Source: Botryllus schlosseri (lineage: Eukaryota). From it: a stretch of DNA of 64,000 bases. Of this stretch, positions 1-64,000 are shown piece after piece. The notes beneath the pieces were generated by a model. That model was not told the origin of the DNA. It did not search any database and saw only the letters and a list, made by a program, of their open reading frames with translations. The stretch covers positions 34,288,001 through 34,352,000 of the forward strand of contig CM119372.1 of assembly GCA_051294905.1 (NCBI GenBank), given 5' to 3'. The position numbers were made by a program, and so were the translations under genes. Every line of letters begins with the position of its first letter. Position 1 is the stretch's first letter.

Positions 1-2072
1 AAGGCTTCGCCCCCCAGGCCCCCTCGGCTAGTTCGTTTTTACCGCTACTTATCATCTATATTGGGTTTCCGTTTATTGAGTGAGCTTGTCTCGACTGACC
101 GCGCGAAGCGCGAATTTTTCTTATAATTCATGATTGAATCGGTCAATATGATCGAGAATTGCATATATATTGCTATCGATTTTTATCCTTTCGCTGCTCA
201 CGTAATCAGATTTACCGGTAGAGTGGAGTGAGGTGTGTTGGAAAAGTTAGGACCACTCAATAATAATTAAATATCTTCGGGCGTATACCTGTTGGCAGGA
301 ACGAAACAGCACTTCGTCAAGCCCCGCAAACAAACTAGGGTCTTGGGTTCCCATAGGGTGATAACCCGACCTTCCCCCATCACGTTGTTCTCTTTTGCCG
401 CGAAATTAGTTGTACTATTTAGTGAGCACGCGCCAGGCGCGAAAATTGTCAATAATTCATAATAAAATCTGTCAAGATCGGGAATTGCATATATATGCTA
501 TCAATTTCTTGTCCTCTCTGCTCGCGTTATCAGATTTGCCGGTAGAGCTGAGTGGGGTGTTTTGGAAACTGTAGGGCCCGTAAATAATAGGCTAATTAAA
601 CATCTTCAGGCGGACGGACCCGTTGGTATGACTTCGTTACATGATGTTATTTCGTGACCTCCGCTATATCAAAAATATATATAATAGCATAAATGTACTA
701 AACTAAAAGACGCACACGATTTCAAATTGGTATTTCTTCACTGGCATATAATATTTCTCTGCGGGATGGTATTTCTCTTGTGAGGTTCAGATTGCTAAGA
801 CAGGAACACTCGGCGTCGGTCATTTAGACGCCGATGGACAATAAACCTATACGTATCAGCATAAGCGCAGTTCTTTTCAGCCAAGGTTTTCTCGCTGCCG
901 ATCATTCTGACACATTTTTTGGAGTCGCATGTTGGTCTAAAACTTTATATCTTGGTGCGTCGCGGCGCGGTAATGGCCTACGCCGATATGGCCATTTCTA
1001 TAAATCTTGCGTATTTTTTCTTGGGTGAAGAGTACCCAATAATCAAGATATTTGACAACTTGATATCGCGCGGAGCACGAAATAATTTTGAAAAAGCTGC
1101 ATAAATTTTCAAAAAATACTTTATAATTTATGCTAATTCACGAAATAATTTTGGGCCCCCTTCGAGCCCGCATCCCCCCCATTGGGTTTTTTTTGTGCGG
1201 CAGTTACGGTCCTGGATGTACGCAATACAATACAGTTGATAAAACCGTCCATCCCTGCCTGTGGCGGAAACGTCAACAACGCGGTACCAATACCTATCAC
1301 CAGTAATCCAATAATAGCCTGTGCTTATGCCTGAAGACTTCAGGATGAAGTCTGGTGTTTCGTTCTTGAAAAATACTTGCTTTGGCTCCTTTGGCAGTAT
1401 GTCAAATAGTCGTGCTGTTGAGCGGTGTTATTTCGTCTATACATCCAGCGTATAATTCTAATATAATGTGTTGACGTAATTGAAGGCAAATACTAGGCAA
1501 CCAATATCACATCTAAAACCGCGGATTGCCTGTTCGCTGGAAGTTAACAAAACCGCAGACGTCTGCAAGCAGTCATCAAGCTGCTGAGTAATGACTCGAA
1601 ACCGAGAAACGCTCGAAATCCTAACCGAATACCAAAAGCACTCCCGAATCGAGCTGGACTCGGCCTTTGCTCCGTTGAGCGCGACTTGAGTTTGAGACAA
1701 AGACGTGTCTCTGAATAGGAGCCTTAAATGAGCTTCAGCTTTCTTAATTGCTGATAAATAAGCACATGTGACGATGAAACCAATAATGGCATTGTCTTAT
1801 ATCAAGGAATCTTTCAGTAGAATAGCTGCTAATTGATTTACCAAAAAGTCCATTGATAGAAAACTATTTCTAGAAAAGAAATTGGATCAGTTTAGCTGTC
1901 TGCGTTCAGATCCTATCATATAATCAGTGGAAAAACAATTAAAATTGTGTGAACATTTCCATCGTCGAGGCTGTGTGAAGGTCGCCTTTCCTTTTTGACC
2001 TAATTTAAAAGTTGTAAACAAGGGACACTGCTTGGAATTAATGACAAAATGCGAGGATGCTTGTCCTCAAAG

Positions 2073-2977
2073 CACTGTTGGGAAGACTCGGGTCATGACC
2101 TGACTCGAGTCATACTCGAGTCACCTTTTTCGTATGAATTGACTTGACTCGAGTCTCTTTGCTAAAATGACTTGACTTGACTCGGCGTATCAGAAATGTG
2201 GATTGACTCGTGACTCAGAGCAAAATTCACGAGTCAATTTCAAGTCATCAAGTAATCGGTGCCGATGAAAATCACTGTATCTTGCATATGTTCGGATTGT
2301 TCGCGAAAGGCTGGTGTAACCCGTGAAAGCGAACAATCATTCAATGATAGAGCGTTTCACCGTACCTTGGTTGTTCTCTCATAACTAAATTGACCGCAAA
2401 CGAAGTGATCGAAGCTTACAGCTTGTCATAGACTCTAGTAGTGAAGTAGTAAAATAGCAAAATGTCTATTTCTGTTCTCTGTTCTGTTGCCTGTACCAAA
2501 CCTCTTGTTTCATTGAAATTGAATTCGAATATAGTTGGTATTGTCCTCAAACATTAGCGCATGCTCGAATTGTCTCATATCTATTTGCAAATGAGTAATG
2601 TATTATAGCATCTTATCAATTCGCTTCACTATTCTTTATTTTGGCTGGTAACTATAAACTGAGGCTATGCAATTACTTGTAGTTTAACAGTTCTACGTAT
2701 ATGTGAGCAATACAACGCCTTCTTGCGTGTATATTATACTCTATATTCGTTCATCAGTTTGGAATCAATGACCACTCAATCTGTATTTCAGACAGCTAGC
2801 AAACTGCAATGACTTGAATTGAAATGTGACTTGACTCGAGTCACTTTCAAAAATCGAGTGACTTGACTTGACTCGAGTAACCTTTGGAAATCGATTGACT
2901 TGACTTGACTCGAGTTAAAATGTGCAATGACTCTAAATGACTCGTGACTCGAAGGTAGTGAATTGATTCCAACGCTG
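2073..2977. mobile_element. Non-autonomous hAT-like element with GACTCGAGTC/GACTT subterminal repeats
   Basis: TIR CACTGTTGGGA.../...TTCCAACGCTG. Dense TGACTCGAGTCA motifs at both ends. Flanks cctcaaag/atacaaag match only partly. Same family at 19855-20590 and a truncated end at ~26190. Confidence 0.75.
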
Positions 2978-3107
2978 ATACAAAGTAACGTCGTTTTTGC
3001 TGCAGTGTTCTGTTCATATAATACCAAATGTCCAAGAGTGCCGCAAAAGTTTTATCAATTTTCTAGTGCGTCACAAGTTGAAAAAGTTTAGGAACAACCG
3101 TCGTAGA

Positions 3108-3545
3108 GAGGGTGGGATTTAAAACAACTTGTTTTATAAAACACATCGATTAAAACATGTTTTAAACAGCTTTTTAAACAAAGGCCTTTAAAATTTTTTT
3201 TTTTTCAAGTTGTAAAGTCATGGCATAATTGTGTAAATACTTTCCAACAAACATGTTGTATGAGCCTACGGACAATTACCACCGGATATAGTCGAGGTAT
3301 ATCGATATGGGATTTTTGGAACCCGCAAAATAGTCGGTTAAACAGTTGTAGTGCAGATATTTCGTCAAAGGATCTATATTTACCCTATATTTTCAATTGT
3401 GAATGTTAATCCACTATGACGTCACAACTGAATATTCGTGACATCATTGCTCAAAAAAACTAAAACAAAAAAAATGTTGTAAATAAGGGTCTTGTTTTAG
3501 ACATGCTTGTTTTAAATTGATTTTTGATTTAAATGCAAAGTCATA
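3108..3545. repeat. Dispersed MITE-like repeat with TTTAAAACA-rich ends (related copies ~28275-28663 and ~33116-33685)
   Basis: Shared core such as 'tatatttaccctatattttcaattgt.aatgt.aatccac' at ~3375 and ~28520; inverted copy near 33250. Ends approximate. Confidence 0.6.
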
Positions 3546-5483
3546 GAGTCTGTAAATAGAGGTGTTCGAAAAAAAAATCTTTACTATTTTCTTTAGAGTT
3601 TACATGAAGTCCCATGCATTTTCATATATATATATTTATGAGTAAACTGGTTCAAAGGGAAGGTGTGCTTACCCAATGGGATGCTGCAACCAACAAGATA
3701 ACTCAGCACGATGACTGCCACCTGACAAAATGCGGCTCTCTGCTTCTTCTGCCTTTCCGTTGTTATTGCGAGACCTGCCAATTTTTACGCAATTAGTTAT
3801 AGTAGGTCTATATTACACTGTTACGTTTCTTAAAAGGTAATTTACAATACATAATAAAATCGCAGTATTTACAGAGGGAGCATGGAACTACCCAATTACT
3901 ATGTCTACGATAAATGAGATATTCGGGAATAGAATAGCTCAACGTGAAAGTAACATATGAGCAATTGAGCATTAATGGGACTATAGGAGTAGTGTTATGG
4001 GAATCGTTTGTTACCGTCCAATCACAGAAGGCCACGTCGCCTTAATTGCCACGCCTACATTGCCACATCATCCCCCATTGCCGCACCTATATGACGCCCA
4101 TTGCTACATCGTGTGTATTTATGAGCAAATTTCATTGTTTTGTGAATTTCAATACCGATTTTCCATGTGTATTTAGCAATATGTATTGAATAACTTGAAA
4201 TGTATCATCACTAATTAATTAATATGAAAAGCGATTTTGAGCGCTGCGACTTGAATATATTAATCCCTACGCTTCTGATGAATGATTTTATGTGATAAGG
4301 ACCTTGGTAACATTCAGATTCTGCAACGATTGTTTGGATATACATTTTAGCAATACCCCACTAAATTATAAGCGGTTATATTACTCTATTGGTCGGAGAT
4401 AACTCATCCGTCAATATTTTTAAACTTGATTTTATGAGTACAAGTTTCGGTTTCTGCGGTCTCCACATTTACGACTTATTTTGATTAGACGCAGGTTAGC
4501 GATTCTCAAGTTCGGAGCTATGGAAACAAATCAGTCGCATGTGCACGTTCCGAACTCGCAACAGCTTACTGAGCTTAGTAGCATATACGCGAATCCCAAG
4601 GCGAAAATAATCGAACGAACTATAGCCGCAGGCGCGCGAAGGGCTGTAATTATACAAACACTTTATCCGCATATACGCGAACCCTAGCGTTATAACGACA
4701 GGAAATAATTAGCGCGTTCTGAAGCCGTAAATTTAGTCAACTTCAATCAGATAGCCATGATTTAAAGATGGTAATATCTCCTAATGACTTTAATACTCTG
4801 AATTTTAAATTATCCACACCTATGAGTTAATACTTCTTTACTTAACAACTCCAAAGGTTAGCACAGTTTGTGGTATTTCGATTACCTGCTAATAAAATGT
4901 TGAAATGTAATGTACTTTTTTTCAGGGGTCTCGATGAATTGTACCAGTTTCATCTATTTCCTACAATGCATTTCGCTGTCCTGAATGACTTATCATCACC
5001 GTGAAAAAATAGTAAAAATATACCGAAAATTTGGGAAGTCCTACTATGCGATATTTGAGTTTTTCAATTTACATTTCGAAATTAGCCCAGTTGGATATCA
5101 ACGAAAACCACGTAAAATTTCACTCCAAACGTTATGGCTTTAACTCGAGCAAATACGTATTCCGAATTTTATGAGTGAAATAACCTTCCTTATGTCAAAT
5201 CTACATAGGGCAGAATAAATCGAAAAAACAATAAATGCGGAAGCCTAGGCATCGAGATATAGCTCGGCGTCACACCGCGGTCCAATAACGAGAGTGGAAT
5301 AATATAGAAATCATACCGAACCATTGTAAAAGTGACGTTTCTTAGTTTATGCATATAAAATTTCACATTGTAAAAGTTAATATTCAAGGTCCATTTTAGT
5401 TTAATACTGAAACTGTCTTGAATTTGAAACAGGCCTATATCATAAACACTTGAGTAGTTGGTGCATGTAGGCAAAAAAAACCA

Positions 5484-7218
5484 CTTGAGTACTTTGAAGA
5501 AATACATGTACTTCTCTGCTCAACATCTCTGAACGATAGAAGTGGAGAAATAGTCTACAAACATAACCAGTTACTCACTTACTTACTTACTTTGAAATCT
5601 GTACTTTTACTTGTATTCGAGCGGAATTGCGCGATGTTGAGTACCATCTGACGGCGTTTATCACACTGCTGGAAAATTAAGGTTCAGTACTCGAGTATCA
5701 AATTAGATTTACTTGAGTGAACGTGAGGAGTTATAATAAGTGATTCTACTAAAGTTTCCATGTGGCGCGGTGAGGGCCGCAGGATGGAGAAAAGATACTT
5801 TAGGAAAAATGGATACGATCGGTGGTACTAACGCCTCGGCTAACAAAGGATATTTCAAACACTTTTAGTAGTACTTAACAGTTTCAGTTTTAAATAAAAT
5901 TCGGAATATAAACTAATCGAAAAATTCGGTAACCAATTTCGCGTAGGCTATGCATACAAATGAGGAACGTTACATCAACGCGTGTTAACTAGTTGTATTA
6001 TGAAGCTTGTAATTCATGCAAGTAAGTCGGACAAATTCGTCGCATGAACACGACTCTAATGGACATAACGAAATGAAAATTTTGTAAAGTAGATATTTTT
6101 CGGTATGCTAAATTCGGCTACGCGGTGCTAGTCTTCTTGGCCGCATGAAATAGGATGTTTTAGCTTCAACCTCAACGCATAAGCACATCGAATTTAAATA
6201 TAGGCGATGAATAATATACAGTAGCTCCAATTTTAATGAAAAAATAAAAATAAAAATAAAAAAGCGCGAAAACTGCATTTATCCTGGAACGCACCAAGAA
6301 AAACCGTATGAATTTGTAAAGTAGTTAGAAAACTACACTATTCCGCTACACTAAAGACTTTGGCACTCCGGATTTTGTATAGTGTTTACTAATTTTACAT
6401 TGCGGAGTATTCAGTAAAGTTTAATCCAGTGATTCTCCATCTATTTTCAAACACGATCATCTTATTTGTCTAGGCTTCGAACCCCACACCCAGTACGTTT
6501 TATGGGGATTAATATTTTACTCAGCTATACCTTCCAATTCGGTTCCCGACACGATAACTTTCCTCCGTATGATCATTAAGGCTTCTATTTTTGTTGCAGG
6601 ATGGCTTTGTAGGATTCTTTAAATATCGCTTTCGACTACAATAACGTTTGGAAGGGACTCGTGTTTGTTGGAATCGGACTGACATCTATAGCAATGGCAT
6701 TATCAAGATAATGGATGTTCGCATGTTTTATCTCATGTAATATTTTAAGAATAAAATTCTTCATCGTTTAATCGCATCCATTTTACTGTAGGATGTATAC
6801 AGTTTCAGTATGAATGATGGGTCCTATGGTGCTTGACGAAAGAAGTTGGTCATCTATTCTATATTCCGAAATAATCAAGTTGGCGATTTTTTATCAGCAC
6901 CTAGCCTCATAGAAACTTTAGTCGAATCACTTATAACTCCTAAGTTTAGTCAAGTAAATCTAATTTGATACTCGATCACTGAACCTTAATTTTCCAGCAG
7001 TATGATAGACACCCTCAGATGGTACTCAACATCGTGCAATTCTGCTCGAATACAAGTACAAATAGAGATTTCAAAGTAAGTAAGTAAGTAACTGGTTATG
7101 TTTGTAGACTATAACTCGACTTCTATCGTTCAGAAAGGAAAGGACGTAGTTTATTTTTGTCCTTGATGTTTGAGATGTTGAGCAGAGAAGTACATGTACT
7201 TCTTTAAAGTACTCAAGT
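5484..7218. repeat. Internal ~290-bp inverted repeat pair (5484-5772 / ~6897-7218) within the arm; mirrored in the right arm
   Basis: For example 'ctgctggaaaattaaggttcagt' (~5666) versus 'actgaaccttaattttccagcag' (~6978). AGTACTCAAGT motifs resemble Tol2-type hAT subterminal repeats. Confidence 0.8.
6600..6711 (+). pseudogene. Captured terminal exon resembling Bcl-2/Mcl-1 family (end of BH2 plus C-terminal TM anchor), frameshifted; mirror copy 14398-14509 (-)
   Basis: Acceptor ttttgttgcag|GAT GGC TTT GTA GGA TTC TTT = DGFVGFF. Then in the +1 frame: NIAFDYNNVWKGLVFVGIGLTSIAMALSR*. AATAAA at ~6750. Confidence 0.55.
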
Positions 7219-8360
7219 TGGCTAAAATGCCAAGCTACCATGTAACTAAGGCTACTATTTGTCATAATAACTACTATGAGCGCACAATTAGCTTGTTCAA
7301 AATCTCCAAATTCCAGGGATTCACTGATTGAATTGATATATATTGAATTAAAATAATGCTGCATACGAAATTTGGTAGATGTGAACGCATTTTTATCAAA
7401 ATGTTCAAATTTCACTGACATCCTCTTGAAATTGTTACAGTGTCTAAAACAGAGATCTCAAACACGCGGCTCGCGAACCGCCAATTTAATAAACCGTCGA
7501 ACAATCAGGGTAGGAGACAAGATTTTTCCGTTCTATATCATGACAATACCAACAAACACCGTGCAAAGTTTCAAGGTTGTCATTCGATGATTAAGGAATT
7601 AAGAAAACTACTTCTACTAAACTTCTGGACTTTTATTAAACCTAAACACTGCATCTGATCAAGTATAGATAGAAAAGCAAAGCTAATATAAAATTTCACG
7701 AAGTCCCGATTCTGTAACTACTGTGAGTAGGCAAACGTTAGCTGAGTATACTCCGAAAAAACAGGAGTAATTCGTTACTCACCAAATAAATGGATAACAT
7801 TCAATATGAGCGGCGTTAGGATATCCGTCAAATACTTTCCGTTATTCTATAGAAGTTGCGTTTCTGACTACTTAAAAGTTGCTAGAGCTCATGCTGTTTT
7901 ATCGTCGTATTGATGTTCGTTTTGAAAAGTAGCATGCTCAATGGTTCATGTTCACATTATTCAGGTAAATTAGGTTTTGCGCAAAGAAAAATAAAATTCA
8001 CGCAAAAGTCGCTATTGCTCCGTCATGATTTTGATGTTGTTCCATACCGATTTGGGAGGTAGTTCACTTAATTTTGTGAAGTACGCAGAAAACTACTTCT
8101 ACTAAATTCCTACACTTCTAAACTTCTACACTGAATCTTGTAAAGTATATAGAAAAGGAACACTAACGAATAATTCATGAAGTTCCGATAGGCTATAGTT
8201 GAGGTAATGATTCCCGTGCGAATGAAAAGTAAGTAGAGAAGCTTAGTATATCAACGATATCGTTGCCAGTCATTGTGTCGATTCGCTGCTTGAAATCCTC
8301 CAGATCGATTGATGTTTCGAGGTTTCGTGGTTTCGCTTTGCTGTCATCCGTACGAGCAGA

Positions 8361-8612
8361 ATGTCTGGATTAGGAACAGCTACGCCAGGACCATTGATGC
8401 TTTCGATACAGTGCAATATGAATAGCGCTACGTTGATCAATTCAAATTCAACAATGGCTCCCGCGCACGATTATGTAGCCGGATTTTCGTTGAATATTGA
8501 CGACACCCACAAACCGAAAGATCTCTTTCCCCTTCACATCTATGATAGAGTTATCACTCCAATGACTACGAATAACTTGAGATTCCGTCGGATTAATATC
8601 CGAATCAAATAA
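8361..8612 (+). CDS. 83-aa ORF, possible remnant of a Polinton minor capsid (penton) C-terminus; mirror copy 12497-12748 (-)
   Basis: IQCN...IN...F.LN...PK.L..L....I..M...N.RF..INIRI loosely follows recalled Polinton penton C-terminal spacing. By eye only. Confidence 0.25.
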   Translation: MSGLGTATPGPLMLSIQCNMNSATLINSNSTMAPAHDYVAGFSLNIDDTHKPKDLFPLHIYDRVITPMTTNNLRFRRINIRIK

Positions 8613-9099
8613 TACCAGAGTATCTTTTCCAGCTTTTAAAACCCGCACTGTCGCGTTCAGCCTATGTCGCAACACCACAATATATGGCCATACAAAACGA
8701 TGAATAGTTGCTTTTTGTAGTACCATATCTGCGAGATATTTTCAGTTGGGTGTAATTTCACGCTGCTCACCAATTTACAGCTCACAGTGCAACTGAATTT
8801 GCGTCCATTCTAATTCTACATAATTTTTGCATGTCAGGCAATTACATCATCAGTAAAATGCCGGCGGCGACTCATTTAAAGCTTGTTAGTATCTGAGATA
8901 ATTGGCGCTCAAGCGTAGCATGGAATCGCTAATGATGTTTGTCGTATAATGTAAACTGTATATCATTATAAGAAAGATCAATGGGACTACGTCCCGAGTA
9001 AAAAAAAGACATTCACGAAGTTCCGATACACTATATCCTAATTTTTAAAAATTATTCCTCCTCTTGAGTCGAGACGTAGTTAAGTAAATAATTTTTATG

Positions 9100-9223
9100 T
9101 ATTAATCATTACCTATCTTCCGTAAACCAACAAAATACAACTAAGATCCTATTCCATTATTCCCGCACCACACTATGTAGGCGACCAGCCTGATTTGAAC
9201 ACTCTAATTTTTCCAAAGTAAAC
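9100..9223 (-). rRNA. Degenerate 18S rRNA fragment (left-arm copy)
   Basis: Reverse complement of 11886-12009. Confidence 0.8.
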
Positions 9224-9371
9224 ACTTAAGAAAATTTTATGTGGTTTTTAGATAATGTCCAAGATGTAGGCTCACTTTAAAGGGTAAATCGTAAAACTCA
9301 GATATTGCGCAGTGCGAGTTCGCAAATTCTTGAAGTATTTTTGTTATTTTTATTGCGATAAGTCATTCTGC

Positions 9372-10670
9372 AGTGCGAAAATGCGTCGTAGGATATAGAT
9401 GAAACTACCAACACTCATCAAGACCGCTGAAAACAGTACATTTCAACATTTAGTAGCAGTAAATTTCTAATAAAGTACAAGAAGTGATGATTTCCGAGTG
9501 AGTTAAAAAGTAAGTATTGCAGGTATAGTTTACCTGAAAACCGAATACTCTGAAATAGAAGTAGATGCAGTGTAAATAGTTAATCACTTGATTAAGTATA
9601 GTGCAAGCAGATAAAACCTATACTTGAGTACTACAAAATGCACGAGTACTTCGCTATCGACTCACTCCACGTAATAAGTGACTACGGTTTAAGACTTCTT
9701 TTACCGATACTCGTCAGTTTCAGTTTTAGATAGCATTCGGAAACCAAATAATTTCATAAACATAAGCTACTTAAATGAATTTACTCGAATGTACTATGCC
9801 GCGCTGATAAGATTAATTATAATATACTTATCATGTTACAGCGATTTTTCTAGCGTAGAAAATCTTTAAAATGTAGTAAGCAGGCCAATATGAAGATATT
9901 CGTTGAGCTTAATAAACATAAAAAATACTCTAGACTACTTTATCGGTACTTTACAGTTTCAGTTTTAGATACAATTTGTCCCTTTCACCTATAATTACAA
10001 CTCCTCGCTATCTAAACATGTTTAGAATATATTATTTGCGATGATACGAACCCGTAAAGTACTCAAGTAGCTTTTCGTAGGATATAGATGAAACTGACAC
10101 CGCTCACGAAGACCACTGGTCCACTGAAAAAAGTACATTGTAGCAGTAAAGTCCTACTAAAGTACAAGAAGTAATGATTTCCGAGTGAGGTAAAAAGTAA
10201 GTATTGAAGGTATAGTTTGGTCAAAACCTAAAAACTCTGAAATAGAAGTAGATGCAGTGTAAATAGTTAATCACTTCATTAAGTATAGCGCAAGCAGGCC
10301 AAACCTATACTTGAGTACTTCAAAATGTACAAGTACTTCGCTATGTTCTCCCTGCTCGTAAAAAGTGACTAGGTTTTAGAGTACTTTATCGGTACTTGAC
10401 AGTTTCAGTTTTAGATAAAATTTGGTAAGACTTTAAATTTTTTAAAGTAGTTTGAGCTTACGTTTGTATCACCTTGACAAGTAACATTATCAGACATGAA
10501 AATGATACTATCACCTAATACAGAAGTTAACACACGTCCATGTGCTTCTTAATTCACGAGAAATTGCTTACTAAGAGAAATGTATTCTTGTATAAACAAT
10601 AGTGGAGAGAATATTTAAAATGTAGTAAGCAGGCCGATGGGTATTCTTTGAGTTGTATAAGCATAAAAAA
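9372..10670. repeat. Diverged tandem duplication (~690-bp period) running from the left arm into the spacer
   Basis: 'ctctgaaatagaagtagatgcagtgtaaatagttaatcactt' occurs at ~9548 and ~10235; 'aaaatgtagtaagcaggcc' at ~9868 and ~10617. Confidence 0.85.
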
Positions 10671-10749
10671 CATTCCCGCGCGCGTGTCTTAGTATTAGGT
10701 GGTATAGGGTTAGGATGAATTAGGTTAAGGAGCGCGCGGGAATGTTTTT
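10666..10749. other. Perfect 18-bp hairpin with telomere-like loop at the palindrome turning point
   Basis: AAAAACATTCCCGCGCGC (10666-10683) pairs with GCGCGCGGGAATGTTTTT (10732-10749). Loop: gtgtcTTAGTaTTAGGtggtaTAGGGTTAGGatgaaTTAGGTTAAGGa. Confidence 0.9.
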
Positions 10750-11885
10750 ACGAGGAGGGAGAACATAGCGAAGTACTTGTACATTTTGAAGTACTCAAGT
10801 ATAGGTTTGGCCTGCTTGCGCTATACTTAATGAAGTGATTAACTGTTTACACTGCATCTACTTCTATTTCAGAGTTTTTAGGTTTTGACCAAACTATACC
10901 TTCAATACTTACTTTTTAACTCACTCGGAAATCATTACTTCTTGTACTTTAGTAGGACTTTACTGCTACAATGTACTTTTTTCAGTGGACCAGTGGTCTT
11001 GGTGAGCGGTGTCAGTTTCATCTATATCCTACGAAAAGCTACTTGAGTACTTTACGGGTTCGTATCATCGCAAATAATATATTCTAAACATGTTTAGATA
11101 GCGAGGAGTTGTAATTATAGGTGAAAGGGACAAATTGTATCTAAAACTGAAACTGTAAAGTACCGCTAAAGCAGTCTAGAGTATTTTTTATGTTTATTAA
11201 GCTCAACGAATATCTTCATATTGGCCTGCTTACTACATTTTAAAGATTTTCTACGCTAGAAAAATCGCTGTAACATGATAAGTATATTATAATTAATCTT
11301 ATCAGCGCGGCATAGTACATTCGAGTAAATTCATTTAAGTAGCTTATGTTTATGAAATTATTTGGTTTCCGAATGCTATCTAAAACTGAAACTGACGAGT
11401 ATCGGTAAAAGAAGTCTTAAACCGTAGTCACTTATTACGTGGAGTGAGTCGATAGCGAAGTACTCGTGCATTTTGTAGTACTCAAGTATAGGTTTTAGCT
11501 GCTTGCACTATACTTAATCAAGTGATTAACTATTTACACTGCATCTACTTCTATTTCAGAGTATTCGGTTTTCAGGTAAACTATACCTGCAATACTTACT
11601 TTTTAACTCACTCGGAAATCATCACTTCTTGTACTTTATTAGAAATTTACTGCTACTAAATGTTGAAATGTACTGATTTCAGCGGTCTTGATGAGTGTTG
11701 GTAGTTTCATCTATATCCTACGACGCATTTTCGCACTGCAGAATGACTTATCGCAATAAAAATAACAAAAATACTTCGAGAATTTGCGAACTCGCACTGC
11801 GCAATATCTGAGTTTTACGATTTACCCTTTAAAGTGAGCCTACATCTTGGACATTATCTAAAAACCACATAAAATTTTCTTAAGT

Positions 11886-12009
11886 GTTTACTTTGGAAAA
11901 ATTAGAGTGTTCAAATCAGGCTGGTCGCCTACATAGTGTGGTGCGGGAATAATGGAATAGGATCTTAGTTGTATTTTGTTGGTTTACGGAAGATAGGTAA
12001 TGATTAATA
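11886..12009 (+). rRNA. Degenerate 18S rRNA fragment (3' part of the V4 region)
   Basis: GTTTACTTTGGAAAAATTAGAGTGTTCAAATCAGGC...GGAATAATGGAATAGGA...TATTTTGTTGGTTT.CGGAA...GGTAATGATTAATA matches conserved eukaryotic 18S motifs in the right order. Confidence 0.8.
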
Positions 12010-15000
12010 CATAAAAATTATTTACTGAACTACGTCTCGACTCAAGAGGAGGAATAATTTTTAAAAATTAGGATATAGTGTATCGGAACGTCGTGAATGT
12101 CTTTTTTTTACTCGGGACGTAGTCCCATTGATCTTTATTATAATGATATACAGTTTACATTATACGACAAACATCATTAGCGATTCCATGCTACGCTTGA
12201 GCACAAATTATCTCAGATACTAACAAGCTTTAAATGAGTCGCCGCCGGCATTTTACTGATGATGTAATTGCCTGACATGCAAAAATTATGTAGAATTAGA
12301 ATGGACGCAAATTCAGTTGCACTGTGAGCTGTAAATTGGTGAGCAGCGTGAAATTACACCCAACTGAAAATATCTCGCAGATATGGTACTACAAAAAGCA
12401 ACTATTCATCGTTTTGTATGGCCACATATTGTGGTGTTGCGACATAGGCTGAACGCGACAGTGCGGGTTTTAAAAGCTGGAAAAGATACTCTGGTATTAT
12501 TTGATTCGGATATTAATTCGACGGAATCTCAAGTTATTCGTAGTCATTGGAGTGATAACTCTATCATAGATGTGAAGGGGAAAGAGATCTTTCGGTTTGT
12601 GGGTGTCGTCAATATTCAACGAAAATCCGGCTACATAATCGTGCGCGGGAGCCATTGTTGAATTTGAATTGATCAACGTAGCGCTATTCATATTGCACTG
12701 TATCGAAAGCATCAATGGTCCTGGCGTAGCTGTTCCTAATCCAGACATTCTGCTCGTACGGATGACAGCAAAGCGAAACCACGAAACCTCGAAACATCAA
12801 TCGATCTGGAGGATTTCAAGCAGCGAATCGACACAATGACTGGCAACGATATCGTTGATATACTAAGCTTCTCTACTTACTTTTCATTCGCACGGGAATC
12901 ATTACCTCAAATATAGCCTATCGGAACTTCATGAATTATTCGTTAGTGTTCCTTTTCTATATACTTTACAAGATTCAGTGTAGAAGTTTAGAAGTGTAGG
13001 AATTTAGTAGAAGTAGTTTTCTGCGTACTTCACAAAATTAAGTGAACTACCTCCCAAATCGGTATGGAACAACATCAAAATCATGACGGAGCAATAGCGA
13101 CTTTTGCGTGAATTTTATTTTTCTTTGCGCAAAACCTAATTTACCTGAATAATGTGAACATGAACCATTGAGCATGCTACTTTTCAAAACGAACATCAAT
13201 ACGACGATAAAACAGCATGAGCTCTAGCAACTTTTAAGTAGTCAGAAACGCAACTTCTATAGAATAACGGAAAGTATTTGACGGATATCCTAACGCCGCT
13301 CATATTGAATGTTATCCATTTATTTGGTGAGTAACGAATTACTCCTGTTTTTTCGGAGTATACTCAGCTAACGTTTGCCTACTCACAGTAGTTACAGAAT
13401 CGGGACTTCGTGAAATTTTATATTAGCTTTGCTTTTCTATCTATACTTGATCAGATGCAGTGTTTAGGTTTAATAAAAGTCCAGAAGTTTAGTAGAAGTA
13501 GTTTTCTTAATTCCTTAATCATCGAATGACAACCTTGAAACTTTGCACGGTGTTTGTTGGTATTGTCATGATATAGAACGGAAAAATCTTGTCTCCTACC
13601 CTGATTGTTCGACGGTTTATTAAATTGGCGGTTCGCGAGCCGCGTGTTTGAGATCTCTGTTTTAGACACTGTAACAATTTCAAGAGGTTGTCAGTGAAAT
13701 TTGAACATTTTGATAAAAATGCGTTCACATCTACCAAATTTCGTATGCAGCATTATTTTAATTCAATATATATCAATTCAATCAGTGAATCCCTGGAATT
13801 TGGAGATTTTGAACAAGCTAATTGTGCGCTCATAGTAGTTATTATGACAAATAGTAGCCTTAGTTACATGGTAGCTTGGCATTTTAGCCAACTTGAGTAC
13901 TTTAAAGAAGTACATGTACTTCTCTGCTCAACATCTCAAACATCAAGGACAAAAATAAACTACGTCCTTCCCTTTCTGAACGATAGAAGTCGAGTTATAG
14001 TCTACAAACATAACCAGTTACTTACTTACTTACTTTGAAATCTCTATTTGTACTTGTATTCGAGCAGAATTGCACGATGTTGAGTACCATCTGAGGGTGT
14101 CTATCATACTGCTGGAAAATTAAGGTTCAGTGCTCGAGTATCAAATTAGATTTACTTGACTAAACTTAGGAGTTATAAGTGATTCGACTAAAGTTTCTAT
14201 GAGGCTAGGTGCTGATAAAAAATCGCCAACTTGATTATTTCGGAATATAGAATAGATGACCAACTTCTTTCGTCGAGCACCATAGGACCCATCATTCATA
14301 CTGAAACTGTAAACATCCTACAGTAAAATGGATGCGATTAAACGATGAAGAATTTTATTCTTAAAATATTACATGAGATAAAACATGCGAACATCCATTA
14401 TCTTGATAATGCCATTGCTATAGATGTCAGTCCGATTCCAACAAACACGAGTCCCTTCCAAACGTTATTGTAGTCGAAAGCGATATTTAAAGAATCCTAC
14501 AAAGCCATCCTGCAACAAAAATAGAAGCCTTAATGATCATACGGAGGAAAGTTATCGTGTCGGGAACCGAATTGGAAGGTATAGCTGAGTAAAATATTAA
14601 TCCCCATAAAACGTACTGGGTGTGGGGTTCGAAGCCTAGACAAATAAGATGATCGTGTTTGAAAATAGATGGAGAATCACTGGATTAAACTTTACTGAAT
14701 ACTCCGCAATGTAAAATTAGTAAACACTATACAAAATCCGGAGTGCCAAAGTCTTTAGTGTAGCGGAATAGTGTAGTTTTCTAACTACTTTACAAATTCA
14801 TACGGTTTTTCTTGGTGCGTTCCAGGATAAATGCAGTTTTCGCGCTTTTTTATTTTTATTTTTATTTTTTCATTAAAATTGGAGCTACTGTATATTATTC
14901 ATCGCCTATATTTAAATTCGATGTGCTAATGCGTTGAGGTTGAAGCTAAAACATCCTATTTCATGCGGCCAAGAAGACTAGCACCGCGTAGCCGAATTTA

Positions 15001-18000
15001 GCATACCGAAAAATATCTACTTTACAAAATTTTCATTTCGTTATGTCCATTAGAGTCGTGTTCATGCGACGAATTTGTCCGACTTACTTGCATGAATTAC
15101 AAGCTTCATAATACAACTAGTTAACACGCGTTGATGTAACGTTCCTCATTTGTATGCATAGCCTACGCGAAATTGGTTACCGAATTTTTCGATTAGTTTA
15201 TATTCCGAATTTTATTTAAAACTGAAACTGTTAAGTACTACTAAAAGTGTTTGAAATATCCTTTGTTAGCCGAGGCGTTAGTACCACCGATCGTATCCAT
15301 TTTTCCTAAAGTATCTTTTCTCCATCCTGCGGCCCTCACCGCGCCACATGGAAACTTTAGTAGAATCACTTATTATAACTCCTCACGTTCACTCAAGTAA
15401 ATCTAATTTGATACTCGAGTACTGAACCTTAATTTTCCAGCAGTGTGATAAACGCCGTCAGATGGTACTCAACATCGCGCAATTCCGCTCGAATACAAGT
15501 AAAAGTACAGATTTCAAAGTAAGTAAGTAAGTGAGTAACTGGTTATGTTTGTAGACTATTTCTCCACTTCTATCGTTCAGAGATGTTGAGCAGAGAAGTA
15601 CATGTATTTCTTCAAAGTACTCAAGTGGTTTTTTTTGCCTACATGCACCAACTACTCAAGTGTTTATGATATAGGCCTGTTTCAAATTCAAGACAGTTTC
15701 AGTATTAAACAAAAATGGACCTTGAATATTAACTTTTACAATGTGAAATTTTATATGCATAAACTAAGAAACGTCACTTTTACAATGGTTCGGTATGATT
15801 TCTATATTATTCCACTCTCGTTATTGGACCGCGGTGTGACGCCGAGCTATATCTCGATGCCTAGGCTTCCGCATTTATTGTTTTTTCGATTTATTCTGCC
15901 CTATGTAGATTTGACATAAGGAAGGTTATTTCACTCATAAAATTCGGAATACGTATTTGCTCGAGTTAAAGCCATAACGTTTGGAGTGAAATTTTACGTG
16001 GTTTTCGTTGATATCCAACTGGGCTAATTTCGAAATGTAAATTGAAAAACTCAAATATCGCATAGTAGGACTTCCCAAATTTTCGGTATATTTTTACTAT
16101 TTCTTCACGGTGATGATAAGTCATTCAGGACAGCGAAATGCATTGTAGGAAATAGATGAAACTGGTACAATTCATCGAGACCCCTGAAAAAAAGTACATT
16201 ACATTTCAACATTTTATTAGCAGGTAATCGAAATACCACAAACTGTGCTAACCTTTGGAGTTGTTAAGTAAAGAAGTATTAACTCATAGGTGTGGATAAT
16301 TTAAAATACAGAGTATTAAAGTCATTAAGAGATATTACCATCTTTAAATCATGGCTATCTGATTGAAGTTGACTAAATTTACGGCTTCAGAACGCGCTAA
16401 TTAGTCCCTGTCGTTATAACGCTAGGGTTCGCGTATATGCGGATAAAGTGTTTGTATAATTACAGCCCTTCGCGCGCCTGCGGCTATAGTTCGTTCGATT
16501 ATTTTCGCCTTGGGATTCGCGTATATGCTACTAAGCTCAGTAAGCTGTTGCGAGTTCGGAACGTGCACATGCGACTGATTTGTTTCCATAGCTCCGAACT
16601 TGAGAATCGCTAACCTGCGTCTAATCAAAATAAGTCGTAAATGTGGAGACCGCAGAAACCGAAACTTGTACTCATAAAATCAAGTTTAAAAATATTGACG
16701 GATGAGTTATCTCCGACCAATAGAGTAATATAACCGCTTATAATTTAGTGGGGTATTGCTAAAATGTATATCCAAACAATCGTTGCAGAATCTGAATGTT
16801 ACCAAGGTCCTTATCACATAAAATCATTCATCAGAAGCGTAGGGATTAATATATTCAAGTCGCAGCGCTCAAAATCGCTTTTCATATTAATTAATTAGTG
16901 ATGATACATTTCAAGTTATTCAATACATATTGCTAAATACACATGGAAAATCGGTATTGAAATTCACAAAACAATGAAATTTGCTCATAAATACACACGA
17001 TGTAGCAATGGGCGTCATATAGGTGCGGCAATGGGGGATGATGTGGCAATGTAGGCGTGGCAATTAAGGCGACGTGGCCTTCTGCGATTGGACGGTAACA
17101 AACGATTCCCATAACACTACTTATAGGCTACTAAACAGACCTTGTACTTGATTCATCCTCCGTATATTATAACAAATGATGACTGAGCATACAACGATTC
17201 CCACAGTCGGTAAATGTATAAGAACAGGTGCCGTATACTTCATGTGGATCCTCTTCACTTCTTCCCTAAACACACCCGGAATTGTTTCAGATTGGCCTAC
17301 ACCACGTATAGTCAAGAAAATTCCTACCTATACGCAAATATGACGCAGTTCTAGCGATGTGATTAGGGAGCAAAGGCGCAAATTCCCCCAATATAGTCTC
17401 GATCTGGGCGTTATGACGACAATATTGTTTGCTATCTAACATTGCATTCGTGACGTCACGTAAATATTTCAAGAGTTTGGACCTAGCAATACATCTATAG
17501 TATAGGCCTGTGCCACATCCTGTGTCACATCCTGTGTCACATCCTATCACATCCTGTCATTGCCTCGATAGCAACCCACCAGCCACTATATCCATTCGAG
17601 CATATCCGAGTATTTCCACTTTCGTCAGTTTCAATCCCTGAGGTAAGCATGCGAACGACACCAATCGAAAGAATGCACTCAATCCAGAGCATCCAGGTCA
17701 GAAGCTAAATGATTACGAATAAGATCACGGTTCGTTACTGAACGAATACATAATGACATTAATAATAAATTCTTACTTGTGCTTTGTTCGGTGTAAATTT
17801 CGCTATGGTTTTGGGAAATTTGAATGCAGCCAGTCTGAAGATGCAGCAGCATAAAATATGGTGACATGTGCACATTTCGGTCACTGCAGCAAGGGTGTGA
17901 GTCAGCTGTGGAAATTTTATCACTATAGTTATCGTTGTACGGTATGGTTAATCAATGGAGAGTAGGAGTGTTCAAAAATATTTGTTTCTACAAATTTCAC

Positions 18001-19854
18001 TGGCTACTTGATCAAATTATTAGGTTGGCTAAAAAACTATGCACAACTAATTTGGTTCAATTCCAACCAGTAGCCGCATTGCTACAAGAGAAAAAAGATT
18101 TGAATTGATTGAATTTGATTCAATTTCAAACAGTAGAAGAGGAATTATAACAGTGTGAAAAATTTGGACAAGAATTAAATAATAACCTGGTCACTGTACT
18201 ATTTCATTCAAATCCAAATTCAATCAATGATTCACACACTACCAATACCTTGCAAACAACCTCCGGAAGTTGAAATACTTTGAGCCCAAGAGTCTTCCTA
18301 TACACAACGAACATGCTGTTCGATGCGGAGACGATGTCGCTGACGCAGAGGCTTATTAGAAGGCGGTTGAAAGCCGTGCTGTATGAATAAGAGATTGCAA
18401 TGTTGTCATGTCGTGATATTCTCACGTACGTTCGTTTATTATTATAGGCCTGTTTATATTCTCCTGTCATCCAATTATCAATCACAGGGTTGCGATACAA
18501 TGTAAAAAAAAAAGGTAAATCTGCCAGACAGATACCGGATTGCAATTAGCCAAAACGGAATTTGTTAATAAAGAGGAACGCGAAAATTGGAAAAAATTGG
18601 GAATAAATTGCAACGAATAGTAGTGTGTCGGTGCGAGATTTCCCATATGTCATATCATGATCCTATAATCTTGAAAGCAAGCCAGCATTTATTAGCTAGA
18701 ACCCGTTAGAAGGACTGCGACCCATACCCGAAGACACATGTTATAAGAACCAAGGGAATATTTTCTTCCGCTATTAGTTATATTGTATGTTGAAATTGTG
18801 CGACATTTATCTAAAGGGGTGGCTTCCTACATTTTATTCGTTATTATCAACTTCTGATTCATTCCGAGTCTTCAATCCCCGCAACCTAAATCCCCTACCC
18901 CCCTTAAAATGCCCCTACGAACCCACTATTGGTGAAAGTTAGGACTGCTCAGAATTCATAGTGACGACATGTGTAGAAAGAGACAATGATTGTGGCATTG
19001 CTCATAATTTTTCTCCACAAACGGGAATTTGATATCGAGATAACTATGGTCGTATTTTATATGATCCTGGGTATTTGCTCGAGTCATATGCCGCACGCTT
19101 CCTAAACCGAGCATTTTAAAAGATACAAAAACGTTGTGCTGTAACGTTAGGTCTGCCGAACGATGACCTAATGGGCGCCATGCTATTCGTTAGTGCTGGT
19201 AATGAACAGTGAACACAGATATTCGATTTCCTATTTGTTCATTCTAAATTATGTAACGACTTTATCGCTACATTTGTTAAAGTCAAAATATTCCCGTTCT
19301 TTACATTATTCAAAGTGCAATGTGCGATTATTTACAAAGAAATAACGGGCAGCCATAATGCCGAAATCTGTCTTTCCGAAACAATCAAGTCTTCCGAATG
19401 ACGGTCATATGAACAGAACACGAATGGTATTGAGTGTTTGCGGTTTGCCGAATATATTTGTCAGAATACCCACAGATTTTGTTCATCGTGTTCGTGATAA
19501 GATCGCGAGATCATAAAAAATGTTCGTCGATTTCCCGAATACCGAAGATTTCTATTCTTACGCAGAGCATGTTATAACCTCCGCAGCTCTTTCATTCTTT
19601 GAGTGCACCCAATGGTAGTGGTTGGCAATAGCCTTTTATTGCAACATAAAACCGCATGTTAATTTTCTGCAACAGCTTTATTGCACTTCATGCTACTCGT
19701 ACCAGAAGCGTTTGTGGTGACATTCGTGGTTATCATGAATTCAAAATGAGTTTTTCTGGATAACATGCGATAAAACTATCGGCTCATAGAGTCCAGAGCA
19801 TTGAACTGTTAACTGTAATCGCGATGTGTTGCACCTCCTTCAATATCTAGATAC

Positions 19855-20590
19855 CAGTGTTGGGATGACTCTAGTCAACTTTTACTGATGACTCGAGTCA
19901 CTTTGCAAAATTGACCTTTCAATTCCAGGTCAAGTAATCGTTGCCGACTAAGTCGCTGTACCTGAAGGTACATGCTCTCGACACGCTGATATGATCTGTG
20001 TGAGCAAGAAATCCTTCAACGACTTCGCAGTCTGGTTACCAGCCTCCGTCGATAAGTGACAAAAGAATTGACCGCAAACGTTGAGAAAGCAATGTCTTTC
20101 TGCCCAGTACCCTAGTATTCTTAACGAATCTCTTGCACAATTTAAATCGGACTGATGTATCAGTGGATACATATATATTACTAGTCAACAATTGTGTCGT
20201 ATCAATGTGTAGGAGGATTGTGCATTACATCACATCATTTCTTACAACTTTTTAAGGTTTCAAATTTTATCATCTATTTTGCGCACAGTTATCGACGTGG
20301 CGCATAGTGAGCCTACGATGCCCTATTGAGGGTGCAATTAACTTAATATTCGTAACTCGATTTGTAATAAATGGTAAATCGATCTGTACTTCAATCATCT
20401 TGCAAAATGTATTGGCTTAAATCATGCCTCGAACTTCGAATATTCGACATGTCTTTGTCACTTGAGTCGACTTGATTTGACTTGACTCGAGTCAACTGCA
20501 ACCATCGAGTGACTGGAATTGACTCCAGTCAGATGTGCAATGACTCTAATTGACATGTGACTCGAAGTTAGCGAGTTGATCCCAACACTG
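19855..20590. mobile_element. Non-autonomous hAT element (same family as 2073-2977)
   Basis: TIR CAGTGTTGGGAT/ATCCCAACACTG; 8-bp TSD CTAGATAC/CTATATAC. Confidence 0.85.
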
Positions 20591-22574
20591 CTATATACCG
20601 TTTGGAATTTTGCACAATTGCGACAGAAACGGCTAAATTCCTCACAAGTGGAAATTCGCAGACATTTGTCTCACTAGGCCACAGTGGCTTAGTTACAGTA
20701 GGTCATGGCTCACCAAGACGCGGCCCGCAAAGTCATAATTGGCACCCCGCGACTTGATATGAGATTTAGGAAGAACGCTTAAGAAAGCAATTAGAAATGC
20801 TGAAATAATTTCAGTTTAAAAATATTGTTTTTGTTGTTCAAAACAAGCTATATTTTCGTGTGCCCAACATCACTATTCCTCACTAGGTGATAAGAAGGGC
20901 GATGTTTTTGACCTAAAAACGGAAGGTTTTAACCTTAAAAATAATAATTTTGACATTTTTCGACCTTAAGAAACTTAATTTTTAACCATATTTCGACTTC
21001 ATGTATGTAACTTGAGTGTTTTACCACATAATGTTAGAATTGCACGACCTATCTTCATTTCTGTTTGGAACCGTCTGTCTTGCGAAGTAGTTTGTCCTGA
21101 TAAAACTTTTTTGGCCTAAAAACTGACATCGTATTACATGAAAAAAAACTTGGTGTTAACAAATCTGGACCTATGAAGAAATCCAGAAGTTACAGTTAGT
21201 CTTATGGTGGAAATAATTAAAATTAGTTGTAATACAACAACGAAAGATACTTTCCTACAGTCTCGGGTAGAAAGTGTCTGTCCTTACCAATCAGCTTGCC
21301 AATAATGGATAAAGAACGTTCAACAGCAGCAGTTGTTGGCTGGTAACACTAAAGTTGTGCCCACACTGCTGGTGACACACCGTGTTGCTTCATTCTAACA
21401 ATGTTGTCTACATCACAATCTTTCATCATGCGCTTCTTCATATACGAACCAATGTCCATGCAGTCTTGCTTCAGTTAGGATATTGCGGTACGTTGAGCAT
21501 AACACCTTGTCAACCTATCTGTTTAATTTGACCGTTTATGATTCACAATGAGCAGATAATGGACCGTCTACAACGGTAGGCCTATAAAGTAGGCTAAAAG
21601 CTGTAAATGTCAAATGATCAGTTCATCCATAGCCTTTATATAGACTACGGTTCATCGACAGGGCAAACATCTACGATACAAACGAAATGCAGTTTGCAAT
21701 TGTTTTACTTTATAAACAATTTTGACAATTTTGACGCCACAATTTTCACAAATTTGACTTATTTTGACATGTCAAAAGTATTGTTTTATCTCGATATTGA
21801 ATTCATACACCCCGCGACCTCTATTAAATTTAAGAAGTGGCTCGCGACCTGTTTTGAGTTGGTGACTCCTACCTACTGCAGGGGTACGCCTTACGGTATT
21901 GTAATAGCTCAACGGACTGCGTTCCGTCCGGTATATTTATGTGTGAAGTTAGTTATCGGTACCGCTATCAACGCTTTTTGGACGTGATTGTTATTTGAAT
22001 TAAACCGCCATGGTATCGTAAGACGCAGTTTCTTCATAATTTCGGCAAGCAGCTATCTAAAATTCAATTTTTTTCCGTTGATCAAGCCGTGAAAGTGCAA
22101 CAACAGTGAAAAAAATGCGTGTCAGTAATATAGCAAATGATATGGAACCGATCTCGCGTTACGTCGACATTGCAGACATCAATGGATTGGGATGAAGTGG
22201 AATGATACTATACGTGAGAATCTTTTAGCTGCAGTTCGAAACCGTTGGCTTTTTAAGTAAAACGGCTGCTGCTAAAATGTTTTTACTACATACAAGTTAG
22301 ATATGCTGCCATATTATGTCAAGAGCGCTTGGCCTCTCTAATGTATGGCTATCATACCAAGGACTCTAGAATGAAATACGATACCAAAATTGACTACGGA
22401 TTAGAAAGACCGTTCAATACTTTTCGAGGGTCTTGTGATCATGTTGAAAATCTATACAAAAACTGCAGTACAACTACATGAAAAAAATATTTTCTACATA
22501 ATTTCGCGACGGTTGTTTGTTTGTTTGATATTCTTGGTGTTTCGACTACAGTGGTCATTTTTACACCAGGTAGA

Positions 22575-22770
22575 TATTCTTTATTTTGATTTCACATTTA
22601 CCGACTTGTAGCACGGCCCTGTCTAGGATTTTGTAAGACACCGCTTACGGGGATCACGTGGCGAGGAGGGGCATAGATAAACCTCCATCACTTCGGTGGG
22701 AATTCTGGAGTCGACCTCGGTTGGACTCGAACCCATAACCTATTGGTATAGCAGCTGTGGATCGCGACGG
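22575..22770 (-). mobile_element. Possible tRNA-derived SINE
   Basis: Pol III B-box GGTTCGAGTCC on the minus strand (22723-22733), followed by a body and an A-rich tail. Ends approximate. Confidence 0.4.
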
Positions 22771-23407
22771 GTAATAGTTAATAATGCAACGATATGTCAA
22801 ATTTTCTTTGAAATGTACTCACGATTTTAAGGTATCTTGGCTGTTGATAACAAGAATCGTGATGATATTGGCGACGATGCCGAATGCAGCTAGAATAGCC
22901 GTTACCACGACGAATACTATTGCTTCCCAGTCTGAGAATGCACCTCTGAAATCGATTAATTTGTAAACAATCGCAGTTTAATATAATATGCCTGTGGTAA
23001 TATGTTTGCCTAAAAAATATTTACCTATCAAACCCATCATCTCTACCGTTAGGAAATCATCGGTGAAACCCACCGATTATCTCATAGCCCACTTCAAGGA
23101 CAGGAGCCTAGGAGATGAAGTTATGGAAGTGGTGTGAATCCATATCGATGATTTTGTTATGGTACCTGTAATCAGAGTACGTCCAATGTCCATATCCAAT
23201 GAAACTAGGGGAAATTCAAAGAAAATGTAACTTGACAAATAACAGCTGACACGAACTTAGTAAACATTCCATAGACTCGTTCTGTCAAAGTCGTCCTTGG
23301 CGAGCAAAATCGTTACCTGATGACGTTTTAACAATAGATATCTAATTGATGTTTGTCAGAAATGCGCATGAGATGGAGAGATACAGTTTATTTACTACCT
23401 CCTAAAC

Positions 23408-26126
23408 CAGACCTGGGCAAAGTGCGGCCCGTGGGACAAATGCCCCGCAAAGCTATTCTGTGCGGCCCGCGAAAGGTTTCTTGGAATTCAAAGCATACAA
23501 CTTGCTTTTTGAATGACGAAAACCATAGGCTGTATCAAATGAACAGGAAATTCGTTTAGTTTGAACCTGTTCATTAATATGCCACGATTACGCTGCCTAC
23601 GTAGGCCTATACCTGGCATGCGTAATCCAGATTCAAGATAAAGGCAATGTGGTAAAGTACGAGTAGCAATTAAAGTCACAAGTAATCACTCTTTTCATAT
23701 AGTTTAGTTCAAACCTTCCTTGTTGCCATTGCCACATTACGTATTATGTGGTATGTGTTTCAATTTGTTACGTGATATGTATACAAATCATTAGTTCGTA
23801 CGACAAGTCGATCAGTGCTCACTATTGCTATGACCAGGGTTGCCATCGACATGGACCCAAAAATAAGGACAGACGAAATATTAGATTAGCATGAGAATGA
23901 TTTTTTGTACACACTATGTATTCATACGGGCTGTTGCATATCACATTCCATACTTTCGCCTGAAACAACATGCTCCAGCCACTCCTTATTATTAGAAAGT
24001 TCTTCGTGGATCACACGACAGCTCAGGCCTCGTCTAGGTTTACCTTTACTCAGGGCCGCAACACAAGTTCGTCAGCCCCCCTCCCCCCCCAAAAAATAAA
24101 ACGTTGGTCCTGCCCCCTTCCCCCATAGGGTGATAAACCAAACTTCTTCACCTCGTTGTGATTAGCGGCGTCAAACAAGATTGAAAATGCCGTACACCAA
24201 GTCTAGACAAAATCATTTCTTGAGCGTATGGAGCAGGAACTCCAGTAACAATGCTTATAGTCAGTGGTGGCTTTTGGGGTGGGAATGATTGCTGGTTTGG
24301 ACAGTATGGAATACCCATTACCCAGTTACCCTCTGCAGCAGCTGCCTTGTAGTCTGTGGTCGTTGGTGCTGATGGACTTGTGGAAAATTTATTCATCGAC
24401 TGGCTCAAATGAATCATCGTAACACACTTCTTGTGTGTTGGGCTATCAATGTGAGTTGAAATTGCGGTATTTCCTATGGCCTCCAGGTTAACGTCACAAT
24501 TGCAGATATCGTGATGTGCGAAACACTCGCCCTTCGAGTTTCGTTAGATACCTTTGAATTCTCTCTCATAATCGTCACAAGACACGTTTATACGCCTGCT
24601 CATTTTAACTAATCAGATTTAGCCTTACTAGTAGCTAAAACTATATGCGCAAGTGCAATATAATTTAGATAAATTTATCAATGATTTATAGCTTTATTAC
24701 TTTTTAACCAATGTGTCGACAGCACTGCGTCTTTTTTTCACTACGCCATAAATGCTGCCTTCCACATAGCTTGAGCTTATTCTGCTGTAGACCAAACAGC
24801 AGGAACCTGGCACCGCTGTTTTCTGCTAAAATGACGTCCGTTGCGGTAGCCTGGTACATAATAAACTGCTGTACCACCAATCACTGCACTAGCTATCTCA
24901 TCACTTAGAAGTCAAATCTTGTGCTGCGTACGTCACGAGAGTTCCTTTCAGTTATGATGTCATAAAATCTCGACGCAAAAGCATAATTTTAGAATATTAT
25001 GCAACACAGATACCAGATGAAAACGGTCGAAGTTCAGTGGTGTAGTGGTTGAAAATAAGACAAAATAAGGACACAAGTCGAAAATAAGGACATTTCTTAG
25101 AAATAAGGACGGTTGCGTTTTCTAAGACGAGACCCTTCAAAATAAGGACAAATCTTAGAAATAAGGACGGTATGGCAACCCTGGCTATGACTTATCATAT
25201 CTATCACACATAAAAGATTAACGGGCATGCCAAAAAAGATAGCCGTAAACTGAAATTCAAAGAAGGTTTAGAATTTACAGCACTAAATATTCGCATACTA
25301 GAGTCAGGGGTAAACCCATCCTTTCCGTTTTTGCCGAGCATGTCGCCGATATCATATCATGATATCATGCCGAAATTAAGAATTTTAATTAAAGTCGTCC
25401 TTATGACAAAAATACGAAACACTCGGTCAAGAGAGGGCGAAGCTCACAAAAACTGCAAGCTTCGTTCGACATAAAGGCTATTTAAGCTGCACACTGCTCG
25501 GATGGCAGCGACCAAGAAAATGTAATCTCTGTACTATTGCATATACATTTCGGTGCAGTGGTTCTCGAACTGGGAGACGTGAAAGCCTCAGATGGGTGGC
25601 GCGAAGTCGAATTTTATTGAAAAATTTTTCGCGCTCCGCGCGATATATTAGACCTTGTAGCTGTTGCTCTGTGTATTGTCCGACTTGGATATTTCATAAT
25701 TAGCTCATCAACACCCATAATCTCTAATACCACCGTTTAGGTTACTAGCATTCTGGTTGCATTTTGTGATATCATGATAAGCGGGCGCAAAATTGTTCAC
25801 TATCACAAAGGACGACGTGCCTAAAAAGTTTGTGGACCACTACTTTAGAGTCTTAATAGAAGAACGCGAATAGGGGTTTGAAGAGAGCTAAAATGTATCA
25901 TGTTTAACATTGTTTCGAATCATGACAGCAACTAGATAATTTTCAATTAACCGTCACTTTCTCATTCCCTAATATCAACACATTCAAGGAGAAGCATTCA
26001 TTACCAATGTAATTTAAAAATAAAATTAAAATGCGCTGGAGAATATAGCTAAACTTTTTCACTCGGCCCGTCAACGTATTTAGTTTTCTCATTTGGTCCG
26101 CGGGGGAAAATAATTGCCCACCCCTG
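23408..26126. mobile_element. hAT-Charlie-like non-autonomous element with nested insertions
   Basis: CAGACCTGGGCAAAGTGCGGCCC ... TTGCCCACCCCTG; TSD TCCTAAAC/TTCTAAAC. Confidence 0.7.
23835..25183 (-). mobile_element. hAT (Blackjack/Tip100-like) deletion derivative retaining an N-terminal transposase zinc-finger remnant
   Basis: TIR CAGGGTTGCCAT/ATGGCAACCCTG; perfect TSD GCTATGAC; AATAAGGAC repeats. Minus-strand remnant ...ICNCDVNL...ISTHIDSPTHKKC...AAAAEG (~24325-24600). Confidence 0.85.
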
Positions 26127-27734
26127 TTCTAAACACACATATACGATATATAACAAATGGACTTGATTGCGCCTGCAATTACTGCGTGCCAGTGTTGGGA
26201 TGACTCAAGTCATGACTTGACTATCACTCTCGCCGTCCACTTGCTCCTGAGCTGCGCCATGGTAATTCCAGACGTTTTTGTTGCGTCACAATGCCATATT
26301 CCGTAAAAATGCCAAAGGCTAAAAGACTTTTGGGCGGTTCCAGGGCCATGAGCAGAATAAAATTTATATTTTCGTAATCAGCACAGCGGCAGCTTTCGAT
26401 TGATACCCGTTTTAACAAATTTACCACTCAGCAAGCCGGTCAAAAATTGCCGTCAAATTCCCTTTGGTCAAAGGTGAAGTAAGACGTAACCCAGACGCAG
26501 TGAGCCGTTCGATCTTGCTGTGTCCACACCATTTAAGACACTCTGATCACACAATTTTATCGCTGGCAATTTGTCGCCGTTACCATACCAACTTTTCTTT
26601 TAGCTACGCACCTGCCAATGCGTAATGAATGGGGAAAGGGCGTGTATTACCACCCGTTACCGCCCGTGATATGTGGGTGCGAATATACACCTGTGTTACA
26701 TGAAAACATAACCTACCTCATACTTACACCACGACATAAATCAAACACAACATTTCAATCCAAAAGACGCTTGCACGTATAGAGACGTAAGACGGTATAC
26801 AGTACACGTATGCACGTAGGATTTATAACGCCGATTTTATTATGCGTTAGGTCCTGTTGTCGTGAACCACCTTTTGGGAGTGAATCCACACCCTTTTCGC
26901 TACGAGTCTACAAGTGGGATCAGATCATCGGAGAATAAGATTATAATAACGAATATTACATCCCATAACGTATCACACTAAGATATACCCGTAATCCCAC
27001 GTAACATGGATATTGTGACACGCCGTTACAAATAACCTGCAACTTATACAAGCAACCGAGTTATGATGATATGACATGTTATTTAAAGAGTGTTAAATTT
27101 AACCTAATCGGTTAAGCCCGACATCTGTGCCGTTGGCAAACTAGTCTCTTATAATAGCAACATATAGTTAACGTTTACCATTACCACTTCTCAGTTTCGA
27201 TACATGCGATAGCCTCAACATTCAGGATACAAAACGTTTGTGTCCAAGCAGACTGGGGCTTCTACGTTATTTATTCTGCTTCTACGAGCTTGTGTGGTAC
27301 AGGTCGATGACAGGAAATTCGATAGACCGGTGTTTATTGCAATTATTGCCGCCGTATCACAACGTTAAGCGGGTTTCCACAAATATGATTCTGAGTTACG
27401 GCATGTTAAAGTTATTGATTCGCCACGCTCAACCAAACTTACCACACTGAATAAAGTGGTAGATCTGAATAATTTGTTTTACCGCATTGACACTCATCGA
27501 AAAAGAATATTTGATGGACTGAATTACACGCAACGTCGTTGAAATGCTGTGGCCACTGATTCAAAAATGATGCAGCAGTGCGACCACGTATAATCGCGTT
27601 ATGTTCTTTGAGTACTATGTAACTTATACACAACCGTTCGGAACTGTTTTATTTCACCTGCTGTGTGAATAACTAACTTGCGGCCCATTTCTCTTTTTAC
27701 CAGAACGCCTAGAGGTGAAGTGGATATTGGTCAA

Positions 27735-30700
27735 CAGACATGGGGTGATTACTTCATGAATGTAATCGATTGCGATTACGATTACTTCCGAATGACGCGA
27801 TTACGATTACGATTACGATTACAGCAAAATCAGGAAGTACTCGATTACGATTACGATTACATTGGAAAAGTAATCACGATTACTCACGATTACATTTATT
27901 TTGCATTTTAGAAGTTATATTGGAAGACAATATATGGATTGCGCTGAAAAGGCCTAATGAGATAACAAACTTTCTTTAAAAAAGATGTGTCATTTGGTTG
28001 TTACGTCATAATGTACCCATTGCCCATTTTTATAGAGGACGATTTATCGCACCCAACAAATTGCATTCTTGCCAGGTCCATGACTGCCGCACCCCAAATT
28101 TCCCAATAGGGTGGGGAGCGAGCTCGGAGGGGACTCAAGAGTATTTCGTAAACCAACATAAATTATAAAGTATTCTCGAAAGATTTAATTAACTTGAAAA
28201 TTCTCTCTATATAAGCTTGATTTTGGAATGCATACGTCTCCCCCTCAACTAAAAAGCATACATAAATTATAGTAGGCATGCATTTAAAACAAATGGTTGT
28301 TTAAAACACATTGTTTAGAACTTGTTTTAAGCAGTGTTTCAAACAAAGGCTTTAAAAAAACTAAATTGTGTTTTTTAAGTTGTAAAATTATGCCATAATT
28401 GTTCAAATTCTTTCCACAATTACCACCCGATTTGGCCGACGTACATCGATATGAAAAGGTTGGAACCCCTCAAAATAGTCGTTTCAACAGTTATAGTACA
28501 TATATTTTGCCAAAGGAGCTATATTTACCCTATATTTTCAATTGTCAATGTCAATCCACATTGGTGACGTGAAGGCTTGAAAAAAATTAAAAACATGTTT
28601 TAAACAATGGCATGTGGTAAACGTGCTCGCTTTAAATTTATTTTTGTTTCAAATGCAACCCTAATTGATAGCATGAGGCATTTAGGTTCTAGTCAATACC
28701 GTGCCAAGACACACCAAAAGGCATATGCAATTTCGACCAACACGCGACTTCACGAAGTGTGCTACTAAAGAAAGACCTTGGCCGAAAGACCTTGCTATGT
28801 GTCCATTGTCAATAGCCACGCTGGGTGGGCGTACAGTTCTTCCAATCCGAGCCCACAATGCAAATGCCACCCGGACACCCACAGAGGATTAAAGACATGA
28901 CAATTTGTTTGTGCGTCTCACGAAAGTTTTTGTTTTAGTCTGCTACGTTAGGGATACAACAATATCTTTTGATTATATAACATACCGGAAATCACGAATT
29001 AACAACATACACTAAAGTAATTATAACAAGATAACAGACGTTATAATTATGAATTACGTGCCCCCAGCTCTACAGGTAAATCTGACCAAGTGACCATCGG
29101 GCAGAGAGAGAGAGGAATAATGTTAATATAAAATGAGTAATAATGTAATGCGATTACCAATATTATTCACGAAATTCAGTCTTCAACTTGAAATTATCGC
29201 CCTATGGGGGCCAAAGACTAACGTTTGGATTGGGGGACGAATAGCTGTTTTGGTCCTGATTCTAGCTACAACCCACGCTAACATGATATATAAGCCCGTT
29301 GCTATGGCGGCAGGTCCCAATGTTGAGTAAAGAATTGTGAAATAACGATTAGCGCATGTTTCAAGTAGAGTCATATGAGAATAAGATGAAGAGAACATAA
29401 AATTCTGCCTTCAACTTAATACAGATAATGTACTGCAAGCTGCCGCTACGAGAAACGGCAAAAACGGCTCGGTTGTGATATATATCAAAAACTGTTGATT
29501 TTTATAGCTTCGTTGTGGAAACCGTAATGTTATATTTGACAAATACAAAATTTCAAATCTCTGCTCGGTGTACGTACGTATAGTACATAGGCCTACTGCT
29601 TGCCAAGCAGCAACGGTCAAACTGCGTTTGCATAACCAAACATCAATACACAACTTACTTGGTAGAGTGGTGATTAATTATCCTGCTCCGAGGTACTGAC
29701 GTGTGGAACGGGTTGATAACCTGATATACAGCATGGCGGGTGTTCTTACAATCGCACGAATGTACGTGACGTACATCGAATATCTATTTTCTGTGGATAC
29801 TTCTTACGCAATGACTAGCAAATAGGGATGGTGTGAACGTGAGGTTCACGTTCGCGTTCTGTGTGTGAACCTCAGAAATTTAGAGGTTCACGTTCACAAA
29901 CGACCCTTGGTAGGTTCTGGACTGTGAATCTTTTTAATCTATTTAAATTTTCACTTCATTACAACATCTTTCGTTGAAATTTATCGCATTTCAACTGCGG
30001 GCCACTGTGCATGGCGCTGGCAGCATAATAATATAAATGAACATGCACCTTGACAATCTCAAATATTTTACTTGCTTTGTTACAAAAGTTTACTCGAAAT
30101 ATCCAGCTTTCCGTTTGTGAATATTTAGCGACTCTCTGCTGTGAGCTTGACCCGCAATCACACAACATCTAGAGCGAAATGTAGACAGTGAATGATGATT
30201 TCAACCAATCAATGGAATTGATATCGTTGTCTGATTTAAAAAAATATAGCAGGCGTACGGGGCCATGGTGAATGTTGACTTCATATCTTTATTGTATCAT
30301 AAAAACCAAATCCGTGCAATTAGGGTGTTGACTACTGCAGTATAACTTGTCAATGGGGTAATATCGGTAGCAAGTATATAAACCCGTTTTACACCCTGCA
30401 CATTATCAACATAGCAATACTCAGACGCCGAATGCATTGTCCGGTCTGGCCTAGACCGTTAAGGCGTAAGCTTACATCCCCTTGTAAGTCCTCGTCGAAA
30501 TTGCTGGCAGAGCGACGGAAGGATTATTATATCATTTGATTGTCCCAGTTGATACATTTGGCGACGTTTGTCAGCATTGTGGCATTATGAGGCTCGAGTC
30601 ATCGTTAGGCATCCCGGGCATTAATATAGGCTATCACTTCACTGAAATGTAGGGTTGGAAGTAGCAATATGACGTCACGTGACGTCATGAGGTTCACGTT

Positions 30701-31089
30701 CGCGTTCACACAGAACCTTTCAAAAAGGTTCGCGTTCACACGAACCTGAACCTTTCAGAGGTTCACACCATCCCTACTAGCAAAGCCAATAGGCTACTTC
30801 TGACGTAATAATGAGCAATGGCATTTAAAAATCAGACGTTTGTGTTATCATGAACCTGGTATAATACATCTTCCTTGTTCACGAATGTTCAGTTTATGTC
30901 ATAGTCCTTGTACAAATACAAAGTAATCGTTCTTTCACAAAGAAATCGATTAGATATGGGAAGTAGTCGATTACGATTACGATTACTACGGATTTTTTTC
31001 GAATGTAATCGATTGCGATTACGATTACTTGAAAATGCTGTAATCGTCGTAATCGATTACGATTACTAATCGCGATTACCCCATGTCTG
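27735..31089. mobile_element. Non-autonomous hAT with (CGATTA)n subterminal arrays
   Basis: TIR CAGACATGGGGT/ACCCCATGTCTG; perfect TSD TTGGTCAA. Confidence 0.9.
29823..30776. mobile_element. hAT (Ac-like TAGGGATG ends) MITE nested in 27735-31089
   Basis: TIR TAGGGATGGTGTGAAC/GTTCACACCATCCCTA; perfect TSD CTAGCAAA; GTTCAC repeats. Confidence 0.9.
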
Positions 31090-32442
31090 TTGGTCAATGA
31101 TGTATCTCTGAAACATACTGCCGCATTTTATATAATCAGCGGCATCAGGAGGTCTTTCACACAAACGCAGCCCAATGAACGGAGATACAATGTTATAGAC
31201 GTGGCTGTCGAATCAAAACATATGTAAATGGAATACTTACTCATACCGATAAAGCGTTTCGTTTGGTGCCATCCGCGATGTCGAAATATCAAATACATTA
31301 GTAGCCACCATTTCGCCCTTCAGTTGCCTATAATTCTGCTTCAGTGCATTCGAGATATGATACGGCGGTGCCACGCTACTTCATAACTTCATACATTTAC
31401 ATCGACGTATTTCCTGCGATATATTTATACCATCGATCCATAAAATATATTTCTTGTCGATGATCTATATTATATCTCAGAATAGAACGCCAATGTATAA
31501 TCGCCGCAATTAAATACACCTTCTGAAATGCTATGGACGGGCCAAATCGAGGTACATTATGCGTAAGTTCATAAACATCGAATTATATGAGGTATTAGTA
31601 CTTATTTTGTCTCATAAAATATAAACTTCCGAAAGTGAATATGCGCCAATAGTGATTACTTAAAAGTATTTTAGATACTATAGCGTAGAAAGGAGATGAA
31701 TGGCATTATGTTGCACAATCTACATTCATTGCAATATAATTTATATAACTCGACGACTATTAGCCTGCGTCTTATAAAGAGTCAAGGCCACAATTACGAG
31801 CATAAAAAGAGAGAATTAAATGAACACAAATTTGTCGAATATGAGGTAACGGTAAGGTCATTTTTAAAAGCCCGTTAGACCAGTTGCATCCAAGCACTCA
31901 TCACCCCCATATCATGCTCGGCATATGTTAACAACCCTACTGAAATTTAGAGTTAATCATTGAAGAAGGACTTTTCCGTAGTACTCGGGTAGATTAATCT
32001 ACTAATTTTACTTACTCACGTAGTCTTGTGTGTATAATCAATCTACTTCACCAGCTTTTTGATGCTGAAATAATAATATCTGCTTACGTAGTGAAAAGTG
32101 ATACAATATCTTTTATCGCTTTGCTAACAATTTCGACGGGGACTTTCAAGGGAATATGAGCTTAAGCCTAAGCGGTCCTGGCTAGACCGGACAATATATT
32201 CTGTCGTCAGACTATTGCTACATTTATAGTGATCAGAGTGAAAACCGGACTCTATACTTGCTCTACAGATAATACCTCATAGTTATACAGCAGTGCAGGG
32301 GTCACCAACCTTTTTGAAACCAAGAGCGACTTCTTGGGTACTGATTAACGCGGAGGGCAACCAGTTACTCCCGCCGTTTATCCATATAATGTTGGATTTC
32401 TTCACTTGTACATTCAGAGCACTGCTGGAAAGGGTTCCCGCC

Positions 32443-32696
32443 CCTTACCAAGAACAAATACCTACTCTCCGGGACTTCCACCAGCGTTTCCGGGGTCCGT
32501 TGTGTTGTCGCACTGCGCGCCGAAGCGCTAATGTCCGCGTCGGAAATATTAACTAGATACCCGTTAAGCCTCCGGCTGGGCGAGGACAAGCAACGACCCG
32601 ATCGAAAACTGCGTTCGAAGGTTCCTTAGGGTCGACTGACCAATGTCCAACTGCTGTTCATATGAAACCCTACTCCATTTCCACCTTGAAATCTCG
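32443..32696 (-). rRNA. Degenerate 28S rRNA fragment
   Basis: CTTAGGGTCGACTGACCAATGTCCAACTGCTGTTCATATGAAACCCT.CTCCA matches the antisense of a conserved 28S segment; the upstream part is also 28S-like. Confidence 0.75.
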
Positions 32697-35600
32697 AAGG
32701 AACGCACATAGCAAATCAATAAGTGTAAAATATATTTCATGTCCTTTGTCTACTTTTCCAGATTAGGGCACGTCATTACGATTAAGGTTGGAAAAATCGA
32801 GTGTCTGAGTGATTCGTTTCCGAATCGGGTATTATGATTCGAGTCGAATACTCGAGTATCACAGGGTATGACACCATAACAACGTGAAAGATGTGGAAAG
32901 ATCAAATATGTACCTTTTATGACTGGTATCGCAGTTATTGCCGGTTATCGTAGGCCCAGTCTTATCCTTTTCATGAAGTCCATAGATGTTCCAATACCAT
33001 TATCGCAGTATTGCACTCATTATATTTCCTGACTCGAAGCAAACTCGATTCATGCGAGCCCAGCACATCACGTCACCTTCAATATAGTATTTTTCTTCCA
33101 GATCTGCATTCAACCTAGTGTTGCATCTGAAACAAAATCAATTTAAAACAAACACGTTTAAAACAAGGGCCTTGTTTAAAACATGTTTTTTCTTTCTTTT
33201 TTTTCCACTTTTTTAGCCATGACGTCACGACTATTTAATAGTGACGTCACGGTGAATTAGCATTGACAATTAAAAATGCAGGGTAAATATGACTCCTTCG
33301 ACAAAAAGGGCTTCCGATCACTGTCATAAACAGATCAAAAATATATTTAACCAGGACTACATCGTTATGCAGCATTTTTACATTCGGCGGTCATCATCAT
33401 CAGAACACCCATTTCGTACCAATGATCTATATATACCTGCAAAAACTGTTGAACCGACAACAATTTCGAGGATTCCAGCCACCCCGCATCGTATACGTCG
33501 ACTATTATGGGTGCAAATCGTCCGTAGGCTTATACTACATGATTTTTCGGACGTATTTACGCAATTATGGCATAATTAGACAACGTTTAAAAAATGAAAA
33601 CAATTTTTGTTTCCAAAAAGGCATTTATTTAAAACACTGCTTAAACAAAGTGTTTTAAAACGCCGTTTGCTTTAAACCTTTTAAAATCTGATTCCGTATA
33701 CGGAATCGGTCAACTTCATCTGGCCCTATCTTTATTTATCTACGTCCTATAGGCTTCGTTTTTGTTTGTAGGGAAAGCTAACAATCTTCTGATTTATATG
33801 ATACCTAATTCGAAAGCATGAGGCATGACAATTTTCGAGCACCGACGATCTTACATAAGGAGCTCGGCCGAAAATACGCATGCAGAAAAAGTGGTTATCA
33901 CCAAAAATTTCCAGATATTTTCCGAGTGGGAAATCTAGTCAGGCATTCTGCCAGAACATCAGAAGTCGACTTGTACAGTGTTCTGTGTAATTTTTCACCG
34001 TTTCAAACATCAAAACTTGTTCTTAGTAGTATTCTGAAGGGGTTTGGTAATTTTGGTCACGCTTCGGTGATTTTCTAGAACATAGTTAAGTTCGTGACCG
34101 AATATGAGTCATAAACTGGTTTATTATGCCTGCAAATGGCTGGATACGACATGAGAAAGTATACCACGTTGTTTCATGCCATTAAGTGGGAGGTAGGGGT
34201 CCGATTCGGTATTGATCTTGAAGTTGACCATAGTGACCACTTACTGACCACGCCCATATGTAAATTTTTCATGTATTTTTGATTTTTTCGATAACTGGCG
34301 AGCGGCATGGTTTACGGCCATGGTTGCATGGTCACAACGAACTTTGAAAAGTGGCCCGCGACCCGTTTAGAGTTGGCGACCCCTGATCTAGCGTGATTCA
34401 GTTTTATCTCAATAATATCACTTATAATCAGGGTTGCCATACCGTCCTTATTTCTAAGATTTGTCCTTATTTTGAAGGCAAGGTCTTAGAAAATTCAACT
34501 GTCCTTTTTTCTAAGAAATGTCCTTGTTTTCGACGTGCGTCCTTATTTTGTCTTATTTTCAACAACGACAGAACTGCGATCGTTTTCCTCTGGTATCTGT
34601 GTTGCATAAAATTATGCTTTTGCGTCGAGATTTTATGACATCATAAATGAACGGAACTCTCGTGGCGTACACATAAGATGATTTGACTTCCAAGTGGTGA
34701 GATAGCTAGAGCAGTGAGTGGTATGACATTTTCAGCAGTAGCCTACCATCGCTATCGCAGCGTACGTCATTTTAGCAGAAACAGCAGCATAGGCGCCGAG
34801 TTGCGAGGTTACGTTCGCCACCTTGTCACTATATTTACAAGGTGGCGGCCACCTGTATAAAATGCTCAAACGCCCCCAGTAATTTGTAACTAGTAAAAAG
34901 TAATTAGGCGAATCCACGCGACCTCGTCAGAGACGTCGTTGATATAATCAGAAAACAGTTGTCGCGAGGCGAGAGTGGTATAGTAGATCGCTCGTGATTC
35001 GTACTTTTTTTGCATGGGCTCTTATGGGTGCGGTGGTGACTCGTATTGAAAACTCGTGTTGAACCGGTGACCCTTTTGACCCCCCTCCTTTCGCTCAACC
35101 GGTGCCTGGGCTGGTATAGGGCATCTCTCGCACGGTAACCCTTTTCGGTATAGGGATCGCTCAACCGGTGCCGCGTACTTTCAGACTGTCGTATCGTTCA
35201 ACCGGTGTCATTGCTTCCTATGGGCGCGCTCGTAACCTGTCTGTCATGTATTCTGACGGGATCTCTGGTGATTCACCGTGTGTTCTTATGGGTGTGGTCG
35301 TGAATCGTACTTTCGGGTACAGGCATCTGTCGAGGGGTGTTGAATATGTATCAGGTATATTGATCACGTGATTGGTCCTTAGTTAATGTGTATATCCCAA
35401 ATTATTATATATGACCGATTCGAGTTAATCCCAACGTTTGCGGTGATTGCGACTTCAATATATCGTTATTCTTATGGGTGCGGCGACACGGTAACGTAGC
35501 TGATATAGACGTGGTGACATGATAACGTTACAGGTATAGGGATCGCTCACACGGTTCTACATGAAGACGTCGTAGTTCAGTCGTGACAAATGACCCACCG

Positions 35601-36632
35601 CATTCTCTATTCCAGAGGTCTCAAACACGCGGCCCGCATGCGGCCCCCGACACTATTATGTGCGGCCCGCGACGGCATTTCGCATTTCGAAGTATTCGAA
35701 AATATTGAATTACCAATTTTTTTTAATCCTTGAACCTAAAAATCGGTCTAAAACTACTACAGAAGCCTGAAACTACTCATCAAACTTCACTAATACACCA
35801 ATTTCAAAAGTTACTACGCAGGGGAAGTTCAACTATTACGTGACATTACTTGTTTATGATGGTAAAACATGACCCGTTAATGATTCGTGACTGAAAATTG
35901 TGATTTGGAGTTGAGCGCGACCTTTTGTAGAATTACCCGAGCTCGGACTCGTCGCGTCAAACGTTACAATCGGATGGACTTGTGTCTCGGAATGCCGTGA
36001 CTTGGTACAACCACGGACGCAGCAAACTATGAAACTGGTATGAGAAATAGTAAAATATGAAAATGTCGTAGCTTGCGTTGCGTATCTTATTTATATATCT
36101 AAGCAGGTCGGTATGGCAACCGACATTGGCATTATGTTGCCCCTTTGCTGTATAGTTGGTTACATCCAGTGTCATCTTTGGGTATCTTTATATATGTTAT
36201 TATTGCCAATTAAATGCGGCGAGTATTAACTAATAGTCGTAGCCTACGCTCCCCAGCTGTAACACCAATGGATTCTTCGGCGATTGCACATTTCTATTGC
36301 TATGGAACAGCTTTTATTATGTTCAAGTTGTTATTTATCTGTTCCAATATTCGAAGGTAAATCTAACGCTGAATCTATTTTACTTTGGTAATGACATGAT
36401 TAATATAGCCTAGTTATCAGGAGTAGGCCTATGCCCAAAACCCGGATTAGGCTGTACTGTTCCAACGCTCTGATATCAGATCAATCTCTGTAAAATTAAT
36501 AAATTCTACCTATAATTGTGAAACATCAAATGTCCACTAGCTGCAAAATGATCACGCGACAGCCTTTACGGCGTCATGATGCATTTGAACTTTCGCATGG
36601 TGTCTACAACTAATTATTTTGACAAACTATGC

Positions 36633-37927
36633 CAGGGGTCGCCAACTCAAAATGGGTCGCGGGCCACTTTTCAAAATTCCTAGAGGCCGCGGGCCGCATG
36701 ACATCAATATCGAGATTAAAGTAGGCAACGCAGTTTAACAACCACGTCTGATAACTCTGCGTTATTACAATGCTGTGCTCTCTAACATGGGCGACGGGCA
36801 TATAGTCACCACAGAAGAAATCATATTTTATTGAACAAACACAAATCCAACAAAAAATATCAAGATCATCAATTTCAATATATTTTGAACTATGAGCTGT
36901 GCACGATACCTGACAACACTCTGCATAGCGCAGATAAAACAGGGGTGGCCCACCTATTTCCTTTTCACGGCCGCATTTCAATTACTCATATAGCCTGCGG
37001 GCGCATTCCGGTGCATAGTCATGGTGAACTAACTGGGGCCAAACGGCAAATACCCACGTTAGACTGTCCATGTCCATCGCCGGTACACTCCGGACTAATA
37101 TATTTACGCATATCGACTTACTGTGCGCACCGAAATCGTCATAATAAAAAGAGTCACACGGATTCGAGCTGTAGCCGCGCGACGCGCAAAAAATTTTGCA
37201 GGCTCATGAGTGAATTTCGTCAATAAATATTAGTATAGTTTCATATATCACTATAAAACATTTATCCTTTTTCGGCCAATGTGGTCAGATTCACCGGTAG
37301 AGCTGATGCAGGGGTTGTCTTCGAAAACTTAGGGAAGTGCTGTGCTGCATTTTTGGTTGGGTCAATTCTTATTAGTCCCCTTTGTTGCATGCAGTTATTT
37401 CTTGACCTCCCATCAGATTTGTCGAGAGTCAATTCGTAAATACAGTTTGCATATTGACGGACGCCAACACATCCTAATTGAATTAAGTGTCGACAGCCGC
37501 ATAATTTTCCTTCTACTGTCGCAGATTGGCCACCCCTGGATTAAAAAATCGATATTGGGGTTAGCTGGACACGGTAGTCTACTTGCTGGAAAACTATCTC
37601 TTCGTAAAGCATGGTCTTTTGGAGAGCCCGAACTCGTTTTTCACGGGTCTAGGTCTCGGCAGTCGTGGACCATTGCACGTCAAGGCAATATTCCCATTCA
37701 TACCAGCTAATTCTTCATCCATGGAATGATATTATCATGCCGAAGACGTATATCAGCTAGTGAGGAATAGTGATATTGGGCACAGTAGAATGGCTTAGTT
37801 TGAATAACAACAACAATATCAATTTCAGCATTTCAAAATGCTTCACTAAGCGTTCTTCCGAAATTTTTCCAAATCAGGTGGCGGGCCGCAAAATATGACC
37901 TCGCGGGCCGCGTGTTGGTGACCCCTG
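36633..37927. mobile_element. hAT-Charlie-like element nested in 35613-38173
   Basis: TIR CAGGGGTCGCCAAC/GTTGGTGACCCCTG; perfect TSD AACTATGC. Confidence 0.9.
36940..37538. mobile_element. hAT-Charlie-like MITE nested in 36633-37927
   Basis: TIR CAGGGGTGGCC/GGCCACCCCTG; flanks AGATAAAA/GATTAAAA (imperfect). Confidence 0.65.
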
Positions 37928-39795
37928 AACTATGCCAAGTGCAGCAACAATTTTATTCAAATATCTAAAAATGTGATTTTTTTTCGTGCCAGGCGTGAAT
38001 TCCAATAGTATATCATATTTTCACGATGCTTGTGGAATGTCAGTCTGCAAGGTCCCATCAAATAAGGCCTACTTGGAAATTCATTTAATTCCCATATTAT
38101 TGGTGCTGCGGCCCGCGGAGCCATCAAAAAGTAGGAAATTGGCCCGCGAACACATTTGAGTTTGAGACCTCTGCTCTATTCTAACTCAAGTCTCTTCATA
38201 CTGTGTGTTGATTCCTACGCAACCTGACTAGCACGCCGAGTTTCAGTTCGGATTATTCGCACTTTCCATACCGCTGTTTCGCACCTACAAAATAGTCTGC
38301 TGTTCACAGTCGCAGCATTAAGTCGCGATTTACCACAGAGCCGGCGTAGACGGCGATTCGAATACCAACAATAGCCGCGTTCACATACTAACACTTCAAA
38401 AAGGTGTGAAATATATAACAAACCCCGCGATCGCTGACATGATAATGTCTCGGACATAGCCATCTTTCGTGACTTGGTGTTACAGACATGTCGATCGCTC
38501 ACGCGGTGAAATTTTAGTAATCAGTTTGTCGCAGAACTTGATTTCGCTGGTAAGATTTAATAACGAAGAACAGAACCGTCGCAGACGGTGATTCGAATAC
38601 AGACAAATTCTGCTCTAACCCTAATCCTTTGCGAAGTTAACTCTTCAAAAATATGTGAAATAATTTTAAAATCCTACGACCGCTCACAGGGTAATGCTTC
38701 AGACATAGCGATCCCTCATGATTTGGTGTTACAGACATACCGATCACTCACAAGGTAATATTTCGGGAATTAGTTTGTCACACGGCAAACGTCGTAGAAA
38801 TTGTTTATGTGACGACAACGACTTTGAGTGACTTAGTTTCGATCCTTTCTGTAAAAGATTGTCGGACAATGGTGTTATACTCTTCCGTAATGGTTGAGGT
38901 CGTCATCAAGTTTCCAATCAACTATTAATCGGCCGTGCGACTTTGGTTTAACAAATCGTAATATTTCTAAAATGCTTGCTGGTATCATAAGACACAAATC
39001 GAAATTCACATCAATCAAGACCTTTGCATGCTCTGAGTTTTGTGATGGCATTTATTTCACCCGATATAAATGAACCTGTATCAATAGTAACGCGAAATGC
39101 ATTTATCATTTTCGGTGTTGGTTGTGACCCTGATTTCATTACCGGTATATACTCTAGAAATAATTTCTGCATACTGAGTTAGGATGCGTTTAACGAATAT
39201 CATGCAAGTTGTTTTTGTGGTGGTAATGACTTTCAGTAGTTTGGTTTTTATGATTACAATTACTTTAGAAGATTCAAATGATAATGTATGATCACTGCTA
39301 TGAACAACAATACAAGCACATTTTGTGGATTTCAGTGTAGCAAATATTTTGATTTTATTAATGCTGTGAGTTTTGTCTAGTAGAATAGGTTGCAGCCAGT
39401 AAAGATATTCCAAATTGCTCTTGTGCTGATCCAAGTCTTAGGGTGGAGGCCAAAAATATAGATCAAATAAAAGATCTGGGGATTTTGCACGTTGCTGGAT
39501 TTTCTGCGGACCAGAAAGGTAGATTAGTAAGATTCTGCCAGGACCGACTGAGTATAGACTGCTGCTTCTTGATCCTGGTCGCCACCAGGATTAAAGTCTA
39601 GATTAAGGTACACAAGCATATAAATTTGGCGAGGTTTGTAATAGTTATGACATTGTAGATTGAAATTGCTTATCTGAGGCTCATTATAAAGATAGTGAAT
39701 ATTGCATGTTAGCGATATTTTGTTACCGGTACTCAATTGTGCTTCTCCTTATTGACTGATGATCATGTTATTACAGAATGTTTAATGATAATTGC

Positions 39796-41686
39796 CAGTG
39801 GCGGCTCGTCCTATAGGGCAACTGGGGCATTGCCCCACCTAAAATTCTGTTCAATAACAATTCTTTACCATTTATAGACGCACACCTATCTATATAAACC
39901 GAAATCACAGCGAAAATCGTATACTTCTTGTCCTTTCGCTTGTAAATGCCCATATATAGCGAAGTCTATGCGAAAATCAAATTCTCTTCTGTGTTTTCGC
40001 TTTGCGAATGCCTAGCCGGGGCTTGCCCCGGTAGCGCTCATAACAAGCTTTCACTGTCTATTCTCTCAAAACCGCGCATAATAAAGAAACGGTGATTTAC
40101 TCTCTCCTATTCATAAAATTACCGAGCAACCGGGGCACGATAGCTCTGTGCCCTTAAGGTGTGATGTAACAATCGTATCTATAGCTGAACTCTGTTACCG
40201 TCATATGCGTTTAGTCGACCTTTGTTGGTATAGGTCGATTTTAATGGGGTTTCACACCATGAAAACTCTTGAAACTTGTTATGTCATGTCGTGATGGTGG
40301 GATTTAACACTGCCCCAAGTTTCAGGGTTTCTGCTTAAAGTTTAGGGTAGTAATTCCGTTTCCGAAGTTGAGTGTGTGCTGATCCGTCATGTATCGCAAA
40401 CAGATTTTACTCAAAAGCCGGTATTGGTATCCATTGGTTTTGACGGTGTTCAATACTGAGATCGGTTATGACATTTGGCACGGTAAGTCTTAATGTTAGT
40501 ATCGAACGCTGTACCAAGTTTTAAGTTTGTCACTGAACTGTGTTAGTGGTAATTTCGTTTCCTAATTCGAGTGAGAGCTGACTCGTCATTTATCGCTAAC
40601 AGATTATACGCAAAGCCGGTATTGGTCTCTATTGATTTTAACGATGCTCCTTACCTAGATCCGTCATAAGCTTTTGCACGGTATGTCTTGATTTTAGTAT
40701 CGAACGCTGTGCCAAGTCTCAAGGTTGACACTCAATGATTAGGGCAGTAATTTCGTTATCAAGGTCGAGTATGGTAAAGATGTGCTCCGATCTGACACTT
40801 TAGCCTACAACACATTGCGGATTTCACGCAAAAGCCGGTGTATCTGCGGTAACGTTAAGTGAGATGATGATATCATTCTCAGTTTGCATTCAAATATTTA
40901 CTTTGATCGTATATTCTCCAATGTCAATTTCCCCGTGAAATTGTGGCCTTCAAGCCATTTGCGTACAACCCCTCGTCACTTGATCAGCCTATTCCTCAGT
41001 AAATTTTACGCAAAATTCGGTGTTGGTCTGTTCGCATTAATTTTGACAGTGTACCATACCGAAAAGGGCCATGAGGCCACTTCTCGATAATGTCATGTAA
41101 CAGTGTACCAAGTTTAAGGCTTTCATCCACGTATTTATTCGGTAATATATTTTTCAAAGGCGATTTCGCACCAGACCTATAAGACAGTAATAAAAACGTA
41201 TGTGTCGTGTTACAGTCTCCAGTTTCAAGGCCAAAATCTCTTATGCTGTACCGAGACCAAATTTCCGAGGCTGCTATTCTTAGTCCTTTACAATGATGTT
41301 TTGGATTCAATAGGACAGGCCCAATCTATGAGATAACAATTGCGTATCTGTCCGAATTCGTTGACCTTTCCAATTAGGCTTACGCTATCTCTCGAGTTAT
41401 AGTCATTTCCATTTCTGCAGATAATTAGTCAGGTCTAATGCGAACATGAACCGTGTTGAATCTTTGTTCCGTACGCCGTTTACGCAGTTACCACACTTCA
41501 AGTCACAGCTCACCAGCGGACCTCTCGTGGCACATACGTTAAAATCACTGTTGCCGGGAAATTCATGTTACCGTACCATCATTAAGTTACTTGTTTACGT
41601 TGGAAAACGCCATTGTGACGTCATCTTGATAAAAAGTCGCTTGCACCCCTTGCCCCACCACCCGATATTGTCACGAGCCGCCACTG
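39796..41686 (+). mobile_element. Non-autonomous hAT (CAGTGGCGGCTCGT TIR), copy 1, inside the Harbinger
   Basis: Perfect TSD ATAATTGC; internal ~180-bp degenerate tandem units. Confidence 0.9.
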
Positions 41687-44177
41687 ATAATTGCATACAG
41701 ACTATGTAATAAACGAGTTCTGCCGTTGTCTTGCATTGGAAACAATCAACCAAGCCGTGAAATGCCACATCACCAAACATGGCAAAAACAGAACAGCAAT
41801 TGAAGGTTGCTTCAAAACAAGAGAAAGTCTCAAAACTGAAAATGACAGAAGGCCTTCAGAACATTCAATGGTTTATGACCCGGTGACGGTGCTATTTATT
41901 GCAAGGTAAGTTTGTGGACATTAATTATATCCATAATATGGCGCATATCAGTAAATTAATGGTTAAAGCTGCCATGCCAGCACAGGTTCAGCCATTTGAA
42001 CATCATTTTGAAAGTGATTCCACCATATTGTCTGTAGTTGCTGCAGAAAATCAATCATGTAAGTTATTTTGCGAGAGAGTAATGAGAACTTGTTCGATAC
42101 ATTGACCACATCGAGAAATGTTCCCCATGATGAAGATCGGTTCGTGTCAGAGGCAACTCTTCTCGTTATTTTCATCACTACTTTTTGCTAATATATCAAT
42201 TGTACAAGTGTAGATGTATATTATATCGATTTCTTACTTATTGAAGGGAACGCATTCACAACATCAAACGTTCTTGTCATACATTCAGCGATTTTTAATG
42301 AGATTTTTTGCTCGTCGTCAAATGATCGGTTTCAGTATTTTTCACCATCACTAGCAAATATGCATGTGCAATTGTGTATTGTACATGTGTAAACATACGT
42401 AGGCCTATAGCCTCAAATCCTGAAACATTCACATTTTTTCAGAAACAAGCTACATGGAATCGCAGTCAACATGCGTGACAAAGACGAGTGATATGCCACC
42501 TGGTATGTAGCTTCTACTCATTTGGATTTCAAGTCGAGTTGATATTTTAAAATATACAATCTTGCAGTTTCGGAGGGTTTGGCAAACTTTTACTCCACTG
42601 CCCCAACCATTGTTATGTAAAAATTTCCCACTTTATACTTAGTTTTCTAGTGAAGTGTATCTGCGAACGATAGAGTTGGAAATGGTGTTTGACTGCTCGA
42701 AAGATTGCTGATTACCAGTGCAATGCACATAGTTACAATCCTGTAACAATTGATATAAGATGGTGTACAATGGAGCCTGACCGATTATATCGCTTTGCCG
42801 ATAATATAGACTCGATATCACTCTTTGAAAGAATTATTGGTATCGGCCATTGGAAATGAATATATATGGGCAGTTTTCGTGAGGTCACAGCATGGTGATA
42901 GTAAGTCCATAAACTATAATCTTTTACCACTAGACTGAGAATATTGATATATTTCACATATATTACACTCTACAAGTGTCCTGATACAGCCTTTCTAGTT
43001 TATTTCCTGCCCAAGTATAGCATTGGCTGTAAAGCTGTTCAAATAGATGCCCTGAAGTTTTTCAAATGCGCATTTTAAGGTATTCCATTCCATTTGAATA
43101 TAGGCTATAGTGGTTATCGGTGACGAAGTTAGATATTGGTTTTATCAGTATCGGCCCAAAACTCCAATATCAGTCGGGCTCTAGTATACAAATACAATAC
43201 AATGAAAACTACCAATTCTGCAATTTGTGATCAGCTGGTTGCAGAATACAAGTTTTTAATGACTAGAGACTGACCGATTATTGGTTCACCGCTCATATCG
43301 AATGGATACCACACTTGGAAACAGATATTGATATCAGGCAGTAGAGGAAAAAATATCAGCCAACAAGGCAAAGAGAATTTCCAAATGCTTTCTTTGTGAT
43401 TGGCTTCCTAATACAAGTTTTAGTTTAATCATAGGTTACTACCTCATCGCAGAGTCAATATGAGCTTCTTTTAATTCAGAAAAACAATGAGCTGAGAATT
43501 AAACTGATGGTGTCCAAGATTGAGGACCTCAAAGAAAGAAAAGACATGAGAGACGAAGAATGATATTTCAGAAAGCAAGAATTCGAAATGCGTATTGAAG
43601 AACATGCGATAAAAATGGAAAAATATAGATTATAACTTGGACAATTGAGGAATTAGTGACATATGTAATGCAATATTTCTTTGTTCAATTATGTCAAGTT
43701 ATCTAAATAGCCGAATACGCATTTTCTGAAAAGCAACATTTCTTTATAATATTTCATTGTGCCTGCCTGTCAAGTGTTCCTCGCCTTATAGGCAACTTGG
43801 ATTTTCTGTGCGCAGAGACCATGTCAGCACTGCGCATTTGCGCACGTGAGTAGCTTAGAGGGAACATTGCTTATAGGTATTATCGACGGTGCACATTTTT
43901 TGAAATGCAACATTTCTTTATAATATTTCATTGTGCCTGCCTGCCAAGTGTTCCTCGCCTTATAGGTATTGTCGACGGTGCAAATATTTCGGTACATTTT
44001 TCAATTCATATTTATCAAGTTGAATACAAATAATGGGACACCTGCTCGTTGTTTATTGTCTACAGTGCAATTGTAGTTAAATCTTTCATTCCACGAAGTC
44101 ATACACATTTCATTCTCTTTATTATTTTTACACCAGCACGGTTTACTGTGTTCGTTAAAATTTTAAAATAAACATAA

Positions 44178-45211
44178 TTAGTAGAAATATGTGTTGATCT
44201 TATTTTCAAGATAGGCTATTGCGTCATTGTATCCAACTTCAGATGTTATATCCGTAGCTTCCTCGGGAGTAACTGCAATATCAGGAACTGGCTCATTGGT
44301 TTTTGTAGCAAAATTGTGCAAACATATTGTTGCAATGATTGCCAGGATGGTGTTTTCGATTTGCATTCACATAGGATTTAGCAACATCTGGAAACGCTGT
44401 TTGAGAACGCCAAAGCATTGCTCGATCAGCACGCGTGTCTTTGAGTGCATATAGCTGTATTTTTTTTCTTGTGCAGCCTGTGGATTTGTTAATGGAGTCA
44501 TCAGGTACATTTTTAGAGCATAGAGCCTCTGTCTCCCAGCAAAATCCCATTGTATTTTTTCTGGCCGAGCTTGTATTTTAATCTGGAATTTGAAAAAGTT
44601 CTTGAGTCATGAGTACTCCCTGGCCATCTCACAACAGCATTAGTCACTACCGGTATTCTCTTGGCATTGCAGTCCATTTGACAGTTCGAAGAAAAATATC
44701 CTTTCCTGCAACGATAAGCTTTTCTGGTACAGAGTCACCTGGGGACTTTATCGGAATATGGGTAATATCAATGCAACCGATGACATTTGGAACTCCACCT
44801 ATGTCAAAGATATCACTCTTTGTTTGTAACAAATCATCCAATCGTTGGATAAATTTTCTCTATTCTCTGATAATGCCCGAGAAATGCAGTGGATGATTCG
44901 GCGTGCAGTTGTCCGTCTGCCACCAATCAAGTCAGCATCTGTTTGTTGAAAATTACCGTACCAAAAAATCGGAGAGCACAGAGTAATTGCATCATGGGGT
45001 GCAAAGCTTGGCACCGTACATCCAACCATGGGCTGTCTTTAATCATGTCCAATAGAATTACCGTAGCTCCCTTGTAATTTCTGTAGCGGTCAACGAATTC
45101 ATTTTCTGGGTATTTTACAAATGAGTCCGATATGTTTGCCAAGTAATGCCTGGGCATGACAATTGTATTCTAGTCGTCCGAACTGCCATCTACGATATCC
45201 AAAATATCCAT
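44178..45211 (-). pseudogene. Harbinger/HARBI1-like DDE transposase pseudogene
   Basis: Fragments LLCALRFFGT, VIGCIDITHIPIKSP, LMTPLTNP, HSKTRVLIEQCFGVLKQRF and ATICLHNFA, broken by frameshifts and stops. Confidence 0.9.
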
Positions 45212-48200
45212 ACTACAGACAGTAATAACAACAGTACCAGTTTGCAATGCCGTCTTTAGAACTTATAACTGTGAATAAACTACAGAGTAATATGCATTAA
45301 AGCTGCAAAGTGGCTTCAAATCAATTTCATAAGTATACCTAGGAAACGATGGCATTCATAGCACATGACCAAAATCGACGACATTTCCAATCAGCATTGC
45401 CAAAGCATAATATTTACTACGAAGTCGATGGGTTGACATGGCAACCTTCCACGGATCACTACATTTTGCGTCATTTTGACGCAATAGCGTCCTACATCCT
45501 GGATTTGTAGATCTACTAACTTCGCACGAACATCCAATGTTTTGGCGTGCGGATCATCTACTTCTAAATCGGGAGATCTTGGAACTCGCAGATTAAGCGA
45601 AAATCCAAGATGTTTTTACTCAGCTTTTTGGCCTCCACCCTAGAGTGTAACCTCGTAATGTTTTACATTTAGCACGTACAACGGCGAGTCACCGAAAGGA
45701 TTAAGTATTGTTCACCCGCTTCTACTGGTACTCGATACCAGAAGTGATATTTTCACACTCTGTAAGGTACGGATGTTTCAATTCGCTGTCACAAATTCCG
45801 ACAATAAATCGTATCAATTGCTGGATTCAATAGTAACGATATGACATTGTGATATACTAACTTCATACTTAGTCGTTTCAATTACTCGTTGCGAATGGCG
45901 ATATTAAAGTATTTTGTATCGGGTGTTCAATGTATGAATAATGGAATTATTACATCTTTAGCACCGGTTATAGCAAACGTTAGATTTTAATAATTGTACT
46001 GGTTGTTGAATGTAATAACACCGATATTGTTGTTTCATCTTTAGTCCTAATTATTGTAAGCGACTGCATTTGTAAAGTATTTTCTGCTGTCTGCAATACA
46101 ACGATTGTTTTGTACCAACCCAGAATAATTTCCCAATCAAAAACATTTCAAGCATGCAAGTCTCGTTTTACAAAGTGATGTGTTTATAAAAATATCTCTG
46201 AAAAGTTTTTTGATATCGCAATAACCAACACCGGGTCTAATTACCGTGAATAATTTAATAATCAGGTCATGATCGAACATTACAGAATCTCGTATGTCAA
46301 ACCAATGTGTTAATAAGGATGTTTACAACATGATATCTTTCAATGTAACACCAGCGTTCGATCGTAAGAAATGAATTCTTGACTACGTTGGTCAGACATT
46401 CAAAGCTTGTATACTAGAAGCGTATGTTAATCTCAAGTCGCGCACCAAGTAGTAATTACTCCATCTTACAGATGAATAAAAAAGACGGGATATGGATACA
46501 ACTGAGCTTGGTATGTTTGTGGGTTGTAGTGATTTCTCGCGTAGTCTTGTCTACTTTTCGTACGGACACTTTTTGCTTTGGTTGGGTGAGCTACAAACGG
46601 ATTGACTTGACAAGGTTTTTGTATTTTACTCTTTTGCGTATGGTAAGATGTTAAAATGTTGAGATGTCATAGTGATAGTATTCTTGAAACTCTATTTTGA
46701 AAATGGAAACAGTCGAGTTGTAATGTTTCATTACTTGTTTCAAATCAATGTGCGTATAATTTCGAAATGTGACTGGGTGAAAGTTGGTAGTTATGTTTGT
46801 CAATCTATTTCAATTCGGACTATGTCAAAGTCAAAATATTTAATTTTGGGGGGTCTCAATTTACCTTTAGCACATCCCGCGAATGGATTCCGACACCGTA
46901 CTATAACATTTTTGATAATAAGGACTCATGGATTTTCAATCAACAATACCTGAATTTTTTTGTAATGCTAGAGTTCGCAAATGATAAGCTGCGTGTTTTT
47001 GTTAAGCATTTGATTTTTCAGTAATAAATAGAATTATTGTATGGACATACTTGTGATTCTTGATTCTCATTGAGGTAGTTGGTATTGATTTTATAGGTGT
47101 GAAAACAGCGGCACGGAATGTGTGAATAATCCGATGTGGCTGAATGTTGGCGTCAGATATATTCAGGTTATGTTCGATTCAACAGATCGCGTTAAAAGGA
47201 TTTCTCAAAGGATTCGAGTTGTACCGAATTAAAACATTCAGATACGAATCAACTTGAGTTGTGTAGTAAGTTTCATTTCAAGCTGACAAATTGACACATT
47301 GCTTGAATATTCTCATGAGTCTTATCATGCAACTAAAGTCAACCACTGTTCCGAAGTGTCAAACATATAGCGACCACCAGAAAGTGTCAAATTGTTGTTC
47401 TTCGAATCACCGTCTGCGACGGTTCTGTGACAAACTAATTCACGAAATATTACCTTGTGAGTGATCGGTATGTCTGTAACACCAAATCATGAGGGATCGC
47501 TATGTCTGAAGCATTACCCTGTGAGCGGTCGTAGGATTTTAAAATTATTTCACATATTTTTGAATAAGAGTTAACTTCGCAAAGGATTAGGGTTAGAGCA
47601 GAAATAAGTGAGAATTTGTCGGTATTCGAATCACCGTCTGCGACGGTTCTGTTCATCGTTATTAAATCTTACCAGCGAAATCAAGTTCTGCGACAAACTG
47701 ATTACTAAAATTTCGCCGCGTGAGCGATCGACAAGCCTGTAACACCAAGTCACGAAAGATGGCTATGTCCGAGACATTATCATGTCAGCGATCGCGGGGT
47801 TTGTAATATATTTCACACCTTTTTGAAGTGTTAGTATGTGAACGCGGCTATTGTTGGTATTCGAATCGCCGTCTACGCCGGCTCGGTGGTAGATCGCGAC
47901 TTAATGCTGCGACTGTGAACAGCAGACTATTTTGTAGGTCCGAAACAGTGGTATGGAAAGTGCGAATAATCCGAACTGAAATTCGGCGTACTAGTCAGGT
48001 TGCGTAGGAATCAACACACAGTATGAAGAGACTTGAGTTAGAATAGAGAATGCGGTCGGTCATTTGTCACGACTGAGCCACGACGTCTTCATGTAGAACC
48101 GTGTGAGCGATCCCTATACCTGTAACGTTATCATGTCACCACGTCTATATCAGCTGCGTTACCGTGTCGCCGCAGCCATAAGAATAACGATATATTGAAG

Positions 48201-49192
48201 TCGCAATCACCGTAAACGTTGGGATTAACTCGAATCGGTCATATATAATAATTTGGGATAGAAACATTAACTAAGGACCAATCACGTGATCAATATACCT
48301 GATACATATTCAACACCCCTCGAGAGATGCCTATACCCGAAAGTACGATTCACGACCACACCCATAAGAACTCACGGTGAATCACCAGAGATCCCGTCAG
48401 AATACATGACAGACAGGTTACGAGCGCGCCCATTGGAAGCAATGACACCGGTTGAACGATACGACAGTCTGAAAGTACGCGGCACCGGTTGAGCGATCCC
48501 TATACCGAAAAGGGTTACCGTGCGAGAGATGCCTATACCTGAAAGTACGACTCACCAACACGAGTTTCGAGGCACCGGTTGAGCGATCCCTATACCGAAA
48601 AGGGTTACCGTGCGAGAGATGCCTATACCAACCCCCAGGCACCGGCTATGCGAAAGGGGGGGGGTCAAAAGGGTCACCGGTTCAACACGAGTTTTCAATA
48701 CGTGTCACCACCGCACCCATAAGAGCCCATGCAAAAAAAGTACTACTATACTACTGGTGATATACTCAATACTTTGCCGCAATCATAACCCATTCTTGCT
48801 GAACGCAAGAGACGGGATAATAATAAGATCAGACATGGGCAAAGTGTGGCCCGCGGCGCTATCCTGAACGGGCCGCAAAAAGTTGCTTCGATTTCAAAAC
48901 ATAAAACCTACTTTTGAATGTTAATGTGTGGATTAAAACCACATGCTGTAAAAACTGAACTATTTACTTTGAAGCCTGTTCAATAATATGCCTCGATTAC
49001 GCAACCTACGTACCTCGCATGCGTAATCCAGATTCAAAATAGAGCCAATGTAGCAAAGAATGCCGTAACAATTGAAGTCATAAGAAGTCACTCTTTCCAT
49101 ATCGTTTAGTGGTAACGATTTAAAGAGTGGTCTCTTTTGTTTCGGCGAAGTGGGCCAAGGAAAGGAACAGACTTGGTGAAACGACAGTCAAA

Positions 49193-52112
49193 CAGTGGCG
49201 GCTCGTGACAATATCGGGTGGTGGGGCAAGGGCTGCAATCGACATCAAGATGACGTCACAATGGCGTTTTCCAACGTAAACAAGTAACTTGGTGGTACGG
49301 TAACACGAAAACGAACGACAACAGTGATTTTAACGTATGTGCCGCGAGAGGTCTGCTGGTGAGCTGTGACTTGAAGTGTGGTAACTGCGTAAACGGCGTG
49401 CGGAACAAAGATTCGACACGGTTCATGTTCGCACTACACCTGACTAATTATCTGCAGAAATGGAAATGACTATAATTCGAGAGATTGCGTAAGCCTAACT
49501 GGAAAGGTCAACGAGTTCGGACACATAAGCAATTGTTATCTCATAGATTGGACATGTCATATCGAATCCAAAACATCATTCTGAAGAACTACGGATAGCA
49601 GCCTCGGAAATTCGGCCCCGGTACAGCATAGGAGATTTTGGCCGTGAGGCTGGAGACTGTCACACGACAAATACGGCTTACGGTCTATAGTGTCTATCTA
49701 TATGTCTGCTGCAAAATCGCCTTTGGAAAGTATATTACCGAATAAATACATGATTGAAAGCCGAAAACTTGGTATCACACTGTTACATGAAATCATCGAG
49801 AAGTAGCCTCATGACCGTTTTCGCTATGGTACAGTGTCAAAATTAATACGAACAGACCAACACCGAATTTTGCGTAAAATTTACTGGGAAATAGGCCAGA
49901 CTTGGACAACTAGATAATTCTAGTTGTCTAATTTCACTAAATTAGAGCGAAATGCCAGTAATCTAATTCTAATCTAATTTGTGAAATGCTTCCATGCTCT
50001 AATTCTAATTCTAATCTAATTTGTGAAATGTTCGTATGCTCTAATTCTAATTCTAATCTAATTTGTGAAATGTCCGTATTCTCTAATTCTAGTTCTAATC
50101 TAATTATTGTTTTCCTGAAAATGCCTCTTTGTCCGAGGCATATTGCACTATTGCAGTGAGTTAAAAAGAATATCCCGCTTGCGCAGTGAAATCCAGTGCC
50201 AAGCCGCCATCGCATTACTTGCACCGTGCAGTCATAGTAGATACTATGACGAATATAGCCTGCTAGAGTAGCTTGTAGTCTGCGAACAGCATTCTAGTTT
50301 CTAAAACTTTACGTTAGTACATTGCCATTTTGACTAACATGGGCGATGCCCATGGTTACCATAAAAGAAATAATATTTTATTAAAGTATCGTAAAAATCG
50401 AGGCAAGCTTGGTGTACAGAAGTTAACCATTCTCATGTTTATGGGAATGCACTATTGTTGTTGTTTATTAAACAAAAATATGTGGCGCCTATCGCCTCAC
50501 GACCTTGTGCACCGCGCACTGTGATTTGATGTGAACTGCATTTTGCTGTATTCATTTCCCATATACAATTTCATTCCATTTCCAAGTTTTTGCGAACTAA
50601 GTATAGCTCTAATTCTAATTCTAATCTAATCTGCAAAAGGCTTAGTAGCTCTAATCCTAATTCTAATCTAATTTGAAAAAGCTGTGTAGCTCTAATTCTA
50701 ATTCTAATCTAATTTGGAAAAACTGTGCAGCTCTAATTCTAATTCTAATCTAGTTTGAAAAAAACTGTGGAGCTCTAATTCTAATTCTAATCTAATTCAG
50801 AAAAGCTGAAAATTTTCTAGTTGTCCAAGTCTGAAATAGGCTGATGAAGCGATCAGCTGTTAGCCGCCATCGAAAACGAAACAGCTATCGCGCTTGACAG
50901 GGGTTGTAATTGTAAGCAAATGGCCCGAAGGCCACAATTGCACGGTGAAATTGACATTGAAAAATATAAAATAAAACTAAATATTTGAATGCAAACCGAG
51001 GATGTTAGTAAACCGTTTCATGATATCATCATCTCATCAACTATCTCAGTATGGAACACAGTTAAGCGTTGACACAGATACACCGGCTTTTGCGTGAAAT
51101 CCGCAATGCGTTAGGTAGGCTAAGTGTCAGATCAGCACACATCTCTAGCATACTCGACCTTGATAACGAAATTGCTGCCCGAATCATTGAGTACCAACCT
51201 TGAGACTTGGCACAGCGTTCGATACTAAAATCAAGACATACCATATGCAAAAGCTCATGACGGATCTAGCTAAGGAGCATCGTTAAAATCAATGGAGACC
51301 AATACCGGCTTTGCGTAAAATATGTTTGCGATAAATGACGAGTCAGCTCTCACTCGACTTAGGAAACGAAATTACCACTAACAAAGTTCAGTGACAAACT
51401 TGAAACTTGGTACAGCGTTCGATACTAACATTAAGACTCACCGTACCAAATGCCATGGCCGATCTCGGTATGGAACATCGTCAAAATCAATGGACACCAA
51501 TACCGGCTTTTGAGTAAAATCTGTTTGCGATACATGACGCATCAGCACACACTCAACTTCGGAAACGGAATTACTACCCTAAACTTTGAGTAGAAACCCT
51601 GAAACTTAGGACAGTGTTAAATACCACCATCACGACATGATATACCAAGTTTCAAGAATTATCATGGAGTGAAACACCATCAAAATCGACCTATACCAGC
51701 AAAGATCGACTCAACGCATATGACGGTAACCAAGTTCAGATATAGATACGATTGTTACATCACACCTTAAGGGCGACTAGGCTATGTTGCCCCGGTTGCT
51801 CGGCAATTTTATGAATAGGAGAGAGTAAATCACCGTTTCTTTATTGTGCGCGGCTTTGAGAGAATAGACAGTGAAAGCTTGTTATGAGCGCTACCGGGGC
51901 ATGCCCCGGCTAGGCATTCGCAAAGCGAAAACACGAAGAGAATTCGATTTTCGCAGAGACTTCGCTATATATGGGCATTTACAAGCGAAAGGACAAGAAG
52001 AATACGATTTTCGCTGTGATTTCGGTGCGTCTATAAATGGTAAAGAATTGCTATTAAACAGAATTTTAGGTGGGGCAATGCCCCAGTTGCCCTATAGGAC
52101 GAGCCGCCACTG
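49193..52112 (-). mobile_element. Non-autonomous hAT (CAGTGGCGGCTCGT TIR), copy 2, inverted relative to copy 1
   Basis: Perfect TSD CAGTCAAA; sequence is a diverged reverse complement of 39796-41686. Confidence 0.9.
49897..50833. mobile_element. hAT MITE with CTCTAATTCTAATTCTAATCTAATT subterminal arrays
   Basis: TIR CAGACTTGGACAACTAGA/TCTAGTTGTCCAAGTCTG; perfect TSD AAATAGGC. Confidence 0.9.
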
Positions 52113-52901
52113 CAGTCAAATCCCAGTTACAAGTAAAGGCAAACTTGAACCTGAGCTGTCGTGACTGTCGTGAGATCCATGAACCACCTTTCAATAGCAA
52201 GGACTCGCTGGAGCAGATTGTTTCTGGTAAAAACTATGGAATGTGATATGCCACAGCTCGTATAAATACAAAGTATGTACAAAAATGCTTTTTTAATGCT
52301 AATCTAATTTTTCGACTGTCCTTAATTTTGGGTCAATGTCGATGGCAATCCCGGTTATAATCAATGCATGGTACCATGCTTTCTGATAAGACCTACCATG
52401 CTCGTACTTGCATTACCCCATACCGCGTTATATACAGAGGTGGCCAGTAACGAAGTACTCCTCCTTTTTTGAAGTACTCAAGTAGTTTCCCTCTACTTCT
52501 AGTACTTACTCAAGTAGAACTAATTTTTGCTACTTCTACTTCATAATATTTCGTGATCTACTTACTTACTTTTCGCTATTCCCAGTTTGTCAAGTAGAAG
52601 TAGTTTAATCCTCCAGTCAGGTAGATAGCCTGAGGAATTTCAGGGCTGTTTTCACGGAGTATAAACATTTAATTTTCATAAAGTTTAGTGAAGCCCAGAA
52701 TTTTCGTCGCGCTTCGCGCGCATTGGTTATGGAGTGACCAATATGATTTCACGAAAGTATCGGTGAATATAATTGCGTGGTTCCATTAACACCACAGTGT
52801 CGCCCATATGAAATATTTCATCATAGTATACATGGACCATCATAACGTTTGAAACTGATGTTTTGCAATCCAGCATTTACTTATCATATCGTAGTCTAGT
52901 C

Positions 52902-54249
52902 CAGTGGATCTCAACTGCCGGTCCGCAGACCGGTGCCCGTCCGCGACGACATTCCTGCCGGTCCGCGAGGTATATTACAATTTTATACTTCAATTTCAAG
53001 ATGTGATGTTGAAGGCTTGTCCATTAATAGAATAAATAAAACATAAAATTTTAAAATAATTCAGAAGTTCGTGAGGTAACATTAGGGCTTGAAACTTGTT
53101 CGATTTAACTTGAAGTTCAAGACTTGTTATTTGACGATCGAGAAGTACAGAACAGTTACGAGCTGACTCATCGCTAAACAGCGCAGTTTGCGCGATCATT
53201 CGTTTTCGATTCATTCATTTTGTGTAGGACGGTAACTGGGGCACCTAAAGCCACCCAATTGGAGAGGGTCGAGCTTGAAAACTGCCCAAAATTATTTTGC
53301 AAATGAACTTAAATCATAGCGTATTTTTCTGAAACTTTTTCCAACATTCTTCGATTTCTTTTCGCGCTTTGCGCGATTTAATGTCACTAAATGTCTTGCT
53401 TATTAGGTGCACTTCTCCGAGATATACCCATGATTTATAGAAATAGGCATTTCGGCGTCAGCCATTACCGCGCCACGACGTACCAACCCCTAATGAAGTA
53501 TAGGCTAAAATGGAACTCCGAAGGGTGTGCCAAAAATTCGGCAGCGAGAAAACCGATTCAGTCATGAATGATCGATAATATGTGGTATTGCCGCAATTAA
53601 GCTACATAAACTCTCTGCTTACGCCGAGTAGAATGAATGTGCTCACAAGTACTGGTGAAAAAATCCACCAAACTGTATGGTCTGGAGGTGAATTCCCCGG
53701 AAGTTTGGCATATCTCCCTGTGGGGGACCAAGACCAACGTTTTTGGGGGTGGGCTAACGAAGTGCTTTTGCGGCTCGGATTTCCGGATGGCCGGTATAGT
53801 TGCTGCAAGGTGTTTTGCTGCGGCACACATTGTATTCGTAGTTGCAAGAGTAGCGTGTGTGTCTGATTGAAGTGGGCAATGAGTAAGGTAGCACGGCAAG
53901 GTGCTTGGTTCGACTTGGTGCTTGGCTCGAGTTGGCGTGGTCGGTTAAACCGACGGCCTTCGGAGCGAAAGACTGTTAACAACTCTCGGCGGCAGCACGT
54001 TTATCTGGATAAGACAATTTTACCTCGAGTCTGCAGACTGACTACCACAAAATCCGATGGATGCTATTATGAAGATAATTAATTACGATCAGAACCCTTT
54101 AAATGTCACTCTCTAGCACCATATAATTGCAAAAAAACGGTTGCATACTTTATATTTTGGCTTCATTTCAATTTTCGAAGTGCACCGGTCCGCCAGAAAT
54201 TTTTTAAAATTTTACCGGTACGCGAGGTGAAAAAGGTTGAGAACCACTG
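52902..54249. mobile_element. hAT-Charlie-like non-autonomous element
   Basis: CAGTGGATCTCAAC/GTTGAGAACCACTG; TSD GTCTAGTC/ATCTAGTC. Confidence 0.75.
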
Positions 54250-54739
54250 ATCTAGTCCACGGCATGTCCTATTCTGGAAAAGTGGGCTTTCCCAATTTTT
54301 TAGTTTTAGAACTGTTTTACCATAAAACCTTTGAAATTTCTGGACTAACGAAATGGAATAAATTTTCCGCTTTAAGAAGAAGTCTTTATATTTCACTTTC
54401 AATTCCCAGTATCATACTTTGAGTTCTAATTAGTATCAGTTCTTTTGTCTGGAGAACATCCATGTTAAAGTATAGAAACAAGTGTGGTAATTGTTTCTTG
54501 CTGTACATTTATTATGGCTCCCATGTGCCATCAACCAGAGATGAGATAAAAGATGAAGCGGTAAAGCACGAGTGATGCGGTCATGCACAGTTGGGCAAGG
54601 CATGACGTCATACCTTGCTACTTACAGGGAAGCATCATCATAATACATACAATAACCCACGTAACATCCCCTTCTCAAAACATCACAAAATAATAGAAAA
54701 CGAAGCGAACCGAATTAGGATATAAATTACAGCAACGAA

Positions 54740-57700
54740 TCAAATTGTAACATAGTCTTGCAAGTATGCTGGTCGAATTACTGTACGGCTTGGCCTGCTG
54801 CTACTGGAACAAGATAACGACCCATTAGTGTCGCTGTTCACTACTGCTGGTCTGGCAATCGAAATGTCGTCAAAGTCAAATGCAACATGCGGGCGAGTTA
54901 CAGTAGTTCGAATAAGCTTTCTGTTGCGTCGGTAGATCGTTCCATCTGTCGCCTTAACAATGTACGATCGATCATTCAGTTGCTTAATCACCACCGCTTC
55001 GAGCCACAAGCCATTTTCTGTCCTTTTGAATCGAACCTGTTGACCAGGACTCAACAGGGCGAGGTCTTTTGCACCACGATTGTAATACTTTGCCTGTTTT
55101 CTTTTCCGATCCATAAGCGATGGGATGACATCAGAAACAATTTTCGGCTCAAGCAGTTTAGTTGCTATTGGCAACAAGGTCTTGGTGCGTCTTCCAAATA
55201 GCCTCTGTGCTGGAGAGCCAGGAACAGTCTCGCCTGGAGTGTTCCTCCAATCCAACAGTACAATATTTATGTCTTTTTTGTCAGTTGTCGCTTTACGAAG
55301 TAACGATTTGAAGATTTTTACAGCTGATTCCGCCTTTCCATTCGATTGGCTGTGTCCTGGAGAGCTGGTCACATGTTCAAACTCATATTCCTTTGCAAAT
55401 GCCTCGAAGTCATGAGCAGCATAGCATGGACCATTGTCAGTAATCAATTTCTCGCAGATTCCATGACGTGCCATATGTGATTTTAAGCGGCGAATAACTG
55501 CTGTAGAAGTCTGTGAGGTTAGTCGATCTACCTCAAAATAATCCGAGTAGTGATCAACTGTAATCAAATAATGTTGTCCGTCAAATTCACATAAATCGCT
55601 ACTGATTATTTGCCAAGGACGTCCTGGTACCGGATGTGAAATCAGACTTTCCTTCTGTTGGTTGGGTTGGTGTAAGCCACATGTGGGACAGCTTGATACG
55701 AAGTCCGTAATATCGTTAACCATGCTGGGCCAATACAAACATTCACGAGCCCGGCGTACACAACCTTGAATTCCAACATGACTGGCATGAAGTCGCTTGA
55801 GAATAGTTCCTTTTATGGACGACGGTATGACAATACGATCACCCTTCAGAACGATTTGATCCTGGAATGTTAACTCCTCTTTAAAACAGTAGAAATTTCG
55901 AATTGATTGGGGTACCAGCTTGGCTTCATTCGGCCACCCATGTTTTATAAAAGAGATTAGCGTGTTCATGACAGAATCAGAGATTGTTGCTTGGCTGACC
56001 ATGTCGAGCGTGGAGCTTGATACCGGTATATCATTCAACATGTCGATATGTTCAATCTGATGAAAGATATCAAACACATCAGCAGTTTCTGCGTCTTTGG
56101 GTGACTTTGGAATGTACGCACGACTCAACGTATCCGCCACAAATAATTGTGATCCAGGCTTGTATATCACCTCGAAGTCATACTTTTGGAGCTGAAGTAA
56201 CATGCGCTGTAACCGTTTTGGTGCATTAACCAGACTTTTCTTCGTGATCACTTCCAGAGGTTTGTGATCGCTTTCTACTGTTACAAATCTGCCATAGACA
56301 TATAACTCAAATTTTTCCATGGCAAAGTGAATAGCAAGCAATTCTTTTTCGATTTGCGCATAGTTGCACTCCGTTGTTGTCAACGCCCGTGAAGCATAGG
56401 CAACAGGGTGAGAGTTTTGCAATACACAGCATCCTAGCCCCTTTGAACTGGCATCACATTGCAGTACCATAGGTGCGTTTTTGTCGAAGTATTGCAAAAC
56501 TGGCGCGTTGATCAAGGTTTGTTTTATTTTCTCGAAGCATGTCCCATGTAGGATTGGATCCCATATGAACGCGTTGTCTTTTTTTAGGAGTTCGCGGATG
56601 GGAGCGGTTATATCTGAAAGCTTAGGGGCAAAACGCTGCAGAAAATTTTTCATCGCTAAAATTCTCTGGACGCCCTGCTTATCCGTTGGAGGGGGCATTT
56701 TTATGATGCCTTCAATTTTGCTCGATGAGGGTTTTAGACCATCTTTTGAGATGGTATGGCCTAAGTAGGGCACTTCAGTCTGCAGATAGCGTAGTTGCGC
56801 TTTATTCAGTTTAATACCAGTTTGTTGACAGCGTTTCAACAGTTCAAAGAACTTTTTCTTATTGTCCATAGTCGCCTCTTCAATAGTGTCGCCCACACCA
56901 TAAATCAAGATGTCATCCGCGACGGGCGTGATTCCTTCCAGGCCGTCCAGCGCTATCTTCAGTCTTCTCATGAACTCCTCCGGTGCTGGGCTGATTCCGA
57001 AAGGCAGTCGGAGCCATCTGTAACGACCATATGGAGTACCGAATGTAGTTAGATAACTACTAGTATCATCAAGTTCTACATGCCAAAATCCATTTTTTAC
57101 ATCACACAGTGTAAATACTTTGGCATTGTGCATATATGGTAACACATCATCAACTGTCGGCATTGGATAGTTGTTGCGTTTTAGGGCTTTGTTCAGCGCC
57201 AGGGGATCCAGGCACAAGCGGATATCTCCAGATTGCTTTTTTACAGTGACCAGATTAGATATCCAGGGAGTATGGCAATCCACGGGAGCTATTACGTCAG
57301 CATCAACCAAACTATCAATTTTCTCCTTCACTTGTGCTTCAAGTGCCAGGGGTATTTTGCGAACAGGCATCTGTACAGGATTGATAGTGTCATCAATTTC
57401 CAGATGAAGTTTACCCTCTAGCTTTCCCGTACCATTGAAAACATCCGAAAATTGTTCACATATTTGATCAAACTCCAGGGTAGCAAAATTGGCGAATTCA
57501 GGATCCTTCGCTGTAAGAGCTTGTACTGAAGGTTCCTCGACCATTATGTTTTCAAAATTTATCGTAATTAGTTTCATCCTTTGAGCATCGGCGGAACCAA
57601 TGATGGAAGTGTTCGGCTTCTCAACCACTACAAATTCTAGCAAGTAGTTTTCACCATTCTTTTTATTGGTGATTTCCAACGTTGTTATTCCGAGAGGCCT

Positions 57701-57844
57701 TATCACTTCCTTATTATATACAACCAGTCTCATAGAAGTAGGTTTCAAGTTGAGCAATTTTGTGTCACCAGTTACATTCAAGTAATCTCGCCATGAAAGA
57801 ACATTTACGGTTGCGCCACAATCAATTTGGAATTTTACATACAT
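54740..57844 (-). CDS. pol: Pol polyprotein: aspartic protease, RT, RNase H, integrase
   Basis: IDCGA (PR); LPFG and VADD (RT); CDAS...EKELLA...ESDHKPL (RH); HASH...CPTC and D,D35E (IN), in Gypsy order. Confidence 0.97.
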   Translation of the reverse strand: MYVKFQIDCGATVNVLSWRDYLNVTGDTKLLNLKPTSMRLVVYNKEVIRPLGITTLEITNKKNGENYLLEFVVVEKPNTSIIGSADAQRMKLITINFENIMVEEPSVQALTAKDPEFANFATLEFDQICEQFSDVFNGTGKLEGKLHLEIDDTINPVQMPVRKIPLALEAQVKEKIDSLVDADVIAPVDCHTPWISNLVTVKKQSGDIRLCLDPLALNKALKRNNYPMPTVDDVLPYMHNAKVFTLCDVKNGFWHVELDDTSSYLTTFGTPYGRYRWLRLPFGISPAPEEFMRRLKIALDGLEGITPVADDILIYGVGDTIEEATMDNKKKFFELLKRCQQTGIKLNKAQLRYLQTEVPYLGHTISKDGLKPSSSKIEGIIKMPPPTDKQGVQRILAMKNFLQRFAPKLSDITAPIRELLKKDNAFIWDPILHGTCFEKIKQTLINAPVLQYFDKNAPMVLQCDASSKGLGCCVLQNSHPVAYASRALTTTECNYAQIEKELLAIHFAMEKFELYVYGRFVTVESDHKPLEVITKKSLVNAPKRLQRMLLQLQKYDFEVIYKPGSQLFVADTLSRAYIPKSPKDAETADVFDIFHQIEHIDMLNDIPVSSSTLDMVSQATISDSVMNTLISFIKHGWPNEAKLVPQSIRNFYCFKEELTFQDQIVLKGDRIVIPSSIKGTILKRLHASHVGIQGCVRRARECLYWPSMVNDITDFVSSCPTCGLHQPNQQKESLISHPVPGRPWQIISSDLCEFDGQHYLITVDHYSDYFEVDRLTSQTSTAVIRRLKSHMARHGICEKLITDNGPCYAAHDFEAFAKEYEFEHVTSSPGHSQSNGKAESAVKIFKSLLRKATTDKKDINIVLLDWRNTPGETVPGSPAQRLFGRRTKTLLPIATKLLEPKIVSDVIPSLMDRKRKQAKYYNRGAKDLALLSPGQQVRFKRTENGLWLEAVVIKQLNDRSYIVKATDGTIYRRNRKLIRTTVTRPHVAFDFDDISIARPAVVNSDTNGSLSCSSSSRPSRTVIRPAYLQDYVTI

Positions 57845-58772
57845 GTTAACCAGGTATAACAGAGCAAATATTTTCTTAACATAGGATTCCTCCGTATAGC
57901 ACTCACATGTTCAAACGAAAGAACTTCGGCATCCTCTTCTTCATCCGACTCAATGCGGTCAGCTGATATCATCATCACAGTTGTCTGACATGCCACGGCA
58001 AAATGGTCTTTTCCGTTACAGCGTGAACAAGTTTTGCCGTTAGCCGGGCAATATCGCCGACCAACAACATGTACCTTTCTATAAAACTTGCAGAGTTTGG
58101 GGAGCTCTTCCGATTGAGGTGTACTACCATCATATCCTCGATTCATTTTAGAGTCCCTTTCAGCAGCTGGCCATTTCCTTTGCTTGTACTTATTTTGTAT
58201 CGCATGAATTGCAACGTCATCTGACGTTAGAGTCATTTTTTTCATTTGCAGAGCAGTTGACTCAAACAATCTGCAGCTCGAAATACAGGAGTCCAATGTA
58301 AGTCCTGTCTCTTGTAGGAGTTTTCTTCTCAGCACAACATCGGATATGCACACACAATTTTGTCTCTGAGAAGCTCATCTTCCAAGGTTTTAAAATCACA
58401 GGTTTTTATCAGCCTTCGCAGCTGTTCGTAGTATGTGTTGAATGATTCATTTGAAGCTTGACTGCGACTGAAAAAACAGTACCTCTCGTATATAATGTTG
58501 ATCTTCCCGACACAGCGCTCCTCCATTTTCTTCAATACGACTGGGTAACTCTTGGCGTCATCTTCTGATAAAGTAATGCCATCATAGACATCACACCCAG
58601 CTATTCCAAGAGCCGCTCTGAGAGCCGCAATACGAATGGAATGTTCCTCTTTATTGAGTTTTGTAGCCACTTCATAATTCTCATAATGGCGCTTCCAGTT
58701 CTTCCAGTTGGTGGCCAAATCACCAGAGACAGTTAAAGGACCCGGATGGGGTATCACATATCTTAGATCCAT
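57835..58772 (-). CDS. gag: Gag (split over two frames) with CCHC zinc knuckle
   Basis: NWKNWKRHYENY, ERYCFFSRSQ, LLRDKIV, CSRCNGKDHFAVAC. Frameshifts near 58350 and ~57890. Confidence 0.9.
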
Positions 58773-59749
58773 ATAGTTAGATAAGATGATAAATCTTTAT
58801 GTCGAGCTAATGATAGATTTAGAGCTCGCGAGTTCAGTTATCTTCTGACACCATGTTTCTTGCTGTACATTTATTATGGCTTCCATGTGCCATCAACCAG
58901 AGATGAGATAAAAGATGAAGCGGTAAAGCACGAGTGATGCGGTCATGCACAGTTGGGCAAGGCATGACGTCATACCTTGCTACTTACAGGGAAGCATCAT
59001 CATAATACATACAATAACCCACGTAACAGTAATGCCTTCAATTTCCGTAAATAAAGCTACACAATATGGCATTTTTGCGATCCGACATATTTTTTATTAA
59101 CGTTTACTAATCACACAATGTGTTTACACTTTCTCCGATACAACTTCTCCGTATTGCTCTTCTACTAAACTACGGGCCTTATAATATGGGGGTGGATGGG
59201 GGGGTGCCATGCCATGATATTTTCTAAAACGTGCTGTTCGAGTAAACAGAGGATTAGTATCGCATTTCCATATCAATACTATTATTTTCATCCCATGATG
59301 TGGACGAACGCTTATGCTGTCGAAAATTGGTTACCTCCTGGTAAGCATCAATATGAATCAAGCTCTGCACCTTTCACATACCTCAATTTGCAGCATTTGA
59401 CGATCAAAGCGAACGAATTACGATCGTTTTCACAACTACTTAAAAACGAAACGAGAGAGTAGCTCAAGAGAAAAAGAGCCAGACAGCATTGTTGCGTCCC
59501 AATGCCAATCTCCATAACAATGAAAAATTCGAGGCTGATTGTGGGAGTTCCAGGGCCACGAGCGGAATAAAATTTATATATTTCCTAATCAGTGCAGAGT
59601 CCACTTTCGATTGATATCCGTTTTACCAAATTTAATGCTCGGCAAGCCGGTCAAAAAGGACCGTCAAATTGCCTGTAGCCAAATGGAAATTGTGACGTGA
59701 TACAATTTCACTGAGGCGTGAGATTTGCCTGTGTCGACACCATATAGGA

Positions 59750-60420
59750 CCATATGGTTTCACTGTGAACATCAATCATGAACAAATCTCCATACGTGAC
59801 TCAGCAAAATATCTCGGCGTAGCCATTGATGCCAAAATGTCTTGGAAGCAGCATATTGAATGCACAATATCAAAATTAGCTCGGTGTGTGGGAATAATGA
59901 CCCGTCTGCAATCTTTGGTTTCCAGATCAATACTACGAACCATCTATTTCTCTCTTTTCCACTCTCACCTGCAATATGGAATCGTAGTATGGGGCAGTGC
60001 AGGCACAACATTTTTGTGCAGAATTCGAACCCTGCAAAACCGTGCGATACGGCTGATCTCATCTGTACCTTTACGTACCAAACTATCGCCTTACTAGTTA
60101 CTACCGTAAGCACCGAATTTTGCAAGTTGACAACTATATCGCTTCGAAGTATCAAAAGTCATTCACAAATATTTTTCCAATAGTTTGCCTCCTGTGTTTG
60201 ATGACTTTTTCATGCCTGCCAAAAATGTCCACTCCCACTACACGAGATCCTCGTCTAAAGGAAATATCTACTTACCCCCACCCAATAGCAACCTAGCTAA
60301 GAGATCTATCGACTACTCGGGACCTATCATCTGGAATGCATTACCACTACATATCCGTGAATTGCCCTATAATAGATTCAAAAAAGCCCTACTTGATCAC
60401 CTCTTGTCGTTACACCAACA
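59750..60420 (+). mobile_element. 5'-truncated LINE (CR1/L2/Crack group) ORF2 C-terminus
   Basis: KYLGVAID..MSWKQHI, YFSLFHSHLQYGIVVWG, LQNRAIR.I, HYTRS and GPIIWNALP. Confidence 0.9.
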
Positions 60421-60472
60421 CTGTTGCCCTACCTCGACCAGACATTGCTTCATTGATCATTTGCTACCACCA

Positions 60473-61921
60473 TTGGGCTGAAGCTGTAGTATATAGGTGA
60501 CGTTTTGAATGCTCTAGGGATCGGCGGAATCAGCCGGTTACCCTTGGCACTTATCAGATGCTTACAGCAAATTGAATGCACTTGTAGGCGTTGATAAAGT
60601 CCTTAATGATAACGCAGAAAAGAGGTGGTAATGTACGCACACTCGCACATGCTATGCTGGATATGGTATGTCAAAGTCCTTATTGATCCCGCAGAACAGA
60701 AGTGTAAAGAAAATCACAGACTATGCTGCATATAGTATCCAGCATAGTTTGGATATCATATCTAGCATAGTTTGGATAGCATATCCAGCATAGCCTGTGC
60801 TTACCTTACACCTCTTTTCTGTAGCATCATTAAGGACTTTGACAACTCTTATAAGTGAATTCAATTTGCTGTAAGTAGGGGAGATGTGGTACCGATGGAT
60901 CACTGGGACCGAAAATACTTTGAAAATTCCCTATGATAATTCCATGATTGCACTCCGTGAACTTGTCTACAATTGCATGCTGGCAAAATCTTTCCTCACA
61001 TACAAAAAAATTCGACGTGCGCGAGCAATGGGGTCTCTCACAGATGATTTTTGTTTTAGGGGGTGTAAACTAAATTTAGATCGACATATACATTTTTCTT
61101 TGTAACCTTCAACACGAACAAACCAGCAATCATTTTTATTGTCAAGTGTACGGCTTGTATCAGGCTATATAATGGCACATATTAGTTTTTTCAGTACTTT
61201 CCTTGAGTGGACTTTTTTTCGATTTATGTATAAAATTCGTAGGGTGGGGACCGATGATACAATAGCCAAATCAAGCAAAATAATCAAGCATACTAATCAC
61301 GAAACAAATGAAACATGCCTACGTATAGAAAATCTTTATGTAATAATTGCATATGATGTTTTATCGCTATAACGAGGTATTTGGAAGTCACACTGTCGAT
61401 TTTCATGCAATATGTATGTACCCTCAAATTTATAAGTCCGAGCCTAAATCGAAACGTGATTTTATGACAACATTTGAGTTAATATTTATTCTATTTTTTG
61501 ACAGTTGCGACCAAACATTCTTCTTTGGCTTGCTGTAACTTAGATTATAATACTGAGAAAGAAAAGTAGTCACATTTGAGTTTTTAGGGTATATGTGTCA
61601 TAGGTCCCCGGGCCGTGTGTCATTGGACCCACCGGGTGGGGACCGATGACACGTTCGAGCAACAAATTTTGAACGTGCATTAATATTTTTTGAGAAGACG
61701 GATATTCATGTATATGTGCGCGATAGGTAGAGCTTGTATCAAAGTGCTGAGCCAGCAAAAGATCTGCTGTTTTCGGCTGAACATTTCAGGGTCAGCGATC
61801 ATTTTCCGATTTTTGATCCATCGGTACCACATCTCCCCTATAACTGCCAAGCATAACCGGCCGATTCCGCCGATCCCTAGAGCTTTCAAAACGTCACCTA
61901 TATACTACAGCTTCAGCCCAA
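60473..61921. mobile_element. DNA-transposon derivative with ~65-bp TIRs; superfamily uncertain
   Basis: TTGGGCTGAAGCTGTAGTATATAGGTGACG... and its reverse complement ending at 61921. Internal VLNDATEKR resembles the VVND.AER transposase C-terminal motif. No clear TSD. Confidence 0.65.
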
Positions 61922-62619
61922 AAATATCACGCAAAGTATGGTGCCATTGTTAAGCTTTATATATTTGTATTCACTGATGATGGATCCGGACTAAAACGGT
62001 GAATTCGCTCAACACATGCATAAGCACCTTTGCTTTCTCTCGATGAAATCACGGCATGTAGGCTTCAGCCGTTTCCTTCACAATAAAGCAGTCATGCTGT
62101 AAAAGCTTCTGTGAAGCAGGTGTTGTTTGTTCATCATGTATTTCGTAACTCAACATGTCCTGAATTAATTTTGAAACAGCACCTGCCAAACTACTAACAA
62201 TGCGCACTCAGAATCCCCGCCGGTAGCTGACTTCTTGAACACCTAATCAGCAAGCTGCTGCTGCCGTGATCATTGAAGCATAGCCGATTAGCCAATCAAG
62301 AGCCGTGGTTATTTGATTACTAGTCTTCTTGCCGTTCTATGGCCGGTGGCACGCCCATTCCTGAGTAGCTACTTTCAAACGCTTTGCCCGAAATCTTAAC
62401 GGCTTTCCTGTAAGCTTCTTTCAGGCTAATTGTTGTTTTTTATCAATAATCTATAGAATGAGACACAATCACGGAGACTTTTTAAGATTTTCCAAATTTT
62501 GGACAACCCTACTATGCATGCATATTTTTCTGTACCACCACCACTGCCGTGTGTTATGTATTTTGGTTGGGTGAAAATAAAGACTCTCTCTCTCTCTCTT
62601 AAACACCTGAGTCATAGAC

Positions 62620-63664
62620 CAGTGGTTCTCAACTTTTTGTATCCACGGACCGCTTTCGGAGCGTCAAGGACGCCCGCGGACCCCCACGAAGCTTTAGTTC
62701 TAATTTAGCTCAATTATCATGCCATCGTCATCTGTCTTGTGCAAATGAAAACTGTGGGCTTAGTGATAAACAGCAACAAAATGACCTTTCGTGAAAATAA
62801 AATCATACTGTTTCATGTGGAAATCGAGTTGACTTCTATTATTTCAAAGCGAATTCTGCAACTGCATTTCTTGAAATACGTGGTCGCGTCTTGAAAATCC
62901 GCGCCTTCGATTTGATATGATCGACTGCCCAGAATGCATTTTCACAAATATAGTAGGTGGCGAATGTAATAATTCCTCGTAACGCTGCCGACGACACATT
63001 AGGGTATGATCGCAACAAATATGGCACCAAAATTGACAAACAAATTTTTATAATGAACATATAACGTCAAGCCATCTATCTTCTATCTAGCACAGTGGTT
63101 CTCAAACTTTTTTGGACACGCCCCCTTTATGACAGTGAACATTTTCGCGCCCCCTTATCGTCATATCACAAAATAAAACCAGAATGATATCAATCCCAAT
63201 GGATAGTTTGATGGCATGGACGGTTATGACTGTTGATGCGAGAATGCTCAAATATGTGATTCGGACTATACACAGAGCAATAACCATGAATTGGAGATAA
63301 ATCACGCGGAGCGCGAACAAAATTTTCAGTTAACAGCAGGTTCGCGCCCACTTCTGATGCCTTAACGCCCCCAAAGGGGCGTGCCCCCCAGTTTGGAAAC
63401 CATTGATCTAGCAGCTTATCTTGCTGTTATTATCGAAAAAGGATTTTTGTAAACATTTCGAAGTCACCGTGATTGACCTTACTCATCCAACTTTTTTTCT
63501 CCACAATGCCCTTTACAAAACATCTCTAAACAGCAAAATGTTTGTATCAGTAGGCTATTGGTAATTTAGCAATTAAAATAAGTTTCCACAGTAGGATATC
63601 AACTATTTTGTGGCTTCGTGGACCCTGTGAAAATGCTTCGCGAACCCTCGGTTGAGAACCACTG
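62620..63664. mobile_element. hAT-Charlie-like element with a nested Charlie MITE (63093-63405)
   Basis: Outer CAGTGGTTCTCAAC/GTTGAGAACCACTG with TSD TCATAGAC/TCACAGGC; inner element has a perfect TSD ATCTAGCA. Confidence 0.8.
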
Positions 63665-64000
63665 TCACAGGCTATCACCAAGCTTTGCGTATTTTTATTT
63701 GTGAACTAAAAGTAATGACTTCGCAAGTAGCATCAGTAATGAGTTTGAACATCTCAGTATCAACACAGAGTTGAGTGATGTGCAGTATACTTTGCCGGCA
63801 ATGTGATGTTATATATTTTTGAATCAAAATTTGAGTTATTTGTATTTGCAGCATGTCACGACACTGCAATGCTCTGCGTGCAGGTAAGAGCTATCATACC
63901 ATGTCCCGATTAGAAGCTCTGAAATCCCTTCTCAAATCCCTAAAGTTGCTAAATATTGGCTGCTGATAATTGCGAATTACTATTAGCCTAGTATAAAATA

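Follow-up and report, generated by a model that had tools for sequence, protein, structure and literature searches.

Foldback elements (Drosophila FB, Galileo) have long, modular inverted arms with little coding sequence; they are moved by cut-and-paste transposases, make target duplications of other lengths, and are not known to have protein-priming-type ends or a fixed central hairpin. Self-complementary parvovirus genomes have a closed hairpin, depend on a helper, and consist of pieces of the parent genome. Among Polintons, Kapitonov and Jurka in 2006, or Repbase, reportedly listed non-autonomous members, possibly including a large palindromic one from zebrafish; if so, the palindromic shape itself is already known.

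Polintons (Mavericks) include elements of the (AGT)2//(ACT)2 end type, and intact vertebrate elements measure 12.7-24.6 kb, with inverted repeats of 46-1,447 bp enclosing seven or eight core genes (Barreat and Katzourakis 2021, PMC8097293). Butterfly polintons carry gene-bearing inverted repeats of ~2 kb and thus two gene copies per insertion (bioRxiv 10.1101/2025.02.07.637071). An insert upstream of gh1 in Chinook salmon contains about 10 kb of palindrome assigned to the Polinton-1 transposon (PMC2584663). Among the papers returned by our literature searches, none describes a palindromic satellite family like the one reported here, and an earlier description in print is possible.

Results

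The window, a stretch of 64,000 nucleotides of the Botryllus schlosseri genome, contains a palindromic element of 13,134 bp (3988-17121; Table 1). A single ungapped inverted match pairs 3988-10364 with 17121-10745 over 6,377 bp at 99.53% identity, and the two arms make up 97.1% of the element, a symmetry far beyond chance. The arms differ by 30 substitutions (12 transitions), including the pair 4024/17085, and by 0 indels; the sequence-only reading of this DNA had described scattered substitutions and no net indel. The AGTAGT and ACTACT termini at 3988 and 17121 and the exact 6-bp duplication on either flank were also found as that reading gave them; the AG...CT ends and the duplication agree with its assignment to Polinton-type elements. 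Within the terminus, AGTAGT is followed by 24 variable bases (3994-4017) and then CCAATC.

Table 1. Features of the palindromic element and its flanks (window positions).
Feature	Position	Strand	Remark
Left target-site duplication TATAGG	3982-3987	+	6 bp
Polinton-type terminus common to the 17.6-kb gene-coding family	3988-4110	+	mirror 16999-17121
Left arm, patchwork of family modules	3988-10364	+	6,377 bp
Piece of helper capsid-like gene	5771-5858	+	86-88 bp; mirror 15251-15338
Block shared at about 96.5%	6582-8933	+	2.35 kb; six relatives
Frameshifted Bcl-2 exon 2 remnant (tail with membrane anchor)	6600-6711	+	mirror 14398-14509
Piece matching 3' end of abundant polyadenylated RNA/repeat	7133-7171	-	39 bp
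Two short pieces matching near helper left end	8245-8385	+	80 and 35 bp, 84-89%
92-codon orphan gene, predicted all-beta protein	8448-8726	-	left arm
Arm sequence unpaired, mirror deleted from right arm	10365-10670	+	306 bp
Conserved central stem-loop, symmetry axis of the family	10671-10744		74 bp
Right arm	10745-17121	-	6,377 bp
Mirror copy of 92-codon gene	12383-12661	+	right arm, 2 amino-acid differences
Right target-site duplication TATAGG	17122-17127	+	6 bp

The unpaired middle (10365-10744) had been taken for a spacer; its length of 380 bp stands, but it really consists of a 74-bp hairpin plus 306 bp left unpaired because their mirror is missing from the right arm. The break of this deletion falls between two 5-base A/T runs. 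The hairpin has a 13-bp GC-rich stem and a 48-nt G/T-rich loop with TTAGG-like words, and the palindrome family is symmetric about this hairpin and not about the 380-bp spacer. Loop orientation ("flip/flop") was dropped as a signal, either orientation being trivial in a symmetric insertion.

The earlier statement that there is no long ORF holds in that the longest stop-to-stop frame within the element is 128 aa, but each arm has a conserved 92-codon gene. A core-gene search of the 55 frames of at least 40 aa gave no relevant Pfam match. Neither a protein-primed polymerase B nor an rve integrase is encoded (frames, Pfam), and the capsid/ATPase/protease module is absent from the element, its sole trace being the 86-88-bp capsid-gene piece. 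Rfam gave 0 matches over positions 1-20000 of the window. Because the element encodes neither polymerase nor integrase, both would have to come in trans, in line with the earlier suggestion for the integrase.

Gene-coding Polintons of 17.6 kb in the same genome have the same ends, and an autonomous partner of the predicted kind is thus present. This helper was found at three loci of 17.5-17.7 kb with exact target duplications, and it encodes an A32-type ATPase (E 8e-9), an rve integrase with chromodomain (E 4e-13) and a protein with a weak double-jelly-roll match (E 0.011). It also has a polymerase-like ORF of ~1,294 aa, interrupted in one of the copies, which we take to be a family-B polymerase from its motifs and its neighbouring genes. 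Searches with the Pfam model DNA_pol_B_2 were negative (in the genome, 0 of 9 candidates), whereas a protein query gave 76 matches (75 of 288 polymerase candidates scored), indicating that the model is insensitive here. The terminus of the palindromic element matches the helper end at 92.7% over 124 bp, ~125 terminal bp being in common, and one palindromic copy and one helper have an identical 24-base terminal variant. Judging by the shared ends and the missing genes, helper proteins probably mobilise the palindromic elements, to which we refer as satellites.

Genome-wide, the exact terminus pattern occurred 185 times forward and 184 times in reverse, versus 5 and 1 in controls, and the centre pattern occurred at 261 sites versus 0 in controls. 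On contigs C1 and C2, 32 terminus pairs (three positions, one each for a terminus, a centre and a polymerase, having been added from separate analyses) comprised 21 that enclose a centre, 5 with a polymerase and no centre, and 6 with neither; half of the centres there (22 of 44) lie outside exact-pattern pairs. The 6-bp duplication was exact at 22 of 26 satellite loci and differed between loci, as had been expected of further copies; with helpers included, it was exact in 25 of 29 elements. These results show that the B. schlosseri genome holds well over 100 elements, mosaic and hairpin-shaped, which share Polinton ends and lack core genes. The copies measure 11-17 kb each (median half-length 7.0 kb), amount to megabases of long inverted repeat, and outnumber the helper whose ends they share; many have one-arm insertions or deletions, and two Polinton insertions were found inside members of the family. 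Palindrome modules are also present in sequencing runs of other studies. Two two-centre loci hold 100%-identical direct repeats, which may be assembler duplications. A second family in the genome has the same build with a different GC-clamped loop at its centre. At our locus, a contig of another sample (X5) departs from the reference exactly at 3987, and the insertion site looks empty in that sample.

The arms are mosaic between copies and mirrored within a copy. The half studied here shares 3-36% with any single one of 24 other halves, and 72% with at least one (the set of 25 omits half L031, which has a retroelement insertion). The 2.35-kb block is present in all six relatives that had been fetched for a close match to the small gene, tandem units or inserts breaking it in some. 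Within the block, 54 changes are private to this copy and present in both arms, versus 10 differences between its arms (4 derived left, 6 derived right). Three relatives gave both-arm to one-arm ratios of 17/5, 8/5 and, in the opposite direction, 4/26; age can explain the last, and so can conversion after insertion. Of 29 elements, 24 have the same 24 terminal bases at either end, 4 show a single-base difference between their ends and 1 has unlike ends, while different elements differ at 13.4 of these bases on average. Mirrored private changes and matching end variants support the derivation of both arms from one template, as the sequence-only reading had held. Support for reshuffling of the 24 bases is weak: in a four-gamete test, 2 of 6 block pairs yielded sets, 4 in all. 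The 39-bp piece in the left arm occurs with loose ends and poly(T) in RNA run X23 and in many DNA contigs with varied flanks, and is probably a captured fragment.

Of 25 satellite halves, 13 contain the 92-codon ORF, as against 0 of 19 stretches of helper, and the two amino-acid differences between its mirror copies agree with those noted earlier for mirrored frames. Its dN/dS of 0.35-0.38 against the nearest other clade shows purifying selection. The protein had only 6 close relatives among 287 candidates, a single genuine cluster in a set of 1.84 billion representatives (five other cluster matches were long repeat proteins, judged spurious), and no match in PDB sequences. A first structure prediction from 10 sequences (pLDDT 39) was discarded; the model used has pLDDT 81 and gave no Foldseek match at E<=0.001 (best E 0.03). 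Against the alpha-crystallin/CS fold the best VIA Z was 4.8 (rmsd 3.6, 64 aligned), and 5 of 28 family members have a weak Pfam CS match.

Our copy retains only a broken exon 2 of a Bcl-2 gene, exon 1 being absent, but many relatives carry a two-exon gene (Pfam Bcl-2 domain, E 6e-22) with an intron after GGW and a hydrophobic tail. Exon 1 is intact in 10 of 25 halves, and the genome holds at least 150 Bcl-2 matches; a search with exon 1 gave no match at E<=1e-10 among 7 candidates. Among satellite pairs the most diverged have a dN/dS of 0.20-0.26, and values between close copies reach 0.82; the low ratios show that the satellite Bcl-2 is under selection. Five RNA reads splice exon 1 to exon 2, their source being a satellite copy or a look-alike host gene. 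RNA depth over the element is low, with reads on both strands, and no RNA holder was listed among the indexed runs.

Discussion

The element is best explained as a recent chromosomal insertion belonging to a large palindromic family. This family, whose ends are those of a gene-coding Polinton in the genome, is likely a satellite dependent on that Polinton's polymerase and integrase, and it likely replicates through a self-complementary hairpin. The helper pPolB would prime at AGTAGT and displace one strand, which would fold on itself into a duplex of ~6.7 kb having an open origin and a closed loop, and would therefore need no second priming site. Copying round the loop would yield a duplex of ~13.4 kb whose two ends are identical, and the helper integrase would insert this duplex. 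Broken or recombined molecules would refold at the central stem, and the second arm would be rewritten from the first, so that captured fragments and mutations would appear in both arms; once inserted, the arms would drift apart independently. Points against this model are that neither free molecules outside the chromosomes nor hairpin intermediates nor virions were seen, that one of the three relatives has the opposite ratio (4/26), that many copies have insertions or deletions in one arm, and that half of the centres on C1 and C2 lie outside exact-pattern pairs. Packaging of the satellite in helper capsids is speculative, as is the idea that its cargo genes (Bcl-2, the small beta protein) aid survival of the producing cell.

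Among other explanations, a non-autonomous foldback-type transposon that needs only the Polinton integrase to move as double-stranded DNA, its arms kept alike by chromosomal gene conversion and not by hairpin replication, is unlikely yet survives best. Modular arms with internal tandem units resemble those of foldback elements, conversion could mirror mutations too, and in one relative the changes confined to one arm outnumber those present in both. However, this explanation does not account for the stem-loop conserved at 261 sites, the parallel loop of the second family, the median half-length of 7.0 kb, or the terminal bases that are reshuffled and common with helpers, and one-arm insertions and deletions remain unconverted.

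The sequence-only reading had proposed a one-off copy-back (defective-interfering) genome, in which a helper end was copied on itself and then inserted. The element is indeed self-complementary along its length, as copy-back/snap-back genomes are, its ends and duplication are common with the helper, and short helper pieces lie within the arm. But the half-element matches the helper over just ~326 of its 6,757 bp (about 5%), in four scattered, non-colinear pieces that include the capsid-gene piece (94-95% identity to three helper copies); the arm was colinear with neither end of the helper or of the other gene-coding elements sampled, and the latter had no terminal or internal match to the satellite inside them. 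The central hairpin was absent from every gene-coding locus sampled (six other Polinton loci and three helper loci), the arms carry genes under purifying selection, one of them without a match in the helpers, and the element is one of hundreds of copies (185/184 termini, 261 centres). For this copy, a one-off event is thus largely refuted and improbable. Another family of palindromes in the genome retains, at 95% identity, 1.1 kb from the end of the helper that it has; for that family copy-back is a plausible origin, and the route may have founded such families.

It is more improbable still that the host benefits from the element as a source of hairpin or small RNA against Polintons. Many family arms carry helper pieces of 35-200 bp at 92-100% identity that could serve as guides, two Polinton insertions lie inside family members, and low RNA occurs on two strands, but these pieces are a small fraction of the arm, the arms bear protein genes under selection, and the site looks empty in another sample. 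Least credible of all is an assembly artefact, a fold-back chimera of long reads: no read or contig covers 3988-17121 in the runs checked, so the flank-to-flank reads proposed as a check were not found, and the direct repeats of the two-centre loci might be assembler duplications, but the exact duplication on unrelated flanks, the derived changes in both arms, the one-arm deletion, the recurrence of this build at dozens of loci and the modules in runs of other studies argue against it.

A wider proposal, which we put forward tentatively and think somewhat more doubtful than not, is that animal Polintons support a standing class of self-complementary satellite replicons of ~15 kb, with one protein-primed end and a conserved closed hairpin, which are packaged in helper capsids and to which several Polinton lineages of a single genome have given rise in parallel; such replicons would recombine freely, capture DNA and keep genes of their own under selection (the orphan beta protein, the spliced Bcl-2). 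If true, polintoviruses would have endogenous satellite viruses, and these would preserve a fossil record of the fold-back replication intermediate.

To our knowledge, Polinton replication via a single-stranded panhandle has been modelled but not directly proven in animals. A family made up wholly of panhandle, outnumbering its helper and mirrored in each copy, makes sharp predictions about this process: closed-end duplexes of half length, ends capped by protein, and co-packaging. The family also illustrates how intron-bearing host-type genes such as Bcl-2 are multiplied and shared with virus-like elements, and megabases of long inverted repeat matter for genome stability, assembly and repeat annotation.

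Compared with the Polintons described in PMC8097293, the satellite has the same end motif and 6-bp duplication and a size near their range, but its repeats are 6.4 kb and it has no core genes. The Chinook salmon insert (PMC2584663) is, in the available part of that report, a single insert mentioned briefly, without analysis of family, helper, centre or cargo. Butterfly polintons (10.1101/2025.02.07.637071) likewise have inverted repeats extended over genes, but those are core genes of gene-coding elements, whereas the satellite is all repeat and lacks them. The snapback subgenomes of AAV (PMC8235507) are also self-complementary and helper-dependent with a closed hairpin, but they are pieces of the parent made afresh, whereas the satellite is heritable and integrating, consists mostly of non-helper sequence and carries genes of its own.

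Structure of the palindromic insertion

Self-alignment confirmed the architecture that had been read from the sequence alone. The focal element (13,134 bp) starts with AGTAGT, ends with ACTACT and is flanked on each side by TATAGG as a 6-bp duplication, and its inverted arms, 6,377 bp each, match without a gap and differ by 30 substitutions scattered along their length. The absence of a long ORF also held: no frame exceeds 128 aa, and a Pfam search of the 55 frames of at least 40 aa returned no meaningful match. The element is thus not an autonomous Polinton; it passes as a non-autonomous Polinton derivative.

At the left junction, a contig of sample X1, which may be the source of the assembly, matched 3522-4017 without differences, reaching 30 letters into the element and falling one letter short of the bridging threshold. 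A 689-bp contig of X5, from another study, matched the flank up to position 3987 precisely and diverged from there on, the pattern that an empty site would give. No read or contig spanning the whole element was seen in the runs examined.

A family of palindromic satellites

The terminal 213 bp gave at least 47 genome matches, a lower bound because 40 of 651 candidates were scored, most of them paired in inverted orientation at a distance of 11-17 kb. Exact hits to AGTAGT-24 bases-CCAATCMMA numbered 185 forward and 184 reverse (controls, 5 and 1), and most fetched loci had multi-kilobase inverted arms of about 99% identity or more. We call these elements, with Polinton ends and without Polinton core genes, satellites. 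Among 26 satellite loci with both ends, the 6-bp duplication was exact in 22, carried one or two mismatches in three and was absent in one; the other copies that the sequence-only reading had proposed to look for therefore exist genome-wide. The 21 measured loci were 11.0-17.0 kb long (median 15.3), a range biased by picking partly by size; the shorter terminus-to-centre distance of 21 pairs on two contigs, a less biased figure, had a median of 7.0 kb. The focal insertion is real, young and not unique, one copy of a Polinton satellite family that is palindromic and carries genes.

Central hairpin and mirrored arms

What had been described as a plain spacer is one only in part. Its final 74 bp form the true centre, a 13-bp GC-rich stem with an unpaired 48-nt loop that is G/T-rich on one strand; the remainder is unpaired because 306 bp are missing from the right arm beside the stem, with the break between short A/T runs. 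Several relatives keep their symmetry over 0.3-2.2 kb as far as the stem itself, and the centre pattern occurred at 261 genome sites, against 0 for the control. Two loci (L058-L060 and L061-L063) had two centres each, with 100%-identical direct repeats of at least 1,054 and 3,666 bp, representing a recent multimer or an assembly duplication.

We compared the focal half (6,757 bp) with 24 other halves. Of the focal half's length, 3-36% was in common with any single one, and 72% was found in at least one. A 2.35-kb block matched at 96.5% a subfamily that differs elsewhere; within it, the focal copy had 54 private changes in both arms versus 10 differences between arms (4 derived on the left, 6 on the right). 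The both-arm/one-arm counts in three relatives were 17/5, 8/5 and 4/26, the last running counter to the trend. In 24 of 29 elements the two ends had the same 24 terminal bases, which differed at 13.4 positions on average between elements; one variant was common to one satellite and one helper, as we call the gene-coding Polintons sharing these ends. The arms also carry short foreign pieces; one of these, at 7133-7171, is a 39-bp part of a polyadenylated 3' end that is abundant.

Helper Polintons

A 1,310-aa ORF lies in a Polinton nested within one satellite arm; we take it to be a family-B polymerase from its motifs, and Pfam made no call on it. It had at least 76 genome matches in several identity groups, of which the group at about 64% lies 5.6 kb inside pairs of the terminus pattern. 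Three loci of this group measure 17.5-17.7 kb and have short inverted repeats and exact duplications. They code for an A32-type ATPase, a chromodomain-bearing rve integrase, a BIR-domain protein and, as a weak match, a double-jelly-roll protein.

The autonomous partner predicted by the sequence-only reading is therefore present. That reading had also proposed a snap-back genome, with one helper end copied onto itself and integrated in trans. Of the 6,757 bp of the half, about 326 match the helpers: the ~125 bp at the terminus, 86-88 bp of a capsid gene, and two stretches of 80 and 35 bp. The central hairpin was absent from the three helper loci and from six loci of other polymerase groups. Judged by the loci sampled, the arm is thus not a copy of the helper end, and the focal element does not qualify as a classical copy-back genome. 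One of the six other-group loci is itself inserted in a satellite.

Cargo genes

A 92-codon ORF stays in frame between clades that are 55-70% identical, and shows dN/dS of 0.35-0.38 and a third-position excess. It had at least 150 genome matches, mostly inverted pairs, and was present in 13 of the 25 halves but in none of 19 helper stretches. Its predicted model, from a 28-sequence alignment, is all-beta (pLDDT 81); the best structural matches, to small heat-shock/CS domains, are weak (Z 4.8) and serve as a lead only.

In 10 of 25 halves, exon 1 of a Bcl-2 gene is intact and precedes an intron and a tail exon, with dN/dS of 0.20-0.26 for distant and 0.32-0.82 for close pairs; the focal copy has a frameshifted exon 2 alone. 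Five reads of RNA run X24 contain the exon 1-exon 2 junction, and RNA depth over the arms was low, with reads from both strands. Another Polinton lineage has an intronless relative (69-71%). Short frames in the halves of L021/L041, L033 and L046 resemble leucine-rich-repeat exons and part of a choline-transporter-like gene.

Features in the window and, by L-number, in other fetched loci of the same genome
Feature	Position	Strand	Details
Focal element	3988-17121
92-codon ORF	8448-8726	minus	mirror 12383-12661
Older degraded palindromic element, different Polinton-ended family	~35001-48755		right end AGTAGTATAGTAG at 48755; left end not found; inverted pieces 35001-35612/48041-48743 and 38174-38782/47426-48048, 94-97%
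Inverted pair, 88-92%; probably another repeat family	39796-41686 and 49193-52112		contains ~198-bp tandem unit
ORFs of 1,056 and 179 aa; presumably LTR retrotransposon, from motifs	54743-58374	minus	between 175-bp direct repeats at 54492 and 58854
Gene-coding Polinton inside satellite	L042:5886 to L043:8838		own 6-bp duplication
Gene-coding Polinton inside satellite	L081:5928 to L083:5966		own 6-bp duplication
BIR (inhibitor-of-apoptosis) protein in gene-coding Polinton	L052:1258-1890
Bcl-2 plus ubiquitin-conjugating enzyme in gene-coding Polinton	L042:6127-6630 and 7123-7602

Proposed replication and comparison with known systems

The repeats at Polinton ends are suited to protein priming, and a single strand with paired inverted repeats has been proposed as the replication intermediate (PMC8097293, PMC4046053). 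A displaced satellite strand would pair from end to end to form a single-origin hairpin, synthesis around the loop would yield an insertable dimer, and refolding at the central stem would allow one arm to be rewritten from its partner, accounting for arms that are mosaic yet mirrored. The ends, family, centre, mirroring and cargo selection are observed; we consider the model of hairpin replication and arm rewriting likely. Its chief competitor is a foldback element whose arms are homogenised by chromosomal gene conversion.

Similar palindromes occur in two further families with their own ends. The second family (L104-L107), whose terminal bases differ, repeats this architecture, with another GC-clamped, strand-biased loop at its centre, and carries the 92-codon gene together with a region resembling Bcl-2. 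The third (L110-L111) matches the most distant Polinton group; one of its two loci checked keeps 1.1 kb of its own helper's end, and L111 keeps one end gene of that group.

We found no published description of such a palindromic Polinton family in the literature searched, which lay outside the founding 2006 paper and Repbase. Partial precedents are a salmon Polinton insert containing a palindrome of 10 kb (PMC2584663), gene-bearing repeats of ~2 kb in butterfly polintons (10.1101/2025.02.07.637071) and the snapback genomes of AAV (PMC8235507).

Follow-up and report, generated by a model that had tools for sequence, protein, structure and literature searches.

A gene-less palindromic element with Maverick-type ends and the probable one-sided deletion at its centre

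The 64-kb window (the whole stretch of Botryllus schlosseri DNA that was analysed, 64,000 nucleotides) contains a long palindrome whose two arms are separated by an asymmetric spacer with a short GC-containing hairpin at one side, and the question that this locus raises is whether the hairpin and its adjoining junction record the event that founded the palindrome. An earlier note, made from the letters alone, had proposed that a 3' end carrying the hairpin folded back and was primed on a TAAAAA microhomology, thereby generating the second arm. Our analyses indicate that the hairpin is most likely the true centre of the palindrome and that the odd junction beside it is probably a deletion scar and not the founding event. 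The reading we favor, to which we give a probability of about 0.62, is that the arms of the family reach a 48-nt loop and have the hairpin stem as their innermost 18 bp, that the right arm of this copy is short by 306 bp and was joined at a 5-bp T run, and that the family is Maverick-derived and helper-dependent. It builds on features that were established directly, namely the geometry, the ends, the target-site duplication, the lack of recognisable genes, the high abundance, and rare letters common to both arms. The coordinates are collected in Table 1.

Table 1. Features of the palindromic element and its centre (positions in the 64-kb window)
Feature	Position	Strand	Evidence
Target-site duplication TATAGG, left copy	3982..3987	+	Sequence match
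End motif (AGT)2, left	3988..3993	+	Commonest vertebrate Maverick end motif according to PMC8097293
Left arm, 6,377 bp that are mirrored in the right arm; non-coding; contains older direct and inverted repeats	3988..10364	+	Arm comparison
Internal repeat unit, first copy; the second copy (10075-10675) crosses the apparent arm end into the "spacer"	9386..9930	+	83% and 78% identity
TAAAAA, probable microhomology at the outer breakpoint; holds the A5 run closest to the A6 run of the apex	10359..10364	+	Axis geometry
306-bp arm segment whose mirror is apparently absent from the right arm of this copy	10365..10670	+	Axis offset, depth, loose ends at 10683
Left stem half, interpreted as the inner terminus of the left arm, common to many copies	10666..10683	+	Pairing; summed depth at 10682
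Apex loop, 48 nt, unpaired, G/T-rich, degenerate telomere-like, differing between copies	10684..10731	+	Pairing, alignment, depth
TAGGGTTAG nonamer within the loop, identical to the human POT1 minimal site, candidate only	10705..10713	+	Also at 38615 and 47588
Right stem half, interpreted as what is left of the right arm's inner end (18 bp); the distal arm shares its T run	10732..10749	+	Pairing, axes
Right arm, mirror of 3988-10364	10745..17121	-	Arm comparison
End motif (ACT)2, right	17116..17121	+	Sequence
Target-site duplication TATAGG, right copy	17122..17127	+	Sequence match

The palindrome spans 13,134 bp (3988-17121), and its arms are 99.5% identical, differing by 30 substitutions and no indel (0.47% divergence). 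It opens with AGTAGT and closes with ACTACT, and the TATAGG on either side constitutes a 6-bp target-site duplication; the chance of this hexamer at a fixed site is 3e-4. Because of these ends and the flanking TATAGG, the palindrome can be said to have inserted as one unit, rather than having arisen by fold-back duplication of the chromosome. None of the 55 stop-free stretches of at least 40 aa in the left half of the element had a Pfam match above the cut-off, with a single weak zinc-finger match below it, and the longest stop-free stretch in the element is 128 aa. Genes for polymerase B, integrase, ATPase, protease and capsid were absent from the element by this Pfam search of the 55 stretches, as was any resolvase-family match. 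One 99-aa stretch (8313-8609) was considered as a gene and rejected, since its atlas scores did not exceed 0.81, its recognition was low and it had no relative in viral contigs. Neither the Pfam search of the stop-free stretches nor the comparison of the 99-aa stretch with viral contigs revealed a Maverick gene or remnant that would tie the element to a helper, and its terminal 19-mer and an internal 20-mer had no matches in viral contigs. Each arm also contains inverted repeats of its own (5483-5772/6898-7218, 78-88% identical, and 4829-5120/9232-9518, 70%), which points to previous rounds of fold-back or to foldback elements nested in one another; a target-site duplication was looked for at the 5483-5772/6898-7218 pair and not found. 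An 11-mer that matches the element terminus occurs at 17193-17203, 70 bp beyond the right end, and is the sole such 11-mer elsewhere in the window; it is due to chance or is a trace of an older end.

The ends of the element point to the group of mobile elements that it most resembles. In vertebrate Mavericks the end motifs are (AGT)2//(ACT)2 or (AG)3//(CT)3, and a 6-bp duplication with (AGT)2//(ACT)2 ends is the commonest pattern, as described in PMC8097293. The palindrome has precisely this combination, and its 13,134 bp fall within the 12.7-24.6 kb reported for intact vertebrate elements (PMC8097293, PMC6431247). It is unlike those elements in that the polymerase, integrase, ATPase, protease and capsid genes are missing and in that its inverted repeats, at 6.4-6.7 kb, make up nearly all of it, compared to the 46-1,447 bp given for vertebrates in PMC8097293. 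Of the hallmarks of an autonomous Maverick, then, the duplication, the end motifs and the terminal inverted repeats are present and the gene set is lacking. On these sequence features, the element is likely to be a non-autonomous Maverick derivative. Non-autonomous Polintons with very long inverted repeats were reportedly noted by Kapitonov and Jurka in 2006. No description of a palindromic non-autonomous Maverick family was found in the literature searched, whose reach excluded most subscription journals.

Alternatively, the element could belong to another superfamily, as a foldback transposon that moves by cut and paste; the likeness of its ends to those of Mavericks would then be superficial, and gene conversion following insertion would keep the arms alike. 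The absence of Maverick genes and the likeness of the internal arm repeats to foldback elements are compatible with such an origin, and nematodes are reported to maintain long inverted repeats actively, arm to arm (PMC1803023). However, the 6-bp duplication together with (AGT)2/(ACT)2 ends is the Maverick pattern, integrase-related Ginger elements carry 4-bp duplications and TGT ends, and 30 unrepaired differences and a one-sided 306-bp gap persist between the arms. We therefore regard a foldback transposon as distinctly unlikely.

At the centre of the palindrome, 10666-10683 pairs perfectly with 10732-10749, giving an 18-bp stem around a 48-nt loop. The folding energy of this hairpin is -21.5 kcal/mol (z -6.2, equalled by none of 200 shuffles), and the opposite strand folds at z -6.9. 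No longer perfect stem with a loop of at most 100 nt occurs in the 64-kb window, where the runner-up has 14 bp, and 2,000 Markov resamples of 10359-10750 yielded no stem of at least 15 bp. The perfect stem described in the earlier note was thus confirmed by pairing, folding energy, shuffles and resamples. Equally borne out was its observation that the TTTTT at 10745-10749 is both the end of the stem and the start of the right arm, and is complementary to the AAAAA at 10360-10364. No match to Rfam was obtained over 3900-17200 at E values up to 1.

The relationship of this hairpin to the arms is the key to the junction. The symmetry axis of the stem and that of the arms are offset by exactly 306 bp (21415-21109 = 306), and a stretch of exactly this length, 10365-10670, lies between the A5 run at 10360-10364 and the next A run inward, an A6 at 10665-10670. 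The arm contains a repeat unit, 9386-9743 of which is 83% identical to 10075-10428 and 9851-9930 of which is 78% identical to 10600-10675. The second copy of this unit begins at 10075 and crosses 10364 unbroken to about 10675, which shows that 10365-10670 is not foreign to the arm; only 10676-10744 is without a counterpart in the arm.

Evidence on other copies was obtained from public sequencing runs, of which four of 24 were used, with contigs aligned to 9300-10800 at 85% likeness. Runs X1 and X15 are from organism A and represent different samples and studies, X1 possibly being the source sample, X5 is from organism B, and the fourth, X21, is a run of raw Hi-C reads from organism E that contributed a single read. 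On these 1.5 kb there were 13,642 records in X1 and 583 in X15, indicating that the family is very abundant in organism A; the intact target-site duplication and the 0.47% arm divergence point to a recent insertion. Contig depths are noisy sums and not copy numbers (the arm bins of X1 ranged from 38,000 to 123,000), and may be inflated by paralogous modules. With that reservation, the summed depth at 10682, in the left stem, was 23,519 in X1 and 40,008 in X15, and at 10716, in the loop, only 624 and 1,243, respectively, at 85% likeness. Since the depth stays high through the left stem and falls in the loop, the stem is common to the copies and the loop is variable. We had considered the stem as a private templated scar of this copy, and dropped this idea because contig depth places the stem in many copies.

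Two further properties of the contigs point to copies whose arms are symmetric up to the loop. Among the best 18 of 411 loose ends, 13 X1 and four X15 contigs end their likeness directly behind 10683, and their consensus agrees with the reverse complement of the last 19 nt of the loop at 14 of 19 positions, and at 11 of the first 12, this 12-mer match to the loop end being unique in the window. The contigs probably have the left-type context there, since they were placed on the left stem and not on the right, assuming the placement rule to be as we understand it. A copy that is symmetric up to the loop would give such loose ends, although, taken alone, a flipped loop would do so equally, in which case 10365-10670 would be single-copy in each element. 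The mean depth of 10371-10676 relative to the arm mean bears on that difference: it was 0.94 in X1 and 1.29 in X15, compared to the 0.5 expected if halved. In X5 the same ratio was 0.48, with depth near zero from 10524 on. Among the same best 18 of 411, no loose end was found at 10364 or 10745, and this speaks against a longer unique loop that would begin at these positions. No full second copy, and no record spanning the whole centre, occurred in the contigs examined (public runs, viral and metagenome), and we infer the symmetric apex of other copies from contig ends and depth instead.

These results bear directly on the possibility that the centre of this copy is the original one. According to that explanation, the 380-nt spacer would be family-wide, a 3' end having folded at the stem, slipped onto TAAAAA and made the second arm, with the 48-nt loop flipping between the 18-bp stems to give two isomers. 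The junction geometry, considered alone, is compatible with this, a flipped loop would yield the loose ends behind 10683, and inverted duplications in yeast are reported to arise by fold-back priming at short inverted repeats (PMC10622511). There is also a match between the first 15 nt of the loop and two inverted 8-10-mers upstream (the early loop at 10687-10701 with overlapping inverted words at 10569-10576 and 10512-10521), a weak sign of template switching or templated synthesis that was reached by 57-72 of 5,000 shuffles, about 1%, and was chosen post hoc. However, the spacer depth is not halved in X1 or X15, the rough upper bound on the depth of the window-type right junction (about 15,000) is below that of the left stem (23,500 in X1, and clearly so in X15 with 40,000), and an extra mechanism would be required to invert 48 nt between 18-bp repeats. 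A founding fold-back of this kind is consequently unlikely in our estimation, and the priming of the second arm on TAAAAA is probably wrong, given that the 306 bp continue the arm repeat, that the spacer depth is unhalved and that other copies appear to be left-type at the loop end. Repeat continuity, the other copies and depth together make the microhomology better read as a breakpoint, left either by a one-sided deletion or by a slip during arm copying.

Potentially, the one-sided 306-bp gap could instead be an assembly or long-read error at the hairpin. Palindrome apexes are hard to sequence, and no independent DNA containing the window-type junction, and no independent record spanning it, appeared among the contig-table rows listed. 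Against an error are the clean join on a microhomology and the lack of any indel elsewhere in the 6,377 bp, and we consider it very unlikely. Still less tenable is the notion, also raised earlier, that the 84-bp hairpin is a tiny inserted foldback element or dispersed MITE unrelated to the palindrome. A hairpin has terminal inverted repeats by definition, but no flanking duplication was found for this one, no second copy was found in the 64-kb window, its left A run belongs to the ancestral repeat unit of the arm, and the reads place the stem in the context of the palindromic element. Exact matches to the stem 18-mer were found in two viral and 48 metagenome contigs, and all 50 are chance occurrences, with neither a hairpin nor any further likeness. 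A separate MITE is thereby largely refuted, leaving it a negligible probability, and the hairpin stands as the turning point of the palindrome, as first suggested, since in the contigs its stem sits in the palindromic element.

The loop that the stem encloses had been described as degenerate TTAGG/TTAGGG repeats. The likeness is real, in that the loop contains three TTAGG and gives the best local alignment to (TTAGGG)n of 10,659 48-nt windows taken in steps of 6, a score reached by two of 2,000 loop shuffles; it is degenerate, with no intact TTAGGG and a longest perfect telomere stretch of 10 nt, a length found twice elsewhere in the window. The alignment test is itself post hoc, because the loop had been singled out beforehand for its telomere look. 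The G-quadruplex potential, which the earlier note had suggested checking, proved to be low: the loop has no three-tier motif and one two-tier motif, and its G4Hunter maximum of 0.88 is reached by 1.4% of the 25-mers of the window. As a source for the loop, a copy of an internal arm module was tried and rejected, 197 of 300 shuffles scoring as well. The loop also includes TATAGG at 10703-10708, the same hexamer as the target-site duplication, which is probably chance.

A functional telomere-like apex would, irrespective of how the junction arose, have a loop that is derived from telomerase-added repeats or bound by a POT1-like single-strand protein, and the element would replicate as a half-length duplex closed by a hairpin at one end and protein-primed at the other. 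In its favor are the top (TTAGGG)n match, the direction of the G-rich strand, which reads toward the turn, the lack of an arm source for the loop, and the presence of TAGGGTTAG, which a reference title in PMC7229828 names as the minimal site of human POT1. On the other hand, an unrelated pair of repeats in the window holds the same nonamer, intact TTAGGG is absent, only a few percent of the stem depth has a loop within 85% of that of this copy, and the loose-end consensus, if in register, ends in a letter other than the final G of the nonamer, a weak point. The lack of a resolvase gene and the low G-quadruplex potential also weigh against such a function. We therefore consider both a telomere-like apex of this kind and, more generally, a telomere-related origin or role of the loop as doubtful on these motifs, and the telomere-like loop as an unproven lead.

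Related to this is the alternative that the hairpin is a resolution site, as in hairpin-telomere replicons. The hairpin telomeres of phage N15, Borrelia and poxviruses are near-perfect palindromic sites cut by a dedicated resolvase, and in the dimer form of such a replicon the turning point appears as an inverted repeat. The apex of the palindrome is unlike them, having a 48-nt loop that is unpaired and variable between copies, and the element encodes no resolvase, so this alternative was not upheld.

The arms themselves carry evidence of exchange. Among the best 40 of 108 variant rows, 29 lie in the arm part, and at 13 of these 29 at least 90% of the X1 depth has another letter than this copy. 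The rare letter is present in both arms at ten of the 13 positions, and in the left arm only at the other three, where the right arm agrees with the family. As a mutation arises in one arm, the ten shared rare letters must have been copied across, and the arms are copied from each other, either at mobilisation or in place. The differences between the arms are denser near the centre, 16 of the 30 lying in the inner 2 kb (8365-10364; KS p 0.03, binomial p 0.01 with a chosen bin). Such central clustering is not predicted by a simple clock, and weakens arm divergence as a clock.

The favored reading of the apex can be set out as a series of conditional steps. The element would be mobile, devoid of genes and palindromic over almost its whole length, with ends of the Maverick/Polinton type, and would probably rely on an autonomous Maverick for replication and integration, the protein-primed polymerase and integrase of the helper presumably acting on its two identical ends, as the end motifs suggest. 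Family copies would have arms of about 6.7 kb each, about 13.4 kb in total, turning at the 48-nt loop. One arm may be remade or repaired from the other, either in a single strand that has folded or where the nascent strand turns around at the apex, and homogenisation of the arms could thus occur by turn-around copying or by mismatch repair of the folded strand. In this copy, the mirror of 10365-10670 would have been lost from the right arm, during arm copying or after insertion, with the join at the 5-bp T run, where slippage or end-joining at the apex of a hairpin or cruciform would be expected to place it. The 48-nt loop would thereby have become an asymmetric spacer of 380 nt, presumably a more stable arrangement. 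We infer both the 306-bp deletion and the dependence on a Maverick helper. For the origin of the family apex, both a fold-back at the self-complementary GCGCGC (compare PMC10622511) and a decayed telomere-type addition are plausible.

A more elaborate possibility is that such elements are natural self-complementary Maverick satellites, with a half-length duplex that has one protein-primed end and one closed hairpin end, in which turn-around copying renews an arm and the loop is a decayed telomerase addition or a dock for host telomere proteins that shields the apex from hairpin-opening nucleases. Remaking of one arm in each round by apex turn-around copying would explain the rare letters common to both arms. 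We hold this only tentatively and consider it rather improbable. The Maverick life cycle itself is characterized in PMC5499653 as awaiting experiments, with replication not directly observed.

Precedents for the individual steps exist in other systems. In the snap-back genomes of AAV, a parent end is copied back to give a self-complementary, helper-dependent molecule, in symmetric and asymmetric (looped) forms (PMC8235507). AAV is nonetheless another class of virus with other enzymes, and its forms are varied by-products, whereas the palindrome belongs to a family that is integrated in the chromosome in many copies and whose apex is fixed; the comparison is an analogy and not kinship. For the probable deletion, the closest parallel is that of human palindromes (PATRRs) cloned in E. 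coli, for which PMC1851657 describes one-sided deletions with one end near the centre, joined at short direct repeats, and PMC7999016 reports that longer spacers reduce palindrome instability. Those are cloned AT-rich palindromes of 0.2-0.6 kb, whereas the mechanism proposed here concerns a 13-kb element in an animal chromosome. In the fold-back inverted duplications of yeast, too, the middle of a long inverted duplication is occupied by a short inverted repeat with a small spacer (PMC10622511), but these are chromosome rearrangements without end motifs or a target-site duplication, unlike a palindrome that moved as a unit.

The class of element is striking, and the junction is most likely an ordinary palindrome-centre deletion; the short telomere-like apex is the new part. 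A high-copy palindromic derivative with a defined short apex represents a concrete and testable intermediate, a hairpin-ended half-genome. The element also illustrates that normally unstable, near-perfect palindromes of 13 kb can persist in an animal chromosome and decay by one-sided deletions at the centre. As the apparent spacers of such elements may be deletion products, the structure of the apex needs to be judged across copies.

Other repeats were noted elsewhere in the window. An apparently recent LTR retrotransposon lies at 54492-59028; its 175-bp LTRs are 99.4% identical, TG..CA ends and a GTAAT duplication are present, and its open frame of 1,056 aa has RT, RNase H and integrase domains in Ty3/Gypsy order. 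The region 35001-52112 holds two interleaved pairs of long inverted repeats, A (35001-38782) with A' (47422-48743) and B (39796-41686) with B' (49193-52112), at 88-97% identity. Their interleaved, not nested, order may reflect an inversion between two foldback elements. Repeat B contains tandem units of about 198 bp, and its ends showed no clear duplication. A minisatellite with a 41-42-bp unit composed of TCTAAT repeats forms two arrays in the region of the B' arm, at 49953-50808.
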